A DNA stretch of 64,000 nucleotides from Candidatus Hydrogenedentota bacterium (GTDB lineage: Bacteria; Hydrogenedentota; Hydrogenedentia; Hydrogenedentales; JAEUWI01). This document shows, piece after piece, positions 1-64,000 of this stretch. The notes below the pieces were generated by a model that was not told the origin of the DNA, ran no database searches, and saw nothing but the letters and a program-made list of their open reading frames with translations. Location: contig JAXMOL010000015.1 of assembly GCA_034669905.1 (NCBI GenBank), positions 32,001-96,000 on the forward strand, read 5' to 3'. Both the position numbers and the translations under genes were made by a program. Numbering within the stretch: the stretch's first letter is position 1; each line of letters begins with the position of its first letter.

Positions 1-302
1 TCACCCGAATAGACCTTCAGGGGCTGACTCGAAAAGTCGACCTTGGTGACCGTCTTGTATTCGAAGCGCGTGCCGAAACGTTCGGCCTGCTTTTTGAAAT
101 CCACCATCATCTGCGGACCATCGATACCATCGGGGTAGCCGGGGTAGTTTTCCACTTCCGTCGTGGTCATCAGCTGGCCGCCGGGAAGGATGTCTTTGCT
201 CAATTCACCCTCGAGACAAAGCGGGTTCAAATCGGCCCGGGCTGTGTAGAGGGCCGCGGTATAGCCGGCCGGACCGGAACCGATGATAATCACGTTTTCC
301 AT
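1..302 (-). CDS. trxB: Thioredoxin-disulfide reductase, N-terminal part (runs off window)
   Basis: Manual translation MENVIIIGSGPAGYTAALYTARADLNP...GGQLMTTTEVENYPGYP, the TrxB FAD-binding start; ATG at 302. Confidence 0.93.
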   Translation of the reverse strand, partial: MENVIIIGSGPAGYTAALYTARADLNPLCLEGELSKDILPGGQLMTTTEVENYPGYPDGIDGPQMMVDFKKQAERFGTRFEYKTVTKVDFSSQPLKVYSG

Positions 303-487
303 AGCTTCTTAACTCCAATAGGCTCAAAAAAGGAAGGCTTAGCGCCCTATCATAGCAAATTACCCGGTGCGGGACGTAGCCACGTTCCGAGACGACCGCT
401 CCCCCATCACGCAGGACACCAATTTATACCATATCTAAATAACCAAATTCCATGTGCCCGACGTGCAAAGGAAATCCCGAAGAAAAC

Positions 488-517
488 TTGCACCCCGTCC
501 CCGCCAAATACTATACT
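488..517 (+). promoter_or_regulatory. Putative sigma70 promoter of tRNA-His
   Basis: TTGCAC(488-493)-N18-TATACT(512-517), about 60 nt before the tRNA. Confidence 0.5.
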
Positions 518-578
518 TCTCTCTCTATTCAGCATGTCGCCCATTTCATGTGCGTGACACGCCGGATAGACCTATTAT

Positions 579-655
579 GCCTGGGTAGCTCAGTCGGTTA
601 GAGCGCTGGATTGTGGATCCAGAGGTCGACGGTTCGACCCCGTCCTCAGGTACCA
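579..655 (+). tRNA. tRNA-His(GUG), atypical acceptor end
   Basis: Acceptor stem GCCTGGG/CTCAGGT, D arm AGCTCAGTCGGTTAGAGC, anticodon stem CTGGA/TCCAG with GTG at 613-615, T loop GGTTCGA, encoded CCA at 653-655. Confidence 0.96.
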
Positions 656-664
656 TTACACATT

Positions 665-704
665 AAGCGGAAACATCGTCCTATGTCGGTGTTTCCGCTT
701 TTTT
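665..704 (+). terminator. Rho-independent terminator after tRNA-His
   Basis: AAGCGGAAACATCG...CGGTGTTTCCGCTT stem followed by a T tract. Confidence 0.8.
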
Positions 705-940
705 GTGTGACCACCATCGGGGCTCGAAGACGTCCCGATTCGCCTGGAAAAGGCCCGACGCCCCCATCCATTGAGACGTCGCACACTCGGCACGACTTTG
801 CCCAATGCCCGCCGATAGCACAGGGCCCGTTATTCCACGATTCGTGCTATCCACGGCAGACGTGTATGATAGGGAGACCTTCGAACGCGCGCTCTTACCC
901 CATGCGGGCATCACTCCCAACCCATCCCGGAAAGGAATTC

Positions 941-2872
941 ATGCACGAAAGCAACACACGACGGACGGCCGTCCGACACGATGTGACGCGGTTGAGCGAG
1001 GACGATATTCACTGGCTGAACGAGGGCAGCCACTTCCGTTTATACGACAAACTTGGCGCCCACCCCATGACCGCGTCCGATGGCACGGAGGGGGTCTACT
1101 TCGCCGTTTTTGCGCCCCATGCCCACGCGGTTTCGGTCTTCGGCAGCTTTAACGACTGGAACAAGGACGCATCCATGTTGCGCCTTCGGGATGATTCGGG
1201 CGTCTGGGAAGGCTTCGTGCCAGACACCGGGCGCGGGGCAACCTACAAGTTCCACATCTGGGGCCAACACGACGGCTTCGAAGCCGACAAGGCCGATCCC
1301 TATGGATTCCGCCACGATGGTGCCCCGTCCAACGCCTCCATCGTCTGGCCATTGGATCACGCATGGGACGATGAGGACTGGATGGCAAACCGCCAGACCC
1401 AGGCCACACAGCCAACCCCCGTGTCGATCTATGAGGTCCATCTGGGCTCGTGGATGCGCGACGAGGACAACGCGTTCCTTAACTACCGCGAGATAGCGGA
1501 TCGCCTTGCCGCCTACACGGTCGAGATGGGCTTCACCCATGTGGAAATCATGCCGGTCACTGAGCATCCTTTCTATGCGTCGTGGGGCTATCAATCCACG
1601 GGCTATTTCGCCCCCACCAGTCGATACGGAACACCCCAGGATTTCATGTACTTCGTCGACTGTATGCACCAGCATGGCATCGGCGTGATTCTGGATTGGG
1701 TCCCCGGACACTTTCCCAGCGATGCCCATGGACTCGGCTACTTCGACGGTACCCACCTCTATGAACATCCCGACCCGCGCCGGGGCATCCACCCCGAATG
1801 GCAGAGTTTCGTCTTTGACTACGAGCGGCCGGAGGTGCAGAGCCTCCTCTTCAGCAACGCGTTTTTCTGGGCCGATAAGTACCACGTGGACGGCTTCCGG
1901 GTAGACGCCGTGTCCTCCATGCTCTACTTGAATTACAGCCGGGAAGACGGCGATTGGATTCCCAATCAGTATGGTGGGCAGGAAAACCTGGAGGCCGTGG
2001 CCTTCTTCCGACGCTTCCACGCCGAACTGGCCACACGCTATCCCGATGTCCGCTCTTTCGCGGAAGAGTCCACGGCGTGGCCCATGGTTTCCCGACCGGG
2101 CTATCTGGGGGGACTGGGTTTTGATTATAAGTGGGACATGGGCTGGATGAACGACACCCTGTCCTACTTTAAGCAGGATCCCATTTACCGAAAATTCTAT
2201 CAGCAGAAACTGACTTTTCGGATGATGTATGCTTTCAGCGAAAACTATGTGCTCCCCTTGTCCCATGATGAAGTCGTTCATGGTAAGGGGTCCTTGCTCG
2301 CACGGATGCCGGGCGACTATGGTCAGAAGTTTGCCAACCTGAAAGTCTTGTTGGGTAACCAGTACCTGCAGCCCGGCAAGAAGATGCTCTTTATGGGCAG
2401 CGAGTTGGCCCAGTGGAATGAGTGGAATCACGACACCTCGCTGGATTGGAACCTGCTCGATTACCCGGCCCACGCGGGCGTCCAACAATGGGTAAAAGAC
2501 CTGAACCGACTCTACCGAAGCGAATCGGCGCTCCATGAGCAGGACAGTTCTCCCGACGGTTTCGAATGGATAGATTGCCTGGACAACGACAACAGCGTCA
2601 TCAGCTTCCTCCGCAAGGGGCGTGATGGACGCACCCTGTTCCTGGCGATCTTCAACCACACCCCCTTGCCGCGGCACGACTACTGCGTGGGCGTTCCCCG
2701 GGGCGGGTTCTGGCAAGAGGTGCTCAACAGCGACGCAACATGTTACGGTGGAGCGGGTTCAGGGAACCTGGGCGGCGTGGAGTCGATGGCGGTGCCCAAT
2801 CACCACCACCCGTGCTCCGTGGCACTTACCTTGCCCCCGTTGAGTTGCGTGGTGTTAAAGTCGATTATGTAA
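941..2872 (+). CDS. glgB: 1,4-alpha-glucan branching enzyme (GH13)
   Basis: IYEVHLGSW, SWGYQ, DWVPGHF, RVDAVSSMLY, AEEST, LSHDEVVHGKGSL motifs; AAAGGA RBS before ATG 941. Confidence 0.96.
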   Translation: MHESNTRRTAVRHDVTRLSEDDIHWLNEGSHFRLYDKLGAHPMTASDGTEGVYFAVFAPHAHAVSVFGSFNDWNKDASMLRLRDDSGVWEGFVPDTGRGATYKFHIWGQHDGFEADKADPYGFRHDGAPSNASIVWPLDHAWDDEDWMANRQTQATQPTPVSIYEVHLGSWMRDEDNAFLNYREIADRLAAYTVEMGFTHVEIMPVTEHPFYASWGYQSTGYFAPTSRYGTPQDFMYFVDCMHQHGIGVILDWVPGHFPSDAHGLGYFDGTHLYEHPDPRRGIHPEWQSFVFDYERPEVQSLLFSNAFFWADKYHVDGFRVDAVSSMLYLNYSREDGDWIPNQYGGQENLEAVAFFRRFHAELATRYPDVRSFAEESTAWPMVSRPGYLGGLGFDYKWDMGWMNDTLSYFKQDPIYRKFYQQKLTFRMMYAFSENYVLPLSHDEVVHGKGSLLARMPGDYGQKFANLKVLLGNQYLQPGKKMLFMGSELAQWNEWNHDTSLDWNLLDYPAHAGVQQWVKDLNRLYRSESALHEQDSSPDGFEWIDCLDNDNSVISFLRKGRDGRTLFLAIFNHTPLPRHDYCVGVPRGGFWQEVLNSDATCYGGAGSGNLGGVESMAVPNHHHPCSVALTLPPLSCVVLKSIM

Positions 2873-2951
2873 ATCGCCCCACCCCGATTCGTTGAAGTGA
2901 ATTCGACGCCCCGCCACGGGCGTTCAGATTAAATGCCGAGGAGTACGATGT

Positions 2952-4916
2952 ATGGCGGATGGCAAACTCACCGGGCGCCTGTCCATGGAAAAGAAAGTGG
3001 CCGCAACCTTGCGCCGCTTGCTACCCCGTCTGGAGGAGCGTTTCAAGCCCCATGTAGAACCGGACGAATGGCAGGGCTTTGAAGAACGTCTGCGGCGAAA
3101 TTTCCCCCAGCTTTTTGAAGGGCTCCATTTTCTCTATGGCGATGCCTACGATTTCTTTTTCCATGTGGAAAGCATCCTCGTTTCCGCGACCCACCTGTGG
3201 CTCGAGCGCCCCAGCGAATTAAAGGCCCTGGATGCCTTGCGGGAATATGACCCCCAGTGGTACCAGTCCAATCGCATGGTGGGTGCCATGTGCTATGTGG
3301 ACCTTTTTTCGGACGACCTCCAGGGGCTCATCGACCAGATCCCCTATTTGACCGAACTCGGGATCACCTACCTCCATCTCATGCCCCTTTTCGAGTCCCC
3401 CGAAGGGGACAACGATGGGGGTTATGCGGTGAGCAGCTATCGATCGGTAAACCCCGAACTCGGCACGATGGAAGATTTACAACGGCTTGCCACGGAACTG
3501 CGTCACCGGGGCATCTCGCTGGTGCTCGATTTTGTCTTCAACCACACCTCCGATGAGCACGAATGGGCCCAGAAAGCCCTCGCAGGTGACGAAGACTACC
3601 AGCATTACTATCTCATGTTCCCCGATCGGACCATGCCCAATGCCTACGAAGCCAGCATTCGCGCCGTATTCCCCGATGAGATCCCCGGGTGTTTCAGTTA
3701 CCGGACCAGTATCAAAAAGTGGGTCTGGACCTCCTTCTACAACTTCCAGTGGGACCTCAATTACGAGAACCCGGAAGTGTTCGTCGGCATGATGGAGTCC
3801 ATGCTCTTCCTCGCCAATCAGGGCGTGGAAGTCTTGCGTCTTGATGCCATCGCCTTTACCCGCAAGGAATTGGGCACCGGCTGTCAGAACCTGCCGGGAG
3901 CCCATGTTATCGTCCAGGCATTCAATGCGCTGAAAAATATTGCGGCACCGGCCATGGCCTTTAAGTCGGAGGCCATTGTCCATCCCGATGAAGTGCGCAA
4001 ATACATCAGCAAAGAAGAGTGTGAGCTCTCCTACAATCCCCAACTCATGTCCCTCTTGTGGGAGGCCCTGGCCACCCAGGACACCCGCGTGCTGCGCCGC
4101 TCCATGGAACGTGGCTTTGCTATCGACCCCAAGGCCTCGTGGGTGAATTACGTGCGGTGTCACGACGATATCGGGTGGGGCTTCGCCGATGAAGACGTGG
4201 CCGCCGTGGGCTTCGACCCCGTTCAGCACCGCCGCTTCCTCTCCGAATTCTACACCGGGAAATTTGCTGGTTCCTTCGCTTCGGGTGAGCCCTTTCAAGA
4301 GGACAAAGAAACCGGCGAAGCGCGTGTCTCTGGCACCTGTGCTTCTCTGGCCGGTCTTGAAAAAGCCATCGCAGAAAACAACGAAGAGGCCATCGAGTGG
4401 GCAATCCGGCGCATCCTCCTGCTCCATGGCGTGGTGATGACCATTGGCGGCATTCCCCTGATTTACCTGGGCGATGAACTGGGTATGCTCAACAACTACA
4501 CCTACAAGGAGTCCCCCGACAAGATGGGAGACTCCCGCTGGCTCCACCGCATGCGCTTCGATTGGGAGGCCTCCGAGCGACGGGGCGACTTCGAAAGCAT
4601 CGAAGGACGAATCTACGGCGGCTTCTCCCGGCTGGTCCAACTACGCCGACAAAACCTGGCCTTCAGCCGCGCCGAAACGGAATTCGTGGAAAGTGGCAAC
4701 GCCCATGTCTTTGCCTATTTCCGCACCCATGAAAGCCTCAGCGTCCTGGTCATGGCCAACTTCAGCAACAAAGAGCAGGCCATTGAAGCCTGGCGCCTCC
4801 GCCAGTTGGGACTCCGAAAGACCATGGTCGACCTGGTCTCCGGAAAGATGGTGGTAGCCGCTCGGGAATTGGTCCTCGAGCCCTATGACTTTTGCATCTG
4901 GGCGCGACCAACCTGA
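2952..4916 (+). CDS. Amylosucrase-like GH13 transglucosidase
   Basis: DGGYAVSSY, VFNHTSDEH, FQWDLNY, RLDAIAF, FKSEAIV, RCHDDIGW, SGTCASLAG, DSRWLHR motifs. Confidence 0.87.
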   Translation: MADGKLTGRLSMEKKVAATLRRLLPRLEERFKPHVEPDEWQGFEERLRRNFPQLFEGLHFLYGDAYDFFFHVESILVSATHLWLERPSELKALDALREYDPQWYQSNRMVGAMCYVDLFSDDLQGLIDQIPYLTELGITYLHLMPLFESPEGDNDGGYAVSSYRSVNPELGTMEDLQRLATELRHRGISLVLDFVFNHTSDEHEWAQKALAGDEDYQHYYLMFPDRTMPNAYEASIRAVFPDEIPGCFSYRTSIKKWVWTSFYNFQWDLNYENPEVFVGMMESMLFLANQGVEVLRLDAIAFTRKELGTGCQNLPGAHVIVQAFNALKNIAAPAMAFKSEAIVHPDEVRKYISKEECELSYNPQLMSLLWEALATQDTRVLRRSMERGFAIDPKASWVNYVRCHDDIGWGFADEDVAAVGFDPVQHRRFLSEFYTGKFAGSFASGEPFQEDKETGEARVSGTCASLAGLEKAIAENNEEAIEWAIRRILLLHGVVMTIGGIPLIYLGDELGMLNNYTYKESPDKMGDSRWLHRMRFDWEASERRGDFESIEGRIYGGFSRLVQLRRQNLAFSRAETEFVESGNAHVFAYFRTHESLSVLVMANFSNKEQAIEAWRLRQLGLRKTMVDLVSGKMVVAARELVLEPYDFCIWARPT

Positions 4917-4993
4917 TATAACGCGAGTGGTTTGATTCAAGATGATGAGTCATCGTTACGGCCACCTGAATTTCCTAAGTTATTGAGGATTAC

Positions 4994-5072
4994 TCCCCTC
5001 CTTGGAGGGGCCGGGGGTGGGTCAATGCCCGAAAGAAGGCCCAACCCACCCCTAATCCCTCCCAGGAGGGGA
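4994..5072. repeat. Intergenic nested palindromic element (family D)
   Basis: TCCCCTCCTTGGAGGGG-CCGGGGGTGGGT...ACCCACCCCTAAT-CCCTCCCAGGAGGGGA inverted arrangement. Confidence 0.7.
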
Positions 5073-5167
5073 ATTCATTTCCAATTTTCCCACAGGCTCA
5101 AGCGAACTTAATCGTTCACAATGCTACTTCACACAACGAGAATAGCGGAGCTGGGACGAAGGGCACT

Positions 5168-7558
5168 ATGAACGCTTGCAGCGCATGGTTAGGAAACCGC
5201 CTCGACACCATTCAGAAAAACCACCAGGTCGGCATGTCCCTGGCACTGACGCTGCTGATCGTGACCAGCGTGTTCGCTTCCGGGACGGAAGGACAACCAC
5301 GGCGGAACCCATCCGTACCGTCGATTGGTGCAAAAAACCTGATTCCGAACAGCAGCTTTGAGCTCGGTACGGACCACTGGTCATCGCTGGGAACGCCGAC
5401 GGTCAGTGGCGGTGACCTCTGTGGCCTGGTTGGCACCCTCGAAGCAGGCAACGCCTACGACGGCGATCACTGTCTCCGAATCGATTTGGGCCCGGGCAAG
5501 ACGCCCGTGACCCACTCGGATTACACGTTGGGCGCTTCCACCACGACGATACAAGCTGCGCCGCGGGCCGCAACCCTCGGTTGGATGGACGTATCCCCCG
5601 GCACAAGCTACACCCTGTCGGCCTGGATGCGCGCCAATCGGGACGATGTGCCCGCCGATCTCGTGTTTCGATTCGGTGGCGAGATCAACAGTCGCTTCGG
5701 AAGTAACACCCACACCGAGCGCGTAACCCTGACCACGAAATGGGCCCGTTATTCCTTTTCCATGAAGGCTGAACACCCCGACGTATACGTAGCCGTTGGG
5801 CCCAACCTCCTCAACACGCCCGACGCATCGGCAACGGTATGGATCGACGCCGTTCAACTGGAAGTAACGCCCGGCTCACCCGATGACGACGAGGTTGTAG
5901 CGACCGACTATGCCCCCCGCGAAGCGGTGGAAATCGGCATAAATAGCGGACACTATGGAAATCTCTTCGACCGCCAGGACCCCACAGGCTTCACCGTCGT
6001 GGGCCTCAACAATACGGCCAACCCTGCCCGCGTCGAATTGCGCGTCGAACTGGAAGACTACTTCGGCGAGCGGGGTGCCATGACGGCCCATGTGTTGGAC
6101 CTGCCTGCGAGGCAGCGCGCCACCACCTTCCTCCCCCTGACGGTGCCGGGCACCGGCTACTATCGCGCCCATCTTTCGTGGTCGGCCAACAGTGTGCTGC
6201 ACACGCGCACGATCAAATTCGCGATAATCGATACCTACCCGTGGGAAGACAGCATCTTTGGCCTCAACCACGCCCCCACCACGAAGGAAGCCTGCGCCCA
6301 ATTGCGCAAAGGCGGAACCCTCTGGGCGCGCGATTGGTCGGCGAAATGGGAATCGGTCGAAGCGACGGAAGGTGCCTATGACTATACGGAACTGGACCGT
6401 CAGGTGGACCGTATCGCCGCCAACGGCATGCTCCCCCAATTCCTCCTACCGCCCCAGCCATCCGCGGCCTGGGCTTCGGAAGCACCCGAAGGGGACCTTC
6501 GCCCCGTGGAGCGCACCGGCTATGCGCCGAAGCCCGCGCACCGCGAACAACTCCACCAGTTTATCGCGGCGACGGTGACCCGCTACCAGGATCGCGTTAC
6601 CTATTGGGAGTTTCTCAACGAGCCCCTCTGGGTGCCGTGGTACTGCCTCCCCGGAAGCGGCGGCTACACGGTGGATACCTATATCGATTTGCTGAAGGGG
6701 GCTTCGGCCGCCATGAAGGCCGCCGACCCCGATTGCAAAGTGCTCGGCGGACTTTCCATCATGGCCCAGAGCGAATTGGGTGATGAGTTTATCGAGAAAG
6801 GCGGGCTGGCCTATGTGGACATCTACAACCTCCACCCCTATCCAGAAGGGACCGGACCCGAATCCTTTATCCCTTCCATGGAACGCATCCAGGCCACGAT
6901 GGCGGCCCACGGCGGCCCGAAACCTATCTGGGCGACGGAATTGAGCTACTGGGCGACCGATGACAAACCCTGGTCTCCCTGGACGCCACCCAACACGTCC
7001 CATTGGTCCGCGAATCGCCAACAGGCGAGTGAACGGGAAGCCGCGGACTTCAATATCCGCCAGTCCGTCATCCTGTTGGCCCATGGCGTAGAGAAAATCT
7101 TCTGGCACTCCGGTCTTGAGGGGGAAGTCAACGTAGGCAGTATGGATCTGGAAAATCCCCTGCTCGATCCCGAGGCCGTGCCTCAGAAGTTCTTCGCAGC
7201 CCAGGCAGCCCTGGTCAACTTGCTCGGCCCGGCACCGACTTTCGTCGCGCCACTCCAGAAGCCCGATGCCGTGGAGAATCATAAGACAGACAAGGTCCAC
7301 GGCTATGCCTTCGAGGGCCCCAAGGGCGCCGTCCTGATTGCCTGGTCACCCGGCGTCCTCAACACGGGCAAACCGGGTGCGGGTGGCGTGATCCACCTCG
7401 GCGAATCGCCTGTCTACTTCACGTCCACTATCCTGACGGCGAAAGCCCTTGCAAGCGCCGGAACCCTGGCCTACAGCAACGCCTTCAACGGCTGGACTAT
7501 CACCATGCCCGAGGATGTGGACGCCTTCACCCTGGTAGGGACACCGTTGGGACGATGA
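5168..7558 (+). CDS. Secreted carbohydrate-binding module plus clan GH-A-like glycoside hydrolase
   Basis: Signal peptide; NLIPNSSFE...VWIDAVQLE CBM4/9-like domain; WEFLNEP acid/base, NLHPY, IWATE nucleophile; start may be 5234. Confidence 0.72.
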   Translation: MNACSAWLGNRLDTIQKNHQVGMSLALTLLIVTSVFASGTEGQPRRNPSVPSIGAKNLIPNSSFELGTDHWSSLGTPTVSGGDLCGLVGTLEAGNAYDGDHCLRIDLGPGKTPVTHSDYTLGASTTTIQAAPRAATLGWMDVSPGTSYTLSAWMRANRDDVPADLVFRFGGEINSRFGSNTHTERVTLTTKWARYSFSMKAEHPDVYVAVGPNLLNTPDASATVWIDAVQLEVTPGSPDDDEVVATDYAPREAVEIGINSGHYGNLFDRQDPTGFTVVGLNNTANPARVELRVELEDYFGERGAMTAHVLDLPARQRATTFLPLTVPGTGYYRAHLSWSANSVLHTRTIKFAIIDTYPWEDSIFGLNHAPTTKEACAQLRKGGTLWARDWSAKWESVEATEGAYDYTELDRQVDRIAANGMLPQFLLPPQPSAAWASEAPEGDLRPVERTGYAPKPAHREQLHQFIAATVTRYQDRVTYWEFLNEPLWVPWYCLPGSGGYTVDTYIDLLKGASAAMKAADPDCKVLGGLSIMAQSELGDEFIEKGGLAYVDIYNLHPYPEGTGPESFIPSMERIQATMAAHGGPKPIWATELSYWATDDKPWSPWTPPNTSHWSANRQQASEREAADFNIRQSVILLAHGVEKIFWHSGLEGEVNVGSMDLENPLLDPEAVPQKFFAAQAALVNLLGPAPTFVAPLQKPDAVENHKTDKVHGYAFEGPKGAVLIAWSPGVLNTGKPGAGGVIHLGESPVYFTSTILTAKALASAGTLAYSNAFNGWTITMPEDVDAFTLVGTPLGR

Positions 7559-7663
7559 CGGGCCCCACCGGGTCACCATTGAAAAGTGAAGAGAAATCCC
7601 GTCACACTGTGGGGGTATTTGTAGTTACCTTTTCAAGGCGAGCCTTAACGCCGCCGAACCCCG

Positions 7664-9322
7664 ATGGATTCTCCCGTGTATTTTCATCCCCGTTTCTCCG
7701 CGACACCTTCCCGCCCGCTCCAGGGCACCCTTTCGGCAATTGCGCTCCTGCTCCTCCTTCCCCTGTGTGCAACGGCTGACACCAAGTACCCCCAGGCCAA
7801 CCCGGCCCTGGCGGACTTCCGCATCCTGCCCTATTTACAGGCGCCTTCCAGCACGGGAATGCACATCAACTGGTTCACCACCGCCGCCGAGTCGGGCACG
7901 CTGGTGGTCAAAGACGGCGCCTCGGGCACCACGGTGCGCACCCTGCGGAGCACACCGGAAGATCTCTCGGAGGCCCGTTATTCGGCGTTGGAAGAATCGG
8001 AACGCAGTGACTTCCCCGACATGTTCGACAATGCCAGTGTGAAGCACGCCATCCAGGTGAAAGGCCTCACGGCCGATACCGCCTATGCCTATGAAGTCAC
8101 CCAGGGAAACAGTACCTTTCGCGGCACCTTCAAGACGGCCCCCTTGCCCGACACGCGGCGTCCTTTACGGCTCATCGCCTTTGCCGATTCTGAGACCGAC
8201 CCCGACGGGCGACACACCTACCGCAACTGGGAGCCGGCCAAACAACACACGGACAGCACGGGCCGTCCGCAAGAAATCACCAAGTATCTGGTAACCGAAA
8301 CCCGGGGCTTCATTGAAAACATCAGGGTTATCGAATCACGCAAACCGGACCTGGTGCTCATGGCGGGCGACCTCGTCCAGGGCGGCGGCTACCAACGGGC
8401 GTGGGATGAATTTTTCTTCCACCTCGCGGGCAAATTTGACGACCTCATGACCCACACGCCCCTCCTCATGGCCCTGGGCAATTGGGAAACCTTTGGCGCG
8501 CGGAACGGCGAGTATGCCCCTGAAGCCATCCACAAGAGCCGTCGCAAATCCCTCGCCTACATCGATGGGCCGCCCAACAACAACCCGAACTATAAAGATG
8601 CCTACTATCGCGTGGACTACGGCCCCGTCACCGTCCTGACCCTGGATTCCTGTAATGGCCTGCCCGACGATACGGACTTTGACACCAACATCAACATCGA
8701 CGCGGCCACCTACCCGGGCGACGATATGCCCGACATGAACCAGGGATCCGATCAGTGGAACTGGTGCATGGCCCAACTGGAAGACGCCCGGGAACGGGGC
8801 CAGATCATCTTTGTCCAGTTTCACCACGTGCCCTACTCCAGCGGCGGACATATCCTGCCCGTCTCCATGGAAAACAGCAGTGGTCAGGCCGGCCTCCCCA
8901 TGCGGATCTATACCCCGGCCTTCCAACGCTACGGCGTGGTGGCTGTGCTCTGCGGACACAACGAAACCTTCGAGCGCTCGCTGGTGGGCGACGTGATATT
9001 TTATGATGCCGGGGTCGCCGGCGACGGACTTGGGGCACCGGAGAGTGAAAAAGATCCCCGTTGCGCCAACCCCTGGCAGGCCTGGATTGCCCACGACGAT
9101 GACCCGGAATTGTGGAACGGCAAGCAGCTTGTAGACGGCGGACGCCACTATGGCCACGTGGAAATCGACATCACCCCCGACGACACGGGCTGGAACGTAT
9201 CCCTGACGCCTGTGTATATCTTTCCCGTCAATGATGAGGAAGGCAACGTAACCGGCTTTGAGCGACGGGTCTACGATGATGTGGTGACCCTCCATACGAA
9301 CCGCGAAGGGCGTAAGAAGTAG
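7664..9322 (+). CDS. Secreted purple-acid-phosphatase-like metallophosphoesterase
   Basis: Signal peptide, FN3-like N-domain, FADS, AGDLV, LGNWE, FHHVPY, CGHNE motifs. Confidence 0.82.
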   Translation: MDSPVYFHPRFSATPSRPLQGTLSAIALLLLLPLCATADTKYPQANPALADFRILPYLQAPSSTGMHINWFTTAAESGTLVVKDGASGTTVRTLRSTPEDLSEARYSALEESERSDFPDMFDNASVKHAIQVKGLTADTAYAYEVTQGNSTFRGTFKTAPLPDTRRPLRLIAFADSETDPDGRHTYRNWEPAKQHTDSTGRPQEITKYLVTETRGFIENIRVIESRKPDLVLMAGDLVQGGGYQRAWDEFFFHLAGKFDDLMTHTPLLMALGNWETFGARNGEYAPEAIHKSRRKSLAYIDGPPNNNPNYKDAYYRVDYGPVTVLTLDSCNGLPDDTDFDTNINIDAATYPGDDMPDMNQGSDQWNWCMAQLEDARERGQIIFVQFHHVPYSSGGHILPVSMENSSGQAGLPMRIYTPAFQRYGVVAVLCGHNETFERSLVGDVIFYDAGVAGDGLGAPESEKDPRCANPWQAWIAHDDDPELWNGKQLVDGGRHYGHVEIDITPDDTGWNVSLTPVYIFPVNDEEGNVTGFERRVYDDVVTLHTNREGRKK

Positions 9323-9554
9323 TCATAGCGAATGCGGGGACTGCACCGACGTGGACATGTCATGGAACCAGCTCGACGTTGGGGCAAGACAAGAGCACTC
9401 TCCCCACACCGACTGTTGATGACCGTCGGGGCTCTCCCCCTCCCCCCGCACCCCATCTCCCATTTTACTTTCTCCCGGTCGTGATCTATCATGTCCGGAT
9501 TCTCATTTTATGGCAGTCTTCCCCCTTGCGGGGCCTATGGAGAGGCACAACACT

Positions 9555-10856
9555 ATGGGTAAAATCCCCTCGATCAATCGACGTCGCTTTCTGACGCGCA
9601 CGGGCAAGGCCCTGGGCGTGGGCGCGGTATTCTTAACAGGCACCAAATCGGGCCGGGCCAATGCTGCACGGGTTACCCCGTCGGACCAGGTGCGCATTGC
9701 CGTCATTGGCACCGGCGGCATGGGGGGACGCCATGTGGAGGCCCTCGCGGAAAATTCCAATTGCCATATGGTCGCCCTCTGTGACGTGGCCAAGGGCCGC
9801 TACCACAACCGCCTCGACAAAGTAGAGGAAATGACGGGCCGCCGCCCCGAAGGCTTCCAGGACTTTCGCTACGTATTGGACCGCGATGATATTGATGGGG
9901 TCTTTATCGCCACGCCTGACCACTGGCACCCCCTCCTCGCCATCAAGGGCTGCGAAGCGGGCAAAGACGTCTATGTAGAAAAACCCGCCGCCCCCACCGT
10001 CGCCGAAGGGCGCGCCATGGTGGAGGCCGCACGGCGCTATGGCCGGGTCATGCAGTTGGGTACCCAGCAGCGTTCCATGCCCGTCTTCCAAAAAGCCATT
10101 GATATCGTCCGCAGTGGACGCCTCGGTCAGATTACCTCCGCCAGCGCGTGGGTCAATGTGAATGGGTGGGGCGTGGGGCTGAACGAGGAGCCCGTCCCCA
10201 ATGGACTTGATTGGGATCTCTGGCTCGGACCCTCCCCCTATGAGCCCTTTTCCATGGGACGTTATGGCGGCTTCATGGGCCACCACGACTACGCCCGGGG
10301 TGGACAACTCACCAACTGGGGCGTCCACCTCATGGATATCGTGCATTGGGGTATCGGACAGGACAAGCCCCTCAACGTACAGGCCATCGGTACGAGCCCC
10401 CGGGGCGGGGCGGGTAGCCAGAACTTCGAAAGCATCGACAGCATCTGGGAATACCCCGGCGTCAATGTTACGTGGGAACAGCGCCACTCCAACGAGCACG
10501 GCGGCAAGGGCCTGGGCATCATGTTCCAGGGCACCGAAGGCAAACTCATTGTGGACCGGGCCACCTTTAAGGTCTTCCCCGATAGCCTCGGCATCGAAGA
10601 ATTCATCGGCGAACCGGAAAAAAGTTGGGCCAATGCCGATCACCACAATAACTTCTTCGACTGCGTCCGCACGCGGAAAAAGCCCGCAGCCGATATCGAG
10701 CAGGGCGTCCGTTCGACCATACCCGTGCTGCTCGCCGGCATCGCCCTGAAGACCCGCCGCAAACTCAACTGGGACGGCGAAGCCGAACAGTTTATTAACG
10801 ATGACGCCGCCAATCGCTACCTCAGCCGGGCCTATCGTCCGCCCTGGCACCTCTAG
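9555..10856 (+). CDS. Tat-exported Gfo/Idh/MocA oxidoreductase
   Basis: NRRRFL Tat signal, IGTGGMG, ATPDHWH, YVEKP, WDLWLGP, WGVHLMD. Confidence 0.9.
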   Translation: MGKIPSINRRRFLTRTGKALGVGAVFLTGTKSGRANAARVTPSDQVRIAVIGTGGMGGRHVEALAENSNCHMVALCDVAKGRYHNRLDKVEEMTGRRPEGFQDFRYVLDRDDIDGVFIATPDHWHPLLAIKGCEAGKDVYVEKPAAPTVAEGRAMVEAARRYGRVMQLGTQQRSMPVFQKAIDIVRSGRLGQITSASAWVNVNGWGVGLNEEPVPNGLDWDLWLGPSPYEPFSMGRYGGFMGHHDYARGGQLTNWGVHLMDIVHWGIGQDKPLNVQAIGTSPRGGAGSQNFESIDSIWEYPGVNVTWEQRHSNEHGGKGLGIMFQGTEGKLIVDRATFKVFPDSLGIEEFIGEPEKSWANADHHNNFFDCVRTRKKPAADIEQGVRSTIPVLLAGIALKTRRKLNWDGEAEQFINDDAANRYLSRAYRPPWHL

Positions 10857-10909
10857 GCCGTCCACTCGAATCCCCTATCCCCTTACTTTGACCATCTGAG
10901 GATGTTTTC

Positions 10910-12985
10910 ATGAACTACCGAATGCTTACGACCCGGCTTGGCGTGGCCGCCGCCTTGCTAGTATGCGGCTCCGTAGCCGTCGCCGAAGCCCCCCGCCCTA
11001 CGCTGGACGAACTCGTCCAGGACCTTCGCGGCGGCGACGAGATAAAACGCAGTCTTGCACGCCAATTTATTCCCCGATATGGCATCGGCACCATGGCGCA
11101 GTTGATTCCCCTCCTTAAGGAGGAGAATGCCTCCATCTCCTGGGCGGCCAACAAGGTCATCCTCGACATTGCCAACGATGTGAGCGTGCCGGGTCGGGAA
11201 GCCGATCGGGCCACCGTGGCGAAACAACTGCTGGACGCCCTGGCCGCCACCGACGTGCAGACGGAGCAGTTCACCCTGCTGCGCATCCTGCCCATTGTCA
11301 TCCCCGAAGGGGCCGACCTTTCCGCCATCGACGCCCTCCTTTATCAGGACCATACCCGGGAGCGTGCACGTCGGGCCCTCCAGGAAAGCGGCACCACGGA
11401 AGCCCGGACCGCCCTTCGCACGGCCCTGCCCAAGGTAGACGCAACCTTTGCATGTGCCCTGATGGATGCCCTGGATAAAACAGGCGACGCAAAGGCTATC
11501 CCCCTGATTGCCCACAAACTGGCCCAGGGAACGCCCGCCGAACAGGCCGCCGCCGCCCGGGCCCTGGCCCCCACCGGTGACCCGGCTTACCGGGAGCCCT
11601 TCCTCGCGCTGGCCCGCACCATCGACATTAACCACCGTTTCGCCGTGGAAGATGCCACCCTACGCCTGGCCGACGCTATGGCAGTCAACGGTGGTGCCTG
11701 GGATGCCAGCATGGCCCTCTTCCGCGCCGTCCTTAAACAGTCCGAGAACCCGGTCATTCAGGGCGGGGCCCTGGCCGGACTCGGCCGTCGGGGCGATGCC
11801 TCGGTGATGGACACGATCCTCGGCACGTGGGCCGGCGACGCATCGGGGCTCCTCGAAGCGCCCGCCATGGCGGCCATCGAGGCGTTGAACGATCCCGCGG
11901 TGCCCGAGCGCCTCATGACGGCCTTTCCCGACCAGTCCCCCGCAATCCAGGAGCGCCTCCTCGGCATCATGGCCCGTACCCAGGACCCGCGCTACCTGCC
12001 CCTGTTTGAAGGAGCCGAATCCCTGTCGCCCGCCCTCCGCATCGATGCCCTGTCCCAGTATCACGTCCCCCAGAGCATCCCGTTGCTGGAAGCCCTCGCG
12101 ACCACGGATGACGACGGGCACGCCGCAAAAGCCGCTGAGGCCATTCGCACCATGGCTACTGCCTTCCGCGATCGGGGAAATCCGCAAGGCACCGGTCGGG
12201 CTTACCTGGCCCTCTATCGCATCGCCACAGATGACGCAGGCCGTGCCGAAGCACTCGAAGGCATCAAAGCCTACCCCGTGGCCGAAGCCTATGATGAATT
12301 GAAGAGCGCCCTCGGAGAAGATGGACTCCTGGAGCTTTCTCCCCAGGTACTCACGGGTATGGCCCGTGTATTGGCCGAGGCACAGCGCGGCGAAGAAGCC
12401 AATCTCCTCAAGACCGCCTTACTGACGCGCGCCACCGATACGGGTACGGTTCAGCAGTTGATTCAGATGGGCCCCGTCTCCGGTAGTGCGGAAGATTTCG
12501 CCCGCCAGCTGGGTTTCATCAACGAATGGCACATCGCCCTGCCCTTTCCGCTGAAGGATGCGCCCACCGATGGCCGCCCCGTGATGCTTGACGGCACCGT
12601 GGATCTCACCGCTTCCTTTGGGGAAGGCGACCAGACGGTTTCCTGGACGCCCACGAAGGGGGCGGGCGCTATGGCGCTCGTCAACTTCCCCCTCCAGGAT
12701 CAGGTCCGCGCCTTCGCCTATGCCACCATCCACGTAGCAGAAGGGCAAGACGCTACCCTGCGCATCGGTAGCGACGATGGGGTCCGCGCCTGGGTCAACG
12801 GTGTCCAGGTTCATGAAAACATTACCGACCGCGGCACCGCCTTGGACAACGACCTCGTCCCTGTAAAACTGCAAGGGGGCGACAACACCATCTTGTTGGA
12901 AATCATCCAGCATGGGGGCGGCTGGAACTTCTGCGCACGCCTCACAACACCAGAAGGCGCGCCGTTGACGTTTGAGCAGAAATAG
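10910..12985 (+). CDS. Secreted HEAT-repeat protein with C-terminal PA14-like beta domain
   Basis: Signal peptide, alpha-helical Ala/Leu repeats, GSDDGVRAWVNG...GGWNFCARL terminus. Confidence 0.72.
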   Translation: MNYRMLTTRLGVAAALLVCGSVAVAEAPRPTLDELVQDLRGGDEIKRSLARQFIPRYGIGTMAQLIPLLKEENASISWAANKVILDIANDVSVPGREADRATVAKQLLDALAATDVQTEQFTLLRILPIVIPEGADLSAIDALLYQDHTRERARRALQESGTTEARTALRTALPKVDATFACALMDALDKTGDAKAIPLIAHKLAQGTPAEQAAAARALAPTGDPAYREPFLALARTIDINHRFAVEDATLRLADAMAVNGGAWDASMALFRAVLKQSENPVIQGGALAGLGRRGDASVMDTILGTWAGDASGLLEAPAMAAIEALNDPAVPERLMTAFPDQSPAIQERLLGIMARTQDPRYLPLFEGAESLSPALRIDALSQYHVPQSIPLLEALATTDDDGHAAKAAEAIRTMATAFRDRGNPQGTGRAYLALYRIATDDAGRAEALEGIKAYPVAEAYDELKSALGEDGLLELSPQVLTGMARVLAEAQRGEEANLLKTALLTRATDTGTVQQLIQMGPVSGSAEDFARQLGFINEWHIALPFPLKDAPTDGRPVMLDGTVDLTASFGEGDQTVSWTPTKGAGAMALVNFPLQDQVRAFAYATIHVAEGQDATLRIGSDDGVRAWVNGVQVHENITDRGTALDNDLVPVKLQGGDNTILLEIIQHGGGWNFCARLTTPEGAPLTFEQK

Positions 12986-13030
12986 GCGATGTGCTTTGCG
13001 AGTAGAACAGATCGGCCAAAAACTTCCCTT

Positions 13031-13282
13031 GTGCCGCGCGATCCCGAGGCACGAGGATCGGAGACGCGCTGTGGAGCGTTCGTACGCCCTTTGGAATTTT
13101 CGTGCGCATGGCGCACGTGTGGCGTTGCTGCAGCACGAAAGGCTCGTGCATGCGAGGATTCCCAGATGGTGAACCAGCGCGTACGCCGGGATAACCGCCC
13201 TTGCACGGGGTCGTTTCTCCTAAACGCGCACGAACCCGCCATGGCGCGTCTACGACGCATCCATCGCGGGATCGCGCGGCAC
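13031..13282. repeat. MITE/REPIN-like element with terminal inverted repeats (family C)
   Basis: GTGCCGCGCGATCCCG (13031-13046) and CGGGATCGCGCGGCAC (13267-13282), with imperfect complementarity extending inward. Confidence 0.72.
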
Positions 13283-13291
13283 GACGGGTCT

Positions 13292-13750
13292 ATGCTGGTG
13301 ACACCTCATGGTCATGGCCCCATCGCCCCCCGTCTATTCTCTCCCTACCCCAAGAATCCGGTTATCGCCCGCGTATTTAAAGAAATTGGCTGGGCGGACG
13401 AACTAGGTTCTGGCGTACGCAAGCTGTTCCGCTATGGAAAGGCCTTCGGGGGGCACGACCCAGTGCTACTGGAGGGCGACATATTTCGTATCAATCTCCC
13501 TCTCGCGGGCGAAGGATCTGAAGGGTTGGTAGAAGGGTTGGTAGAAGGGTTGGTAGAAGGGTTGGTAGAAAACCAGCAAGCGATTGTCAGACTCATTCGT
13601 AGAAATCCGCGCATTTCTAAAAGGGAGATGGCTGAGCAAGTTGGAATAAGTACGACCGCTATCGACAAAAACATCGAAACCTTGAAAGGGAAAGGTATTG
13701 TGCAGCGAGTGGGGTCTGACAAACATGGCCACTGGGAGGTCTTGCCATGA
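13292..13750 (+). pseudogene. C-terminal remnant of an AlbA/HATPase_c_4 ('RecG C-terminal') winged-HTH protein
   Basis: PKNPVIARVFKEIGWADELGSGV and C-terminal ISKREMAEQVGISTTAIDKNI...RVGSDKHGHWEV; the N-terminal region expected for this family is absent. Confidence 0.65.
13520..13570 (+). repeat. 12-bp coding tandem repeat (GAAGGGTTGGTA x4)
   Basis: Four exact copies encoding EGLV x4. Confidence 0.95.
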
Positions 13751-14133
13751 AGCACAAGGGAGTCTACGCGAGTTCACCCGAGGCAGAAGAGGCCCTACGA
13801 CGCTTCCTGAACCAGTTCGCCCTTCCCGGCAAACGGGCACGCTATCTCGATCTCATTTCCCGTCCCAAATCACGGCGGAAATTCCTCAACACCCTGTCCC
13901 ATGAGCTTGAAAGCCACCTGGACCCCGCCAATCGCGTAGAACAGCTTTCGGCGAAGCAACTGGCCCTGCCCGGTTTTCGTTTTGACCACCACCACGATTT
14001 CGGCGAACCAATTGACACACTGGCGACGGTCTGTACCTCATTCGACGAAGATGTTCTTATCGTATCCACGGATGGAAACGTTGGGATGCACGGGCCGGAC
14101 TATATGGACGGACGAACTTTTTATTGCGCGTAA
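13747..14133 (+). CDS. Hypothetical protein
   Basis: 128 aa ORF, GGAGG RBS, ATGA overlap with the upstream stop. Confidence 0.6.
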   Translation: MKHKGVYASSPEAEEALRRFLNQFALPGKRARYLDLISRPKSRRKFLNTLSHELESHLDPANRVEQLSAKQLALPGFRFDHHHDFGEPIDTLATVCTSFDEDVLIVSTDGNVGMHGPDYMDGRTFYCA

Positions 14134-14174
14134 TCATTAAATACAGCGTTTGAACAGAAATAGGAAAGCCTATC

Positions 14175-15293
14175 ATGATGACATCCACATTACTTGCTAC
14201 CGCGCTCTGCATTGCGGCTGCCGAACCCTCGGTCCTCTTTGAACGGACCAAAATCGGCAACACCACCTATGAAGCCGCCTCCGTCTTCGACGTGGACAAC
14301 GACGGCCATGTGGACATCGTATCTGGCGGCTTCTGGCATGCCGGGCCGGAATTCACCACGGCCCACAAAATTTGCGACATCCTCCAGGTGGATGATTACT
14401 ACGACGATTTCAGTGATTACCCCATGGACGTGAATGGCGATGGCTATCTGGACATCGTGACGGGTGGTTGGTTTGGGCAGACTCTTTACTGGCGGGAGAA
14501 CCCCAAAGGCCAGCCGGTTGAGTGGACCACCCACACGGTCGCAAAAACCGGCAACATCGAGCGGTGCTCCTTCTTCGACCTGGACGGCGATGGGCACATG
14601 GAAGTCTTTGCCACCACCAGTCCGGTGCACTATTTCCGGTTGGTGCGGGACGAAAACGGCGTGGGGCAGGGCCGCTTTGAGCAATACACCATCCCGGAAA
14701 ACGGCGGCGGACACGGCTTTGGCTGTGGCGACGTGAATGGCGACGGACGGCCCGACCTGATTTTCTCGGGCGGTTGGATGGAAGCCTCTGAAGACCCCTA
14801 CGATGTCCATGGTTGGAAATGGCATCCCGAATTCAATCTCGGCACCGCTTCCGTACCCATCCTCGTCCACGATGTAAACGGCGACGGCAAGAACGACCTC
14901 ATCGTCGGCGGCGCCCACGGCTATGGCCTCTGGTGGTATGAACAGGGCGCGCCGGGCGAATGGACCCAGCACGTCATCGAAACACACCGCAGCCAGTTCC
15001 ATGAGATGCAGCTCGCCGACATGGACAACGACGGTGCCCTGGAGCTCGTCACGGGCAAGCGCTACCGTGCCCACCGGGGCCACGATGCGGGCGGCCATGA
15101 TCCCCTCTTCACGGTCTATTACGATATCGACCCTGCTGGCTTTACGCGCCACACCGTAGACTACGGCCCCGCAGGCCAGGCCAGCGGCATTGGTATCTAT
15201 TGCTGGATCACCGACATCGACGGCAATGACTGGAAAGACATCGTCGCACCGGGTAAGGATGGGCTCTATCTCTTCCGGGGACTGGGGCGCTGA
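14175..15293 (+). CDS. Secreted FG-GAP/VCBS repeat protein
   Basis: Signal peptide and repeated DVNGDGxxD motifs. Confidence 0.9.
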   Translation: MMTSTLLATALCIAAAEPSVLFERTKIGNTTYEAASVFDVDNDGHVDIVSGGFWHAGPEFTTAHKICDILQVDDYYDDFSDYPMDVNGDGYLDIVTGGWFGQTLYWRENPKGQPVEWTTHTVAKTGNIERCSFFDLDGDGHMEVFATTSPVHYFRLVRDENGVGQGRFEQYTIPENGGGHGFGCGDVNGDGRPDLIFSGGWMEASEDPYDVHGWKWHPEFNLGTASVPILVHDVNGDGKNDLIVGGAHGYGLWWYEQGAPGEWTQHVIETHRSQFHEMQLADMDNDGALELVTGKRYRAHRGHDAGGHDPLFTVYYDIDPAGFTRHTVDYGPAGQASGIGIYCWITDIDGNDWKDIVAPGKDGLYLFRGLGR

Positions 15294-15326
15294 ACTACAG
15301 GACGAGACGGTCGAATCCAACTTTCG

Positions 15327-15361
15327 GGCGGTGTCATCGATGGTGACACCGTCTTTTTTTT
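15327..15361 (+). terminator. Rho-independent terminator
   Basis: GGCGGTGTCA...TGACACCGTC followed by T8. Confidence 0.75.
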
Positions 15362-15514
15362 GGGCTGATTCTCCATCGGGTATGCTAGGCTCTATGGTAC
15401 ATAAGGGAGCGCAAAAATTTGCGCGCGCGTTACACAAGATTGGCTTCTGACTCGGACAGGCTTGGGAACACCGCCCATCCAGAGTCTACCCGACATTTTT
15501 CCTGGAGTTGGATT

Positions 15515-16330
15515 TTGCAAGACAAATCGCCCAGAGTATCCGAGGCTCCTCCCCTTACATATGACAAGCTCCATCTGGCATTTAACAGGAGCTTAAGTAG
15601 CGCGTTATTCTACGTCGCGACCGGCGTTGCGTTTATGTACGCCGGTCTCTCAATCGGACATGCGCTGACCCTGCCGGCCCATTACCGCATGACCCTGACG
15701 ATCGCCGCTGTTACCGCCATGCTCGTACAGGGCACGATCGCGCTCTACGGTTGGCGGCACCCCTTCCCCCCCCGTTTCGCCCACGCCATCGGCACCCTGA
15801 TTCTTGCCACGCTCATCGTGAACAGCGCCATGCATCTGGGCCTTTCCGGCGAAGAAAAACATGCTTCCAATCTCGCCCTCATCATCGTATCGGCAGGCTG
15901 CTTTCTCCTTTCCCTTGCCTGGTGGTCAGGTGTCGTGGTGAGTTGCATTATTGCCTGGGCCCTGATCAGTGTCGCCTACATCCCGTCTCCAGACTGGATG
16001 CACTACGGCTTTATGCATTTCATCTGCCTGAGCCTCTCGGCCATCGTGATACAGGTGCGCCGCAAGAGCATCGAATCCAATGAACAGTTGCGGCTCGCCG
16101 ATGTGGCACGACTTCAGGAACTGGAAGCGGCACTCCGTGACATCAAGGTGCTGGAAGGCATGATTCCCATCTGCGCGTGGTGCAAGAAAATCCGAGACGA
16201 CGAAGGGTTCTGGAGCGAGGTGGAAAACTACGTCAGTCGTAAGACCAAGGCCACATTCTCCCATGGCCTCTGCCCCACCTGCGAAGAAAAACACTTCAGC
16301 GAGGTCCGCCGAAATCGCAATCGCCCCTGA
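15515..16330 (+). CDS. Multi-TM membrane protein with C-terminal IPICAWCKKIRD...HGLCPTC Cys-rich domain
   Basis: About 6 hydrophobic helices, a coiled coil, and two CxxC motifs; start uncertain (TTG after GGAG). Confidence 0.72.
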   Translation: MQDKSPRVSEAPPLTYDKLHLAFNRSLSSALFYVATGVAFMYAGLSIGHALTLPAHYRMTLTIAAVTAMLVQGTIALYGWRHPFPPRFAHAIGTLILATLIVNSAMHLGLSGEEKHASNLALIIVSAGCFLLSLAWWSGVVVSCIIAWALISVAYIPSPDWMHYGFMHFICLSLSAIVIQVRRKSIESNEQLRLADVARLQELEAALRDIKVLEGMIPICAWCKKIRDDEGFWSEVENYVSRKTKATFSHGLCPTCEEKHFSEVRRNRNRP

Positions 16331-16530
16331 TCTGCCGTCTTTCCGAACGCTATTTCCGACGCCCGTCCAGCCTGCCCCCGTCACACCCGCGAGATTGGCG
16401 ACCTTCCGTTTCGGTCGTGACAACCGACCCAAAAAGAAATCCACCCTGTTTTTCGACACACCGTTCCTGCCATGCCCATCTCCCCGTGCTACGATAAGGG
16501 TTCATCAACCCCCACAAGGAGCACCTGATC

Positions 16531-17061
16531 ATGCACGAAGAGCGCCGCACCCATTCCGGAGACAATCCGTCGTACATTGATTCCTTGTTAGCCTACCTCG
16601 GCGACCGCGATCCCCTGGAGTCCTTTGCGGAAACACCGGCGGACCTGCGGAACGCCACATCCGGCCTGTCGGAGACCCAGCTACAGACGCCAGAGGCACC
16701 CGACAAATGGTCGGTACTCAACGTGGTGCAGCACCTGGGGCACTCGGAGCTCGCCGTCGGACTCCGCTACCGCATGGTCCTTTCAGAAGTGGCCCCGCCG
16801 TTACACGCCATGGATCAGGACCACTGGGTAGACGCCCTCTATCCCGATGACGTATCGCTGGCAGAAGCCCTCGAAGACTTTGATGCCCTGCGCGCCGTCA
16901 ACCTGCGGCTGCTGCGACGGGTCACGGGTTCGCAATGGCAACGCCACGGCGTGCACAACGAACGGGGTAAAGAAACCCTCGCCTTTATGGTCCGCCTTTA
17001 CGCCGCCCATGACCGCTATCACCTCCACCAGATTCAGCGGATTCTGGACGCACAGGGGTAG
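16531..17061 (+). CDS. DinB-family protein
   Basis: KWSVLNVVQHL...HDRYHLHQI metal-binding His pattern; AAGGAG RBS. Confidence 0.88.
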   Translation: MHEERRTHSGDNPSYIDSLLAYLGDRDPLESFAETPADLRNATSGLSETQLQTPEAPDKWSVLNVVQHLGHSELAVGLRYRMVLSEVAPPLHAMDQDHWVDALYPDDVSLAEALEDFDALRAVNLRLLRRVTGSQWQRHGVHNERGKETLAFMVRLYAAHDRYHLHQIQRILDAQG

Positions 17062-17093
17062 GGCCAAGGGTCTGCGCGCCGAGAGGTGCCGCC

Positions 17094-18770
17094 CTACTCC
17101 CGCTCTAACAACAGCAGTTTCTGCCCCTTACCCAGCCAGGTCGAATAGGGCAGTTCTTCCCGCACCCGGTAGCCAGGCCGCTCATACCACGCAATCGCGT
17201 AGGTGTCGTCCACCACCCACCAGCCGCGGGGACCGGACTCAATAAAGGCGGCCGCTCCGTGGACGTTGATGTAGTGGTGGCTCGTGTACCAGCCGTTGAA
17301 TTCATAGCCACCGTCGATCGATTCAGGGTGGATGTCTGCTTTCATGAGGCCGTCCAGGGCCCGCCATCGGGCCTGGTTCCCGGCGAGATAGTCATGTTGT
17401 GCCGCCACACTGAACCCGTAGAGCGCCAGGAGACACCCCGCCTGGACAACACGCAGCCCCCTACCCGACATCGGAGAGGCACCGGCCAGGAGTACGAGCA
17501 CCGGCACCAGGGCACCGAGGAGATACCGGTCAAAGCGAACGGGAAGTAAGGGGTGGTAGAGGGCCACCACGCTCAACACGGCCCACAGCCCGAGAAAGAG
17601 GGTCCGCCGATGGGCCACCGTCCACGTTACGCCCACGCGCCCCCGAAGCCACACCAGGGCGCTCACGAGCAGCCACGCCGCACCTGCCAGGGCCGGTAGC
17701 GTGAGCAGCCACCATCCGTCCCCCCACGTCAGGGGCGACCAGGCGTTCCCTTCCCCCACGGCCCCCCGAAGGGTCCGGGGACCAAGTCCCACGTCGTAGA
17801 GGATGTTTCCCAGGTAGGGCATCCGACGGGGGGCGTAGGCCATGGCCATCGTCCCCAGAGCCAGCCCCACCACCAGCGTCCAGACCGAACGGCGCTTCCA
17901 GCAGCCCGAATCGTCCCGGAACCACGCCCACGCGGCGGCCACGAGGAGGGGGGTGCTGAACAGGGCCAGGTAGGCCAGGGCCACGGTGTAGAATTTCGCT
18001 CCCCCGTAAAGCTGAAGCCACAGGGTCTCCCCCAGATATTCGGGTATCCAGACATGGCCCAGGGCATCCGCCTGTCGGGGCAACAGGCCGTAAATCCCCA
18101 GGGCCACCAGCCAGGGCCCAACGAGCGCCCCCGCCTGCACGAGCCCTGCGCGATGAAAGCGGAGCGTCCGCCACTGGGGCAGGCACGCCAGCAGAAAGGC
18201 AAGGAGCACCAACGGGGCAAACTGGCGCACGAGAAAGGCCAGGGCCCCAAAACAGGAGCCCCAGAGGAGCCAGCGCACGCCGGGCACCCCCACGGCACGG
18301 ACATAGCCATAACCCGACAGGGCCATCAGGGCCAGAAAGGGTACATCGGTCATAAAGGTATAGCCCAGATTGAGGGCCAGGGGGTTGGCAATGACCAGAC
18401 ATCCCGCCAGCGATGCGGCCCATCGATCGGCCCCAAGGCAACGGGCCATCTGCCCGGTGGTCACGGCGGCGACGGCCCACAATACCAAGGTAGACCAGCG
18501 GAGCACTTCAAAGCTGAAGCCAAGTACCCCGCAAAACAGGGCGCCCCACCCGGCCTGGGCCACCAGGGTCGCCGTGCTGAAGGGATGGCCCCCATAGGAC
18601 CCGGAGGCGAGCCAGTCGAGCACAGCACGGCTGTAGATCCAGTCGTCATTCAGCGGAAATTCCCCGGAAGGGGGCACCAGAAGCAGGGCGACGGCCCACA
18701 GCATCAACGGAGCCAGGACCACGACCCGCCCGTCTTCCCCGGCACCCGATCTGGCCACCGTGGTGCTCAT
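17094..18770 (-). CDS. GT-C fold (ArnT/PMT-like) membrane glycosyltransferase
   Basis: PLNDDWIY loop, FMTDVPFL, FLVRQ, FDRY; many TM helices. Confidence 0.75.
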   Translation of the reverse strand: MSTTVARSGAGEDGRVVVLAPLMLWAVALLLVPPSGEFPLNDDWIYSRAVLDWLASGSYGGHPFSTATLVAQAGWGALFCGVLGFSFEVLRWSTLVLWAVAAVTTGQMARCLGADRWAASLAGCLVIANPLALNLGYTFMTDVPFLALMALSGYGYVRAVGVPGVRWLLWGSCFGALAFLVRQFAPLVLLAFLLACLPQWRTLRFHRAGLVQAGALVGPWLVALGIYGLLPRQADALGHVWIPEYLGETLWLQLYGGAKFYTVALAYLALFSTPLLVAAAWAWFRDDSGCWKRRSVWTLVVGLALGTMAMAYAPRRMPYLGNILYDVGLGPRTLRGAVGEGNAWSPLTWGDGWWLLTLPALAGAAWLLVSALVWLRGRVGVTWTVAHRRTLFLGLWAVLSVVALYHPLLPVRFDRYLLGALVPVLVLLAGASPMSGRGLRVVQAGCLLALYGFSVAAQHDYLAGNQARWRALDGLMKADIHPESIDGGYEFNGWYTSHHYINVHGAAAFIESGPRGWWVVDDTYAIAWYERPGYRVREELPYSTWLGKGQKLLLLERE

Positions 18771-19156
18771 CAGGCCTGATTTTTGGTCAGGAAGGCCTCT
18801 ACCCGGTCGCGGTGATCCCCCTGCAGCTCGACTGCGTCGTCTTTATAGACCCCGCCCGTGGCGCAATGCTTGCGCAGGGCCTTCAGGAGGGCATTGCCAT
18901 CGCCGGAAACATTCTTGATGACCGTCACCAACTTACCGGCCGCACGCTTCTCAAAGGAGACGGGCCAGCCCCCTTTGCGGGTCTTGGCCACCCGATAGGG
19001 CAGGGCGGGTGCCTCCACTATCTCTGCGAGGGGCGCCTCCTTGGGCGGGGGCGCATCGGGCAGTTGTTCTTTCAGGCCCCCCAGGGCCCCAAAGGGGGAG
19101 TCGGTCAGGGAATCACGGCCCTGCGAGACGTCAATACGTTTTTTCTTGGCAGCCAT
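18770..19156 (-). CDS. SUI1-family translation initiation factor (YciH-like)
   Basis: GKLVTVI...LRKHCATGG...ELQGDHR. Confidence 0.85.
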   Translation of the reverse strand: MAAKKKRIDVSQGRDSLTDSPFGALGGLKEQLPDAPPPKEAPLAEIVEAPALPYRVAKTRKGGWPVSFEKRAAGKLVTVIKNVSGDGNALLKALRKHCATGGVYKDDAVELQGDHRDRVEAFLTKNQA

Positions 19157-19406
19157 GGGTACTCCGTTGGGCAAGGTTAGAATGGGACCCTATTGTAAGG
19201 AAAACTACGGAATTTAACAACCCGATGCCCTACAATGACTTAGAAAAATGCATGGTGTCGTTTACTTCTTTCAGAAGTCCAGCCGATGACATTGCGGGTC
19301 GAATCTCCATTGAATGTTCGGCGGCGTGGCACGGTCCGGTTCACCTGGGCCGGGCATGGACTGTACTTTCTACGAATGGTATACTTCAGGAAGAGGAATT
19401 CAGGCT

Positions 19407-19928
19407 ATGTTGTGCCAAAAATGCCATAAAAGACCGGGTACCATTCGCTATGCCGAAGTGGTCGATGGACGGGTTACGGACCAATTCTGGTGTTCCGAGT
19501 GTCTCGCCAACCAACGCTCAGGACAGGAAGGCTTCGAAATATCGGAAGTTTCCCCCACCCGGCCCAATCGCGACTCGATCCATAGCGTGGTCAGCCGGGT
19601 TGTACGTGCCCAACGGGCCTGCCCGGAGTGCGATACCCAGTTACAGACGGTTTTCGCCACGGATCGGGTGGGCTGTGCCGCGTGCTATGCCACCTTTAAG
19701 GATGAACTGGGCGATCTGCTGAGTAAGCTCCATGGCCGTGTGGCCCATCGGGGCAAAGCAGCACACTTGACCGATGCCCGGACTCAGTTGCGCTCGGATC
19801 TCCGGTCGAAACGGGCCTTGCTGCGCAGTATGCTCAAGGCAGAGAACTACGAAGAAGCGGCCACCCTGCGGGACGAAATTCGCTCTTTGGAGGCTGGTCT
19901 CTATATGTCTGAATCAGGAGCGGATTAA
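19407..19928 (+). CDS. mcsA: McsA (four CxxC plus UVR domain)
   Basis: CQKC, CSEC, CPEC, CAAC; ENYEEAATLRDEI; adjacent to mcsB-clpC. Confidence 0.9.
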   Translation: MLCQKCHKRPGTIRYAEVVDGRVTDQFWCSECLANQRSGQEGFEISEVSPTRPNRDSIHSVVSRVVRAQRACPECDTQLQTVFATDRVGCAACYATFKDELGDLLSKLHGRVAHRGKAAHLTDARTQLRSDLRSKRALLRSMLKAENYEEAATLRDEIRSLEAGLYMSESGAD

Positions 19929-19932
19929 CGCC

Positions 19933-21093
19933 ATGCACATTGCTCCCATCCTTCGACACGACCCCACGTGGCAGCAGGCGGCGGCAGATGCCCACAGTGA
20001 TCTCGTCATTCTCAGTGATTGCAATCTGGGCCGGAACCTTACGGATTTCCCCTTTCCCCATTGCTGCACCGAAGATGAGTTGCTGGCCATTGAATCCCGG
20101 GTTTTACGGGTACTCGATCAGCTGAACCTCCTTGCCAGCGGCCACTATTTCAAGCTGGTCGACCTCGATCGTGCCGAAGTACAGCTCCTCGCCGAGCGGC
20201 AGCTGATATCCCCCGCGATGACAACGCCCCGGCCTGGTCAGGGCGTCTATGTATCCCAGGATCAGAGCCTCAGTATCCTCGTAAACGACGAAGACCACTG
20301 CTGCATCCGCGTGCTCGCCTCCGGCCTCCAGTTGGAAGACGCGTGGGCCCGCGCCAGTCTGATGGACGACACCCTGGGCGGGGTATTGGACTATTCCTTC
20401 TCGGATCAATTTGGATTCTTGACCCAGAATCTGGCCCACCTGGGCACAGGATTGCGGTGTACCGTGTTACTCCACCTTCCTGGATGCGCCCAGCGGAGCG
20501 AACTGGCCGAACTACGTGAAATGGCCGAAGAAAGCGATCTCGTCTTTCGCGGCATCGGCATTGGACCGCCCTCGGGGGACACCGAACGCCCCGAATCCAA
20601 TCCCCTCTTCCCCCAGGCCCTTTATAGCAGCATGGACGGGTTTACCTCCCGCATGCCCTATGATTCCGAAGGGGACCTTTTCCAGCTGAGCAACCGCAGC
20701 ACCCTGGGCCAGACCGAAGAAGAGCTGCTCTTTCAGGTCAAGCAGTGTGCCAACCGTTTTATCGCGCGGGAAGAAGCGATCCGGAAGCAGATGCATGAGG
20801 AAGAGTCAGAGGTCCTCTTTGACCGTATCGAGCGGGCCCGGGCCCTGGCCCTGCGTGCCCACCTGGTGCCCTTCAGCGAGAGCATGGCGCTCTTGTCGTC
20901 ACTCCGCCTCGGCGTTTCCCTGGGCCTGATATCCGACATCCCCCTTTCGGCCCTGAATGGCTCCCTCATTGGATGCCAGGATGCCCACGTGGAAAGCCGT
21001 CGTGACGACAGCGAGGGCCCTGTGGATGAGCTGGATTTAAAGCGATTTCGGGCCGCATTGTTGAAATCTCAATTCGAATCACCCAAAAACTAG
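19933..21093 (+). CDS. mcsB: McsB-family protein arginine kinase homolog (divergent active site)
   Basis: LVNDEDH, LGTGLR, LHLP, FQLSNRSTLG, LSSLRLG; synteny. Confidence 0.85.
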   Translation: MHIAPILRHDPTWQQAAADAHSDLVILSDCNLGRNLTDFPFPHCCTEDELLAIESRVLRVLDQLNLLASGHYFKLVDLDRAEVQLLAERQLISPAMTTPRPGQGVYVSQDQSLSILVNDEDHCCIRVLASGLQLEDAWARASLMDDTLGGVLDYSFSDQFGFLTQNLAHLGTGLRCTVLLHLPGCAQRSELAELREMAEESDLVFRGIGIGPPSGDTERPESNPLFPQALYSSMDGFTSRMPYDSEGDLFQLSNRSTLGQTEEELLFQVKQCANRFIAREEAIRKQMHEEESEVLFDRIERARALALRAHLVPFSESMALLSSLRLGVSLGLISDIPLSALNGSLIGCQDAHVESRRDDSEGPVDELDLKRFRAALLKSQFESPKN

Positions 21094-21257
21094 TCGGACG
21101 TCTCGTCCCCTACAGGCTGTAACCGAGACGCCCCGTTGCATTAAACTAAGGTTAGCGTCGCCGTGTCCGCAATTTCGCGACAGGGCCGTGTGAAACCCGG
21201 TAAGTCGCTTTTTTCGAAAGTTTTTCGAGGAACGCGCTTGAATGAAAGGAACGCCAC

Positions 21258-23720
21258 ATGTGGGAACGATTTACGGAACGCGCCAAGCATGTAGTCAGCG
21301 CCGCACGTGAAGAGGCCACCCGCCTGGGTAGCGAATACGTGCGGACAGAACATATCCTGCTCGGACTGTGCCGCGAACCCGAGGGGATTGCGGCTCGGGC
21401 CCTGGAAAATCTCGGGGTCGATATCGAGGCATTGGCCATAGAGATTGAGCAGCAGGTCCAGCCCGGATCGGCCGCCGTTTCCGGTGAAGAGATTGCCTTT
21501 ACACCCCGGGCCAAGAAAGTGCTGGAGTTGGCCGTGGAAGAAGCCCGACGCTTCAGCCACAGCTATATCGGCACGGAGCACATCCTCCTCGGCCTCCTGA
21601 AAGAGGGCGAAGGCATCGCGGCGAAAGTATTGCAGGATATGAAGATCGACCTCGGCCGAATCCAGGCGGAAGTCATCCGTCTCCTCGGTGACCAGGGGCG
21701 ACCCAGTGCCGAACAGGCCCAGACCGGCAAGAAATCACAGACGCCAGCCCTCGACAATTTCGGGCGGGATCTGACCCAATTGGCCCGTGATGAGAAGCTG
21801 GACCCCGTCATCGGGCGCGAAGGCGAAATCGAGCGCCTGATTCAGGTCTTGAGCCGCCGCACCAAGAATAACCCCGTCCTCATTGGTGAAGCCGGTGTGG
21901 GCAAGACCGCCATCGTGGAAGGCCTCGCCCAGGCCATCATCAACGGCGACGTGCCCGATCTGCTGCTGAAGAAGCGGGTCTTGACCCTCGACCTCGCGGG
22001 CGTGGTGGCTGGCACGAAATACCGCGGCCAGTTCGAAGAACGGCTCAAATCTGTCATGAAAGAGATTCGTCGGGCCGACAATGTCATTTTGTTCATTGAC
22101 GAGCTCCACACCATCGTGGGTGCCGGCGCGGCGGAAGGGGCGGTCGACGCCGCCAATATGCTGAAACCCGCCCTGGCCCGCGGTGAGCTCCAATGCATTG
22201 GCGCCACCACGATGGACGAATACCGCAAATACATCGAAAAAGACGCGGCCCTGGCCCGCCGTTTCCAGACCATCATCGTGGATGCCCCCTCTGTTGCCCA
22301 GACCATTGAAATTATCAAGGGCCTGCGCGACAAGTATGAGGCCCACCACCGGGTCAAGTTCTCGGATGAATCCGTTATCGCCGCAGCCAAGCTGTCGAAT
22401 CAATACATTGCCGACCGCTATCTTCCGGACAAAGCGGTGGACGTCATTGACGAAGCCGGCAGCCGGGCCCGCCTCCAGATCACCACGCGCCCCCTCGAAC
22501 TGAAGCAGATCGAGCAGGATATTGAGCAGGTGACCCAGGAGAAAGAGTCGGCGATTCGCCGCCAGGAATATGAAAAGGCCGCCAGCCTGCGTGATAAGGA
22601 ACGTACCCTGATCAACAAGCTGGAAGAGAAGAAGCGCGACTGGGAAATGAAGCGCGACTCGGCAGAAACCATCATCAATGAAGAGGATATCGCCTACATC
22701 GTCTCCAAGTGGACCGGCGTGCCCCTGACCAAGCTGGAAGAGAAAGAGTCGGAACGCCTGTTGCGCATGCGCGATGAGTTGCACCGCTCTGTTATCGGCC
22801 AGCATGAAGCCATCGACTCCATCACCCGGGCGATTCAACGCTCCCGGGCCGGTTTCCGGGACCATGCCCGACCGGTAGGCTCCTTCCTCTTCCTCGGCCC
22901 CACCGGTGTGGGTAAGACGTTATTGGCAAAATCCCTGGCTTCGTTCCTCTTCGGCAACGAAGACGCCCTGATCACCGTCGATATGTCTGAATATATGGAA
23001 CGCTTTGCTGTTTCCCGTCTGACCGGGGCACCTCCCGGCTATGTGGGCTACAACGAAGGCGGCCAGCTCACCGAGCAGGTTCGTCGTCGCCCCTATTCGG
23101 TGGTGCTTTTCGACGAAATTGAGAAGGCCCACCCGGATATCTTTAACGCGCTCCTCCAGGTGCTGGAAGAAGGTCAGATGACCGACGCCAGCGGCCGGAA
23201 GGTCGATTTCCGCAATACGGTCATCATCATGACCAGCAACGTGGGCGCCCGCCGAATCGGCAAGGGCGGCGGCACCCTGGGCTTCCAGGTAGACGACGTA
23301 GAGTCCATGTACAACCGGATGAAAGAGCGGGTGGTGGATGAAGCCAAGAAGGTTTTCAATCCTGAATTCATGAACCGCCTTGATGACACGCTGGTCTTCC
23401 ACCGCCTGACCGACGAACAGCTCATTGACATCGTCGATATCCAGGTAAAGGACATGGTAGATCGCGTGGCCGAAAAGGATGTACACTTGCACCTCGATCG
23501 CGCTGCAAAAGAATTCCTCGTGCGCTTGGGAAGCAACGAAGAATATGGTGCCCGTCCGCTCCGGCGTGCGGTACAGCAGTACATCGAGGACCCCCTCGCA
23601 GAGCTGTTGTTGCGGGGTAACCTGGAACCTGGAACCAAGATTGAAGTCTGGCCCTCTGACACCGAGGAAAAACTCGTGTTTGAGCCGACTGCATTAGCCG
23701 CGGAAGGTGTAACTTCTTGA
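21258..23720 (+). CDS. clpC: ATP-dependent Clp protease ATPase ClpC
   Basis: Double Clp-N domain, [11 protein letters not shown] middle domain, [11 protein letters not shown] loop. Confidence 0.97.
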
Positions 23721-26014
23721 AGAAACTAGCGTTTGGCCTGGCCCTCACGCTGTTTACTCTTATTAGCTCCGGTCCCGCCCTAGCACAGGGCGAGGCCAAC
23801 GTGGGTGCTGTACGCATCGACGGGTTGGAGCGTGTGAGTGAGCAGTTGGTACGTTCGAAACTGGAAGTGCAGACGGGGCAGGTTTACAACCCCCGTGCCG
23901 TATCCCGTGACATCCGGCGACTCTATGAGCTTGGATTCTTCACCCACATCAAAGCCGATGTGGTGGAGCGGGGTAATGCGCTGGACCTCACCTATGTGGT
24001 TACCGAGAAACAGGTCATCGAAAAGGTCCTTATTCTCGGAAACAAGAAGATCAAAGACCGCCGCATCCTTTCGGCCCTCTCCATGCGGGAAGGCGACCCC
24101 TTCATCCCCGAGGCCTACGAAGAAGAACGGCAGGCCTTGTTGGATCTCTATGAGGGCAAAGGCTTTGCCAACACCACGGTGGACGTGGTCGCCGAGCGCG
24201 TGGGCCCTTCCCGGATGCGCCTGACCTACTCCATTAATGAAGGCAAGAAAGCAAAAATCCGCAGCATTTCCTTCGTCGGCAACGAGGTATTGAGTGGCCG
24301 CAAGTTGCGTAAACTCATGGCGACCAAGCGCGCGTGGTGGTTCCTCGGTGGCAAGTATGAAGAGGACAAACTGGAGTATGACCTCCAGCAGATCCTCGAC
24401 AACTACGGTGACTACGGCCGTCTGGAAGCCGATATCACCCGCACCGACCTGCTGTACACGAGCAACGGCCGGGGCATGAACCTGACGGTCTATCTGGCCG
24501 AGGGCCCCGAGTACAAGCTGGAAAACCTCGACATCGAGGGCAATATCGTTTATGACGACGACGAGCTCCTCGATCGCGTGGAAGTGGCCGCGGGCGAAGT
24601 GCACAACAAGTCCCAGGTGGAAGAAGACGCGACTGCGCTGGAAGAGAACTACCAGGACAGCGGTTACGTCAACGCCCAGGTCACGCCCATTGTTACGCTC
24701 AACCGCGATGCCAAGACGACGCGGGTGACGCACAAGATCGCGGAAGGTGACCTCCGTTACATCCGTGAAATCAAGATCATCGGTAACGAGCTTACGAAAG
24801 ACGAAGTCATCCGTCGCCGCATCGCGCTTGAGCCGGGTGCCCGCTATGATGGGTCGCTCCTGGAACTCAGTAAGCGGGCCATGCAGCGTACCGAGTACTT
24901 TGACACCGTGCGTTCCAGCCTTGATTTTGCAGACGACGAAGAACTCTTCACGGACGTCATCTTTGACGTGGACGAAGGCAAGCAGGGTAACTTCAATTTC
25001 GGTGCGGGTTTCAGCACCGACGAAGGGCTCGGCGGCTTTTCGGAACTGCGCCTGAATAACTTCGACCTGACCAACTGGCCAAACTTCACCGGCGGCGGCC
25101 AGCAGCTTGCGTTGAAACTGAACATCGGCAACCGCCGCGACCAGTATTCACTGAGCTTCACCGACCCCGAAATTCTGGGCTACCCCTTCGCCTTTGGCTT
25201 CGACCTTTTCGACGATTCCTATCAGGTACGTGGCTCGTCGAATTACGCGGAAGATCGGCGTGGCGGCCAGTTGCGCCTGGGCAAGACCCTCTCCAACTAC
25301 GTGAACATGCGTGGCACCCTCCGCTATGAGGTCAATGAGACCACGGGCCTGCCCATCTTCCTCAATCCCATCATTCGTCGTCAGGCGGGTGAATCCACCA
25401 CGGTGAGTATTCAGACCGAGTTTGAGCGCAACACCCTGAACGCTTTCCGGGACCCCTCCCGTGGCAGCAAGCACGTCTTGAGCCTGGAATTGGCCGGACT
25501 GGGTGGTGACAACGAGTTCTACAAACTCTATCTCGATTCCACCTGGTACAAGGCCCTGGATAAGGAAGAGAAATGGATTCTCTCCTACCGCTCCCGTGAG
25601 GGCTATGTGACCGAATATGGTGGTTCGGACTACGTGCCATTGACGGACAAGTTCTACGCGGGTGGTACGGCCACCGTGCGTGGTTACGAAAACCGGGACA
25701 TTGGCCCCAAGGCCAAGCAGTTCATCTTCTTTGGCAGCGAGTTCCCCATCGGTGGCAACATCGTTTGGGTCAACAACCTGGAATTGAAGTACAAAATCAC
25801 CGAGCAACTGCGCGTCTACTCCTTCATCGATGCCGGTGGCGTCTGGGATGATGACGACTTCGACTTCGGTGAAATGCGCTATAGCGCCGGTATCGGCATC
25901 GGCATGGAAGTGCCCCGACTTGGACCAATCCGGGTCGACTACGGCTTCCCCCTCAACCCCGACGAGGATCAGGGTAGCGGCCGTATGCACCTGATTTCCG
26001 GCATTCGTTTCTAA
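23717..26014 (+). CDS. bamA: Outer membrane protein assembly factor BamA
   Basis: Signal peptide, POTRA repeats, VRGY motif, terminal Phe; TTG start overlaps the clpC stop. Confidence 0.95.
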   Translation: MKKLAFGLALTLFTLISSGPALAQGEANVGAVRIDGLERVSEQLVRSKLEVQTGQVYNPRAVSRDIRRLYELGFFTHIKADVVERGNALDLTYVVTEKQVIEKVLILGNKKIKDRRILSALSMREGDPFIPEAYEEERQALLDLYEGKGFANTTVDVVAERVGPSRMRLTYSINEGKKAKIRSISFVGNEVLSGRKLRKLMATKRAWWFLGGKYEEDKLEYDLQQILDNYGDYGRLEADITRTDLLYTSNGRGMNLTVYLAEGPEYKLENLDIEGNIVYDDDELLDRVEVAAGEVHNKSQVEEDATALEENYQDSGYVNAQVTPIVTLNRDAKTTRVTHKIAEGDLRYIREIKIIGNELTKDEVIRRRIALEPGARYDGSLLELSKRAMQRTEYFDTVRSSLDFADDEELFTDVIFDVDEGKQGNFNFGAGFSTDEGLGGFSELRLNNFDLTNWPNFTGGGQQLALKLNIGNRRDQYSLSFTDPEILGYPFAFGFDLFDDSYQVRGSSNYAEDRRGGQLRLGKTLSNYVNMRGTLRYEVNETTGLPIFLNPIIRRQAGESTTVSIQTEFERNTLNAFRDPSRGSKHVLSLELAGLGGDNEFYKLYLDSTWYKALDKEEKWILSYRSREGYVTEYGGSDYVPLTDKFYAGGTATVRGYENRDIGPKAKQFIFFGSEFPIGGNIVWVNNLELKYKITEQLRVYSFIDAGGVWDDDDFDFGEMRYSAGIGIGMEVPRLGPIRVDYGFPLNPDEDQGSGRMHLISGIRF

Positions 26015-26020
26015 GTCCCG

Positions 26021-26058
26021 ATGCCCCCCGAATCAATTGAGATTCGGGGGGCATTTTT
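26021..26058 (+). terminator. Rho-independent terminator after bamA
   Basis: ATGCCCCCCGAATC/GATTCGGGGGGCAT 14-bp stem plus Ts. Confidence 0.85.
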
Positions 26059-26059
26059 C

Positions 26060-26089
26060 TTGCATGAAATTCAGGGATATTGCTATACT
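26060..26089 (+). promoter_or_regulatory. Putative sigma70 promoter for skp-lpxD
   Basis: TTGCAT-N18-TATACT with extended TG. Confidence 0.5.
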
Positions 26090-26185
26090 TCACCGGTTTC
26101 CCCCTGCTGCTCCTTTGGACTGGCACACACCTGTTTACTCGGCATGGATCAAGCCATCGCCTTACACCTGAGAGGACTGATACTC

Positions 26186-26728
26186 GTGATAAAGACGACC
26201 AAGACCCTGCTCGTAGCCACCCTGCTCTGCACCGTTGCAGCGGGACTCTTCAGCACCCCTGCCCTGGCCGCGGATGAAAACTACAAGATCGCTGTCGTTG
26301 ATATGCAAACCGTCCTGGCCAGCTACGAAAAACGTAAGGCCAAGTATGACGACCTCCAGAAGCAGGTGGACGCCCTGCAGGCCGGCATTGACAAGATGTC
26401 CAAGGACATCGAGGCCGCGCGCAAGGACTATGAAGCACGTCGGGCCACCCTGACCGATGAAGAGCGCGTAAAGCTGGAAACGAAAATCACCAACGACTAC
26501 GCGAACTACCAGAACGAGCTGCAGAAAAACCAGCGCCAGATCGACGGCATGGAAGAGCTCGTGCTGAATGAAGTCCTCAAGGACATTCAGGAAGCCATCG
26601 AGAAGATCGCCACCGACAACAGCTATCACCTGGTACTGAACAAAGGCAAGGGCCCCCGTGGTGCCGTGCTTTACGCCAGCAACTCCATCGACATTACCCC
26701 CCGCATCTTGGAACAGTTGAACAAGTAA
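26186..26728 (+). CDS. skp: OmpH/Skp periplasmic chaperone
   Basis: Signal peptide, KIAVVD, coiled coil, VLYA...DIT; follows bamA. Confidence 0.9.
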   Translation: MIKTTKTLLVATLLCTVAAGLFSTPALAADENYKIAVVDMQTVLASYEKRKAKYDDLQKQVDALQAGIDKMSKDIEAARKDYEARRATLTDEERVKLETKITNDYANYQNELQKNQRQIDGMEELVLNEVLKDIQEAIEKIATDNSYHLVLNKGKGPRGAVLYASNSIDITPRILEQLNK

Positions 26729-26871
26729 CGTCGACTAGTACCAATGTGCGCAGCGCACGAAACCTTTATACCTTCGCGTATCGGGCACGAAACCGCCTGA
26801 TGCGCGATGGTTATATGGGCCGACCAATAATTCACTCGAATTTCGGTTGTCGGCGTGCTGAAGGAGCCACT

Positions 26872-27903
26872 ATGAAGATGACAGTCGGCGAGATCGCGGC
26901 CATGGTGGGCGGCACGGTAGTCGGCGACCCGACGGTCGTTATTACCGGCGTCAACGGGGTGGATGAGGCCCAGGCGGGGGAACTCTGTTTCATACGCAGC
27001 ACCACCTACCTCCCCCAATTGGCCCAATCGGGCGCATCAGCCGCGCTGATTCAGCAGGAGCCTGAGGGAATCGACATGGCCATGATTCTGGTGCCACAGC
27101 CAGACCTGGCCTTTGCGATGGTGCTGAAGCACTGTGAACACTCCCAGCGCAAACACCCCGTGGGTATTCATGAGCGGGCCGTGGTTGATCCCGATGCCGC
27201 TCTCGGAAACAACGTCGCCATCGGCGCCTGTGCCGTTATTGAAGCGGGCGCGTCACTGGGCGACGGCGTGGTCCTTTACCCCGGCGTTTACGTAGGCCGT
27301 GATGTGCATATCGGGGCGGAAACTATCGTCTATCCCAATGTCACCATCCGCGAGGAAACGACCGTTGGTGCCCACTGCATCCTCCATGCCGGGGCAACGA
27401 TTGGCAGCGACGGGTTTGGCTACGCCCACCTGGATGGTGCCTGGATGAAGATCCCTCAGGTTGGACGGGTTGTGTTAGAGGATGACGTGGAAATTGGCTC
27501 CGGAACCGCCATTGACCGCGCCACCTTCGGCGTGACGCGTATTGGCCGAGGTACGAAAATTGACAATCTGGTTCAAGTTGGACACAATGTTCAAATAGGA
27601 GAACACTGTGCGCTGGCCGGTATGGTTGGTATCGCCGGCAGTGCCACGCTGAAGGATGGCGTCCGTGTGGGTGCCTCGGCGGGTGTCGCTGGCCATCTCA
27701 CCGTTGGTGCGGGAGCCACGGTGGCCGCCCGGGGCGGTGTGGTGAAATCGGTTGCTCCCGGTGCCGTGGTATCGGGATTTCCGGCCATGGACCATGCGGA
27801 AGAACGCCGCGTGCTCGTTGCGCAGCGCAGGGTTCCCGAGCTTATCCGTCGTGTAAAAATGCTCGAACGGGCGCTCGAAGCAGTGAAAGAACAGCTTACA
27901 TGA
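26872..27903 (+). CDS. lpxD: UDP-3-O-acylglucosamine N-acyltransferase
   Basis: Hexapeptide repeats, GSDGFGY, KIPQVG, TKIDNLVQVGHN; AAGGAG RBS. Confidence 0.95.
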   Translation: MKMTVGEIAAMVGGTVVGDPTVVITGVNGVDEAQAGELCFIRSTTYLPQLAQSGASAALIQQEPEGIDMAMILVPQPDLAFAMVLKHCEHSQRKHPVGIHERAVVDPDAALGNNVAIGACAVIEAGASLGDGVVLYPGVYVGRDVHIGAETIVYPNVTIREETTVGAHCILHAGATIGSDGFGYAHLDGAWMKIPQVGRVVLEDDVEIGSGTAIDRATFGVTRIGRGTKIDNLVQVGHNVQIGEHCALAGMVGIAGSATLKDGVRVGASAGVAGHLTVGAGATVAARGGVVKSVAPGAVVSGFPAMDHAEERRVLVAQRRVPELIRRVKMLERALEAVKEQLT

Positions 27904-29231
27904 GCAAACAAAAGACGATTAAAGAGCCGGCCTCGTTTTCCGGGATCGGCCTCCATACCGGTAGCCTGACCACGGTAACCTTCAAACCCGCGCCGGAAAA
28001 CTCCGGAATCACCTTTTACCGGGTCGATCTGGAAGGTAAACCGGCCATCCCTGCCGACGTAGACAACGTGGTTGGTGTGGCACGGGGCACGACCCTGGGT
28101 ATCGGCGATGCCAAAGTCCACACGGTGGAGCACGCCCTGTCCGCCATGGCCGGACTTGGTATTGATAACCTGGCCATTGAGCTTGATGCCGAGGAAATTC
28201 CTTCGGGCGATGGCAGCTCCATGCCCGTCATGACCACGCTGCTGAAGGCCGGCGTGGTCGAGCAAGAGGCGGAGAAGCAATACATCACGGTGGATCGGCC
28301 GGTCTACTACCGCCAGGGTGATGTCACCCTGAGTATCCTCCCGTCGGATGAACACCGCGTCTCCATGACCATTGCCTATGACCACGTGGCGATCGGCACC
28401 CAATACGCCTCGTTTATCATCACGGAAGAAACCTTTAAGAAGGAAATCGCCCCCGCACGGACCTTCTGCTTCCTGCGCGAAGTAAAGATGCTCCAGGAAA
28501 AGGGGCTTATCAAGGGAGGCAGTCTGGAGAGTGCCGTGGTAATTGGGGATGACACCATCCTCAATGATGACCTCCGCTTCCCCGATGAATTTGTGCGCCA
28601 CAAGATTCTCGACCTGATCGGGGACATGTATCTGCTCGGGCGCCCTATCAAGGGCCATATCGTCAGCGTAAAGAGCGGGCACGAGAAGAACGTGCTCTTT
28701 TCCAAGCAGATCAAAGCAGCCCTTGCCAACGGCCAGGAGTCTCGTGGACGGGACGATTTGGCGACAACCAGCCAGATTGCCCGGCCACCGGCCCTTGACG
28801 TAAGCAAGATCATGAAAATTCTCCCCCACCGCTACCCGTTCTTGCTGGTGGACCGGATCCTGTCTTTTGTGCCCATGGAACGGGTAACCGGCATTAAGAA
28901 CGTCACGGTCAATGAGCCTTTCTTTCAGGGACACTGGCCCGAGACCCCGGTCATGCCCGGCGTGATGATTGTAGAAGCGATGGCACAGGTAAGCGCGGTG
29001 CTCATCTTTGGCGACAACCGGGATCCCGACGGCAAGCTGGCCTTCTTCCTGGGAGTCGACAAGGCACGCTTTCGTCGCACGGTGGTCCCCGGCGATCAGT
29101 TGGTCATTGAGGTAGAGATGATTCGTCGGCGAAAGAATGCCTGCAAAGTGGCGGCCAAGGCGCTGGTGGACGGCGTAGTCGCTGCAGAAGCCATAATGAC
29201 CTTCGGCCTCATGGCAATGGATGAGCTCTAA
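27900..29231 (+). CDS. lpxC: Bifunctional LpxC/FabZ
   Basis: GIGLHTG, TVEH, ARTF, RHKILD (LpxC); LPHRYPFLLVD, NEPFFQGHWP (FabZ). Confidence 0.96.
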   Translation: MSKQKTIKEPASFSGIGLHTGSLTTVTFKPAPENSGITFYRVDLEGKPAIPADVDNVVGVARGTTLGIGDAKVHTVEHALSAMAGLGIDNLAIELDAEEIPSGDGSSMPVMTTLLKAGVVEQEAEKQYITVDRPVYYRQGDVTLSILPSDEHRVSMTIAYDHVAIGTQYASFIITEETFKKEIAPARTFCFLREVKMLQEKGLIKGGSLESAVVIGDDTILNDDLRFPDEFVRHKILDLIGDMYLLGRPIKGHIVSVKSGHEKNVLFSKQIKAALANGQESRGRDDLATTSQIARPPALDVSKIMKILPHRYPFLLVDRILSFVPMERVTGIKNVTVNEPFFQGHWPETPVMPGVMIVEAMAQVSAVLIFGDNRDPDGKLAFFLGVDKARFRRTVVPGDQLVIEVEMIRRRKNACKVAAKALVDGVVAAEAIMTFGLMAMDEL

Positions 29232-29266
29232 ACAGGTCTGGCGCTGCCGAAACCAATCGAATACAC

Positions 29267-29301
29267 GCGTGTCGTTTCCCCAGGAGACGGCACGCTTTTT
29301 T
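29267..29301 (+). terminator. Terminator after lpxC/fabZ
   Basis: GCGTGTCGTTTCC/GGAGACGGCACGC stem plus T6. Confidence 0.75.
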
Positions 29302-29363
29302 GTGGTTCTTGGGCAAAAAGTGGGAAAGACTTTTCTTGAGCCCACCTAAGCGTCCATCGTTCC

Positions 29364-29761
29364 GCGCGATACCGTCCCATGAGTGGGCCTTATAGAGCGC
29401 CGTCGGCCCGACGGCATCGGTGCCAGAAACACCGAAACGCGATGGGTAGTGTCCGAGCCCCTTGTTCAGAGAGACCCAGGGTCGATGAGGCCGACGGGAG
29501 TCAATTCGCCAATCCCTACCGTATTCGCAGGCAGGAAAGTCTGCGCCCCTGGGGTGTTTCCATCGCCATTCTCCTGTGTCTTCACCGCGCGGGTGTGTCT
29601 ACGACCACCGGGACAGGAACGCGCGGTGAAGTGACACGCGCAACGGCGGAATCGCTGGGATGGCGCAACGCCGTCTTGCAGCTACTCCGGGTATGGGCGC
29701 GATACCGTCCCATACGTGCGCCTACGGAGCGCCGTCGGCCCGACGGCATCGGTGCCAGAAA
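29364..29761 (+). repeat. Two ~65-bp direct repeats (29364-29429, 29697-29761), each carrying a family B palindrome
   Basis: GCGCGATACCGTCCCAT...GAGCGCCGTCGGCCCGACGGCATCGGTGCCAGAAA occurs twice. Confidence 0.88.
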
Positions 29762-29766
29762 TACGA

Positions 29767-29794
29767 AAGCAGCCTGGCCGAAGCCAGGCTGCTT
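29767..29794 (-). terminator. Terminator of the PEP-CTERM gene
   Basis: AAGCAGCCTGGC-CGAA-GCCAGGCTGCTT perfect hairpin. Confidence 0.75.
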
Positions 29795-29839
29795 ATTTAT
29801 AGTTTCGGAATTCTGATTGTGGTTCGGTAGGGTAATCGG

Positions 29840-30691
29840 TTAGGCCGTGAACTTCTTGCGGAGTACGCCGCCCAGGACACCCATTCCGAGGAGTGCAAAG
29901 GTGGAGGGCTCGGGAACCGGAGCAAGGGGCGTGTTGTCCTGAACGTTGATGACGTCGTTACCACATTCCATCGTCCAGTGGAGGCCGAGACCGCCATTGT
30001 TATCATTGGTGAGTGCGTCTTCGAAGAAATCCGCCACGTCGAAGGAGATTTCCAGGAAGTTGTGGGTACCCATGGAACCCCAGGCAACCTGGGTGTTCCA
30101 GAGGGCCGTGCGATTGCTCGGCTGGGGAACTACGCTTTCATTGACACGGTAGGGGTTGGACGTACCGAACTGGGGATAGATAACGTCTTCCGTCGCCCAG
30201 CTGCTGGGACCGTCGTTCAACCAGAGATTACCGAAGCGGGCTACGTCGGCCGCATTGTTCCGCAGGCTCGTCGCGATGGCCACGTCGAAGAATTCGCCGT
30301 GCGCACCACCACCGGTGTTGCCGAAGTCAACGAACATGTCACCGGCGTAGAGGCTATCCGCAGGGACACCCTCGGCCGGAAAGCCCGTTACCAGGCCGAT
30401 GTGAAGGCGACCACCCGTGAGGGCGTTTACATCCGCATCTTCATAGCGGTAGAAAATCTGTTCGATGTCATAAAGCTGACCACCGACACCCGGGGTAGGA
30501 CCTTCTTCGTCCACCTGCGTACGGGTCCCCAGGTCGTGAATGGAAACCAATCCTTCCTGCCAGTTGTTGTTATTAACATTTCCACCGTAGGAGAACCAGT
30601 CAGACCAGTCACCATCTGTGGTGATAGCGCCCGCGCCGTTAGCCATGGCAACCAGGGTACCGAGTGCGAGTACTTTCGTGAGCTTTTTCAT
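29840..30691 (-). CDS. PEP-CTERM sorting domain protein
   Basis: Signal peptide; WTMECGND motif; C-terminal VPEPSTFALLGMGVLGGVLRKK. Confidence 0.95.
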   Translation of the reverse strand: MKKLTKVLALGTLVAMANGAGAITTDGDWSDWFSYGGNVNNNNWQEGLVSIHDLGTRTQVDEEGPTPGVGGQLYDIEQIFYRYEDADVNALTGGRLHIGLVTGFPAEGVPADSLYAGDMFVDFGNTGGGAHGEFFDVAIATSLRNNAADVARFGNLWLNDGPSSWATEDVIYPQFGTSNPYRVNESVVPQPSNRTALWNTQVAWGSMGTHNFLEISFDVADFFEDALTNDNNGGLGLHWTMECGNDVINVQDNTPLAPVPEPSTFALLGMGVLGGVLRKKFTA

Positions 30692-30790
30692 TCTTTCTTT
30701 CCTCCAAGTCTTTACATTTTCAATGTGAGTAGTTTGAGTCGATTGAACCATCAATCTTCCGCACGCTCTCTAACCGAACTGCATAGGTAT

Positions 30791-30807
30791 ATGCACAAGC
30801 CGTGCCA
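30791..30807 (-). promoter_or_regulatory. Sigma54 (-24/-12) promoter of the PEP-CTERM gene
   Basis: Minus strand TGGCACGGCTTGTGCAT, GG-N10-GC, 100 nt upstream of the start. Confidence 0.8.
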
Positions 30808-31378
30808 AAAACCACAACCAACAAAAACCCACAATAACACCCACCCTGCCATTTTCAGTGATTCATATATGAATATATCTCATTCTTTTTTGACCTATTG
30901 ACGCTAGCAGACAAAGACAAATATTGTCACCCGTGACTTGTTTTTGCCCATCCATCAAGTAATACATAGCTTCCTTTAGGGGAAGGGGCAAAGAATTCCG
31001 GGGGGCGGAGGGCCGGGTATGCCGTATAATTTGCTATCAACCGTGTAAATACCTTACGGACTCCCCCAATTTCCCAAAATTGGACCCTGGACCGGATCTT
31101 TTTGTTGTTCACTCTTGAACAACTTTGGGCAGGGCAGGTCGTATGGGGGAAGGAGCGGGTAGCATGTCACGCATAGCGGACATATGGACCTTCGGCACAG
31201 GAGCGCGGAGAGCAGGGAAAAACCCGGTCCCATTGCGGCAGAGCGACAGGGAAGCTGCCCGCAGGAGCGTGGCAGGGTAATCAGAGGGGCAGGAGGCGGG
31301 CAGGCGGTTGCCCCGGGGCATCATGAGGGGCTGTGGAGGCCACCATGGTGGCCGGTGGCGGTCAGGTAGATGGGCTAG

Positions 31379-31819
31379 CTATCTACGCTGGGCTTCGAGG
31401 CTGTTGGCGATCCACGCGTTCCCCCGCTCCAATCGGCTGCTGAGGACATCGATCACGTTGAGGAGAAACTGAACGGCATGGGGACTGCTCAGGAGCTGGC
31501 TCACCTCTTCCTCTCCGAACGCCAGAACGTGCACATCCGTTGATGCCCGTGCGGTAGCGGAACGGGGACGATGGTGGAGGGTGGCCATCTCCCCGAAGGC
31601 TTCATAGTCCCGACACTTGGCAATAAACTTGTCGCCGAAATGGATCGATACGACCCCATCCAGCACCACATAGAGATAGCGCCCCGGTTCACCTTCCTGG
31701 AAGATGATGGTGCCCTGGTCAAAGTATTGCTCTTCCCCCATGGCCACCACTTCAGCAATCTGTACACGATCAAGCCCGTTGAGAATGCGTGCCCGTTGTA
31801 ACCGTGCCGTATCAAGCAT
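31379..31819 (-). CDS. Stand-alone cyclic nucleotide-binding domain protein
   Basis: IFQEGEPG, LYVVLDGVV, FGEMA...PRSATARA; no HTH domain. Confidence 0.88.
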   Translation of the reverse strand: MLDTARLQRARILNGLDRVQIAEVVAMGEEQYFDQGTIIFQEGEPGRYLYVVLDGVVSIHFGDKFIAKCRDYEAFGEMATLHHRPRSATARASTDVHVLAFGEEEVSQLLSSPHAVQFLLNVIDVLSSRLERGNAWIANSLEAQRR

Positions 31820-31944
31820 TTTAATTCCTGCCTCCATGTTGAGCGTCGCGTCATTCACGGACAGGCAACGGGCCGCCCCGGTGCCCTGAAAAGGAAACGG
31901 GACGGACAGCGATGATGCCATCCGTCCCGAGAGTGTGCCACAGA

Positions 31945-34824
31945 CTATTGGAGTGTATCCAGAAAGGTTTCCGCTTCATCGGCCTGGGGGAAGTCCAAAC
32001 CGGCGTTCCTGCTCATGGCGAGGGCGTAGCGGACGCGCTTAGCCGCCTCCTCTTTCAGGTCTTTCTGCGCGAGAAGGCGTCCGAAATCATACATGATAGT
32101 CGGGTTAGCGGGGTCGATTTCCGTGGCCCGTCTGAGGTTTTTCTCAGCATCTTCCAGCGCACCGGTTCTCATCTGGGCCAGTCCCAGGGTATGCAGAACC
32201 CCGGCATCACGGGGGCGCTTTTCAGCCGCTATGGCGGCATGGTTCAGGGCCTCTTCGTCATTCCCTCCGGCCAGCAGCAGGGTGTAGGCCAGATTATTCT
32301 GAGCCGCAGCACTTTCGGGGGCAACTTCAACGAGCGTGCGATAATCTGCAACCGCTTTATCGTAATCGCCTTGTTGCTCCATCAGGGCCGCGTGCCGGAA
32401 AATCGCTTCCGGATACTTCGGTCCCACTTCCAGGGCCTTCTTCACCGCATCCGCCTCGCCCTCGGCATCATCCAGGCTCTTATAGATGTTGGCGAGTCCC
32501 AGCCACGAACGGGGGTCGGTCGGAATCGACGCGGCGATGGCCTGCGCCAGTTCCGCTACGTTCTCGACGGAATCCGAACCGGACAGACACTGGTACGCCA
32601 GCTGGGCGAGCGCCAGATGGGCCGCCTGGTCTGCGAGGTGATTTTGATAATAGTCCCAGGCAACGTCGTTGAGGCTGCCATTCAACATGGCCACCACCGT
32701 CGCGTAGGAGGTCAGCAGAGCCGGATCCGCCGCCATGCGTTCGGACCACCCCCGCTCTTCCTCCGACATGGATGCCGTATCGTCACCCAATGCGCCGGCA
32801 AGCAGGGCTCCGAAGAACGGGCCCCCGGCAAGTGGGCGGTTGTCGCCAAGATTCAGGGCATCGCGGGCGGCCACCAGATCACCGGCTTGTACCTGACCGG
32901 CACTGAGCATCAACGCCAGACTATCCCCGCGCTGCTCCGTTGGAATGGACTGGGCGATAGTGATTGCACCGGGCCAGTCGCCATCGAGCACGCGGCAAAC
33001 CGCTAACATGGTCGCACGGGCCTGCATTACGGCAGGTGCCGTCGTATTAATCGCTTCCAGCACGTCTTTGGCCTGGTCACAGTCGCCCAAACGAACGAGA
33101 ACCTGACCCAGGATAGACTGCAGTTCCGGGTCCTCGGGAAAGAGGCTGGTGGCGCGGTCGAGCCATTGCAATGCCAGGGCGGGATCCCCGGTATCGAGAT
33201 AAGCCTGACACAAGTATATATGACTCCACTTTTCCTCGGGGAAAAGGGTATAGCTGGCTTCCGCTGCCCGTCGGGCGGCCTCAAAGGATCCCCCTTCCCG
33301 AAGCGCCGCATAATGCATCTGGTGCGCGTCGATATTATCGGGATACATGGCGATGAGCCGCTGCAGGTTCTGGGCCGCGATCATCGGCTGACGCAGGCGG
33401 CGGAATACCTGGGAAATGTTGAACAAGGCGACCCCGTGTTCGGGCCAGCGCTCCAGACAATAGAGAAAGGCAGAGAGCCCCTGCTCCCGGGAACCCCCGG
33501 ACACCATGGCAAAACCGAGGGCGTTGTCACGCAATAGAATCTCTTCGGTCTCTTCGGCCTTCCAGGTCTCGAAATGAGCAGCCACCTTGGCCGCATCCTT
33601 GGAGAAGAATGCGTCCACATAGCCCCGAACGGGATCCCCTTCCGGCAATCCGGCGGCCAACTCCTGGGACAGGGTTGCATCAAAGCCAAACAGCGCAGCC
33701 AGGCTCAGTACCTGACGGGCTTTGTCTCCCCCTTCGGCCAGATAGGTATCCCGACCGGCTATAAGGCGATTGAGTGCCGCCTGCTTCCAGAGGCCCTGCC
33801 AGGTCACCGGCCCCGCCATGACTTCGTTTTTCGGCATGGTCGTGGCAGAATCTTCGTTCCCCGCGGGAGTCGCGGTACCACCGCTTTCCGCATAGGCCAG
33901 GAGATTCTTTATTTCTGCGACCTCGGGGAGGGCCTGGACCGCCTGCTTGAGAAAGGCCGTGGCTTCCTCATAGTCTCCCGCCTGGGATTTCTGAAAGCCT
34001 ACGATGTAGTTTGCCCAGCCGGACGCAGGATCCTGGGCCAGGATATCCCGCGCCAGGGCTTCCGCCTCGTCGACGCGGTTGGCAAGCAAGAGGCTGCGTG
34101 CATATCCCAGTTTGATCCCTTCATCTTCGGGACGGGCCTCAGCCAGACTGGAGAACTGTTCGACGAGTTCGTCTACCCGTCCCTGCGCACGATACACATC
34201 CACGAGGCCCATGTGGGCCGCGAGGGACATGGAAGAGCCGCTTTCGACCAGCGCCTTGAAGACACCTTCCGCTTCGTCGATTTTACCGCCCTTCAGCAAG
34301 GCCGCACCGAGGTTCAGGCTGATTTCTTCGGACTCTGGAAAGGAAGTGGCCAATTGAGTCAGCTCTTCGATGGCCTCGTCTGTACGACCCATTCGGGTCA
34401 GAATGACGGCGCGCAGGGTACCGCCCTGCTCCGACGACTGGGCCGCGTACTCGGCACTCAGCGCCAGGGCATCTTCCATCCTGTCGGCATCAACCAAGAG
34501 GCGGGCCGGCTCGACGTAGGCCTCATCGAGACTGGGGTCCAGGGCAGCGGTTTCCCGGTAGAGCGCCAGGGCGTCGTCTAATTTATCTTCCGCGGCAGCG
34601 CATCGGGCGAGGCCCAATTTTGCCAAGGGGTTATCGGGATTGGCATCAATGGCGGCCTGGTAGGACGCACGGGCATCGGCAATACGATCTTTTTCCCGAA
34701 ACACGTCTCCGGCCACCCGGGCCTGTTCACTCCGACGGTCACTACACCCCACCGCGACAAATAGCATGCAACACAACATGCAGGGGAGCCCCCACTGCTT
34801 ATACAGTCGATTTAACATATCCAT
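31945..34824 (-). CDS. TPR-repeat lipoprotein (PrsT-like)
   Basis: AVGC lipobox, many TPRs, NNLAY...HTLG terminus; within the exosortase locus. Confidence 0.85.
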   Translation of the reverse strand: MDMLNRLYKQWGLPCMLCCMLFVAVGCSDRRSEQARVAGDVFREKDRIADARASYQAAIDANPDNPLAKLGLARCAAAEDKLDDALALYRETAALDPSLDEAYVEPARLLVDADRMEDALALSAEYAAQSSEQGGTLRAVILTRMGRTDEAIEELTQLATSFPESEEISLNLGAALLKGGKIDEAEGVFKALVESGSSMSLAAHMGLVDVYRAQGRVDELVEQFSSLAEARPEDEGIKLGYARSLLLANRVDEAEALARDILAQDPASGWANYIVGFQKSQAGDYEEATAFLKQAVQALPEVAEIKNLLAYAESGGTATPAGNEDSATTMPKNEVMAGPVTWQGLWKQAALNRLIAGRDTYLAEGGDKARQVLSLAALFGFDATLSQELAAGLPEGDPVRGYVDAFFSKDAAKVAAHFETWKAEETEEILLRDNALGFAMVSGGSREQGLSAFLYCLERWPEHGVALFNISQVFRRLRQPMIAAQNLQRLIAMYPDNIDAHQMHYAALREGGSFEAARRAAEASYTLFPEEKWSHIYLCQAYLDTGDPALALQWLDRATSLFPEDPELQSILGQVLVRLGDCDQAKDVLEAINTTAPAVMQARATMLAVCRVLDGDWPGAITIAQSIPTEQRGDSLALMLSAGQVQAGDLVAARDALNLGDNRPLAGGPFFGALLAGALGDDTASMSEEERGWSERMAADPALLTSYATVVAMLNGSLNDVAWDYYQNHLADQAAHLALAQLAYQCLSGSDSVENVAELAQAIAASIPTDPRSWLGLANIYKSLDDAEGEADAVKKALEVGPKYPEAIFRHAALMEQQGDYDKAVADYRTLVEVAPESAAAQNNLAYTLLLAGGNDEEALNHAAIAAEKRPRDAGVLHTLGLAQMRTGALEDAEKNLRRATEIDPANPTIMYDFGRLLAQKDLKEEAAKRVRYALAMSRNAGLDFPQADEAETFLDTLQ

Positions 34825-34840
34825 GGTCTTCCTTCCCAAT

Positions 34841-35479
34841 TTATTTAATGTTCTCTCGCAAACTCGGAGCCATGCGCAGCGCCAGCTCATCCAGTGCGGC
34901 GAAGGTCCGCTCTTCGGCCTCATCACCTGCTCCCCGAATGGGCATGCTGAGTTTAATCATGGTGGAGGTGGGGGTACCAAATTTCAGTTGCTCTCCCCCC
35001 CAGTAGAGGGCATTCATAAACGGATTACCCGTAAACTTATCTCCTGTCTTAAACCAGTACAGGACGGCTTCTTTCTTGTCTCCCTGGAAAATCACCAGGC
35101 GTTTTGCCCGGAACTCCATCCCGACCGGTGCGGCGTAGGCTTTCTCTACCTCCCAACCTTGCCCGACCAGGCAAACCTCCGGAAAGTGCAGGCTCCGACG
35201 TTTCTGACCGGCATACACCACGGTGACCAACACGGGCAACCCGCTTGGGGAAATATAGTGGCGCATTAGAATGGAGGAGGTTTCCAGAATTCGCCGCACT
35301 TCGTCACCTGGATCAATGTCCTCCCCATATTGACGATAGGGCCCGATGCGGGCAGGTAGATCGAGGTTGGGCGCATCAACATCCGCTGCGGCGGCGGCAT
35401 CCTGTTTTTCCGTAATAATCAAATGCAGGACGGTAGTGATCGTGAAGACGGCAAAGGCTATGAAATAGTGCTTCTTCAT
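34841..35479 (-). CDS. epsI: EpsI-family exosortase-associated protein
   Basis: LHFPEVCLVGQGW, VLYWF motifs; overlaps the exosortase stop. Confidence 0.88.
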   Translation of the reverse strand: MKKHYFIAFAVFTITTVLHLIITEKQDAAAAADVDAPNLDLPARIGPYRQYGEDIDPGDEVRRILETSSILMRHYISPSGLPVLVTVVYAGQKRRSLHFPEVCLVGQGWEVEKAYAAPVGMEFRAKRLVIFQGDKKEAVLYWFKTGDKFTGNPFMNALYWGGEQLKFGTPTSTMIKLSMPIRGAGDEAEERTFAALDELALRMAPSLRENIK

Positions 35480-36402
35480 GAATTCTTGTCCTCCTTGCTG
35501 AGTTCTGGAGCAAATCGCCGAAGCAGGGCCTCTACGCTGAAGAGCATGACAAAGGCAACCGCGAAGATACCGATGCCTGAAACGTCGTGTACCGTACCGG
35601 TCGCGGTTTCACTACCCCACACATAACCAACGATACAGAGAAAGAAAATGCGGGAGACATTGGCCAGAATGGCAATGGCGGGGGACAGCAGGAGAATGAG
35701 AATCTTCGCCCACCACCGCGCTTTGGACATATAGGCCATGAGGGCACCGAAGGCGAGCAGGGCAATCAGGGACCGCATACCGCCACAGACATCGCCAACC
35801 AGAAGTCGGTCGTCGGCACCGAGGTACACATAGGAGCCGTCTTGTACCATGTGGAGTGTCAACAATTGGCCCAGTTTCACCGCCGACTCCGTCGCGAGCA
35901 TCTTGCTCTGAAACGATATGCCGGAAATGATGGAATAGGGCATGGGAATCATGAAGAACAAGAACAACAAGGGAAACCACAGTATCCGAAGTTGCTGACT
36001 ACCCATGAGCACCAGGCACAGACCCGCCAGCACCGGCAGGAGCGCGAGATGCACAAAGGTCATGAAGCCGAGAAAGTCCCCCAGCAACAACATGAGGCAG
36101 CCACCAAACAGAACGGGATACCCCCACCAGGAGGGAACTATCGGTGCCGCCAGCAGGGGAGCGCGGAGTCGCCAGACGAAAAAGAGGCTGATGGGCGGAA
36201 TCAACATCGCATGGGAGTACAAGGACTCTGGGAGATTCCAGTTATGGTAGATGTCGATGAAGGAGCGGGCGAAGGCCAGCCCAACCAGCACCACGGTAAG
36301 GCCCAGCACTGCCAGCACCTGGGTCCGCTTTGTGTTCCAGAAGCGGTCAAGTGTCGGCCTTTGAGCTACCCCGCCAAAGGCGGCTGCCTGACTCTCACTC
36401 AT
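35476..36402 (-). CDS. Exosortase (EpsH/Xrt family)
   Basis: YSHA, FFMIPMP, DVCGGMRS (Cys), NVSRI (Arg), VHD (His); multi-TM. Confidence 0.93.
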   Translation of the reverse strand: MSESQAAAFGGVAQRPTLDRFWNTKRTQVLAVLGLTVVLVGLAFARSFIDIYHNWNLPESLYSHAMLIPPISLFFVWRLRAPLLAAPIVPSWWGYPVLFGGCLMLLLGDFLGFMTFVHLALLPVLAGLCLVLMGSQQLRILWFPLLFLFFMIPMPYSIISGISFQSKMLATESAVKLGQLLTLHMVQDGSYVYLGADDRLLVGDVCGGMRSLIALLAFGALMAYMSKARWWAKILILLLSPAIAILANVSRIFFLCIVGYVWGSETATGTVHDVSGIGIFAVAFVMLFSVEALLRRFAPELSKEDKNS

Positions 36403-39400
36403 TGCTCAGCCCTCGCTTTCAAGATCTCTTCCAGGGCTTCGATACGACCTGCAATCCCGCTGGGCGTATCGGACGCCCCCGAACTGGCCATGCGAAGGTA
36501 CCGCGTAGCACCATCCGTATCGCCGGTTTCGAGGAGTGCCTCGGCCATGGTAATGGCGTCCCGCGCTTCCAGGGCTCCCGTGAGATCACTGAGACGACGC
36601 AGGTCGTTGACGGCCCCCGACGAATCACCACTGCGCTGGCGCAATGCCGCCCGCAAACTGAGATAATGGGGAGCCTCGTTTATCGCAATCGCCTGATCGA
36701 GGTCACCCATCGCCGCCTCGATCCCGCCAGCTGAACGGGAGCGCAGGGCCGCACGCTGATAAAAAACCTGTGCGTCCTGCTGGTTCAGCGACGTGGTTTC
36801 CGCCAGCCGGCCGGCCAGATACCGATCACAGAGTGCGATAGCAACCCCGTCATTTCCCATGCGAACCTGACTATCAATATTGCCAAGCTGGGCCGGCGTA
36901 TATCCGGGCATCAACAGCAGCGCCTGCGTGAAGGCCGATGAGGCCTCGCTCAGGGATTCCTGAGAACCACTACCCAACAATATCTGGCCGAGAAATACCC
37001 ATGGCTCTGGCGAATCAGGGCCTTGCTCATCAATATAGGTCCGGACAAGACGCACTGCCTCGTCATACTGACTCCGTTGCATTAATGACTTTGCGAGGCT
37101 GTTTACCGCGCCATAGTCTGCGGGATTCTCGGCCAACCGTTCGCGCAGGCGTGTCTCCGCCTCTTCATAGTGGCCCGCTTCCAGATCCAGAAAGTCGCGC
37201 AACTCGTCAATCAGGTTTTCTCTGTCCGGACGGGTCGATACCAACTCCGAATAGCGTTCGAACATGTTCTCTGCCTTACGTCGCAGTTGCAGACGGGAAT
37301 AGATCCGCACCAGCAATTGCATCGCGCGTTCATCGTTGGCATCCTGGTTCAGCGCCTGCTCGATAGCGCTCCGGGCGGCATTCATGTCACCAGAACGCAT
37401 CGCCGCATCGGCGATCAGGTGCAAGGCACCCCGGTTTTCCGGGGCGCGCTCCGACACCTCTTCCGCCAATTCCCGTGCACGGTCATACTGACCCCGAAGC
37501 AACGCGACCTCGGCGGCCATAATCCTGGCATCGTCAATGTAGGAGGAGTCCTCGGAAATTTTTTCCACGACAGTAAGAACGGCTTCCAGATTCGGGGGCG
37601 TCTCGCGCAAGAGCTCGCGCGCCTTGAGCACGAGCAGGCCGTCGTGTTCGGGTTCTTCCGCCCTCACCTTTTCCAGCAGCGCTTCCGCCGCCGCTTTATC
37701 CTCCATCAGCAGACGCTGGGCGACAACGATACGTATCCGATTCAACTCCGTTCGCACGTCGTCACGGTCACCCAGTTTTTCTTCTGCAATTGCCAGGCGA
37801 GCCACCGCGGCTTCAACCGACTCATGCTGTAGCGCCAGTTCGATTCCGAGGAGTAGCAAGTCCTGGGCGCCATCGTCGAGATTGTCGAGAGAAATATACC
37901 GGTCCAGTATCTGCTCCGCCGCGGAGTAATAACCCCGCTGGGAGAACCTCAGACTCCAGCGCTTTGCTTCAGCAACATCCGTATCGCTCAACGTTTCATT
38001 CGCCACCGCAACGGCACCCGCTTCGTCGCCCTGAAGCAACAGCAAGTTCGCGCGCAGGAACCCGAAAACGGTCGGGTCGATGCCATGTTTCAAGGCTTCC
38101 GCGATGACGACTTCAACCTTCTCAAAGTCCCCCGATTCGAGATAGAACCCTGCCAGCGCCTGGTGGCCCCGCACTTCGTTCGGACGGACCTTTACGGCAT
38201 GCTGTGCCAGTTGCAGCGCCAATTCCTTGTCACTCTCATCCCCTACCTGCAACAAATCCTGTGCCGTGATAAGCAGGTCATCCAACAGGGCTTCGTCGTT
38301 CCCCAAAAGCCGGTTCGCCTCAATGCGCAATTGCACCACGGACCGATCACGATCGAATGCCCGTGTCCACATTTGCCGGGCCATCGTATCCGTTGGGTTA
38401 TTCCGCATATAGAGTTCCAGCGACACACGGGCTGCCTGCCGGGATTCTTCTCCCGGTATCTGCAACTGAGAAAGGGCAAGATAGTATCGGGAGCGCTGCA
38501 GATTGGGATTCATTTCCACGGCCATGTTGAAGTGATCTCTTGCCGTTTCATACTCGTTCCGGGCGAAGGCCACCCGACCACTCAGGTATTCACCCATGGG
38601 GATCTGGTTGGGATAAGCGCTCAGATAGGTCTCGCGAATCTTGTCGGCCTCCTCCCAATCGCCCTGGGCCAGCAAGACCTCCATCTGAAACAGCATAATT
38701 CCCGGAGCATCAACCCGAATCTGAGGATCCAGGTTGCTGATGTACTCGATAGCTTCATCGCGCCGGCCCAGACGTTCCAGCGCACCCAGATAGTTGAGAT
38801 GAAGATCGGACCGCTTCGGGTCGCGGGCGATGGCCTCTTTGGAAAGGGCGAGCACTTCGTCATGTTTTTCTTGACGGTTCTTCAGGCGCAGCACGGCCAT
38901 CACGACTTCCATATCGGCCTGCGCCACATCGACCGATTCGGGAAGATAGGGAATCGCTTCCTCTACATTTCCATCGTCGATGAGATAATTGGCATAGTTC
39001 GCCGCCACAACCGGGTCATTCGGGTGCGCTTCCAGTTCTCCCTTGAGCAAGGCGACCGCCCGGGAGTCCTGCTCCTGGCCCCGAAGTATCCGGGCCAATC
39101 TCAGCGGAACATCTTCACGGGGCGCATCGGCATTTTCGAGATAGGCCTGGAAAGCCTCAATCGCATCATTCGTCCGGCCTTGCTCATGGATCGAAATTGC
39201 CTGAAGATAGGCCACATCGAGCCGGTCTGGCTCAGCGCGTAATACAGACGAAGCCAGCGAATCCAGGTCGTCCCAGAATTGGTGCCGACGGTAGAATTCC
39301 ATCAACTGATCGCGCCGCTCTCCTCCCGAGGGTGCCTTTTCCATCAGATTATAGTAGGCCTGACCGGCTTCGGTGAGATTTCGTCGACGATTATCGAGCT

Positions 39401-39644
39401 GACTCAAACACAGGTCGGCGTAGCGTTGCAAAATCTCGACGTCATCCGGATTAATATAGAGATATTCCCGAAAGAGACGTTTGGCTTCGCCCACCCTGTT
39501 GGCCGCCGCGGCCTCGTTGGCCAGGGCCAGGTTTTGACCCGCCCGATATTGGGGCCACAAGAAGAAAAATGCGCCAACTGCTGCAACTCCCAAGAGCAGT
39601 AACAGCACGACACCCGTAATTAGGAACCATATTTTTTTGGACAT
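36399..39644 (-). CDS. Large membrane-anchored TPR protein
   Basis: N-terminal TM helix followed by TPR-like helical repeats over 1081 aa. Confidence 0.85.
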   Translation of the reverse strand: MSKKIWFLITGVVLLLLLGVAAVGAFFFLWPQYRAGQNLALANEAAAANRVGEAKRLFREYLYINPDDVEILQRYADLCLSQLDNRRRNLTEAGQAYYNLMEKAPSGGERRDQLMEFYRRHQFWDDLDSLASSVLRAEPDRLDVAYLQAISIHEQGRTNDAIEAFQAYLENADAPREDVPLRLARILRGQEQDSRAVALLKGELEAHPNDPVVAANYANYLIDDGNVEEAIPYLPESVDVAQADMEVVMAVLRLKNRQEKHDEVLALSKEAIARDPKRSDLHLNYLGALERLGRRDEAIEYISNLDPQIRVDAPGIMLFQMEVLLAQGDWEEADKIRETYLSAYPNQIPMGEYLSGRVAFARNEYETARDHFNMAVEMNPNLQRSRYYLALSQLQIPGEESRQAARVSLELYMRNNPTDTMARQMWTRAFDRDRSVVQLRIEANRLLGNDEALLDDLLITAQDLLQVGDESDKELALQLAQHAVKVRPNEVRGHQALAGFYLESGDFEKVEVVIAEALKHGIDPTVFGFLRANLLLLQGDEAGAVAVANETLSDTDVAEAKRWSLRFSQRGYYSAAEQILDRYISLDNLDDGAQDLLLLGIELALQHESVEAAVARLAIAEEKLGDRDDVRTELNRIRIVVAQRLLMEDKAAAEALLEKVRAEEPEHDGLLVLKARELLRETPPNLEAVLTVVEKISEDSSYIDDARIMAAEVALLRGQYDRARELAEEVSERAPENRGALHLIADAAMRSGDMNAARSAIEQALNQDANDERAMQLLVRIYSRLQLRRKAENMFERYSELVSTRPDRENLIDELRDFLDLEAGHYEEAETRLRERLAENPADYGAVNSLAKSLMQRSQYDEAVRLVRTYIDEQGPDSPEPWVFLGQILLGSGSQESLSEASSAFTQALLLMPGYTPAQLGNIDSQVRMGNDGVAIALCDRYLAGRLAETTSLNQQDAQVFYQRAALRSRSAGGIEAAMGDLDQAIAINEAPHYLSLRAALRQRSGDSSGAVNDLRRLSDLTGALEARDAITMAEALLETGDTDGATRYLRMASSGASDTPSGIAGRIEALEEILKARAEQ

Positions 39645-39899
39645 AACTTCCCCTGCGGTTTTAACAACACACCCACTATCTGATTGGGATGGTGGCTGTG
39701 GCCGAGCCGGATTCAGCGACCGGGCATCTCTTAACTACCTTGACCGTGTCTCCACCGCGCAACGCGGAGACGTCTCACACACAATACTGCTTCATTCTCA
39801 GGGCAACTGTCACAGGGACATTCGGGTACGACCCGAGCGCTTTGCACTTACTGGTTCCCGATCGGGCGCAAACAGGGCGCCGTGACGCGCGCACCAGAC

Positions 39900-42227
39900 C
39901 TATTGCTCTTTCTCATCGAAGGGTAACAACACGACTTCGGCTTCGACCGGCTCTGGTGCCTCTTCATCGAGCACGTTAATATCTGGAATGACCCCTTCCA
40001 CTGCCTCGATTTCTTCCGACGCATCCCGGTCGGTATAGGCGTAGAACAGACTCTGATTCTTTTTCAGATAGCCGCCACGAAGGCTGCGAATTCCGTTGAG
40101 TGCAATACCAATCACATTGGCACGAAGCTGCTCCATATCCCGCAGGCAGCGACTGACCATACCCAGCGTAGATGTACCGACCCCCACGACGAATAAGACG
40201 CCGTCCATCGCAGGTGCCAGGAGCTTGGCGTCGGACATAAGCAAGAGGGGGGGCGTGTCGACGATGATATGATCAAAGTGCTCGTCGGCCCATTCCATGA
40301 AGTCCATCATCTCACGGGAGGCCAATCGGCCGGCGAGGCCATTGGCATCCGTTCCGGGACCGACGATGCCCAGGTTCTCAAAGGCCGTACGGCGAATCAA
40401 ATCTTCCCGGGATTCTTTGTTCTGCAGCAATTCGGACAGGCCGGGGCCGGGCGTCAACCCGAATTTTCGCTCAATATCCGGCTTTTGCGAGCTGAGGTCT
40501 ATCAGCAAGACCCGACGATTGGCCTGTTCGAGGGCCACAGCGAGGTTGGCCGCGATTGAGGTCTTCCCTTCCTTGGTGCTGGCACTCACCACCAGCAAGG
40601 AACTGATTTCGGCGGCGTTGTCTTCGGGGAAGAGTATGCGCGCCAGAATGCGCCGATATTCATCGGCCACCGTAGAGTTCGGGTGTTGGGCCATCAACAT
40701 GGCACAATCCACCCCTCCCAGGAACCGGTCTTCGTTGAGGTGGGGAATCGACGCGATGGTCGGCAGATCAGAGATCCGCGCTACGTCCTGCCGGGTTCGA
40801 ACTTGTTGATCGAGCAGTTCCCGTGCCACGCCATAGAGAAGGCCGAGACCAAAAGCGGCAATAACACCCATAGCCGCGAGTACCAGTTTCGCTTTCCGAT
40901 CTTTTCCGGGGGGGGCATAGGGTGTGGAAGCGATGCGCACCCGCGCGGGTGCGTTCTGGTCCAGCTGCATTTTACGCACTTGCGCTTCAAGCCCGGCGAT
41001 GAACTGCCGGTTCCCCTCTGCCCGCTCCTTCATCATCAGCACGCGCGCACGTTCTTCTGACACCAGCTCGAGGTTATCCTGTTGGCGCTTCACAAAGGCG
41101 TCATACCGCTCCTTGTAATCGACCAGGCTTGCCTTCTCATCTTCCACGGCCCGCTTCGCTGTGTCCAGGCGCAAATTCAATTGCCCCCGCGTGGTGTTCA
41201 GGGCATCCTGACGCGCTATCGCCTCTTTTTCTGCGACGCTGGCGCGCACCGTATCCAGTTCCCGTTGGGCCGCGGTGAGGGCAGGATGCCCCTCACGGTG
41301 ACTCTGCTTCATGGAGCGCACGCGGTTTTCGTAGGCATTCAATTCAGAAAGCGTGGCGGTCACGCGGGGGTCTGACTTGACGCGCGCCTCAATATCAAAC
41401 TCGTAAATGGGTGTGTTGGTCTGGGTGGCTGCCTGCTGCTGCAACATCTCCAGTCGGGCAATATTCTCTTCTATGTCCGCGACCTGATTTTCTGCGGCCG
41501 AAACGCGCTCCTGGGCGGTCAGCCACTTGTCGCGATACTGCTCGGCTTCCTTGCTTTCTTCCGGCGTACCGCCCATCATGGGACCCAACGCCCCTTCCGT
41601 TTCCTGGATCTGCCGACGCAACACGTCCAATTCCGCGGTCCGAACATCGATGGCCTTGTTGAGTACCGCAAGCTGGTCGGTGTCCGCACCTGAGGCCTCT
41701 TCGATAGCGATCTTGTGATAGATGTCGATGACGTGGCTCAGCACGAGCAGGGCTTCAGAGCGGGATTTCATCGTGCAATACACGTTGACCAGTTCGCTGT
41801 TGCGCACGACGGACGTGCTCAGCGTACCATTGATATAGGCGAACTTATCTTCTGCAGCGGCCACTTCTTTCAGTTGCTGCACTTCAGGAATCTTGAGCAC
41901 TTCCCCCAGGACTTCGTGCCCCTTGAGTCGGGCCAATTCTGTCCCCACGAAGGTACCGTAGTTGACGGTTGGCCCGCCACTCCTTCCGGAATCCAGGATA
42001 CCGGCCACGACAGAGCGAAACTGAATCACCGCAGAAGCGGTATACACATCGGGGGCGGCAAACCAGCCCACGACCGCAAAGGGCACGCAGAGGAGCGACC
42101 CGATAATAATTACCGAGAGCAGACGCAGACTGATGAAGCGTTTCACGTCGAAGTGCAGACCGGGAGATCGCGTGGTGGATCGCTCGGGTGCAAAGTCATC
42201 GACTACCGTGGAGAAATCTCTGGACAT
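39900..42227 (-). CDS. wzc: Polysaccharide co-polymerase/BY-kinase (Wzc-like)
   Basis: Two TMs with a coiled-coil periplasmic domain; EGKTS, VLLID, IIVDTPP; Tyr residues near the C-terminus. Confidence 0.9.
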   Translation of the reverse strand: MSRDFSTVVDDFAPERSTTRSPGLHFDVKRFISLRLLSVIIIGSLLCVPFAVVGWFAAPDVYTASAVIQFRSVVAGILDSGRSGGPTVNYGTFVGTELARLKGHEVLGEVLKIPEVQQLKEVAAAEDKFAYINGTLSTSVVRNSELVNVYCTMKSRSEALLVLSHVIDIYHKIAIEEASGADTDQLAVLNKAIDVRTAELDVLRRQIQETEGALGPMMGGTPEESKEAEQYRDKWLTAQERVSAAENQVADIEENIARLEMLQQQAATQTNTPIYEFDIEARVKSDPRVTATLSELNAYENRVRSMKQSHREGHPALTAAQRELDTVRASVAEKEAIARQDALNTTRGQLNLRLDTAKRAVEDEKASLVDYKERYDAFVKRQQDNLELVSEERARVLMMKERAEGNRQFIAGLEAQVRKMQLDQNAPARVRIASTPYAPPGKDRKAKLVLAAMGVIAAFGLGLLYGVARELLDQQVRTRQDVARISDLPTIASIPHLNEDRFLGGVDCAMLMAQHPNSTVADEYRRILARILFPEDNAAEISSLLVVSASTKEGKTSIAANLAVALEQANRRVLLIDLSSQKPDIERKFGLTPGPGLSELLQNKESREDLIRRTAFENLGIVGPGTDANGLAGRLASREMMDFMEWADEHFDHIIVDTPPLLLMSDAKLLAPAMDGVLFVVGVGTSTLGMVSRCLRDMEQLRANVIGIALNGIRSLRGGYLKKNQSLFYAYTDRDASEEIEAVEGVIPDINVLDEEAPEPVEAEVVLLPFDEKEQ

Positions 42228-42231
42228 AAGC

Positions 42232-43527
42232 CTACCTTGAAAGTTTGTTTACGCTATCGAGTGCCTGCGCAGCGCTTCCGACCTGTTGCAACGCATCCAA
42301 TATTTGAAGATTGGTCTGCAACTGACCCGAGTTATCTGAGTTGTAGAGAAGATCGATACGCTCTTTGGTGTAGAACGCATCATAGACCTGGGAATAGAGC
42401 CCCAAGGCCTGGGAAGTTACGCCCATTATCGGGGTGACCACTCCCGTCGAGCGGCTGATAAATTCGGTCAGGTTTACGAGGCGTTTGCGCGGCACGTAAA
42501 CGATATCGCCCGGTTGCATGACAATATCCACACCGGTCTTGAGGATCTTCTTGGCATCAATGAGTTGCACTTCGGTGTTGGTTTCGTCTATTTCACGTAT
42601 CAATACAACCGACTTCATGCGCGCAATGGATTCATTGAAGCCACTGACGGTCGTCAACAACTGAAGCAGCGTCATGCCATCGGTCAGGGGCTGGACGCCC
42701 TGACGGCCGACGGCGCCGAGAACGTATACCAGGTTAATTCCTTCGGGGATGAAAACGATATCATCGGGCAGGACGAGCGTCTGAGAAGTATGGGGGCCAC
42801 CGTCTTCCATTCCCCGGAGATCGTATTCCGTCACAAGGCGCTCTTCGCCTTCGCCACGAATAATGAAGGCCTTAACCAACTGGCCTTGTCCCCCGACAAA
42901 AGAATCTCCACCACGCTGGTTGACCCGCAAACTACCTGCGGATATGATGGCATCCAACAAGGAAATAGGCTTCAGATAGGGGTACTCGCTGGGCCGATTC
43001 ACATCGCCCATGACGGTGTACGTGCGACTCGTCGCCCGTAAGATCTGAAGGCTGACTTCTGCTTCGTAGTACAGCTCCTTGTAGGCATTCTGCACCGCTT
43101 CCGTCGCCTCTTCACGCGTAAGACCGGCCACCTGAATATCGGGAACCCACGGGAGCGATATATAGCCATCGTGTCGAACCTGTACGGCATCGCTGTTCAG
43201 AGACTCATCATCAAAGGAGCGAAACCCCAGGGTGTCCGTCGGCCCGATGCGGTAGCGATCCGTAACGCCCATATCCACCATCTCGGAAATCGGCTCGGTT
43301 CCTTGCTCCGTCGTGTCGGCTTCGGCAACGAGCAGGCCCTCGGGCACATCGTCGGGGCGAACCTCTGCCGTAGGTATGCGCACGACTTCTTCGACAACCG
43401 GATTGGCGGCGCCGGTGGTAACCGCCGGATTGGCACCCTCTTCCATTCCTGTGGTCGTACATCCTGATAACCAGAGCGGTCCCAGTACAGCGGCGATACC
43501 AATTGTCACGTTCAGGCGATTACTCAT
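42232..43527 (-). CDS. wza: Polysaccharide export lipoprotein (Wza/OPX, SLBB domains)
   Basis: LSGC lipobox, YRIGPTD, DGYISLPW, two SLBB repeats. Confidence 0.9.
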   Translation of the reverse strand: MSNRLNVTIGIAAVLGPLWLSGCTTTGMEEGANPAVTTGAANPVVEEVVRIPTAEVRPDDVPEGLLVAEADTTEQGTEPISEMVDMGVTDRYRIGPTDTLGFRSFDDESLNSDAVQVRHDGYISLPWVPDIQVAGLTREEATEAVQNAYKELYYEAEVSLQILRATSRTYTVMGDVNRPSEYPYLKPISLLDAIISAGSLRVNQRGGDSFVGGQGQLVKAFIIRGEGEERLVTEYDLRGMEDGGPHTSQTLVLPDDIVFIPEGINLVYVLGAVGRQGVQPLTDGMTLLQLLTTVSGFNESIARMKSVVLIREIDETNTEVQLIDAKKILKTGVDIVMQPGDIVYVPRKRLVNLTEFISRSTGVVTPIMGVTSQALGLYSQVYDAFYTKERIDLLYNSDNSGQLQTNLQILDALQQVGSAAQALDSVNKLSR

Positions 43528-43548
43528 TCCAACCCTTCTCCTGCAAAG

Positions 43549-44604
43549 CTAGTCAAGCTTACCGATGCCGTAGGCTTCGATCCGTCGAAGCAACGAACTG
43601 TAACTTGTACTCAAGAGCTTTGCGGCTTTTCTACGATTCCACAACGTATAATTCAGCGTCTCTTCAATCAGGGCACGCTCCGCCGCCTCGGCCGCACGGC
43701 GGGCAGCCTCCTTGAGCGGGATGAAGGTCCGCTCTTCGGGCTCTTCTCCCCCGTCCACAGGATCGGTGGAAACGACACTCGCCTCCGGAAAGACCACGCC
43801 ACCGGTTGCGTTTTCCTCCGCCAATAATAAACTAACTTGCCCGGTCGTCACATATTTCTTAATTCGGCCTGAGAGCTCGCGAACGTTTCCCGGAAAATTC
43901 ATTTGGCTCAATGCCTGAAGGAGATCGGGGGCCAGAGGCACGTACTCCTTCTTCATCATCTTACACATATTATAATTAAAGTGCTCAGATAGTAAAGAGA
44001 TATCTCCCCGGCGCTCCCGAAGGGGCGGGATTTCCACCACCACTTCCCGGAGCCGAAAAGAAATGTCTTCGCGGAGCCGACCGCTCGCGACCGCCGCATC
44101 CAAATCCAGGTTGGTCGCGGCAATGACCCGTGCATCGGAGTGGACGGGGGTCGTTCCGCCAATTCGGACAATCGGCTCACCGTCAAGGACCTGAAGCAAC
44201 TTCACCTGTACTTGGGGCGCAGTCTCGCAGATTTCGTCCAGGAAGAGGGTGCCTTCATGGGCCATTTCGAAACGGCCGGGCTTGGAGGTATCGGCTCCGG
44301 TAAAGGCCCCGCGTTCGTAGCCAAACAGTTCACTCTCGAGGATATCGGTTGGGATACTGGGGCAGTTCACCTTAATAAAGGCTTTGCCGTAGCGGGGGGA
44401 GCGGCGATGCAACATTTTCGCGACGATGTCTTTACCGGTTCCCGTCTCGCCCCGGACCAACACCGACAGATCAACCTTGGCCAACCGCTCGATCATCTCA
44501 TTTACTTCCCGAATCCTGGGATCATCGCCGATGAGATGTTCGTGCAGGGGCAATTGAACGGACTCGTGTTGCCAGATATCTTGCCGTTGTATGCCGATCA
44601 CCAC
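43549..44604 (-). CDS. Sigma54-dependent transcriptional activator lacking an N-terminal regulatory domain
   Basis: GETGTGK, ESELFG, GAFTGA, FLDEI, PGNVREL, Fis-type HTH; only about 20 aa precede the AAA+ domain. Confidence 0.93.
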   Translation of the reverse strand: MVIGIQRQDIWQHESVQLPLHEHLIGDDPRIREVNEMIERLAKVDLSVLVRGETGTGKDIVAKMLHRRSPRYGKAFIKVNCPSIPTDILESELFGYERGAFTGADTSKPGRFEMAHEGTLFLDEICETAPQVQVKLLQVLDGEPIVRIGGTTPVHSDARVIAATNLDLDAAVASGRLREDISFRLREVVVEIPPLRERRGDISLLSEHFNYNMCKMMKKEYVPLAPDLLQALSQMNFPGNVRELSGRIKKYVTTGQVSLLLAEENATGGVVFPEASVVSTDPVDGGEEPEERTFIPLKEAARRAAEAAERALIEETLNYTLWNRRKAAKLLSTSYSSLLRRIEAYGIGKLD

Positions 44605-44694
44605 AAACTCCTTTCCTTCAGACGCTTACCCCACCGTGGGGTTGACGGGCGATCCCACAACCAGGGAACCACTCCTCCTTGCTGAAGACTTAAA

Positions 44695-44710
44695 AGCATC
44701 AAGTGTGCCA
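44695..44710 (-). promoter_or_regulatory. Sigma54 promoter upstream of the activator-wza-wzc operon
   Basis: Minus strand TGGCACACTTGATGCT, GG-N10-GC. Confidence 0.7.
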
Positions 44711-45244
44711 ACTATTTGTCAGTCGGATTCATTAGGGCGAAATTTTGGGAGGTCATACTATATATAGTAGAATCGCAGAAATTCAGGGGATTCGAGCGCA
44801 AGGTAAAAGGCTCGCTGCTGGCCGACAACTATGCGCTGAGGGACCAAAATTGTTCACGATTGACAATTTTTATATCGATATGGGATGAAGTTACGGCCCC
44901 GTTGGATAGCATTATGGCAGATCCCCGGGGACCAGTCAATCGGCAGAACGGTCCCACGGTGCCAAAAAGGACCATCCTGACGTGGCGTAGGGCGTGGTTT
45001 CACGCCGATAGCCACCGTTATACCCCCCCTCGACAAGTAATAGTCAATCCTGATAAACTTCTATGCATGGTACTCGAGCATTTTCATACCACACGGGACA
45101 GCACCCCCGAATACCACCCAAAACAGACCTTAACGGCGGCATATGCGGCGCAGAACACGGGTTTTTCTCAGACTGCCCGTGCGGCACAGAACTTGCTCCA
45201 TCAATCCGTGTACGATGAGCATTCATAAGCGCTGGGAGGCCACA

Positions 45245-45637
45245 GTGAAGACGGAATTTACCACGCTGCGACAGCTATTACAATACGAACTCTACGGAGC
45301 CCAACGGCATCGTCGATTTGTATCCATGGTTATGGTAACCACCGAGGAGGGTATCTCGGGGTTGCGTAATTTCCTGGGAAGTCATATCCGGGACAGCGAC
45401 GTTATCGCAGATTTCGACAGTTCTATTGCCGTTCTAATGGGAGAAACGGACAATCAGAGCGCCATGATCGCGGTTGATCGCTACAAAGGCTTCTTCGAGA
45501 GCCAGCTTGATCTTCGTTTTTCGGTCGTCACCTATCCGAGCGATGGGGGGAAGGCAGAGAACCTTATCAAGATGGCCTATCGGCGATTAAGCAAGGCCAA
45601 ACAGGGCGAGGATGGTACGGTCGTGACGACCGGGTGA
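45245..45637 (+). CDS. Stand-alone degenerate GGDEF-like domain protein
   Basis: LQYELYGAQRH, IRDSD (RxxD), AVLMGETD, FSVVTYPSDG, LIKMAYRRLSKAK; no GG(D/E)EF; GGAGG RBS before GTG. Confidence 0.72.
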   Translation: MKTEFTTLRQLLQYELYGAQRHRRFVSMVMVTTEEGISGLRNFLGSHIRDSDVIADFDSSIAVLMGETDNQSAMIAVDRYKGFFESQLDLRFSVVTYPSDGGKAENLIKMAYRRLSKAKQGEDGTVVTTG

Positions 45638-45765
45638 TCGATGCGCTCGAGCCGCTGTGGTGGGCTACGTCTTGACGGACGTGGTCTTTTTCGTCGTGGA
45701 TGCCCTGCCTGCTTGACTGGGACCCGAAGCGTTGGCGAAGATGGTCCCCCAAAGCTTTCCACCCC

Positions 45766-46950
45766 ATGGAGTTCTATCTCGTGTCCGATCCATCCCCTTC
45801 CGCGTCCCCCGCTCCCAAAATGGTATCCGCCCTTGGCCGCCTGGGATTCCTCCTCGTAATTACCCTGGGCCTGTTGGCGGCACTGGAGTTTGGAGCGCGC
45901 ATGCTGAGCACCCCCCAGCGCAACCCCGGACTACACCGCCTTACCCAGGATTACGGCCGGCTCGTGACGCACGGACCCGACTGGATTCGTTTCGTCCCAG
46001 ATGCGGAATTAAGCTATGCCCTGCGACCTGAGTTCTCCCTTGACGCGCGCGACGGCAACGGTCAGACACGCCACAATGCCGCAGGATTTCGTGGCCCGGG
46101 TGAGTTCGGCCCGAAAGAACCCGGGACCCTGCGCATTCTTTGTTTTGGGGGCTCCACGACCTATGGGGTAGGAGTTGGCGCGGATCAAAATACGTACCCC
46201 GCCCAATTGGAGTCGCTCTTGAGCGGACCCGCACGGGAAGCGGGCTGGGACACGGTAGAAGTATTTAATCTGGGCGTTGGTGGCTATACCTCACGTGAAA
46301 TCCTGGGCACGATGGCGCGCATGGTACCCAGGCTGGAGCCCGACGTGATCCTCATTCAGAATGCCATCAACGACGTAATCCCCCGCTTCTACCCGGACTT
46401 TGCCGCCGATTACGGTCATTTCCGCACGCCATTTACCGAACTCAAACTGGACTCGTGGCATCGGCTTGCATACCGGTCCCATTTATGGCTCACCCTGGCC
46501 CAACGTTTCGGATGGGTCAAGCCGCTCTCGCTCCAGAGTCAGACCCAACGCCCCATGCCCGACGTGGATGAGGCCCTTGCCCATCTGGCGGCCAATCCGA
46601 CCACGGCGTTCACCGACAACCTACGTGCCATGATCACCCTGGCGCGGGAAGCCAATGCCCAGCCCTGGCTGCTGACCCAGCCCTATTTTGACAGCCCCCG
46701 GTTTGGCGCGCCTGATGAAGCGTCACGGCGCCTGGAGGGGGGCTATCGGAAGGGTCTTCTGGAGCACACCGCCGCGGTGGAAAGCCTTGCAAAGGAACTT
46801 TCGGTGGGACTCATCCCCCTCGACAAAGAAATGCCGCGTCAACCGACCCTGTTCACCGACCCCATTCATATGAGCGCCCCGGGCAACGCCGTCAAAGCCG
46901 AGCTCATCAGCAAGCACCTGATCCCGGCACTGCCGAAACCCGGACGCTAG
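45766..46950 (+). CDS. Membrane-anchored SGNH/GDSL hydrolase-family protein
   Basis: FGGSTTYG, NLGVGGY, INDV, DPIH; start uncertain. Confidence 0.85.
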   Translation: MEFYLVSDPSPSASPAPKMVSALGRLGFLLVITLGLLAALEFGARMLSTPQRNPGLHRLTQDYGRLVTHGPDWIRFVPDAELSYALRPEFSLDARDGNGQTRHNAAGFRGPGEFGPKEPGTLRILCFGGSTTYGVGVGADQNTYPAQLESLLSGPAREAGWDTVEVFNLGVGGYTSREILGTMARMVPRLEPDVILIQNAINDVIPRFYPDFAADYGHFRTPFTELKLDSWHRLAYRSHLWLTLAQRFGWVKPLSLQSQTQRPMPDVDEALAHLAANPTTAFTDNLRAMITLAREANAQPWLLTQPYFDSPRFGAPDEASRRLEGGYRKGLLEHTAAVESLAKELSVGLIPLDKEMPRQPTLFTDPIHMSAPGNAVKAELISKHLIPALPKPGR

Positions 46951-46953
46951 ACG

Positions 46954-47847
46954 TCAAAGCCCCCATTGCTTTCGAAGTTTTGTGAGCGAAATCTGGGTTT
47001 GCTCTGCCTGCAGGGTGGTCTTCACGAAGGGAGCAGCCGTATGGGCGAGGGCCGCCAGGTACTCCAAATCGAACAAATCGAAGAACTGGTCGGGCTTACT
47101 CTGGAGCACGATAATGCCCACCCGTTTTTCGGGAACCACCATGGGGGCAGCCACCTGCGCTTCCATGACCCCTTCGCTCATTCGCGGCCAGAGCATGCCA
47201 CTCCGTCGAAAGAAGGCGGCTTCGATAATCTTCTTCGGAGCGTCTTCCGGAGCATCCACCACGACCCCATGCCCATCAAAAAAGGTCAGCGAACTGCGTT
47301 CCTCTACACACCGGGCGAGCCAACATTGGGCCGGATTAAAGGTCTCCATCAAGTTGGCGTGGAGAATAATGGCCAGTTCCTGAATGGTTTGCGCTTCACT
47401 GAGCGTTCGGGTCAGTCGGAAGAGCTGGCTCAGGGACTCGACACCCTTGGCCCCCAGGGCGACCAACTCCGGCATTCGGGCCTCGTCCATGAAGATATTT
47501 CGATCCACGGCGATCGAGCGCTGCGCCGAGGTGGGTACGGGCGCTACCTCATCATGGCCTTGTCCTTCATCGATGACAAAGTGGGCCGTACCTACGATAA
47601 CGCGGTCACCCAGGTGTAACAGGGCCGACTTGACGGGATTCCCATTGACCAGGGTCAGGTTGCTGCTTCCCAGATCGTGGAGGTGTAATTCTCCATTGCG
47701 ATTGGCAATCTCGCAATGGCGCCGGGAAACGGTCGGATCACTGACCGTAACGTCACACTGCGTGCTACGTCCCAGGAACAACGACGAGGCACCAATAGGC
47801 CAGGTCTCGCCTTCGGCTCCCCCCTTGGTTCGCCGCAATACAAACAT
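46954..47847 (-). CDS. FHA plus GAF domain protein
   Basis: LGRS, VSRRH, DLGSSNLTLVNG; C-terminal GAF-like region. Confidence 0.85.
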   Translation of the reverse strand: MFVLRRTKGGAEGETWPIGASSLFLGRSTQCDVTVSDPTVSRRHCEIANRNGELHLHDLGSSNLTLVNGNPVKSALLHLGDRVIVGTAHFVIDEGQGHDEVAPVPTSAQRSIAVDRNIFMDEARMPELVALGAKGVESLSQLFRLTRTLSEAQTIQELAIILHANLMETFNPAQCWLARCVEERSSLTFFDGHGVVVDAPEDAPKKIIEAAFFRRSGMLWPRMSEGVMEAQVAAPMVVPEKRVGIIVLQSKPDQFFDLFDLEYLAALAHTAAPFVKTTLQAEQTQISLTKLRKQWGL

Positions 47848-47931
47848 GGTCAATGCTCTACTCCACGCATCCCGGGTTTCCCGTGCTCTGCCATGGCGCA
47901 TCCGGCCACGCCACCCCCTAATCTTACCATG

Positions 47932-48861
47932 TTACGGCGCGGTTCCGGTGGCGATTAGAAGTTTTCCCCGATAGGGCTTGAATCCGAGGTGGATAGTTAT
48001 CTCATCGTCCGGCACCTGCACCCGGATCGGGCGGGCATAGATATATCCATCCTCTTCGACAATCCGCATATCCGACCAGTTCATGCTCACCTGTTCAAAA
48101 TCCCCTTTTTCATGGTAGGCCTGCATGAAGATTCGCATCGCCGTCTTGCCATTGCCTTCGTCGTCTTTGAAGTCATCGGCGAAGACCGTCATGAACATGT
48201 CCACATCACCGCGCTTGAAGGACTCGTTTAGAATGACGAGGACCGAATTGATTTTATCCTCATCCGACATGGACTCGTCGACGATGATTCCTTCGCCAGC
48301 CTCGGGCGCCCAGAACCCCAGAAAATTGCGCATTACGTAGAGGGTGAGGACAAGGAGTAAAACCCCGGCCACAATTGCCATGCCCCGGGCAATCTTTTTC
48401 CAGGGAATGGTGCGGGTAGTGTGCGCTTCAAACAGGGCCTCCGGGAGGGCCGCTTCCTTACCCCGCTCCAGCTGGGCGCGGGCATCGGACAGGACCTGGT
48501 GCACCTGTTTGAGCGAGGTCTGTACCTCGCGCCACGTACGGTTCACCCGACTCTCCGCGTTGGGTGCCGAGTCGGCCATGGAGGAAAGGTTGGTCGCGGT
48601 GGTCAGCATCTTGTTGATCCCCGCACTCAGGCCGAAGCCCCCCTTACGCCATTGGGTCAACACGGGGTAGTCACAGGCAAGCCGCCCCTTGAGGGCGATT
48701 AACTCCCATTCCAATGCTTCTTTATTGGCACCCGGTTGATGATAGCTGCCCATCAATTCCTGCAACCGCGTCCAGTCCTGTGCGATGGCCGCACACTGCT
48801 GTTGATAGGAATTGAGCTCCTCTTCCGAAACTCCGTGCGCCTTTTTCTTTGCCTTGCTCAC
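47932..48861 (-). CDS. Membrane protein with C-terminal NTF2/SnoaL-like domain
   Basis: Helical N-domain, one TM, GDVDMFMTVFADDF; start uncertain. Confidence 0.65.
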   Translation of the reverse strand: MSKAKKKAHGVSEEELNSYQQQCAAIAQDWTRLQELMGSYHQPGANKEALEWELIALKGRLACDYPVLTQWRKGGFGLSAGINKMLTTATNLSSMADSAPNAESRVNRTWREVQTSLKQVHQVLSDARAQLERGKEAALPEALFEAHTTRTIPWKKIARGMAIVAGVLLLVLTLYVMRNFLGFWAPEAGEGIIVDESMSDEDKINSVLVILNESFKRGDVDMFMTVFADDFKDDEGNGKTAMRIFMQAYHEKGDFEQVSMNWSDMRIVEEDGYIYARPIRVQVPDDEITIHLGFKPYRGKLLIATGTAP

Positions 48862-48903
48862 CGACACTCCCCTTCGTAACGCTGACACGTCAGCCACTTG
48901 CAC

Positions 48904-49053
48904 CTAGCCCTCGGGGTCCTCCGTCCCCCTCAAGGTAGCCAGGAGGTGTACGATGTCTCGGGCGCCGAAAATGGTCACCCAAATCGCCAGTATCCCGAAG
49001 GCAATCATGCCCACGATAAAAACCAGTTTCCAAAGTAGTATCCAGAAGTCCAC
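48904..49053 (-). CDS. Small membrane protein downstream of the symporter (49 aa, not in ORF track)
   Basis: GTG start abuts the symporter stop, GGAGG RBS; MDFWILLWKLVFIVGMIAFGILAIWVTIFGARDIVHLLATLRGTEDPEG. Confidence 0.75.
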   Translation of the reverse strand: MDFWILLWKLVFIVGMIAFGILAIWVTIFGARDIVHLLATLRGTEDPEG

Positions 49054-50637
49054 TCAGGATTCCTCCTTTCCGTGATAGGGGTGCTTGTCGGGTACCAGCA
49101 GGGAACCAACAATCATGCAGATAACCGCCAACGTGACGGTTCCAAGTCCGACCCGCTCGCTACTGAAGGTGACGTGAAAAAGGTCAATACGATCCGCACT
49201 GTATCCCAGCGCACCCAACAGGATTCCCTGCACGGCGGGCAATCCCAATACATTGAGTCCTCCCGCACACAAGGCACAAATGGCGCCAAACCTGCTCGCA
49301 GGCTTCCAATAGAGCCCGGCAGCCAGAAGGGCGAAAGCACCGATAAAGTAGATTCCTCCGGTGACCGCCATGAAGTCCCAGAGGTCGGCCTTGAGGGGAT
49401 AGACGAAACTGATAAAGAGAATAAGCAGGCCGATGGCCACGACGAAGAACCGCGTCAGCAACACCGCGCCCTTATCGGAGAGCTTTTCGCCCAATAGCGG
49501 CTTGGCCACATCGTTGGTGAGCACCGAACTCCAGCAGAGCAGATAGCTGTCGTGGGTGGACATGAATGCGGCGATCATGGCCGCTGTCAGCAGGCCGATA
49601 ATCCCCACGGGAAGAATCTGGCCCAGGAAAACAGGCATGGCATAGAGGGAGTCCAGGGTGGTGGCCCCATCTTCTCCCCCGATGAAAGCCGCCTTGAGTG
49701 CGGGGATGCCCATGATGAACACAAAGGCACAGATACCCCAGAAATAGGGGATGATATTACGAATCGCAAAGGTAATCGAAGAAAACATGAACTGCTTCTT
49801 CACCGACGCTTCCGATTCCGCAGCCAGGGCCCGCGCCACCGCGGTGGGCCACAGGGCGCAGTTGACCAACCCGAGGAAAGCCATCCACATCACGTAATCG
49901 AAGCCGAAGCTACTGCCCTCCGCCACGGGGTTGAAGGCCACTTCCCCCTTCTCCGCAATGATCACGTCGAAGATGTGTCCCCAGCCCAGGTGATAGATTG
50001 CCAGCCCCGTCGCCAGGAAGAGCCCGAAGGATAGGACCACGAATTGGACATAGTCCGTGAGAATCACGGAAACCATCCCGCCCATGACGGTGTAGAACAG
50101 TACCAACCCGAGTAAGACGACCATAACCACGGTCAATGCGGATTCGTTCTGCATCCCGGTGATGCCCACGATGAACATGGAGCCGGCCTTCAAGAACATG
50201 CCCATGTTAAAAATGCCGCCGAAGGCGAGCATGACACCGCCGAAAATCTGGACACCCTTCCCATAACGTCGGCCGTAGTATTCGGGAATCGTGAGCACCT
50301 CTTCACGGCGCAGGCGGGTAACAATAAAGCCGGTCACACCAATAAAGAGTGCCAGGAGGCCGGATATCAGTCCAATATGAAAGGCGGCAAAGCCCCCGGT
50401 GAAGCCTTTCTGGGCACTGTACATCACAGTAACCAGCCCCATCTCCGTGCCGGTCAGGGTGGCGACGCCCAGGGCCGTGCGCACGCCTCGGCCAGCCACG
50501 ATATAGTCGCTGAGGTTACCCACGTAACGGTTGGCGAAGATGCCAATGCCCACGGACAGCACGAGGTAAATCGTGACGACCCCCCAGTCCACGGCAGAAA
50601 AGTTGGTATCGGCGATAACGCTTGTCAATAACTCCAT
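49054..50637 (-). CDS. Sodium:solute symporter family transporter
   Basis: DYIVAGR, TIPEY, GGMVSVILTDYVQ, AAFMSTHDS; many TMs. Confidence 0.92.
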   Translation of the reverse strand: MELLTSVIADTNFSAVDWGVVTIYLVLSVGIGIFANRYVGNLSDYIVAGRGVRTALGVATLTGTEMGLVTVMYSAQKGFTGGFAAFHIGLISGLLALFIGVTGFIVTRLRREEVLTIPEYYGRRYGKGVQIFGGVMLAFGGIFNMGMFLKAGSMFIVGITGMQNESALTVVMVVLLGLVLFYTVMGGMVSVILTDYVQFVVLSFGLFLATGLAIYHLGWGHIFDVIIAEKGEVAFNPVAEGSSFGFDYVMWMAFLGLVNCALWPTAVARALAAESEASVKKQFMFSSITFAIRNIIPYFWGICAFVFIMGIPALKAAFIGGEDGATTLDSLYAMPVFLGQILPVGIIGLLTAAMIAAFMSTHDSYLLCWSSVLTNDVAKPLLGEKLSDKGAVLLTRFFVVAIGLLILFISFVYPLKADLWDFMAVTGGIYFIGAFALLAAGLYWKPASRFGAICALCAGGLNVLGLPAVQGILLGALGYSADRIDLFHVTFSSERVGLGTVTLAVICMIVGSLLVPDKHPYHGKEES

Positions 50638-51103
50638 GGGGCCGTAATTCTCCTTCCAGCCTGTCTGTTCCCACTCGTCACCTGTTGGACGGACCGGGTC
50701 ACTATGCCGTCTTTTCCCGGGCAATGCAAGATTTCTGTTACGGCAAAGTGAAGGATTGGCTCGCAGAAACTGGACGACCTGCCCAGCCTCCCCTACCAAG
50801 GCATCCGATAGGCGGTTTCCCTACGAGGCGATACCGTGCTACTCGCGCTTTCCTGTGTGCGGTGCTCATGTGACGTGGGCACATCACGGATATTCGCGTT
50901 CGGATGCCCTCCCCTCGGTTGCCATGAGATGGGAACGTTTCCTTCCCTCCGCGCGCACGAAACCTCGTTGTGCACGGCATCGCGTGGCACAAGACGAAGC
51001 GTCGTGGTCGCTATACCCCTGGGATCAAAAAGGCCCTAAATGGGCGAAGATTCATCTCGGACATTTTCCAGGTCATTCGGTTGCCATCTTAAAGATTTGG
51101 GGC

Positions 51104-51194
51104 TTGGGAGCGCAGGCGGCTCGCCTGCATTACGTCGAAGACGTAAGAACTACTTGCCTTCGGCCCGAGGCAGGCGGGCCGCCTGCGCTCCCAA
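51104..51194. repeat. Inverted REP doublet (family B)
   Basis: TTGGGAGCGCAGGCGGCTCGCCTGC...GCAGGCGGGCCGCCTGCGCTCCCAA. Confidence 0.85.
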
Positions 51195-51314
51195 ATGTCA
51201 AAGACTTCTTTAATCAATAGTGGCCAAGCCGAACGTCCGTTGGCCTTTTGCAGGCACTTGCAGGCGCTGTCGTAACGAACGAGTTGGATTTGATCGAGGT
51301 CTACCTTCGCTTAT

Positions 51315-54290
51315 TCAGTTGGAAATCCAGACGGCGCCGTAGGGTGGGATTTCGATGGTGGCCTCGATATCCTTGTACACGGTGCCGCTGAGCAGGTCAC
51401 GCCACGTGTCGGTCGCAATGAGGTTAAGCTCCACCATGGGGATTTTTTGCACCCGGTCCGACACGTTGTGGAGGGCAAAAATGTTTTGATGCCGGGAACG
51501 GCTCTCCCGCCAGAAGGCAAAGACTTCGGTGCCGAAGTGAAGGGTGTATTGGGTCGCATTGGGGTGGAAGGCTTCCTGATTGCGCCGAATATTGATACGC
51601 CGCTTGAGTTCGTCCAGCACCGCACGGTGGTGACGGGTGGGATCCGCCAAGGCTTCTTCCAGGTCTTCGGCCTGCCAACGACGCCGATTGATGGAGCGGG
51701 CACGCCCGGTCTCGGCCGCAAGTGCATAGTCATTTTCTGTGCCGAGCAGGCTGTGTATGTAGATGCCGGGCACGCCCTCCAGGGCCAGCAGTATGGTGTG
51801 GGCACAAATAAATCGGTCCTGCTGAAACGCATCAGGTCCCTGTGAAATCGTGCCCTTCAAGGCATCGTAGAGGGAGATGTTCACCTCGTAGGGCTTGTCT
51901 TCCCCATCGGGCATGCGGCGGGTTGAGACCGTACCGCCAAAGGATTGCAGGGTCTCCAGCAGGGAGGACAACTGGGTGTCACTGAGGAGCCCCTCAGCGG
52001 GCCGCACCCCAATGCCATCATGGGACGCGATAAAATTGAAATAGGTTCGGCCCTGCCGTGCCGGGGGCATGGACATCATCCAGGTCTTCAGGTGGGTGCA
52101 GTCCCCCGTCAGAAAAGCGTTCAGCAGCAGCGGCGGCAAGGAAAAATTATAGATCAGGTGGGCTTCATTTTCGTTGCCGAAGTAGCTCAGGTTTTCCCGA
52201 TTGGGCACGTTGGTTTCGGTGATGATCACCGTCTCGGGCTCGAGGTTTTCGAGTATGAGCCGCAGCAGCTTGATGAGCTCATGGGTCTGGCGCAGATGGA
52301 CACAGGTCGTGCCGGACTCTTTCCAGATGAAGGCGACCGCATCCAAGCGGAAAAGCCGGATACCCCGTCGCAAGTGCTTCCGCAGCACCCGCACCATCTC
52401 ATAGAGCACTTCCGGATTCGAGTAGTTCAGGTCGACCTGATCCTCGCCGAAAGTACACCACACCTCCCGCTCGCCATTGACCGTTTTCACCTTGGTGAGC
52501 AAGGGCGTCGAGCGCGGACGCACCACCTGGGTCAAATCGTCGTCTGGCCCGGGCTCGATAAAATAGCCCCGCCCGGGGTCTTTGTCTTGGAGGTAGTTTT
52601 GAAACCATAGGCTCTGTCGAGAACAGTGGTTCAAGACCAGATCGGACATGAGCTTGAAGTCGTTACCAATACGCTCGATGTCTTCCCAGCTGCCCAGGTC
52701 GGGATTCACGGCGTGGTAGTCGATGATAGAAAAGCCGTCGTCCGAGCTATAGGGAAAGAAGGGAAGGACGTGCACGCCACTGAGGGTGTCTTTCAACTCG
52801 CGCCGTAAGAACCGGTGCAGGGTCTTGAGGGGTGCCTCTCCCTCTTTGAGCAACGTATCACCGTAGGTAATGGTCAACACATCCGTCTGATTCCACTTAT
52901 TCACCCCTCCCGTAGAGCTGGTGGCGTAGCCCTGAATCTCGGACTCTTTCAACAGGGTATCGGTAACGGTCTCGACCTGATCCGGGCCGTAGATTTCTTC
53001 CACATGGCGCTCGACCCGCTGGCGAAGCCGTTGGGCGTCGGGGTGGCGCGTGGGATCGGCCACATTGGTGGAACCGAACTCCTGGGCATCGGCCTCCACC
53101 GCACGGACCAACTGTTGGTAAATATCTGGCATTGCCGAGATAACCCGCTTCCAACTCGGCATGAAGGGCGCCTCCATGGACTTCGTCAAAAAGTCCTGGC
53201 CGGCCTCCATAATGTTTTGGGAGAAGAGCTCGATGGCCTGAATCTCACTGTGCCGATCGTAGCGCAGCCCATTGAAAACCGCGTCATTCTCATAGCTCTC
53301 CACCAGGTCGATGGCAATGCGGTAGTAAGACGCCTTGATCGTCCGAATACGTTCGGCGGAAAACACTTCGCCCTGGGTAGCCATCTTCCGGAAGAGCGAC
53401 TTGGCAATATCGCTGCTCATGCGGGACAGGCCTTTGGCCTTGTCTTCCAGCGACAAATCCTGGTGCTTGTGGTCATAGGTGTCGGCCACATCGACCTGAC
53501 AAATCTGGCTGGTGGCATAGTTACGGTACATCTCGGAAAGGATGCCCATTTCCAGGCCCCAGTCGGACGGGATGTGAATATCTTCAATGACGTCGCGCTG
53601 CAGGGCAAATTCACCGGCCAGGGCATAGCGAAAGCTGTCGAGGTAATCGAGGTAACGGTTTTGTCCGCACACCGTACCCAGGGCCCGCACGAGGGGCGTG
53701 ACCAGGAGGCGACAGACCCGCCCATGCATGGACTGATTGGCGATGCGCGAGTAGTAGCCCTTACAGAACTTATAGCTGAAACGGGGATTGGCCACCGGGT
53801 AAATCAGCCGGGCGAGCATGTCGCGCTTATAGGTCACAATATCGCAGTCATGGAGCGCAACGGACTTGGCCTTGCCGGTGGCTAGGATGTAGCCAAACAT
53901 GTACCACACATTACGACCCTTGCCCGGCTCTTTGGGCGCGAGCCCGTGGGATTGGAGCAGTGCATCGATGGCGCGGAGGCGGGGGCCGTCATTCCACAAG
54001 ACCGTGGGACGCTGGGGCAAGCGATTGAAGAATTCGAGGGCATGTCGGAACTGACTCTCGTCGGCGCGGTCGAGTCCGATGACGAGCTGGTCGAGGTAGG
54101 ACACTTTGCACAATTCATCGACAATGGACGAAAGCGCGGGCCCCTCCAACTCGGAGTAGAGCGACGGTAAGATAAGCGCCATGGGGTCGGTCTTTCGAAT
54201 CTCGAGGAGTTCCGTCTCCAGATCTTCGAGGGACCGGGTGTTCAGCTGGTGCAGTGCGGTGACGATACCGTGTTGATGAAAATCCGCCAT
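51315..54290 (-). CDS. Fusion of a glucosyl-3-phosphoglycerate synthase-like GT and a GH13_18 glucosylglycerate phosphorylase-like domain
   Basis: N-half MADFHQ, PGKGRNVW, HDCDI, YALAGEF, DWGLE, YDHKHQ; C-half ITYGD, SSDDGF, RLDAV, TETN, SHDGIG, PYEVN. Confidence 0.88.
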   Translation of the reverse strand: MADFHQHGIVTALHQLNTRSLEDLETELLEIRKTDPMALILPSLYSELEGPALSSIVDELCKVSYLDQLVIGLDRADESQFRHALEFFNRLPQRPTVLWNDGPRLRAIDALLQSHGLAPKEPGKGRNVWYMFGYILATGKAKSVALHDCDIVTYKRDMLARLIYPVANPRFSYKFCKGYYSRIANQSMHGRVCRLLVTPLVRALGTVCGQNRYLDYLDSFRYALAGEFALQRDVIEDIHIPSDWGLEMGILSEMYRNYATSQICQVDVADTYDHKHQDLSLEDKAKGLSRMSSDIAKSLFRKMATQGEVFSAERIRTIKASYYRIAIDLVESYENDAVFNGLRYDRHSEIQAIELFSQNIMEAGQDFLTKSMEAPFMPSWKRVISAMPDIYQQLVRAVEADAQEFGSTNVADPTRHPDAQRLRQRVERHVEEIYGPDQVETVTDTLLKESEIQGYATSSTGGVNKWNQTDVLTITYGDTLLKEGEAPLKTLHRFLRRELKDTLSGVHVLPFFPYSSDDGFSIIDYHAVNPDLGSWEDIERIGNDFKLMSDLVLNHCSRQSLWFQNYLQDKDPGRGYFIEPGPDDDLTQVVRPRSTPLLTKVKTVNGEREVWCTFGEDQVDLNYSNPEVLYEMVRVLRKHLRRGIRLFRLDAVAFIWKESGTTCVHLRQTHELIKLLRLILENLEPETVIITETNVPNRENLSYFGNENEAHLIYNFSLPPLLLNAFLTGDCTHLKTWMMSMPPARQGRTYFNFIASHDGIGVRPAEGLLSDTQLSSLLETLQSFGGTVSTRRMPDGEDKPYEVNISLYDALKGTISQGPDAFQQDRFICAHTILLALEGVPGIYIHSLLGTENDYALAAETGRARSINRRRWQAEDLEEALADPTRHHRAVLDELKRRINIRRNQEAFHPNATQYTLHFGTEVFAFWRESRSRHQNIFALHNVSDRVQKIPMVELNLIATDTWRDLLSGTVYKDIEATIEIPPYGAVWISN

Positions 54291-54302
54291 GGTGATAGGT
54301 TC

Positions 54303-55169
54303 CTAGACATGGTGTTGATACGGCTCAAGGAGTTGCAGCAGGGCCTGATTCCATCCGGTGGGTCCCGGTTCCGACGCGTGAATGATGCGCGGCGCGGTGG
54401 GTGTTAAGCCCGCCGGGTGGCGTGGATTGGGAATGACGACGGCAGTATGGGCCGCCGAGAGCATCTCCAAATCGTTGGGGCTATCGCCCAGGGCCACCAC
54501 GTGCCATTCCATGTCTGGATTCAGTTCCTGATAAAGTTCTACTACCCGTTTTAAACCCATTGCCTTGTCTATGTTGCCCATGAGGTGAATGAATCGGCCA
54601 CCCTTGATCGTGCGGACCCCTTCCGCCTTCAGCTCCGACTCGAAACGCTCCCACAGCGCCTCCTCGTCGTGCCAGAGGATCGGCTCCGTCGCCAGACGGG
54701 CCATGGAATGGGTCGCTTGTGCGACGTTCAATCCGGTGTGTTCAATAACCTGTTCTACCGACCAATCGGCGAAGCCCTCAAACTGATAGCCTTCCCGCTG
54801 ACGGAGTCTATGGGCGTGGTCCACGATGGCTTTCCGCGTCAACCCGTTAAACTCGATGCCGTAGGGCCCCACCTGCTCCGTCCCAAAAGGAGCGGCAGAC
54901 ACATTGGCTTCGGGTGGCACGGCCACGACCGCACCATTTTCCGCGATGAGGGGTGCGTTGGTGCCCAGTTCAGCGGCAATACCCGTCATCTCATCGAGGG
55001 TCTTGCTCGAACTCAAGACCAGGGGAAAACCCAAGGCGGCGAGGAGCCCCAGGGCCGGCCTGGCGGCCTCCCAGGAATAGGCGTCATCGAGCAGGGTGCC
55101 GTCCAGGTCACTGAAGACAAGAAGGCCCGGATGGATGGAAGAAAGGTCTGGTTCCGGTAATACATTCAT
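54303..55169 (-). CDS. HAD-IIB glucosyl/mannosyl-3-phosphoglycerate phosphatase (GpgP/MpgP family)
   Basis: DLDGTLL, SSKT, ENGA, GGRFIH, LGDSPND. Confidence 0.9.
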   Translation of the reverse strand: MNVLPEPDLSSIHPGLLVFSDLDGTLLDDAYSWEAARPALGLLAALGFPLVLSSSKTLDEMTGIAAELGTNAPLIAENGAVVAVPPEANVSAAPFGTEQVGPYGIEFNGLTRKAIVDHAHRLRQREGYQFEGFADWSVEQVIEHTGLNVAQATHSMARLATEPILWHDEEALWERFESELKAEGVRTIKGGRFIHLMGNIDKAMGLKRVVELYQELNPDMEWHVVALGDSPNDLEMLSAAHTAVVIPNPRHPAGLTPTAPRIIHASEPGPTGWNQALLQLLEPYQHHV

Positions 55170-55258
55170 CGGCACTATTGTAGCCGACCGGGCCGGGTGA
55201 AGGGTAACTCGTGGCGGGTAACGGGGTGGTATGCAGTCTGCCCCCCCGCATGCACCAC

Positions 55259-55444
55259 GGGTGCCACCCTCAAGCGGAGGAGGGAAGCGGGGGAAGCTTG
55301 TGGGTGAGAATCATAACTTCACGTCCATCCCCCACATATCACCTTCCGTAGAGTCCAGAAAGACACGTCTACTCACATAACCGCAGTCCACCCCACACTC
55401 ACAAGCTCCCGCCGCAGGGCGGCGCTCGCTTGAGGGTGGCACCC
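55259..55444. repeat. Empty inverted REP doublet (REPIN-like, family A)
   Basis: GGGTGCCACCCTCAAGCG...GCTTGTGGGTG (55259-55306) and an inverted copy (55396-55444). Confidence 0.9.
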
Positions 55445-55535
55445 CGGAGACATGAATAATGGTCGAGCTATGCAATGAGCCAATATGTCTCTAACCAAAA
55501 GACAAACACCTCTTGGCTTCCATCAAAGCAACTGC

Positions 55536-56305
55536 GGGTGCCACCCTCAAGCGGAGGAGCGAAGCGGGGGAAGCTTGTGGGTGCGTGTCTGCACGTCAGC
55601 TCAGTTCCTTCAAAACGGAAAAGAGTCCAAATCCAATCGCAAGAGCCCCGAGCCCGCCTCCTCCCACTCACGGGCACTCGACCACACCCAGTCTTCCGGG
55701 GATACAACCAACTCACGGCGCACAGGATTGTTGTGGATATAGTTCACCATGAATTCCAACGTTTCGGTCTTGAGTACGTTTCGGTCATAGCCCGGCCCGT
55801 CCATCCAGAAGGCATAGGGCGTATCAGGCATTCCGGTGGCGAGCAGTCTTAACCCCTCTGGATTATGGCGACGAAGGTAGTTGATAGCTTTTCGTGCCAC
55901 AGATTGCTTAAAGGATTTTAGTAAGGCCGACATGTCATATTTGTCTGGGCGGGGAAAAACGATTAGATGCACATGCTCGGGCATGATGACGTAGGCCCAA
56001 AGGTCGAAATCGTATTGCTTGGGAAACCTTTTTAGCGCATCAATGACGTATTGGCGGGTCCTGTCTTTGCTGAGGAATTTTCGATACTGGAAGCACGTAA
56101 AGGTAAGCTCGTGTGGCTCACCGGGTGTATTAAAAGTAGTTCTGGTCTTTCGGTGATGTGAGTCGTTCATAGCCTGCCCCTGAATGATAATCTCGCGTGC
56201 TCCAACGCTACCACAATTTTACGTGTGAGAGTATCCAGTGTATCTAGCTCGCTCCACACCCACAAGCTCCCGCCGCGGGGCGGCTCTCGCTTGAGGGTGG
56301 CACCC
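55536..56305. mobile_element. RAYT element bounded by inverted family A REPs
   Basis: REPs at 55536-55583 and 56257-56305 enclose the transposase gene. Confidence 0.85.
55610..56170 (-). CDS. REP-associated tyrosine transposase (HUH/Y1)
   Basis: HELTFTC, MPEHVHL (HUH), YIHNNP (catalytic Tyr), WSS; lower GC than flanks. Confidence 0.92.
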   Translation of the reverse strand: MNDSHHRKTRTTFNTPGEPHELTFTCFQYRKFLSKDRTRQYVIDALKRFPKQYDFDLWAYVIMPEHVHLIVFPRPDKYDMSALLKSFKQSVARKAINYLRRHNPEGLRLLATGMPDTPYAFWMDGPGYDRNVLKTETLEFMVNYIHNNPVRRELVVSPEDWVWSSAREWEEAGSGLLRLDLDSFPF

Positions 56306-56464
56306 CAAAGACGTGAAGGATTCAGTTAAGTCATGAAAAGGGCGGTTACCTCGCTGGACGCAGCACTGACTTCCCAAGGTCGCCTATCAAACCAACCACG
56401 GCTACCCTGCCGGCGGGCCGCCGGCGCTCCATAGGATTGCTCTTGACGACCTCAAGCGTTTCCG

Positions 56465-57514
56465 CTACCCCACGATCTCCCGCAAGGCCGTGAGCAGCTC
56501 GTTGCATTCGTCATCGGTACCGATAGTAATGCGGAGGGCATTCTCCAGGCGGCGGTGGTCGAAATAACGGACCAAAATTCCCCGCTCGCGGAGTTGCTGA
56601 AAAATTTCTTTGGCGGTGGGTGTACCGTTCCAATGGGCCAGCACGAAGTTGGTCTGGGAATCGGGCACGTCGAAGCCGAGGGTAATCAGTTCCTGACGGA
56701 CGCGCTCGCGGGTAACGCAGACGGCCCCGGCATTCATTTCCATGTGGGCGTAGTCGTCCATGGCCATAAGCCCCACCAACTGGCTGATGGCATTCATGTT
56801 GTAGGAGTCTTTGGTCTTGGCGAATTCGGCCATGATGTCGGGGTTGGCGACGGCTGTACCAATACGCATGCCCGCCAGACTGAAGGACTTGGAAAAGGTC
56901 CGCATCACGATGGCATTGTCGAAGCGCTGGGGAAAATCCATACAGCTGTCGTCGGCAAAGTCCACGTAGGCCTCGTCAATGACCACGATACCGTCGAACT
57001 CGGTGCACAGGCGCTCTACCGACTCCCGGGGCACGGCCACGCCGGTGGGGGCATTGGGCCGGGTCAGGAGACACAAACGGGCGGGCGTGTTGTAGAATTC
57101 CTCGGTGAGTTGATAGTCCTCATCGAGGTCCACATAGGTCAACGCACAGCCATGGAGCTGGCAAAGGATTTCATAGAGCGAATAGGTCGGGTAGGTGGCC
57201 AGCACCGCATCGCCGGGATCCACAAAGGTCCGCAACACGAGGGCGAGCAACTCATCCATGCCGTTGCCGATGACGACCCAATCGGGGCTGTCGTAACCAT
57301 AGCGGGCCGCACAGATCTCACGGAGCTGGGTCGACACGGGGTCGGGATATTTCCGCAACCACTCGGGGTCGAATTTCTCAAAGACTTCGGCCACGCGGGG
57401 GGACGGCGGATAGGGATTCTCGTTGGTGTTCAGCTTAATGAGCCGTTGCCCCCGGGGCTGCTCGCCGGGCACATAGCCGTGGACGTCTTTCAAAATATCG
57501 CGGCCATACTTCAC
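56465..57514 (-). CDS. hisC: Histidinol-phosphate aminotransferase
   Basis: KLNTNENPY, PNAPTG, DEAY, RTFSKSFSLAGMRIG. Confidence 0.95.
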   Translation of the reverse strand: MKYGRDILKDVHGYVPGEQPRGQRLIKLNTNENPYPPSPRVAEVFEKFDPEWLRKYPDPVSTQLREICAARYGYDSPDWVVIGNGMDELLALVLRTFVDPGDAVLATYPTYSLYEILCQLHGCALTYVDLDEDYQLTEEFYNTPARLCLLTRPNAPTGVAVPRESVERLCTEFDGIVVIDEAYVDFADDSCMDFPQRFDNAIVMRTFSKSFSLAGMRIGTAVANPDIMAEFAKTKDSYNMNAISQLVGLMAMDDYAHMEMNAGAVCVTRERVRQELITLGFDVPDSQTNFVLAHWNGTPTAKEIFQQLRERGILVRYFDHRRLENALRITIGTDDECNELLTALREIVG

Positions 57515-58818
57515 GATTGGCGTACCTCAATGGACCGGGCGTGGGCCTGGAGTTCCTCGGCCTCGGCAAATTCACGGATGTCGGCGGCGTCTTTTTCGAG
57601 GCGCTCGCGGGAGTAATACAGCACACTGGTGACCTTGCGGAAATCTTCTGCCGTGAGGGGCGAAGAGAATCGCGCTTTCCGGCCGGTGGGCAGGATGTGA
57701 TTGGGCCCGGCGTAGTAGTCGCCCACGGCCACGGGGGTCATGGGACCGAGCATCATGGCACCGGCGTGTTTGATCTTGTCCACCAGATTGCGGGGATATT
57801 CGACCTGCACACTGAGGTGCTCGGGCGCATAGAGGTTGGTGAGTTCAACCGCTTCTTCCATGGTCCGGGTCTGGATCATAACCCCACAATTCGCGAGGGA
57901 CTGTTCAATAATCGCCTTACGGGGCAACTTGGCCGTCTCTTTCGTGAGACAGGCCGTGACCTCTTCGATGAGGCGCTCGGAGGGGGTAATCAAGACCGCC
58001 GTCGCCTCTTCATCGTGTTCGGCCTGGGCGAGCATTTCGGCCGCCACAAAAGCGGGATTGGCATGGTCATCGGCCAGGACCACCACCTCGGAAGGTCCGG
58101 CTTCACTGTCGATTTCCACGGTGCCCCGCACGAGGGCCTTGGCGGCGGTGACGAAGGTATTGCCCGGACCGGTGATCTTGGTGACTGACGGTATGGTTTC
58201 GGTGCCATAGGCGAGGGCCGCGATGGACTGGGCTCCCCCGACGCGAAAAATTCGTGTGGCACCGGCAATCTTCGCAGCGGCCAGCACGACGGGGTGGATG
58301 GTGCCCTGGTAGGAAGGCGGCGAGACCATGACGATCTCTTTTACGCCGGCCACCCGGGCCGGCACGATATTCATCAAGACGGAGGACGGGTAGAAGGCCT
58401 TGCCACCGGGCACGTAGACGCCGGCACTCTCGATGGCGGTGATGCGTTGCCCTAAGACCGTGCCGTCTTCCTGGGTCTCTTCCCAGGATTCCCGGAGGGA
58501 TTTGCTGTGAAAGCTGCGGATGTTTTCGTGGGCCCGCTCGAGAATCTGACGCATCCGGGGCGCAATAGAGGCCAGGGCCGCATCGATTTCGGCCGGCGTG
58601 ATTTCAAACTGATCGGGCGTCAGGGCCACCCCATCAAAACGCTCGGTAAATTCCGCCAGCGCGGTGTCGCCCTGGGCACGGACCACATCGACGATGCTGC
58701 GCGTTGCATCGAGTTTATCCTGGATATCCTGCCCAACCTGCTGACTGTCGCCGTGCCCCATGACAAAGGTCTTCACCTCCGCCAGGCTGGCGTCATCTCG
58801 CACCACGAATGATTTCAT
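57511..58818 (-). CDS. hisD: Histidinol dehydrogenase
   Basis: YVPGG, GGAQ, GPGN, AGPSE, QAEH, APEHL, GPNHILPT. Confidence 0.97.
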   Translation of the reverse strand: MKSFVVRDDASLAEVKTFVMGHGDSQQVGQDIQDKLDATRSIVDVVRAQGDTALAEFTERFDGVALTPDQFEITPAEIDAALASIAPRMRQILERAHENIRSFHSKSLRESWEETQEDGTVLGQRITAIESAGVYVPGGKAFYPSSVLMNIVPARVAGVKEIVMVSPPSYQGTIHPVVLAAAKIAGATRIFRVGGAQSIAALAYGTETIPSVTKITGPGNTFVTAAKALVRGTVEIDSEAGPSEVVVLADDHANPAFVAAEMLAQAEHDEEATAVLITPSERLIEEVTACLTKETAKLPRKAIIEQSLANCGVMIQTRTMEEAVELTNLYAPEHLSVQVEYPRNLVDKIKHAGAMMLGPMTPVAVGDYYAGPNHILPTGRKARFSSPLTAEDFRKVTSVLYYSRERLEKDAADIREFAEAEELQAHARSIEVRQS

Positions 58819-58843
58819 GCTTATTCCTGTCCTGGCGGTGCGC

Positions 58844-60097
58844 TTACTCGCGCACCCGTTCTATATCTGCGCCCAGTCCTACCAGGCGCTCTTCAATTCG
58901 TTCATAACCCCGGTCGATGTGATAAACACGAGAAATGGCCGTTTCCCCCTGCTCGGCCATGAGACCGGCAATCACCAGGGCCGCACTGGCGCGCAAGTCG
59001 GAGGCCATGACCGGCGCCCCACTGAGGGCCTTGACGCCACGCACTATCGCCGTGTTGCCATCTACATCGATATCCGCGCCCATGCGCACCAATTCGGGCA
59101 CCTGCATGAATCGGTTCTCGAATACCGTCTCCTTAATTCGGCTGACCCCATTGGCCCGTGTCATCAGCACCATCATCTGGGCCTGCAAATCGGTGGCGAA
59201 TCCGGGAAAGGGTTGGGTGGTAATATCGACCGATTTGATGCCATTGGGGGCGTGGGCCCGAATCTTGTTCCCCTGAATTTCCACTTCGGCACCGGTGGCC
59301 TGTAACTTCTTCAGGAAATTGGGGAAATGCTCCGCCTTGGCGTTCAGCACGGTCACGTCACCGCCGGTGGCAATCCCCGCCGTGAGGAAGGTCCCCGCCT
59401 CGATGCGGTCGGGCATCACAATATGCTCCGCACCGCCCAGGGCATCAACGCCCACAATGGTGATGAGGTCCGTTCCGGCACCGGATATCCGTGCGCCCAT
59501 GGCATTCAGGAAATGGGCCAGATCTTCGATTTCCGGCTCCCGTGCCACGTTGGTGAGGCGGGTCACGCCGTCGGCACGGGTCGCGGCCATCATGAGATTC
59601 TCGGTGGCACCGACGCTCGGGAAATCGAGGGCGTAGTTCACCCCCTTCAATTGCCCTTCGGCGACCACGTAGCCGTCTTCAATGCGTATGGAAGCGCCCA
59701 GGGCCTCCAGGCCTTTCAGATGGATATCCACCGGGCGGGTGCCAATGGCACAGCCCCCGGGCAGGGAAACCCGGCATTTTCCGAAGCGGGCCAGCAACGG
59801 GCCCAGCACGAAAAAGGAAGCGCGCATCTTGCGGACCAATTCATAATGGGCCTCCGCTTTGTGCAGATTCTGGGGTTCCATGGTCATGGAACGGCCCGTA
59901 AAGTCGATGGTCATGCCCATGTCGGCCAGGAGCTTGTCCATGGAGAAAATGTCGTGAAGACAGGGGATGTTGTGGAGTACGCAGGTATCTTCCGCGAGAA
60001 TCGTCGCCGCCATGAGGGGCAGGGCCGCATTCTTGGCACCGCGAATCTGCACACTGCCCTTAAGCGGCTTACCACCGCGAACCAGTATCTTGTCCAC
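58844..60097 (-). CDS. murA: UDP-N-acetylglucosamine 1-carboxyvinyltransferase
   Basis: GAKNAALP, LPGGCAIGTRP, SVGATEN, DRIEAGT, DLRA, DRGYE. Confidence 0.97.
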   Translation of the reverse strand: MDKILVRGGKPLKGSVQIRGAKNAALPLMAATILAEDTCVLHNIPCLHDIFSMDKLLADMGMTIDFTGRSMTMEPQNLHKAEAHYELVRKMRASFFVLGPLLARFGKCRVSLPGGCAIGTRPVDIHLKGLEALGASIRIEDGYVVAEGQLKGVNYALDFPSVGATENLMMAATRADGVTRLTNVAREPEIEDLAHFLNAMGARISGAGTDLITIVGVDALGGAEHIVMPDRIEAGTFLTAGIATGGDVTVLNAKAEHFPNFLKKLQATGAEVEIQGNKIRAHAPNGIKSVDITTQPFPGFATDLQAQMMVLMTRANGVSRIKETVFENRFMQVPELVRMGADIDVDGNTAIVRGVKALSGAPVMASDLRASAALVIAGLMAEQGETAISRVYHIDRGYERIEERLVGLGADIERVRE

Positions 60098-60347
60098 CAG
60101 AAATTCCTTCTTTTTCGCAAGTCCGAGGGTGAGGACCCCATTGGGGGACACAAAAAAGGCCCGAAATCGGTCGGGGCAACATTTTTACCCACAACTACGG
60201 GACACACACGGCAGGGACAGGGTTAATCGCCCAATTATGCCACAGCGGCTGGGGACATTAATACTCCGGCGCGTCCAATGGTTGCCTGGCGGGCCTGTTT
60301 GGGGGGTGTTGGGACGGGTGGAGCGCGCTGTCATCCCACGCCACATT

Positions 60348-60407
60348 TAAACGCGTTCACTTTTTATTGACAAACCTACCCCCTTGCTGATACTTTGAAC
60401 ATGTTCA
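60348..60407 (+). promoter_or_regulatory. Sigma70 promoter flanked by two palindromic operators
   Basis: TTGACA at 60367-60372; TAAACGCGTTCA (60348-60359) and perfect TGAACATGTTCA (60396-60407). Confidence 0.6.
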
Positions 60408-60434
60408 GTTAAACAACCTGCGGAGAGTCGTTTC

Positions 60435-61398
60435 ATGAAATCTTCTACCGGGTGGCGCATCGCCTACACCGTCTTTATCAGCGGCCTCATCATTTACGTT
60501 ATCGGTCTGTATGCCACAGAATTTCAACGCCATTACGGCTACACCCTCTTTGTGGCACTTCCCACGGTAAGTGGTTTCCTTCTCATCATGGTCATCACAA
60601 CGTACAAGAAGTTTTCATTTCTGTCCTCCTTCGCACTGAGTACCGTCCCGGTCATGGGCGCGGGCATCTTTTTCCTGGCAACGGGGGTAGAGGGCTTCAT
60701 TTGCCTGGCCATGGCCATGATACCCATGCTTATCCTCGCGATGCTGGGTGGGCTGGTGGCAATCGCTGCCGACTGTTTGGTCCGAAGGGCTGAGCGCAAG
60801 AAGGAAACCCGATTGCTGAGTACCGCAATCCCTACCGTATTGCTGCTCGTGGGGATGCAACTGGAACCCCACGTCATCCCCACCGCACCGACCCGAATGG
60901 TTCAGACCAACGTGGCCATCACCGGGAGCGCGGAAGACGTCTGGAAACAGGTGACCGCCTTTCCACCGATTACGCAGGAACCCCGCGGCCTGTTTGCGAC
61001 TGGCATTGCATACCCTCTCTCGGCGCATAGAGGGTACTGGCGTGGGTGCCGTGCGGTACTGCACCTTCAGTACCGGGGATTTTGTAGAACCCATCACCGT
61101 CTGGGAGCCCCCCCGGCACCTTGCCTTTGACGTTTCGGAAACCCCCCTGCCCATGCGGGAATGGTCCTTTTATGGCGCCATCGACACGCCCCACCTCCAC
61201 GGATTCATGGTCTCGGAGCGAGGAGAATTTCGCATCGTTACCGACGGAGAGAACCGGGTGCTCCTTACAGGAACCACCTGGTATCACCATGAATTATGGC
61301 CTAATTTTTACTGGGGCTGGCTTTCGGACCATATTATTCATCAGGTGCATCGACGGGTCTTGGATCACATCAAAGACGTCGTGGAATCGCAACGATAG
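60435..61398 (+). pseudogene. Membrane protein with SRPBCC-like domain, frameshifted near 61026
   Basis: First frame reads EGFICLAMA...GIAYPLSA; the second frame continues IEGTGVGAVRYCTFSTG...IHQVHRRVLDHIK. Confidence 0.8.
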
Positions 61399-61571
61399 GT
61401 GTGCATCACCTGATGGGACCGTTCCGATCTGGGTGCTTTTCCGGGGAACCAGTGTCCCTGCGCCGATCGATGCCAGCGGGCCGCTGGCACACCTCAAAAA
61501 AGAAAGGCTTATGGGCAATTGGTGCGTACCAACCGAACTCCCCTCCGCACAGACGAACTAAACCCACCCAT

Positions 61572-61765
61572 CGTGCCGCGCGATCCGGTATTCCCGGTTC
61601 GTGCGCGGGTCGGGAGATACCATTAGGTCACTCGATGGCGGTCCCGGACCAAGGACAATGCGCTATTTTCCCCATGACATCTTGAAGTCTTCCCACAACG
61701 GCCTCGCCCCCAATGACGTTCCACAGCCACTTCGCACGAACTGGAGTACCAGATCGCGCGGCACG
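61572..61765. repeat. Second family C inverted-repeat element
   Basis: CGTGCCGCGCGATCCGGTATTCCCGGTTCGTGCG...CGCACGAACTGGAGTACCAGATCGCGCGGCACG. Confidence 0.75.
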
Positions 61766-61900
61766 TCCAGGGGCTTGTGGTTCTATCTGCAAAAATGTGT
61801 GGCGACATGTTTCACAAAAAAACTTTGCAACAAGCGCTTAGCTCCCGCACTTGTACATTGGAATAAACCCTCCCCACTTATTGCCCATGAACCAAAAGAA

Positions 61901-61936
61901 AACGGTGTGTTTTCACTGTTGTGAAAACACACCGTT
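61901..61936 (-). terminator. Terminator after secG
   Basis: AACGGTGTGTTTTCAC/GTGAAAACACACCGTT 16-bp stem with a T-rich tail on the minus strand. Confidence 0.85.
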
Positions 61937-61959
61937 GAGATGGAATTGATTAAGGCGAC

Positions 61960-62613
61960 CTATTGGGCGGCGGGCGTCTCGGCGGGCGCTTCGGGAGCAG
62001 CCGGTGCTTCCGCAGCAGGCGCTTCGGGCGCTGCAGCAGGGGCTGGCTCTGCCGGTGCCTCTGCAGCGGGCGCTTCCGGCGTCGCGGCAGGTGCGGGCTC
62101 AGCAGGTGCTTCTGCAGCAGGCGCGGATTCCGGCATGGGGGTTTCTACGCTCACTTCGGCTGCTGCCGTGGGGGCTGCTTCCGCGGGGGCTTCTTCCGTC
62201 GCGGCGGGCGCTTCGGTCGACTCGGCTGGAGCCGCGGCGGGCGCTTCGCTCCCCTCATTGAAGAGGGCACCCAGGCTACCGGCCGGTGCACCCGAATCGG
62301 TCGCACTCATGCCCGCATCGTCTACCAGTTCGGGCGCCGCATTGTTTCCGAGGTTACCCGAAAGCATGGACATGAGCAGGGAAAGCAACATGAAGAGTCC
62401 GGCCATGCTGTAGGTAATGCGCTGGGGCAAGCTCTTGGAGGAGCGGGGTCCGAAAACCGCATCGCTACCGCCACCGGCACCAAAGGCACCGGCGAATCCA
62501 ACGCCCTTACCCTTTTGCAGGAGCACGATGACGACCAGACCCAGGCAGCTCGGCACGTAAATAAAAAGCAAGATCCACCACAGGGTGTTCACGCTGAAAA
62601 TCATGTCCATCAT
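61960..62613 (-). CDS. secG: Preprotein translocase SecG with long Ala/Pro/Glu tail
   Basis: VLLQKGKGVGFAGAFG...VFG...LPQRIT; follows tpiA. Confidence 0.92.
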   Translation of the reverse strand: MMDMIFSVNTLWWILLFIYVPSCLGLVVIVLLQKGKGVGFAGAFGAGGGSDAVFGPRSSKSLPQRITYSMAGLFMLLSLLMSMLSGNLGNNAAPELVDDAGMSATDSGAPAGSLGALFNEGSEAPAAAPAESTEAPAATEEAPAEAAPTAAAEVSVETPMPESAPAAEAPAEPAPAATPEAPAAEAPAEPAPAAAPEAPAAEAPAAPEAPAETPAAQ

Positions 62614-62760
62614 GGCAGAAAAAATCCTCTTAGTGCCTGGTTGACGACTAACGACCCAACCCGACGTTTCGGGCATTGGCTTGTCCGCCGCCCTGACTCA
62701 TCACAACAATGTTTATGGAAGGACTCCCCTCTACGAAGAAGGAACGCCCGGAATTACGTA

Positions 62761-63534
62761 TCAGCCGTGGGCACTGACGGCATTGACGATAGCGGCAAAG
62801 CTATCGGCCTGCAGCGCAGCACCACCCACGAGGAACCCATCCACGTTGGGCTGGGAAATCAACTCGGCAGCATTGTCCGGCTTGGCGCTGCCACCATACT
62901 GGATGCGAAGTCCGTCGGCGACTGCGTCGCCAAACTGGTCGCGCACCAGTCCGCGGACGAAAAGGTGGGCCGATTCGGCCTGTTCGGGCGATGCCGTGAC
63001 GCCGGTGCCGATGGCCCATACCGGCTCATAGGCGATGGCCACGTTGGCGAACTGGTCTGCCGTAAGGCCTTTGAGGCCTTCGGTGACCTGGCGGGTGAGG
63101 ACGTCGTCCATCTTACCACCTTCACGCTCTTCGAGGGTCTCGCCGATGCAGAACATAACCTTAAGTCCTGCGGACAGGGCGAAATGGAGTTTTTCGTTCA
63201 GAAAGGCGTCGCTCTCGGTGAAGTATTCCCGGCGTTCGCTGTGTCCGAGGATAACCCACGTGCAGCCCGTGTCTTTAATCAACTGGGGGCTGACTTCGCC
63301 GGTGAAGGCGCCACTTTCCTTGGTGTAGGCATTCTGGGCGCCCACTTCCACGTTGCTGCCGGCCGCGGCCTGGGCCGCACCGTGGAGCGCTGTGTAAACC
63401 GGGCAAACCACCACATCGACGTTACTTACGCCACTCACGAGGGGTTTCAACGCGTTGACGGTTTCCACCGCTTCGCTGACCGTCTTGTTCAATTTCCAAT
63501 TGCCCGCAACAAGGGGCTTTCTTGCCGTAGCCAT
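62761..63534 (-). CDS. tpiA: Triosephosphate isomerase
   Basis: AGNWK, GAFTGE, GHSERR, AYEPVWAIGTG, YGGS, LVGGA. Confidence 0.98.
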   Translation of the reverse strand: MATARKPLVAGNWKLNKTVSEAVETVNALKPLVSGVSNVDVVVCPVYTALHGAAQAAAGSNVEVGAQNAYTKESGAFTGEVSPQLIKDTGCTWVILGHSERREYFTESDAFLNEKLHFALSAGLKVMFCIGETLEEREGGKMDDVLTRQVTEGLKGLTADQFANVAIAYEPVWAIGTGVTASPEQAESAHLFVRGLVRDQFGDAVADGLRIQYGGSAKPDNAAELISQPNVDGFLVGGAALQADSFAAIVNAVSAHG

Positions 63535-63770
63535 AATGCACCATCCATCGGCTATCCCAAGCGCTTCGGGCGGAAAAACAAGCAATCCAGCCGGAACGAC
63601 GTTTGCAGATAGCAATTATCGGGACCGCAAACCCCAAGGGTGGGTCCCGTGAAATTTCGGGGTAAACGAAGGTATCACAAGAATTACAATCGCGGCAGGA
63701 TAGCACAGGAAGGACACAAGGCGCAAAAAAGAAACGGGCTGTAAAACCTTGTGATCAGTCCACCGACGTG

Positions 63771-64000
63771 CTATAAATCAGGGGCAGGACGTAGGGCTTC
63801 CAGGGGCATATCGGTAGGCTGACCGAGGGTCCCGGGCACGTGCGGCGCATGTTGTAATGGCCCTGCGAAACGGTTGACAGGCACCGCGCCTTTTACACAA
63901 CGGGCGGGGTGCATCCCAACGAAGCGCCATTCCCCGCGCAGGAGACGGATGCCCATGAGCACGACCTCGATCGCTCCCGAGACCCAGGAAACCGACCCCC
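63771..64000 (-). CDS. C-terminal end of an unidentified protein entering from the window edge
   Basis: Open frame from the edge to the stop at 63771; no recognisable motif. Confidence 0.35.
   Translation of the reverse strand, partial: GSVSWVSGAIEVVLMGIRLLRGEWRFVGMHPARCVKGAVPVNRFAGPLQHAPHVPGTLGQPTDMPLEALRPAPDL

Follow-up and report, generated by a model that had tools for sequence, protein, structure and literature searches.

In the canonical histidine system of bacteria, as in E. coli and Thermus thermophilus, tRNA-His carries a G-1:C73 pair, and a 2026 paper gives C73 for bacteria in its available text (PMC13433404). The described exception is a pair found in the RRCH clade of Alphaproteobacteria and in most SAR11; two reviews, from 2019 and 2023, name only Alphaproteobacteria among bacteria in their accessible parts (PMC6471195, PMC9976931). 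How does an enzyme find a tRNA-His without G-1? Accessible excerpts of the Caulobacter work report that anticodon changes cost 91-1000-fold, U72C 91-fold and A73C 3-fold, that an added G-1 gives no help and is 5-fold worse, and that an insert in the anticodon-binding domain has been proposed as the anticodon reader (PMC3064791). On the side of the histidyl-tRNA synthetase (HisRS), again from partial texts, the Gly-Gly that leaves space for G-1 in T. thermophilus is replaced by two aspartates in Caulobacter (PMC4357726), and Gly in place of the motif-2 Gln is diagnostic of the RRCH clade (PMC3937112). Here, a tRNA-His gene lacking G-1 is described from a genome of Hydrogenedentota, in a window of 64,000 nt, by which we mean the whole stretch of DNA that was analysed.

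The tRNA-His gene and its host

ARAGORN calls a single tRNA gene in the window, tRNA-His(GUG). Its features, its neighbours and the gene of its partner enzyme are the following.

579..655, plus strand: tRNA-His(GUG) gene of the G-1-less type, with CCA encoded at 653-655 (sequence reading, ARAGORN)
578, plus strand: position -1, a T and not a G, able to pair with A73 in the precursor (sequence)
579..585, plus strand: 5' strand of the acceptor stem, beginning G1, C2, C3 (sequence)
592..600, plus strand: nine-base D-loop with U20a at 599 (sequence)
613..615, plus strand: anticodon GUG (ARAGORN), probably the main identity element by analogy with the Caulobacter data
645..652, plus strand: 3' strand of the acceptor stem, with U72 at 651 and the discriminator A73 at 652 (sequence)
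665..704, plus strand: terminator-like hairpin of 14 pairs and a T run (consensus match only)
Minus strand: trxB-like gene on one side of the tRNA gene (reading by eye)
941-2872: glgB on the other side of the tRNA gene
G000:C14:113963-115447, minus strand: hisS, the sole HisRS gene of the host genome, unlinked to the tRNA-His gene

The acceptor pairs are G579:T651, C580:G650 and C581:G649. The first-pass annotation had read a tRNA-His with T578 in place of G-1, G579:T651 and A652, and all of this is confirmed from the sequence, the gene proper being 579-655. Both tRNA-Glu and the elongator tRNA-Met of the host genome also have G1:U72/A73, so U72 and A73 alone cannot mark histidine. Two terminator-type consensus matches were found against 0.7 +/- 1.1 in shuffles, and the terminator-like hairpin after the gene suggests a stand-alone transcript between the trxB-like gene and glgB; no sigma-70-like promoter passed the scan. 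The glycogen/alpha-glucan genes of the window (941-9322 and 51315-55175), with alpha-amylase-family proteins at 2952-4916 and 51315-54290, are ordinary.

Is this gene the working tRNA-His of its host? The gene is the sole copy among the genome's ARAGORN calls (43 tRNA calls end in CCA), and a type-neutral tRNA-His pattern has one match in the genome; no second, canonical tRNA-His was found genome-wide, and the window copy is the only one. One could imagine that this copy is accessory, or stems from contamination or misassembly, and that the real tRNA-His is absent from an assembly (7.44 Mb) that is 95.7% complete and whose tRNA calls miss tRNA-Ile(GAT) and tRNA-Ala(TGC). This has next to no probability: the genes upstream of the tRNA gene are syntenic in two relatives (G069 and G061), two single-contig relatives (G034 and G068) each have one tRNA-His of the G-1-less type and one hisS, and contigs of another study, covering 300-625 and 598-1000, carry the same bases at 578, 651 and 652 and differ from the window only at 455, 457, 459, 771, 783 and 968. 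Base-call error at those three positions, a concern raised with the original reading, is ruled out by this agreement and by the phylum at large, where U72/A73 is present in 111 of the 122 genomes that yielded a tRNA-His. Elsewhere in the genome, a tRNA-Thr(CGT) (G000:C7:178430-178505) has the only C73 among the 43 host tRNA genes; in E. coli this base identifies tRNA-His.

The annotation had also argued against an alphaproteobacterial host from the context genes, of which three are confirmed: a McsB-type ATP:guanido phosphotransferase (19774-21093), ClpC (21258-23720) and a fused LpxC-FabZ (27900-29231), the last preceded by a hexapeptide-repeat gene. The argument holds. Organism names are attached to 26 RpoB relatives: 23 of these belong to Hydrogenedentota and the other three are a 'bacterium', a Nocardiopsis and a Trueperaceae, with no alphaproteobacterium among the 26. 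Of 12 genome loci that encode a close relative of the host HisRS, eight bear the title Hydrogenedentota.

The partner HisRS

A tRNA-His of this kind had been taken to predict either a divergent HisRS or a Thg1-like enzyme that adds G-1. The first of these is what the genome holds. In the alignment, the motif-2 loop of the host HisRS reads K133-P134-G135 where canonical enzymes have R-P-Q. The segment S89-P-E-E-D93 aligns with D-D-D of Sinorhizobium and with D-R-K-G-R of G001, a phylum genome of another order, and places the acidic P90-E91-E92 at the Gly-Gly site of T. thermophilus. Two inserts are present, recognised by the description in the discussion of PMC3064791, as far as available, and not by Wang 2007's original definitions. 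In a structure model (mean pLDDT 92.7), the GxxDxSGD insert forms a beta-hairpin (227-237); the other, about 15 residues long and located in the anticodon-binding domain, forms two helices (453-472). Both align with those of four alphaproteobacterial HisRSs, and two of these four records show a tRNA-His with U-1, G1:U72 and A73. Among records of a plasmid collection the best 18 HisRS matches are all alphaproteobacterial, at 35-41% identity. PDB searches returned no solved structure of an insert-type HisRS (best 30% identity), the closest solved structures being the Nostoc, human and Elizabethkingia enzymes.

The Thg1 part of the prediction found no support. No Thg1 (PF04446) was found in the host genome, in a search that detected the positive control in Methanosarcina, and Thg1-family genes occur in one of the 135 phylum genomes (one of the 86 high-quality ones), the only one being L187 (G062:C399:61285-61650) in the congener G062. 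Could G-1 still be added opposite A73 after transcription, by Thg1 or an unrecognised enzyme, and be read by HisRS as usual? Eukaryotes have A73 as their discriminator, the host HisRS is of the eukaryote-like branch and has the human enzyme among its closest solved structures, and one congener does have a Thg1-family gene. Such an addition is nevertheless very improbable, considering how rare the gene is, that the G-1 pocket and motif 2 show the changes known from Caulobacter, and that two genomes of the order, G096 and G098, whose HisRS is likewise of the eukaryote-like branch, encode both G-1 and C73. The tRNA-His of G062 has G at -1 with A73, as have those of three congeners without a Thg1 gene. 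The RNase P RNA of the host genome is present and of ordinary type A.

Co-variation of tRNA and enzyme across the phylum

The phylum set comprises 135 genomes, 133 of the host's order (Hydrogenedentales) and two, G001 and G002, of other orders. A pattern that leaves the acceptor stem unspecified matched a tRNA-His in 122 of them; the paired count covers the 120 genomes with both tRNA-His and HisRS, leaving out the 13 without a tRNA-His match, five without HisRS in either search (G035, G079, G090, G116 and G127), three duplicate fragments and one chance match (G098:C613). Tested in this way, tRNA and enzyme go together. A non-C73 tRNA-His and a HisRS 51-100% identical to the host's, some of them partial, occur in 116 of the 120, and the remaining four (G001, G002, G096 and G098) have G-1, G1:C72 and C73 with an R-P-Q HisRS lacking both inserts. 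Motifs could be read in 56 enzymes: 52 have the hairpin insert and no motif-2 Gln (49 KPG, two KPA, one RPG), and the other four have RPQ and no insert. Since the 120 genomes are kin, the co-variation amounts to about two independent changes and not 120. A second hisS did not turn up in any phylum genome in the family search, the two matches in G040 being halves on two contigs, and all 86 high-quality genomes have one each.

By tRNA type, the 122 genomes divide into 111 with U72/A73, six with C72/A73 (G009-G013 and G026), one with U72/G73 (G111, one 76% complete genome) and four with C72/C73; U72/A73 is thus not obligatory across the order. The HisRSs of G009, G010, G011 and G026 form one clade. 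The acceptor end of the C72/A73 genomes (G1:C72, C2:G71, C3:G70, A73) is like that of the host genome's tRNA-Leu and tRNA-Phe. C2:G71 and C3:G70 are kept in all 115 non-C73 genes with a readable 5' side. The nine-base D-loop also occurs in three of the four canonical genes and so does not separate the tRNA-His types in the phylum.

What stands at -1 in these genes? Among the same 115 it is T in 80, G in 24 and C in 11, never A, and in the four C73 genes it is always G. The prevalence of T and the absence of A, with the U578:A652 pair in the folded precursor, would suit a mature tRNA that keeps its -1 base through a shifted RNase P cut (U-1:A73 here, G-1 in some relatives), HisRS accepting both. 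We consider this quite improbable, because T-1/A73 is found in 13 of the 43 host tRNA genes and is hence ordinary, and because G or C, which are unable to pair with A73, occupy -1 in 35 of the 115 relatives.

A return to G-1 and C73

The four canonical genomes include two that are not where one would expect them. On the RpoB tree (34 genomes) G096 and G098 lie inside genus g46, with G094 and G095 (SH-aLRT 100), and their next neighbours are G097 (100) and G105 (97.7), all of them G-1-less. In a 33-row HisRS tree the enzyme of G096 and G098 forms a group with that of an Embleya record (100/100), and an AU test rejects its derivation from the enzyme of the order (p 0.0001). In both genomes no more than about 100 bases separate hisS from the G-1/C73 tRNA gene. 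The genes flanking this unit match those of congeners at 63-73%, so the contigs look native. As judged from these comparisons, the event is a reversal, in which a foreign G-1/C73 tRNA and its hisS have together replaced the G-1-less pair. No empty insertion site was seen in G094, G095 and G097, where the flanking genes are on different contigs and no tRNA gene lies beside either of them.

Movement within the order may also have occurred. The HisRSs of G094, G095, G082 and G086 (L142, L143, L132 and L135) group together, although the RpoB tree sets the two genus pairs apart from each other; each of these genomes has its tRNA-His directly upstream of hisS. The grouping makes a transfer of the G-1-less unit between G094/G095 and G082/G086 possible.

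A proposed mechanism

The window gene is very probably the working, sole histidine tRNA of a G-1-independent pair that functions like that of Caulobacter, from which the mechanism is inferred; the pair itself is known here from the sequences of its tRNA and its HisRS. With no G-1:C73 pair, RNase P would cut at +1 and leave a mature tRNA-His without a -1 base, to which nothing would add a G. The G-1 pocket of HisRS would be closed by the acidic P90-E91-E92, and the enzyme would select its tRNA by the GUG anticodon and U72/A73, with A73 minor, anticodon reading being helped by the helical insert of about 15 residues. In the ancestor of the order the pair would have displaced the canonical one, probably arriving as a linked tRNA-hisS unit, and would have been inherited since, apart from the two genomes where a G-1/C73 pair has replaced it again.

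The anticodon is favoured as the main mark because tRNA-Glu and tRNA-Met of the host share G1:U72/A73 and the acceptor end of the six C72/A73 relatives resembles that of host tRNA-Leu and tRNA-Phe. For the alphaproteobacterium Consotaella, however, the accessible part of one study describes a HisRS that went by G1:U72/A73 in charging engineered tRNAs, even when their pseudo-anticodons had been changed (PMC7590224); there the acceptor end outweighed the anticodon, which makes the weight of the anticodon uncertain. Counting against the mechanism as a whole are the 24 of 115 non-C73 genes with G at -1, the mere 35-41% identity between the host HisRS and the alphaproteobacterial enzymes, and the separation of tRNA-His and hisS in the host, the tRNA gene lying directly upstream of hisS in only 19 of the 116 G-1-less genomes by hand count.

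Range and origin of the pair

Insert-type HisRSs are not confined to these two groups. Sequence clusters of such enzymes carry the names Planctomycetota, Ca. Uabimicrobium, Phycisphaerales, Ca. Lernaella and Zixibacteria, carriers known here from their enzymes alone. Of 80 metagenome loci, 44 have the hairpin insert. All 11 tRNA-His genes recovered from metagenomes stand beside an insert-type HisRS and have G1:U72/A73; ten lack G at -1 and nine are directly upstream of hisS. The 36 loci without the hairpin insert include no tRNA-His, and hence the metagenome loci give no negative control. Three of the metagenome enzymes are named or cluster as Acidobacteriota, Thermoanaerobaculia and FCB group, and three others fall among alphaproteobacterial sequences.

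Where, then, did the Hydrogenedentales pair come from? The HisRS tree relied on is the one of 33 rows, calculated with the diagnostic columns removed under LG+G4, without a mixture model. In it 21 insert-type enzymes fall on the same side of a moderately supported branch (86/78), the Hydrogenedentales HisRSs form a clade of their own (100/100), and the four alphaproteobacterial enzymes are nested in a group that also holds the clusters named Lernaella, Phycisphaerales and Uabimicrobium (100/99). An exclusive clade of Hydrogenedentales and Alphaproteobacteria is rejected (AU p 0.002, with four named alphaproteobacterial sequences and LG+G4). In a tree with a very distant outgroup (Proteus, G001 and G002) the root branch has a length of 2.0 and the insert-type group is broken up. 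Transfer out of the sampled Alphaproteobacteria does not fit as a source, as the host HisRS is not nested among theirs and the exclusive clade is rejected; for a eukaryotic donor, the accessible part of one paper gives no support (PMC5370408).

The first-pass annotation had left the choice between an independent and a horizontally acquired loss of G-1. Under the former, tRNA and enzyme of Hydrogenedentales would have converged on the alphaproteobacterial state, a question of origin and not of mechanism, and both the rejection of the exclusive clade and the 86/78 for the insert-type clade can be read in its favour. It is improbable all the same: both inserts occur at corresponding positions with sequences that can be aligned, and together with U72 and A73 they are common to these and the alphaproteobacterial or other enzymes and their tRNAs, which makes parallel gain improbable, and the two pocket changes are also shared with the alphaproteobacterial enzyme. 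The horizontal half of the proposal fares better, in that a shared, laterally spread tRNA-HisRS pair would fit these sequences better.

A broader scenario, to which we give an even chance, is that the G-1-less pair is an older bacterial tRNA-hisS unit that moves whole into and out of genomes. Alphaproteobacteria would be late recipients, the donor lineage lying close to the enzymes that carry the names Ca. Lernaella, Phycisphaerales and Ca. Uabimicrobium, and in Hydrogenedentales the unit would have become fixed order-wide, though reversibly, as in G096 and G098. The C72/A73 lineage (G009-G013 and G026) would have given up U72 as well, leaving histidine identity to the anticodon nearly alone.

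Other unusual tRNA genes

Two further tRNA genes of the host deserve mention. A tRNA-Leu (G000:C12:39345-39431) has the anticodon AAG, and no GAG gene is called in the genome. A tRNA-Leu pattern, which matched 47 of the 135 genomes only, gave 45 matches in the host's order: 43 are tRNA-like with AAG, one is GAG (G084) and one is not a tRNA; G001 and G002 have GAG. The AAG anticodon is probably read as inosine-34. Such reading is described for Lactobacillales in a paper whose available text mentions Mycoplasma and Prochlorococcus and does not name Hydrogenedentota (PMC13249217).

The other is a tRNA-Asn (G000:C45:422-497, minus strand) whose first pair is A1:U72. Its U72 occurs in all four genomes of genus g1, and the other 42 of the 46 genomes with a match have A72. 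Both host tRNA-Gln genes likewise begin A1:U72. GatB and GlnRS are present in the host genome, and no AsnRS scored over the cut-off there. Bacterial GatCAB needs U1:A72, so that genus g1 may have a changed amidotransferase rule.

Comparison with known systems

The system is already known; what would be new to a specialist is that it is fixed order-wide, that it has been reversed, and that the alphaproteobacterial enzyme lies nested among others. A literature search of open article texts found no report of a G-1-less pair outside Alphaproteobacteria; subscription journals and supplements lay outside it, and the supplements of Wang 2007 and of Ardell and Andersson 2006 may list carriers. The reversal to G-1/C73 was not found in print. 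A homologous pair in an order of another phylum, with the alphaproteobacterial enzymes nested, weakens the pair's use as a marker, and range and nesting bear on the source of the alphaproteobacterial HisRS. Congeners with opposite identity rules (G094, G095 and G097 versus G096 and G098) make the switching of a near-universal tRNA identity rule testable, as do the natural C72 and G73 variants, and the Hydrogenedentales enzymes are candidates for orthogonal histidine pairs in genetic code expansion.

With the canonical G-1:C73 system (E. coli, T. thermophilus 4RDX), which G001 and G002 keep, the host shares the anticodon, the class IIa fold and an RNA-based RNase P, but it lacks G-1, C72 and C73, and its enzyme lacks R-P-Q and the Gly-Gly pocket. 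With the eukaryotic G-1:A73 system that uses Thg1 it shares A73 and a HisRS of the eukaryote-like branch, going by the available parts of two reviews (PMC9976931, PMC6471195). The G-1-independent protist enzymes (Trypanosoma, Acanthamoeba) are likened here by partial review descriptions. On the side of differences, no Thg1 was found in the host, and G1:U72 with the two inserts is the bacterial G-1-less signature.

The closest match is the pair of the RRCH clade and most SAR11, as described for Caulobacter crescentus in the texts available (PMC3064791, PMC3937112, PMC4357726). The two have in common the absence of an encoded G-1, G1:U72, A73, the nine-base D-loop, the motif-2 Gly for Gln, acidic residues for the Gly-Gly pocket, the inserts including one in the anticodon-binding domain, and no Thg1 found. 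They differ in that the host belongs to Hydrogenedentota, that its HisRS is 35-41% identical and sits in its own clade (100/100) outside the alphaproteobacterial one, that the pocket has Pro-Glu in place of Asp-Asp, and that a further insert before the GGRYD motif, common to the alphaproteobacterial, P0130, P0151 and P0139 enzymes, is missing; six Hydrogenedentales genomes with C72/A73 and a reversal to G-1/C73 inside one genus are further differences. By its RpoB and HisRS relatives the host is outside Rhizobiales, Rhodobacterales, Caulobacterales and Hyphomonadaceae, and its HisRS is neither nested in nor sole sister to the alphaproteobacterial enzymes. The host pair is thus of the Caulobacter type by every sequence feature tested, yet it stands outside the RRCH clade.
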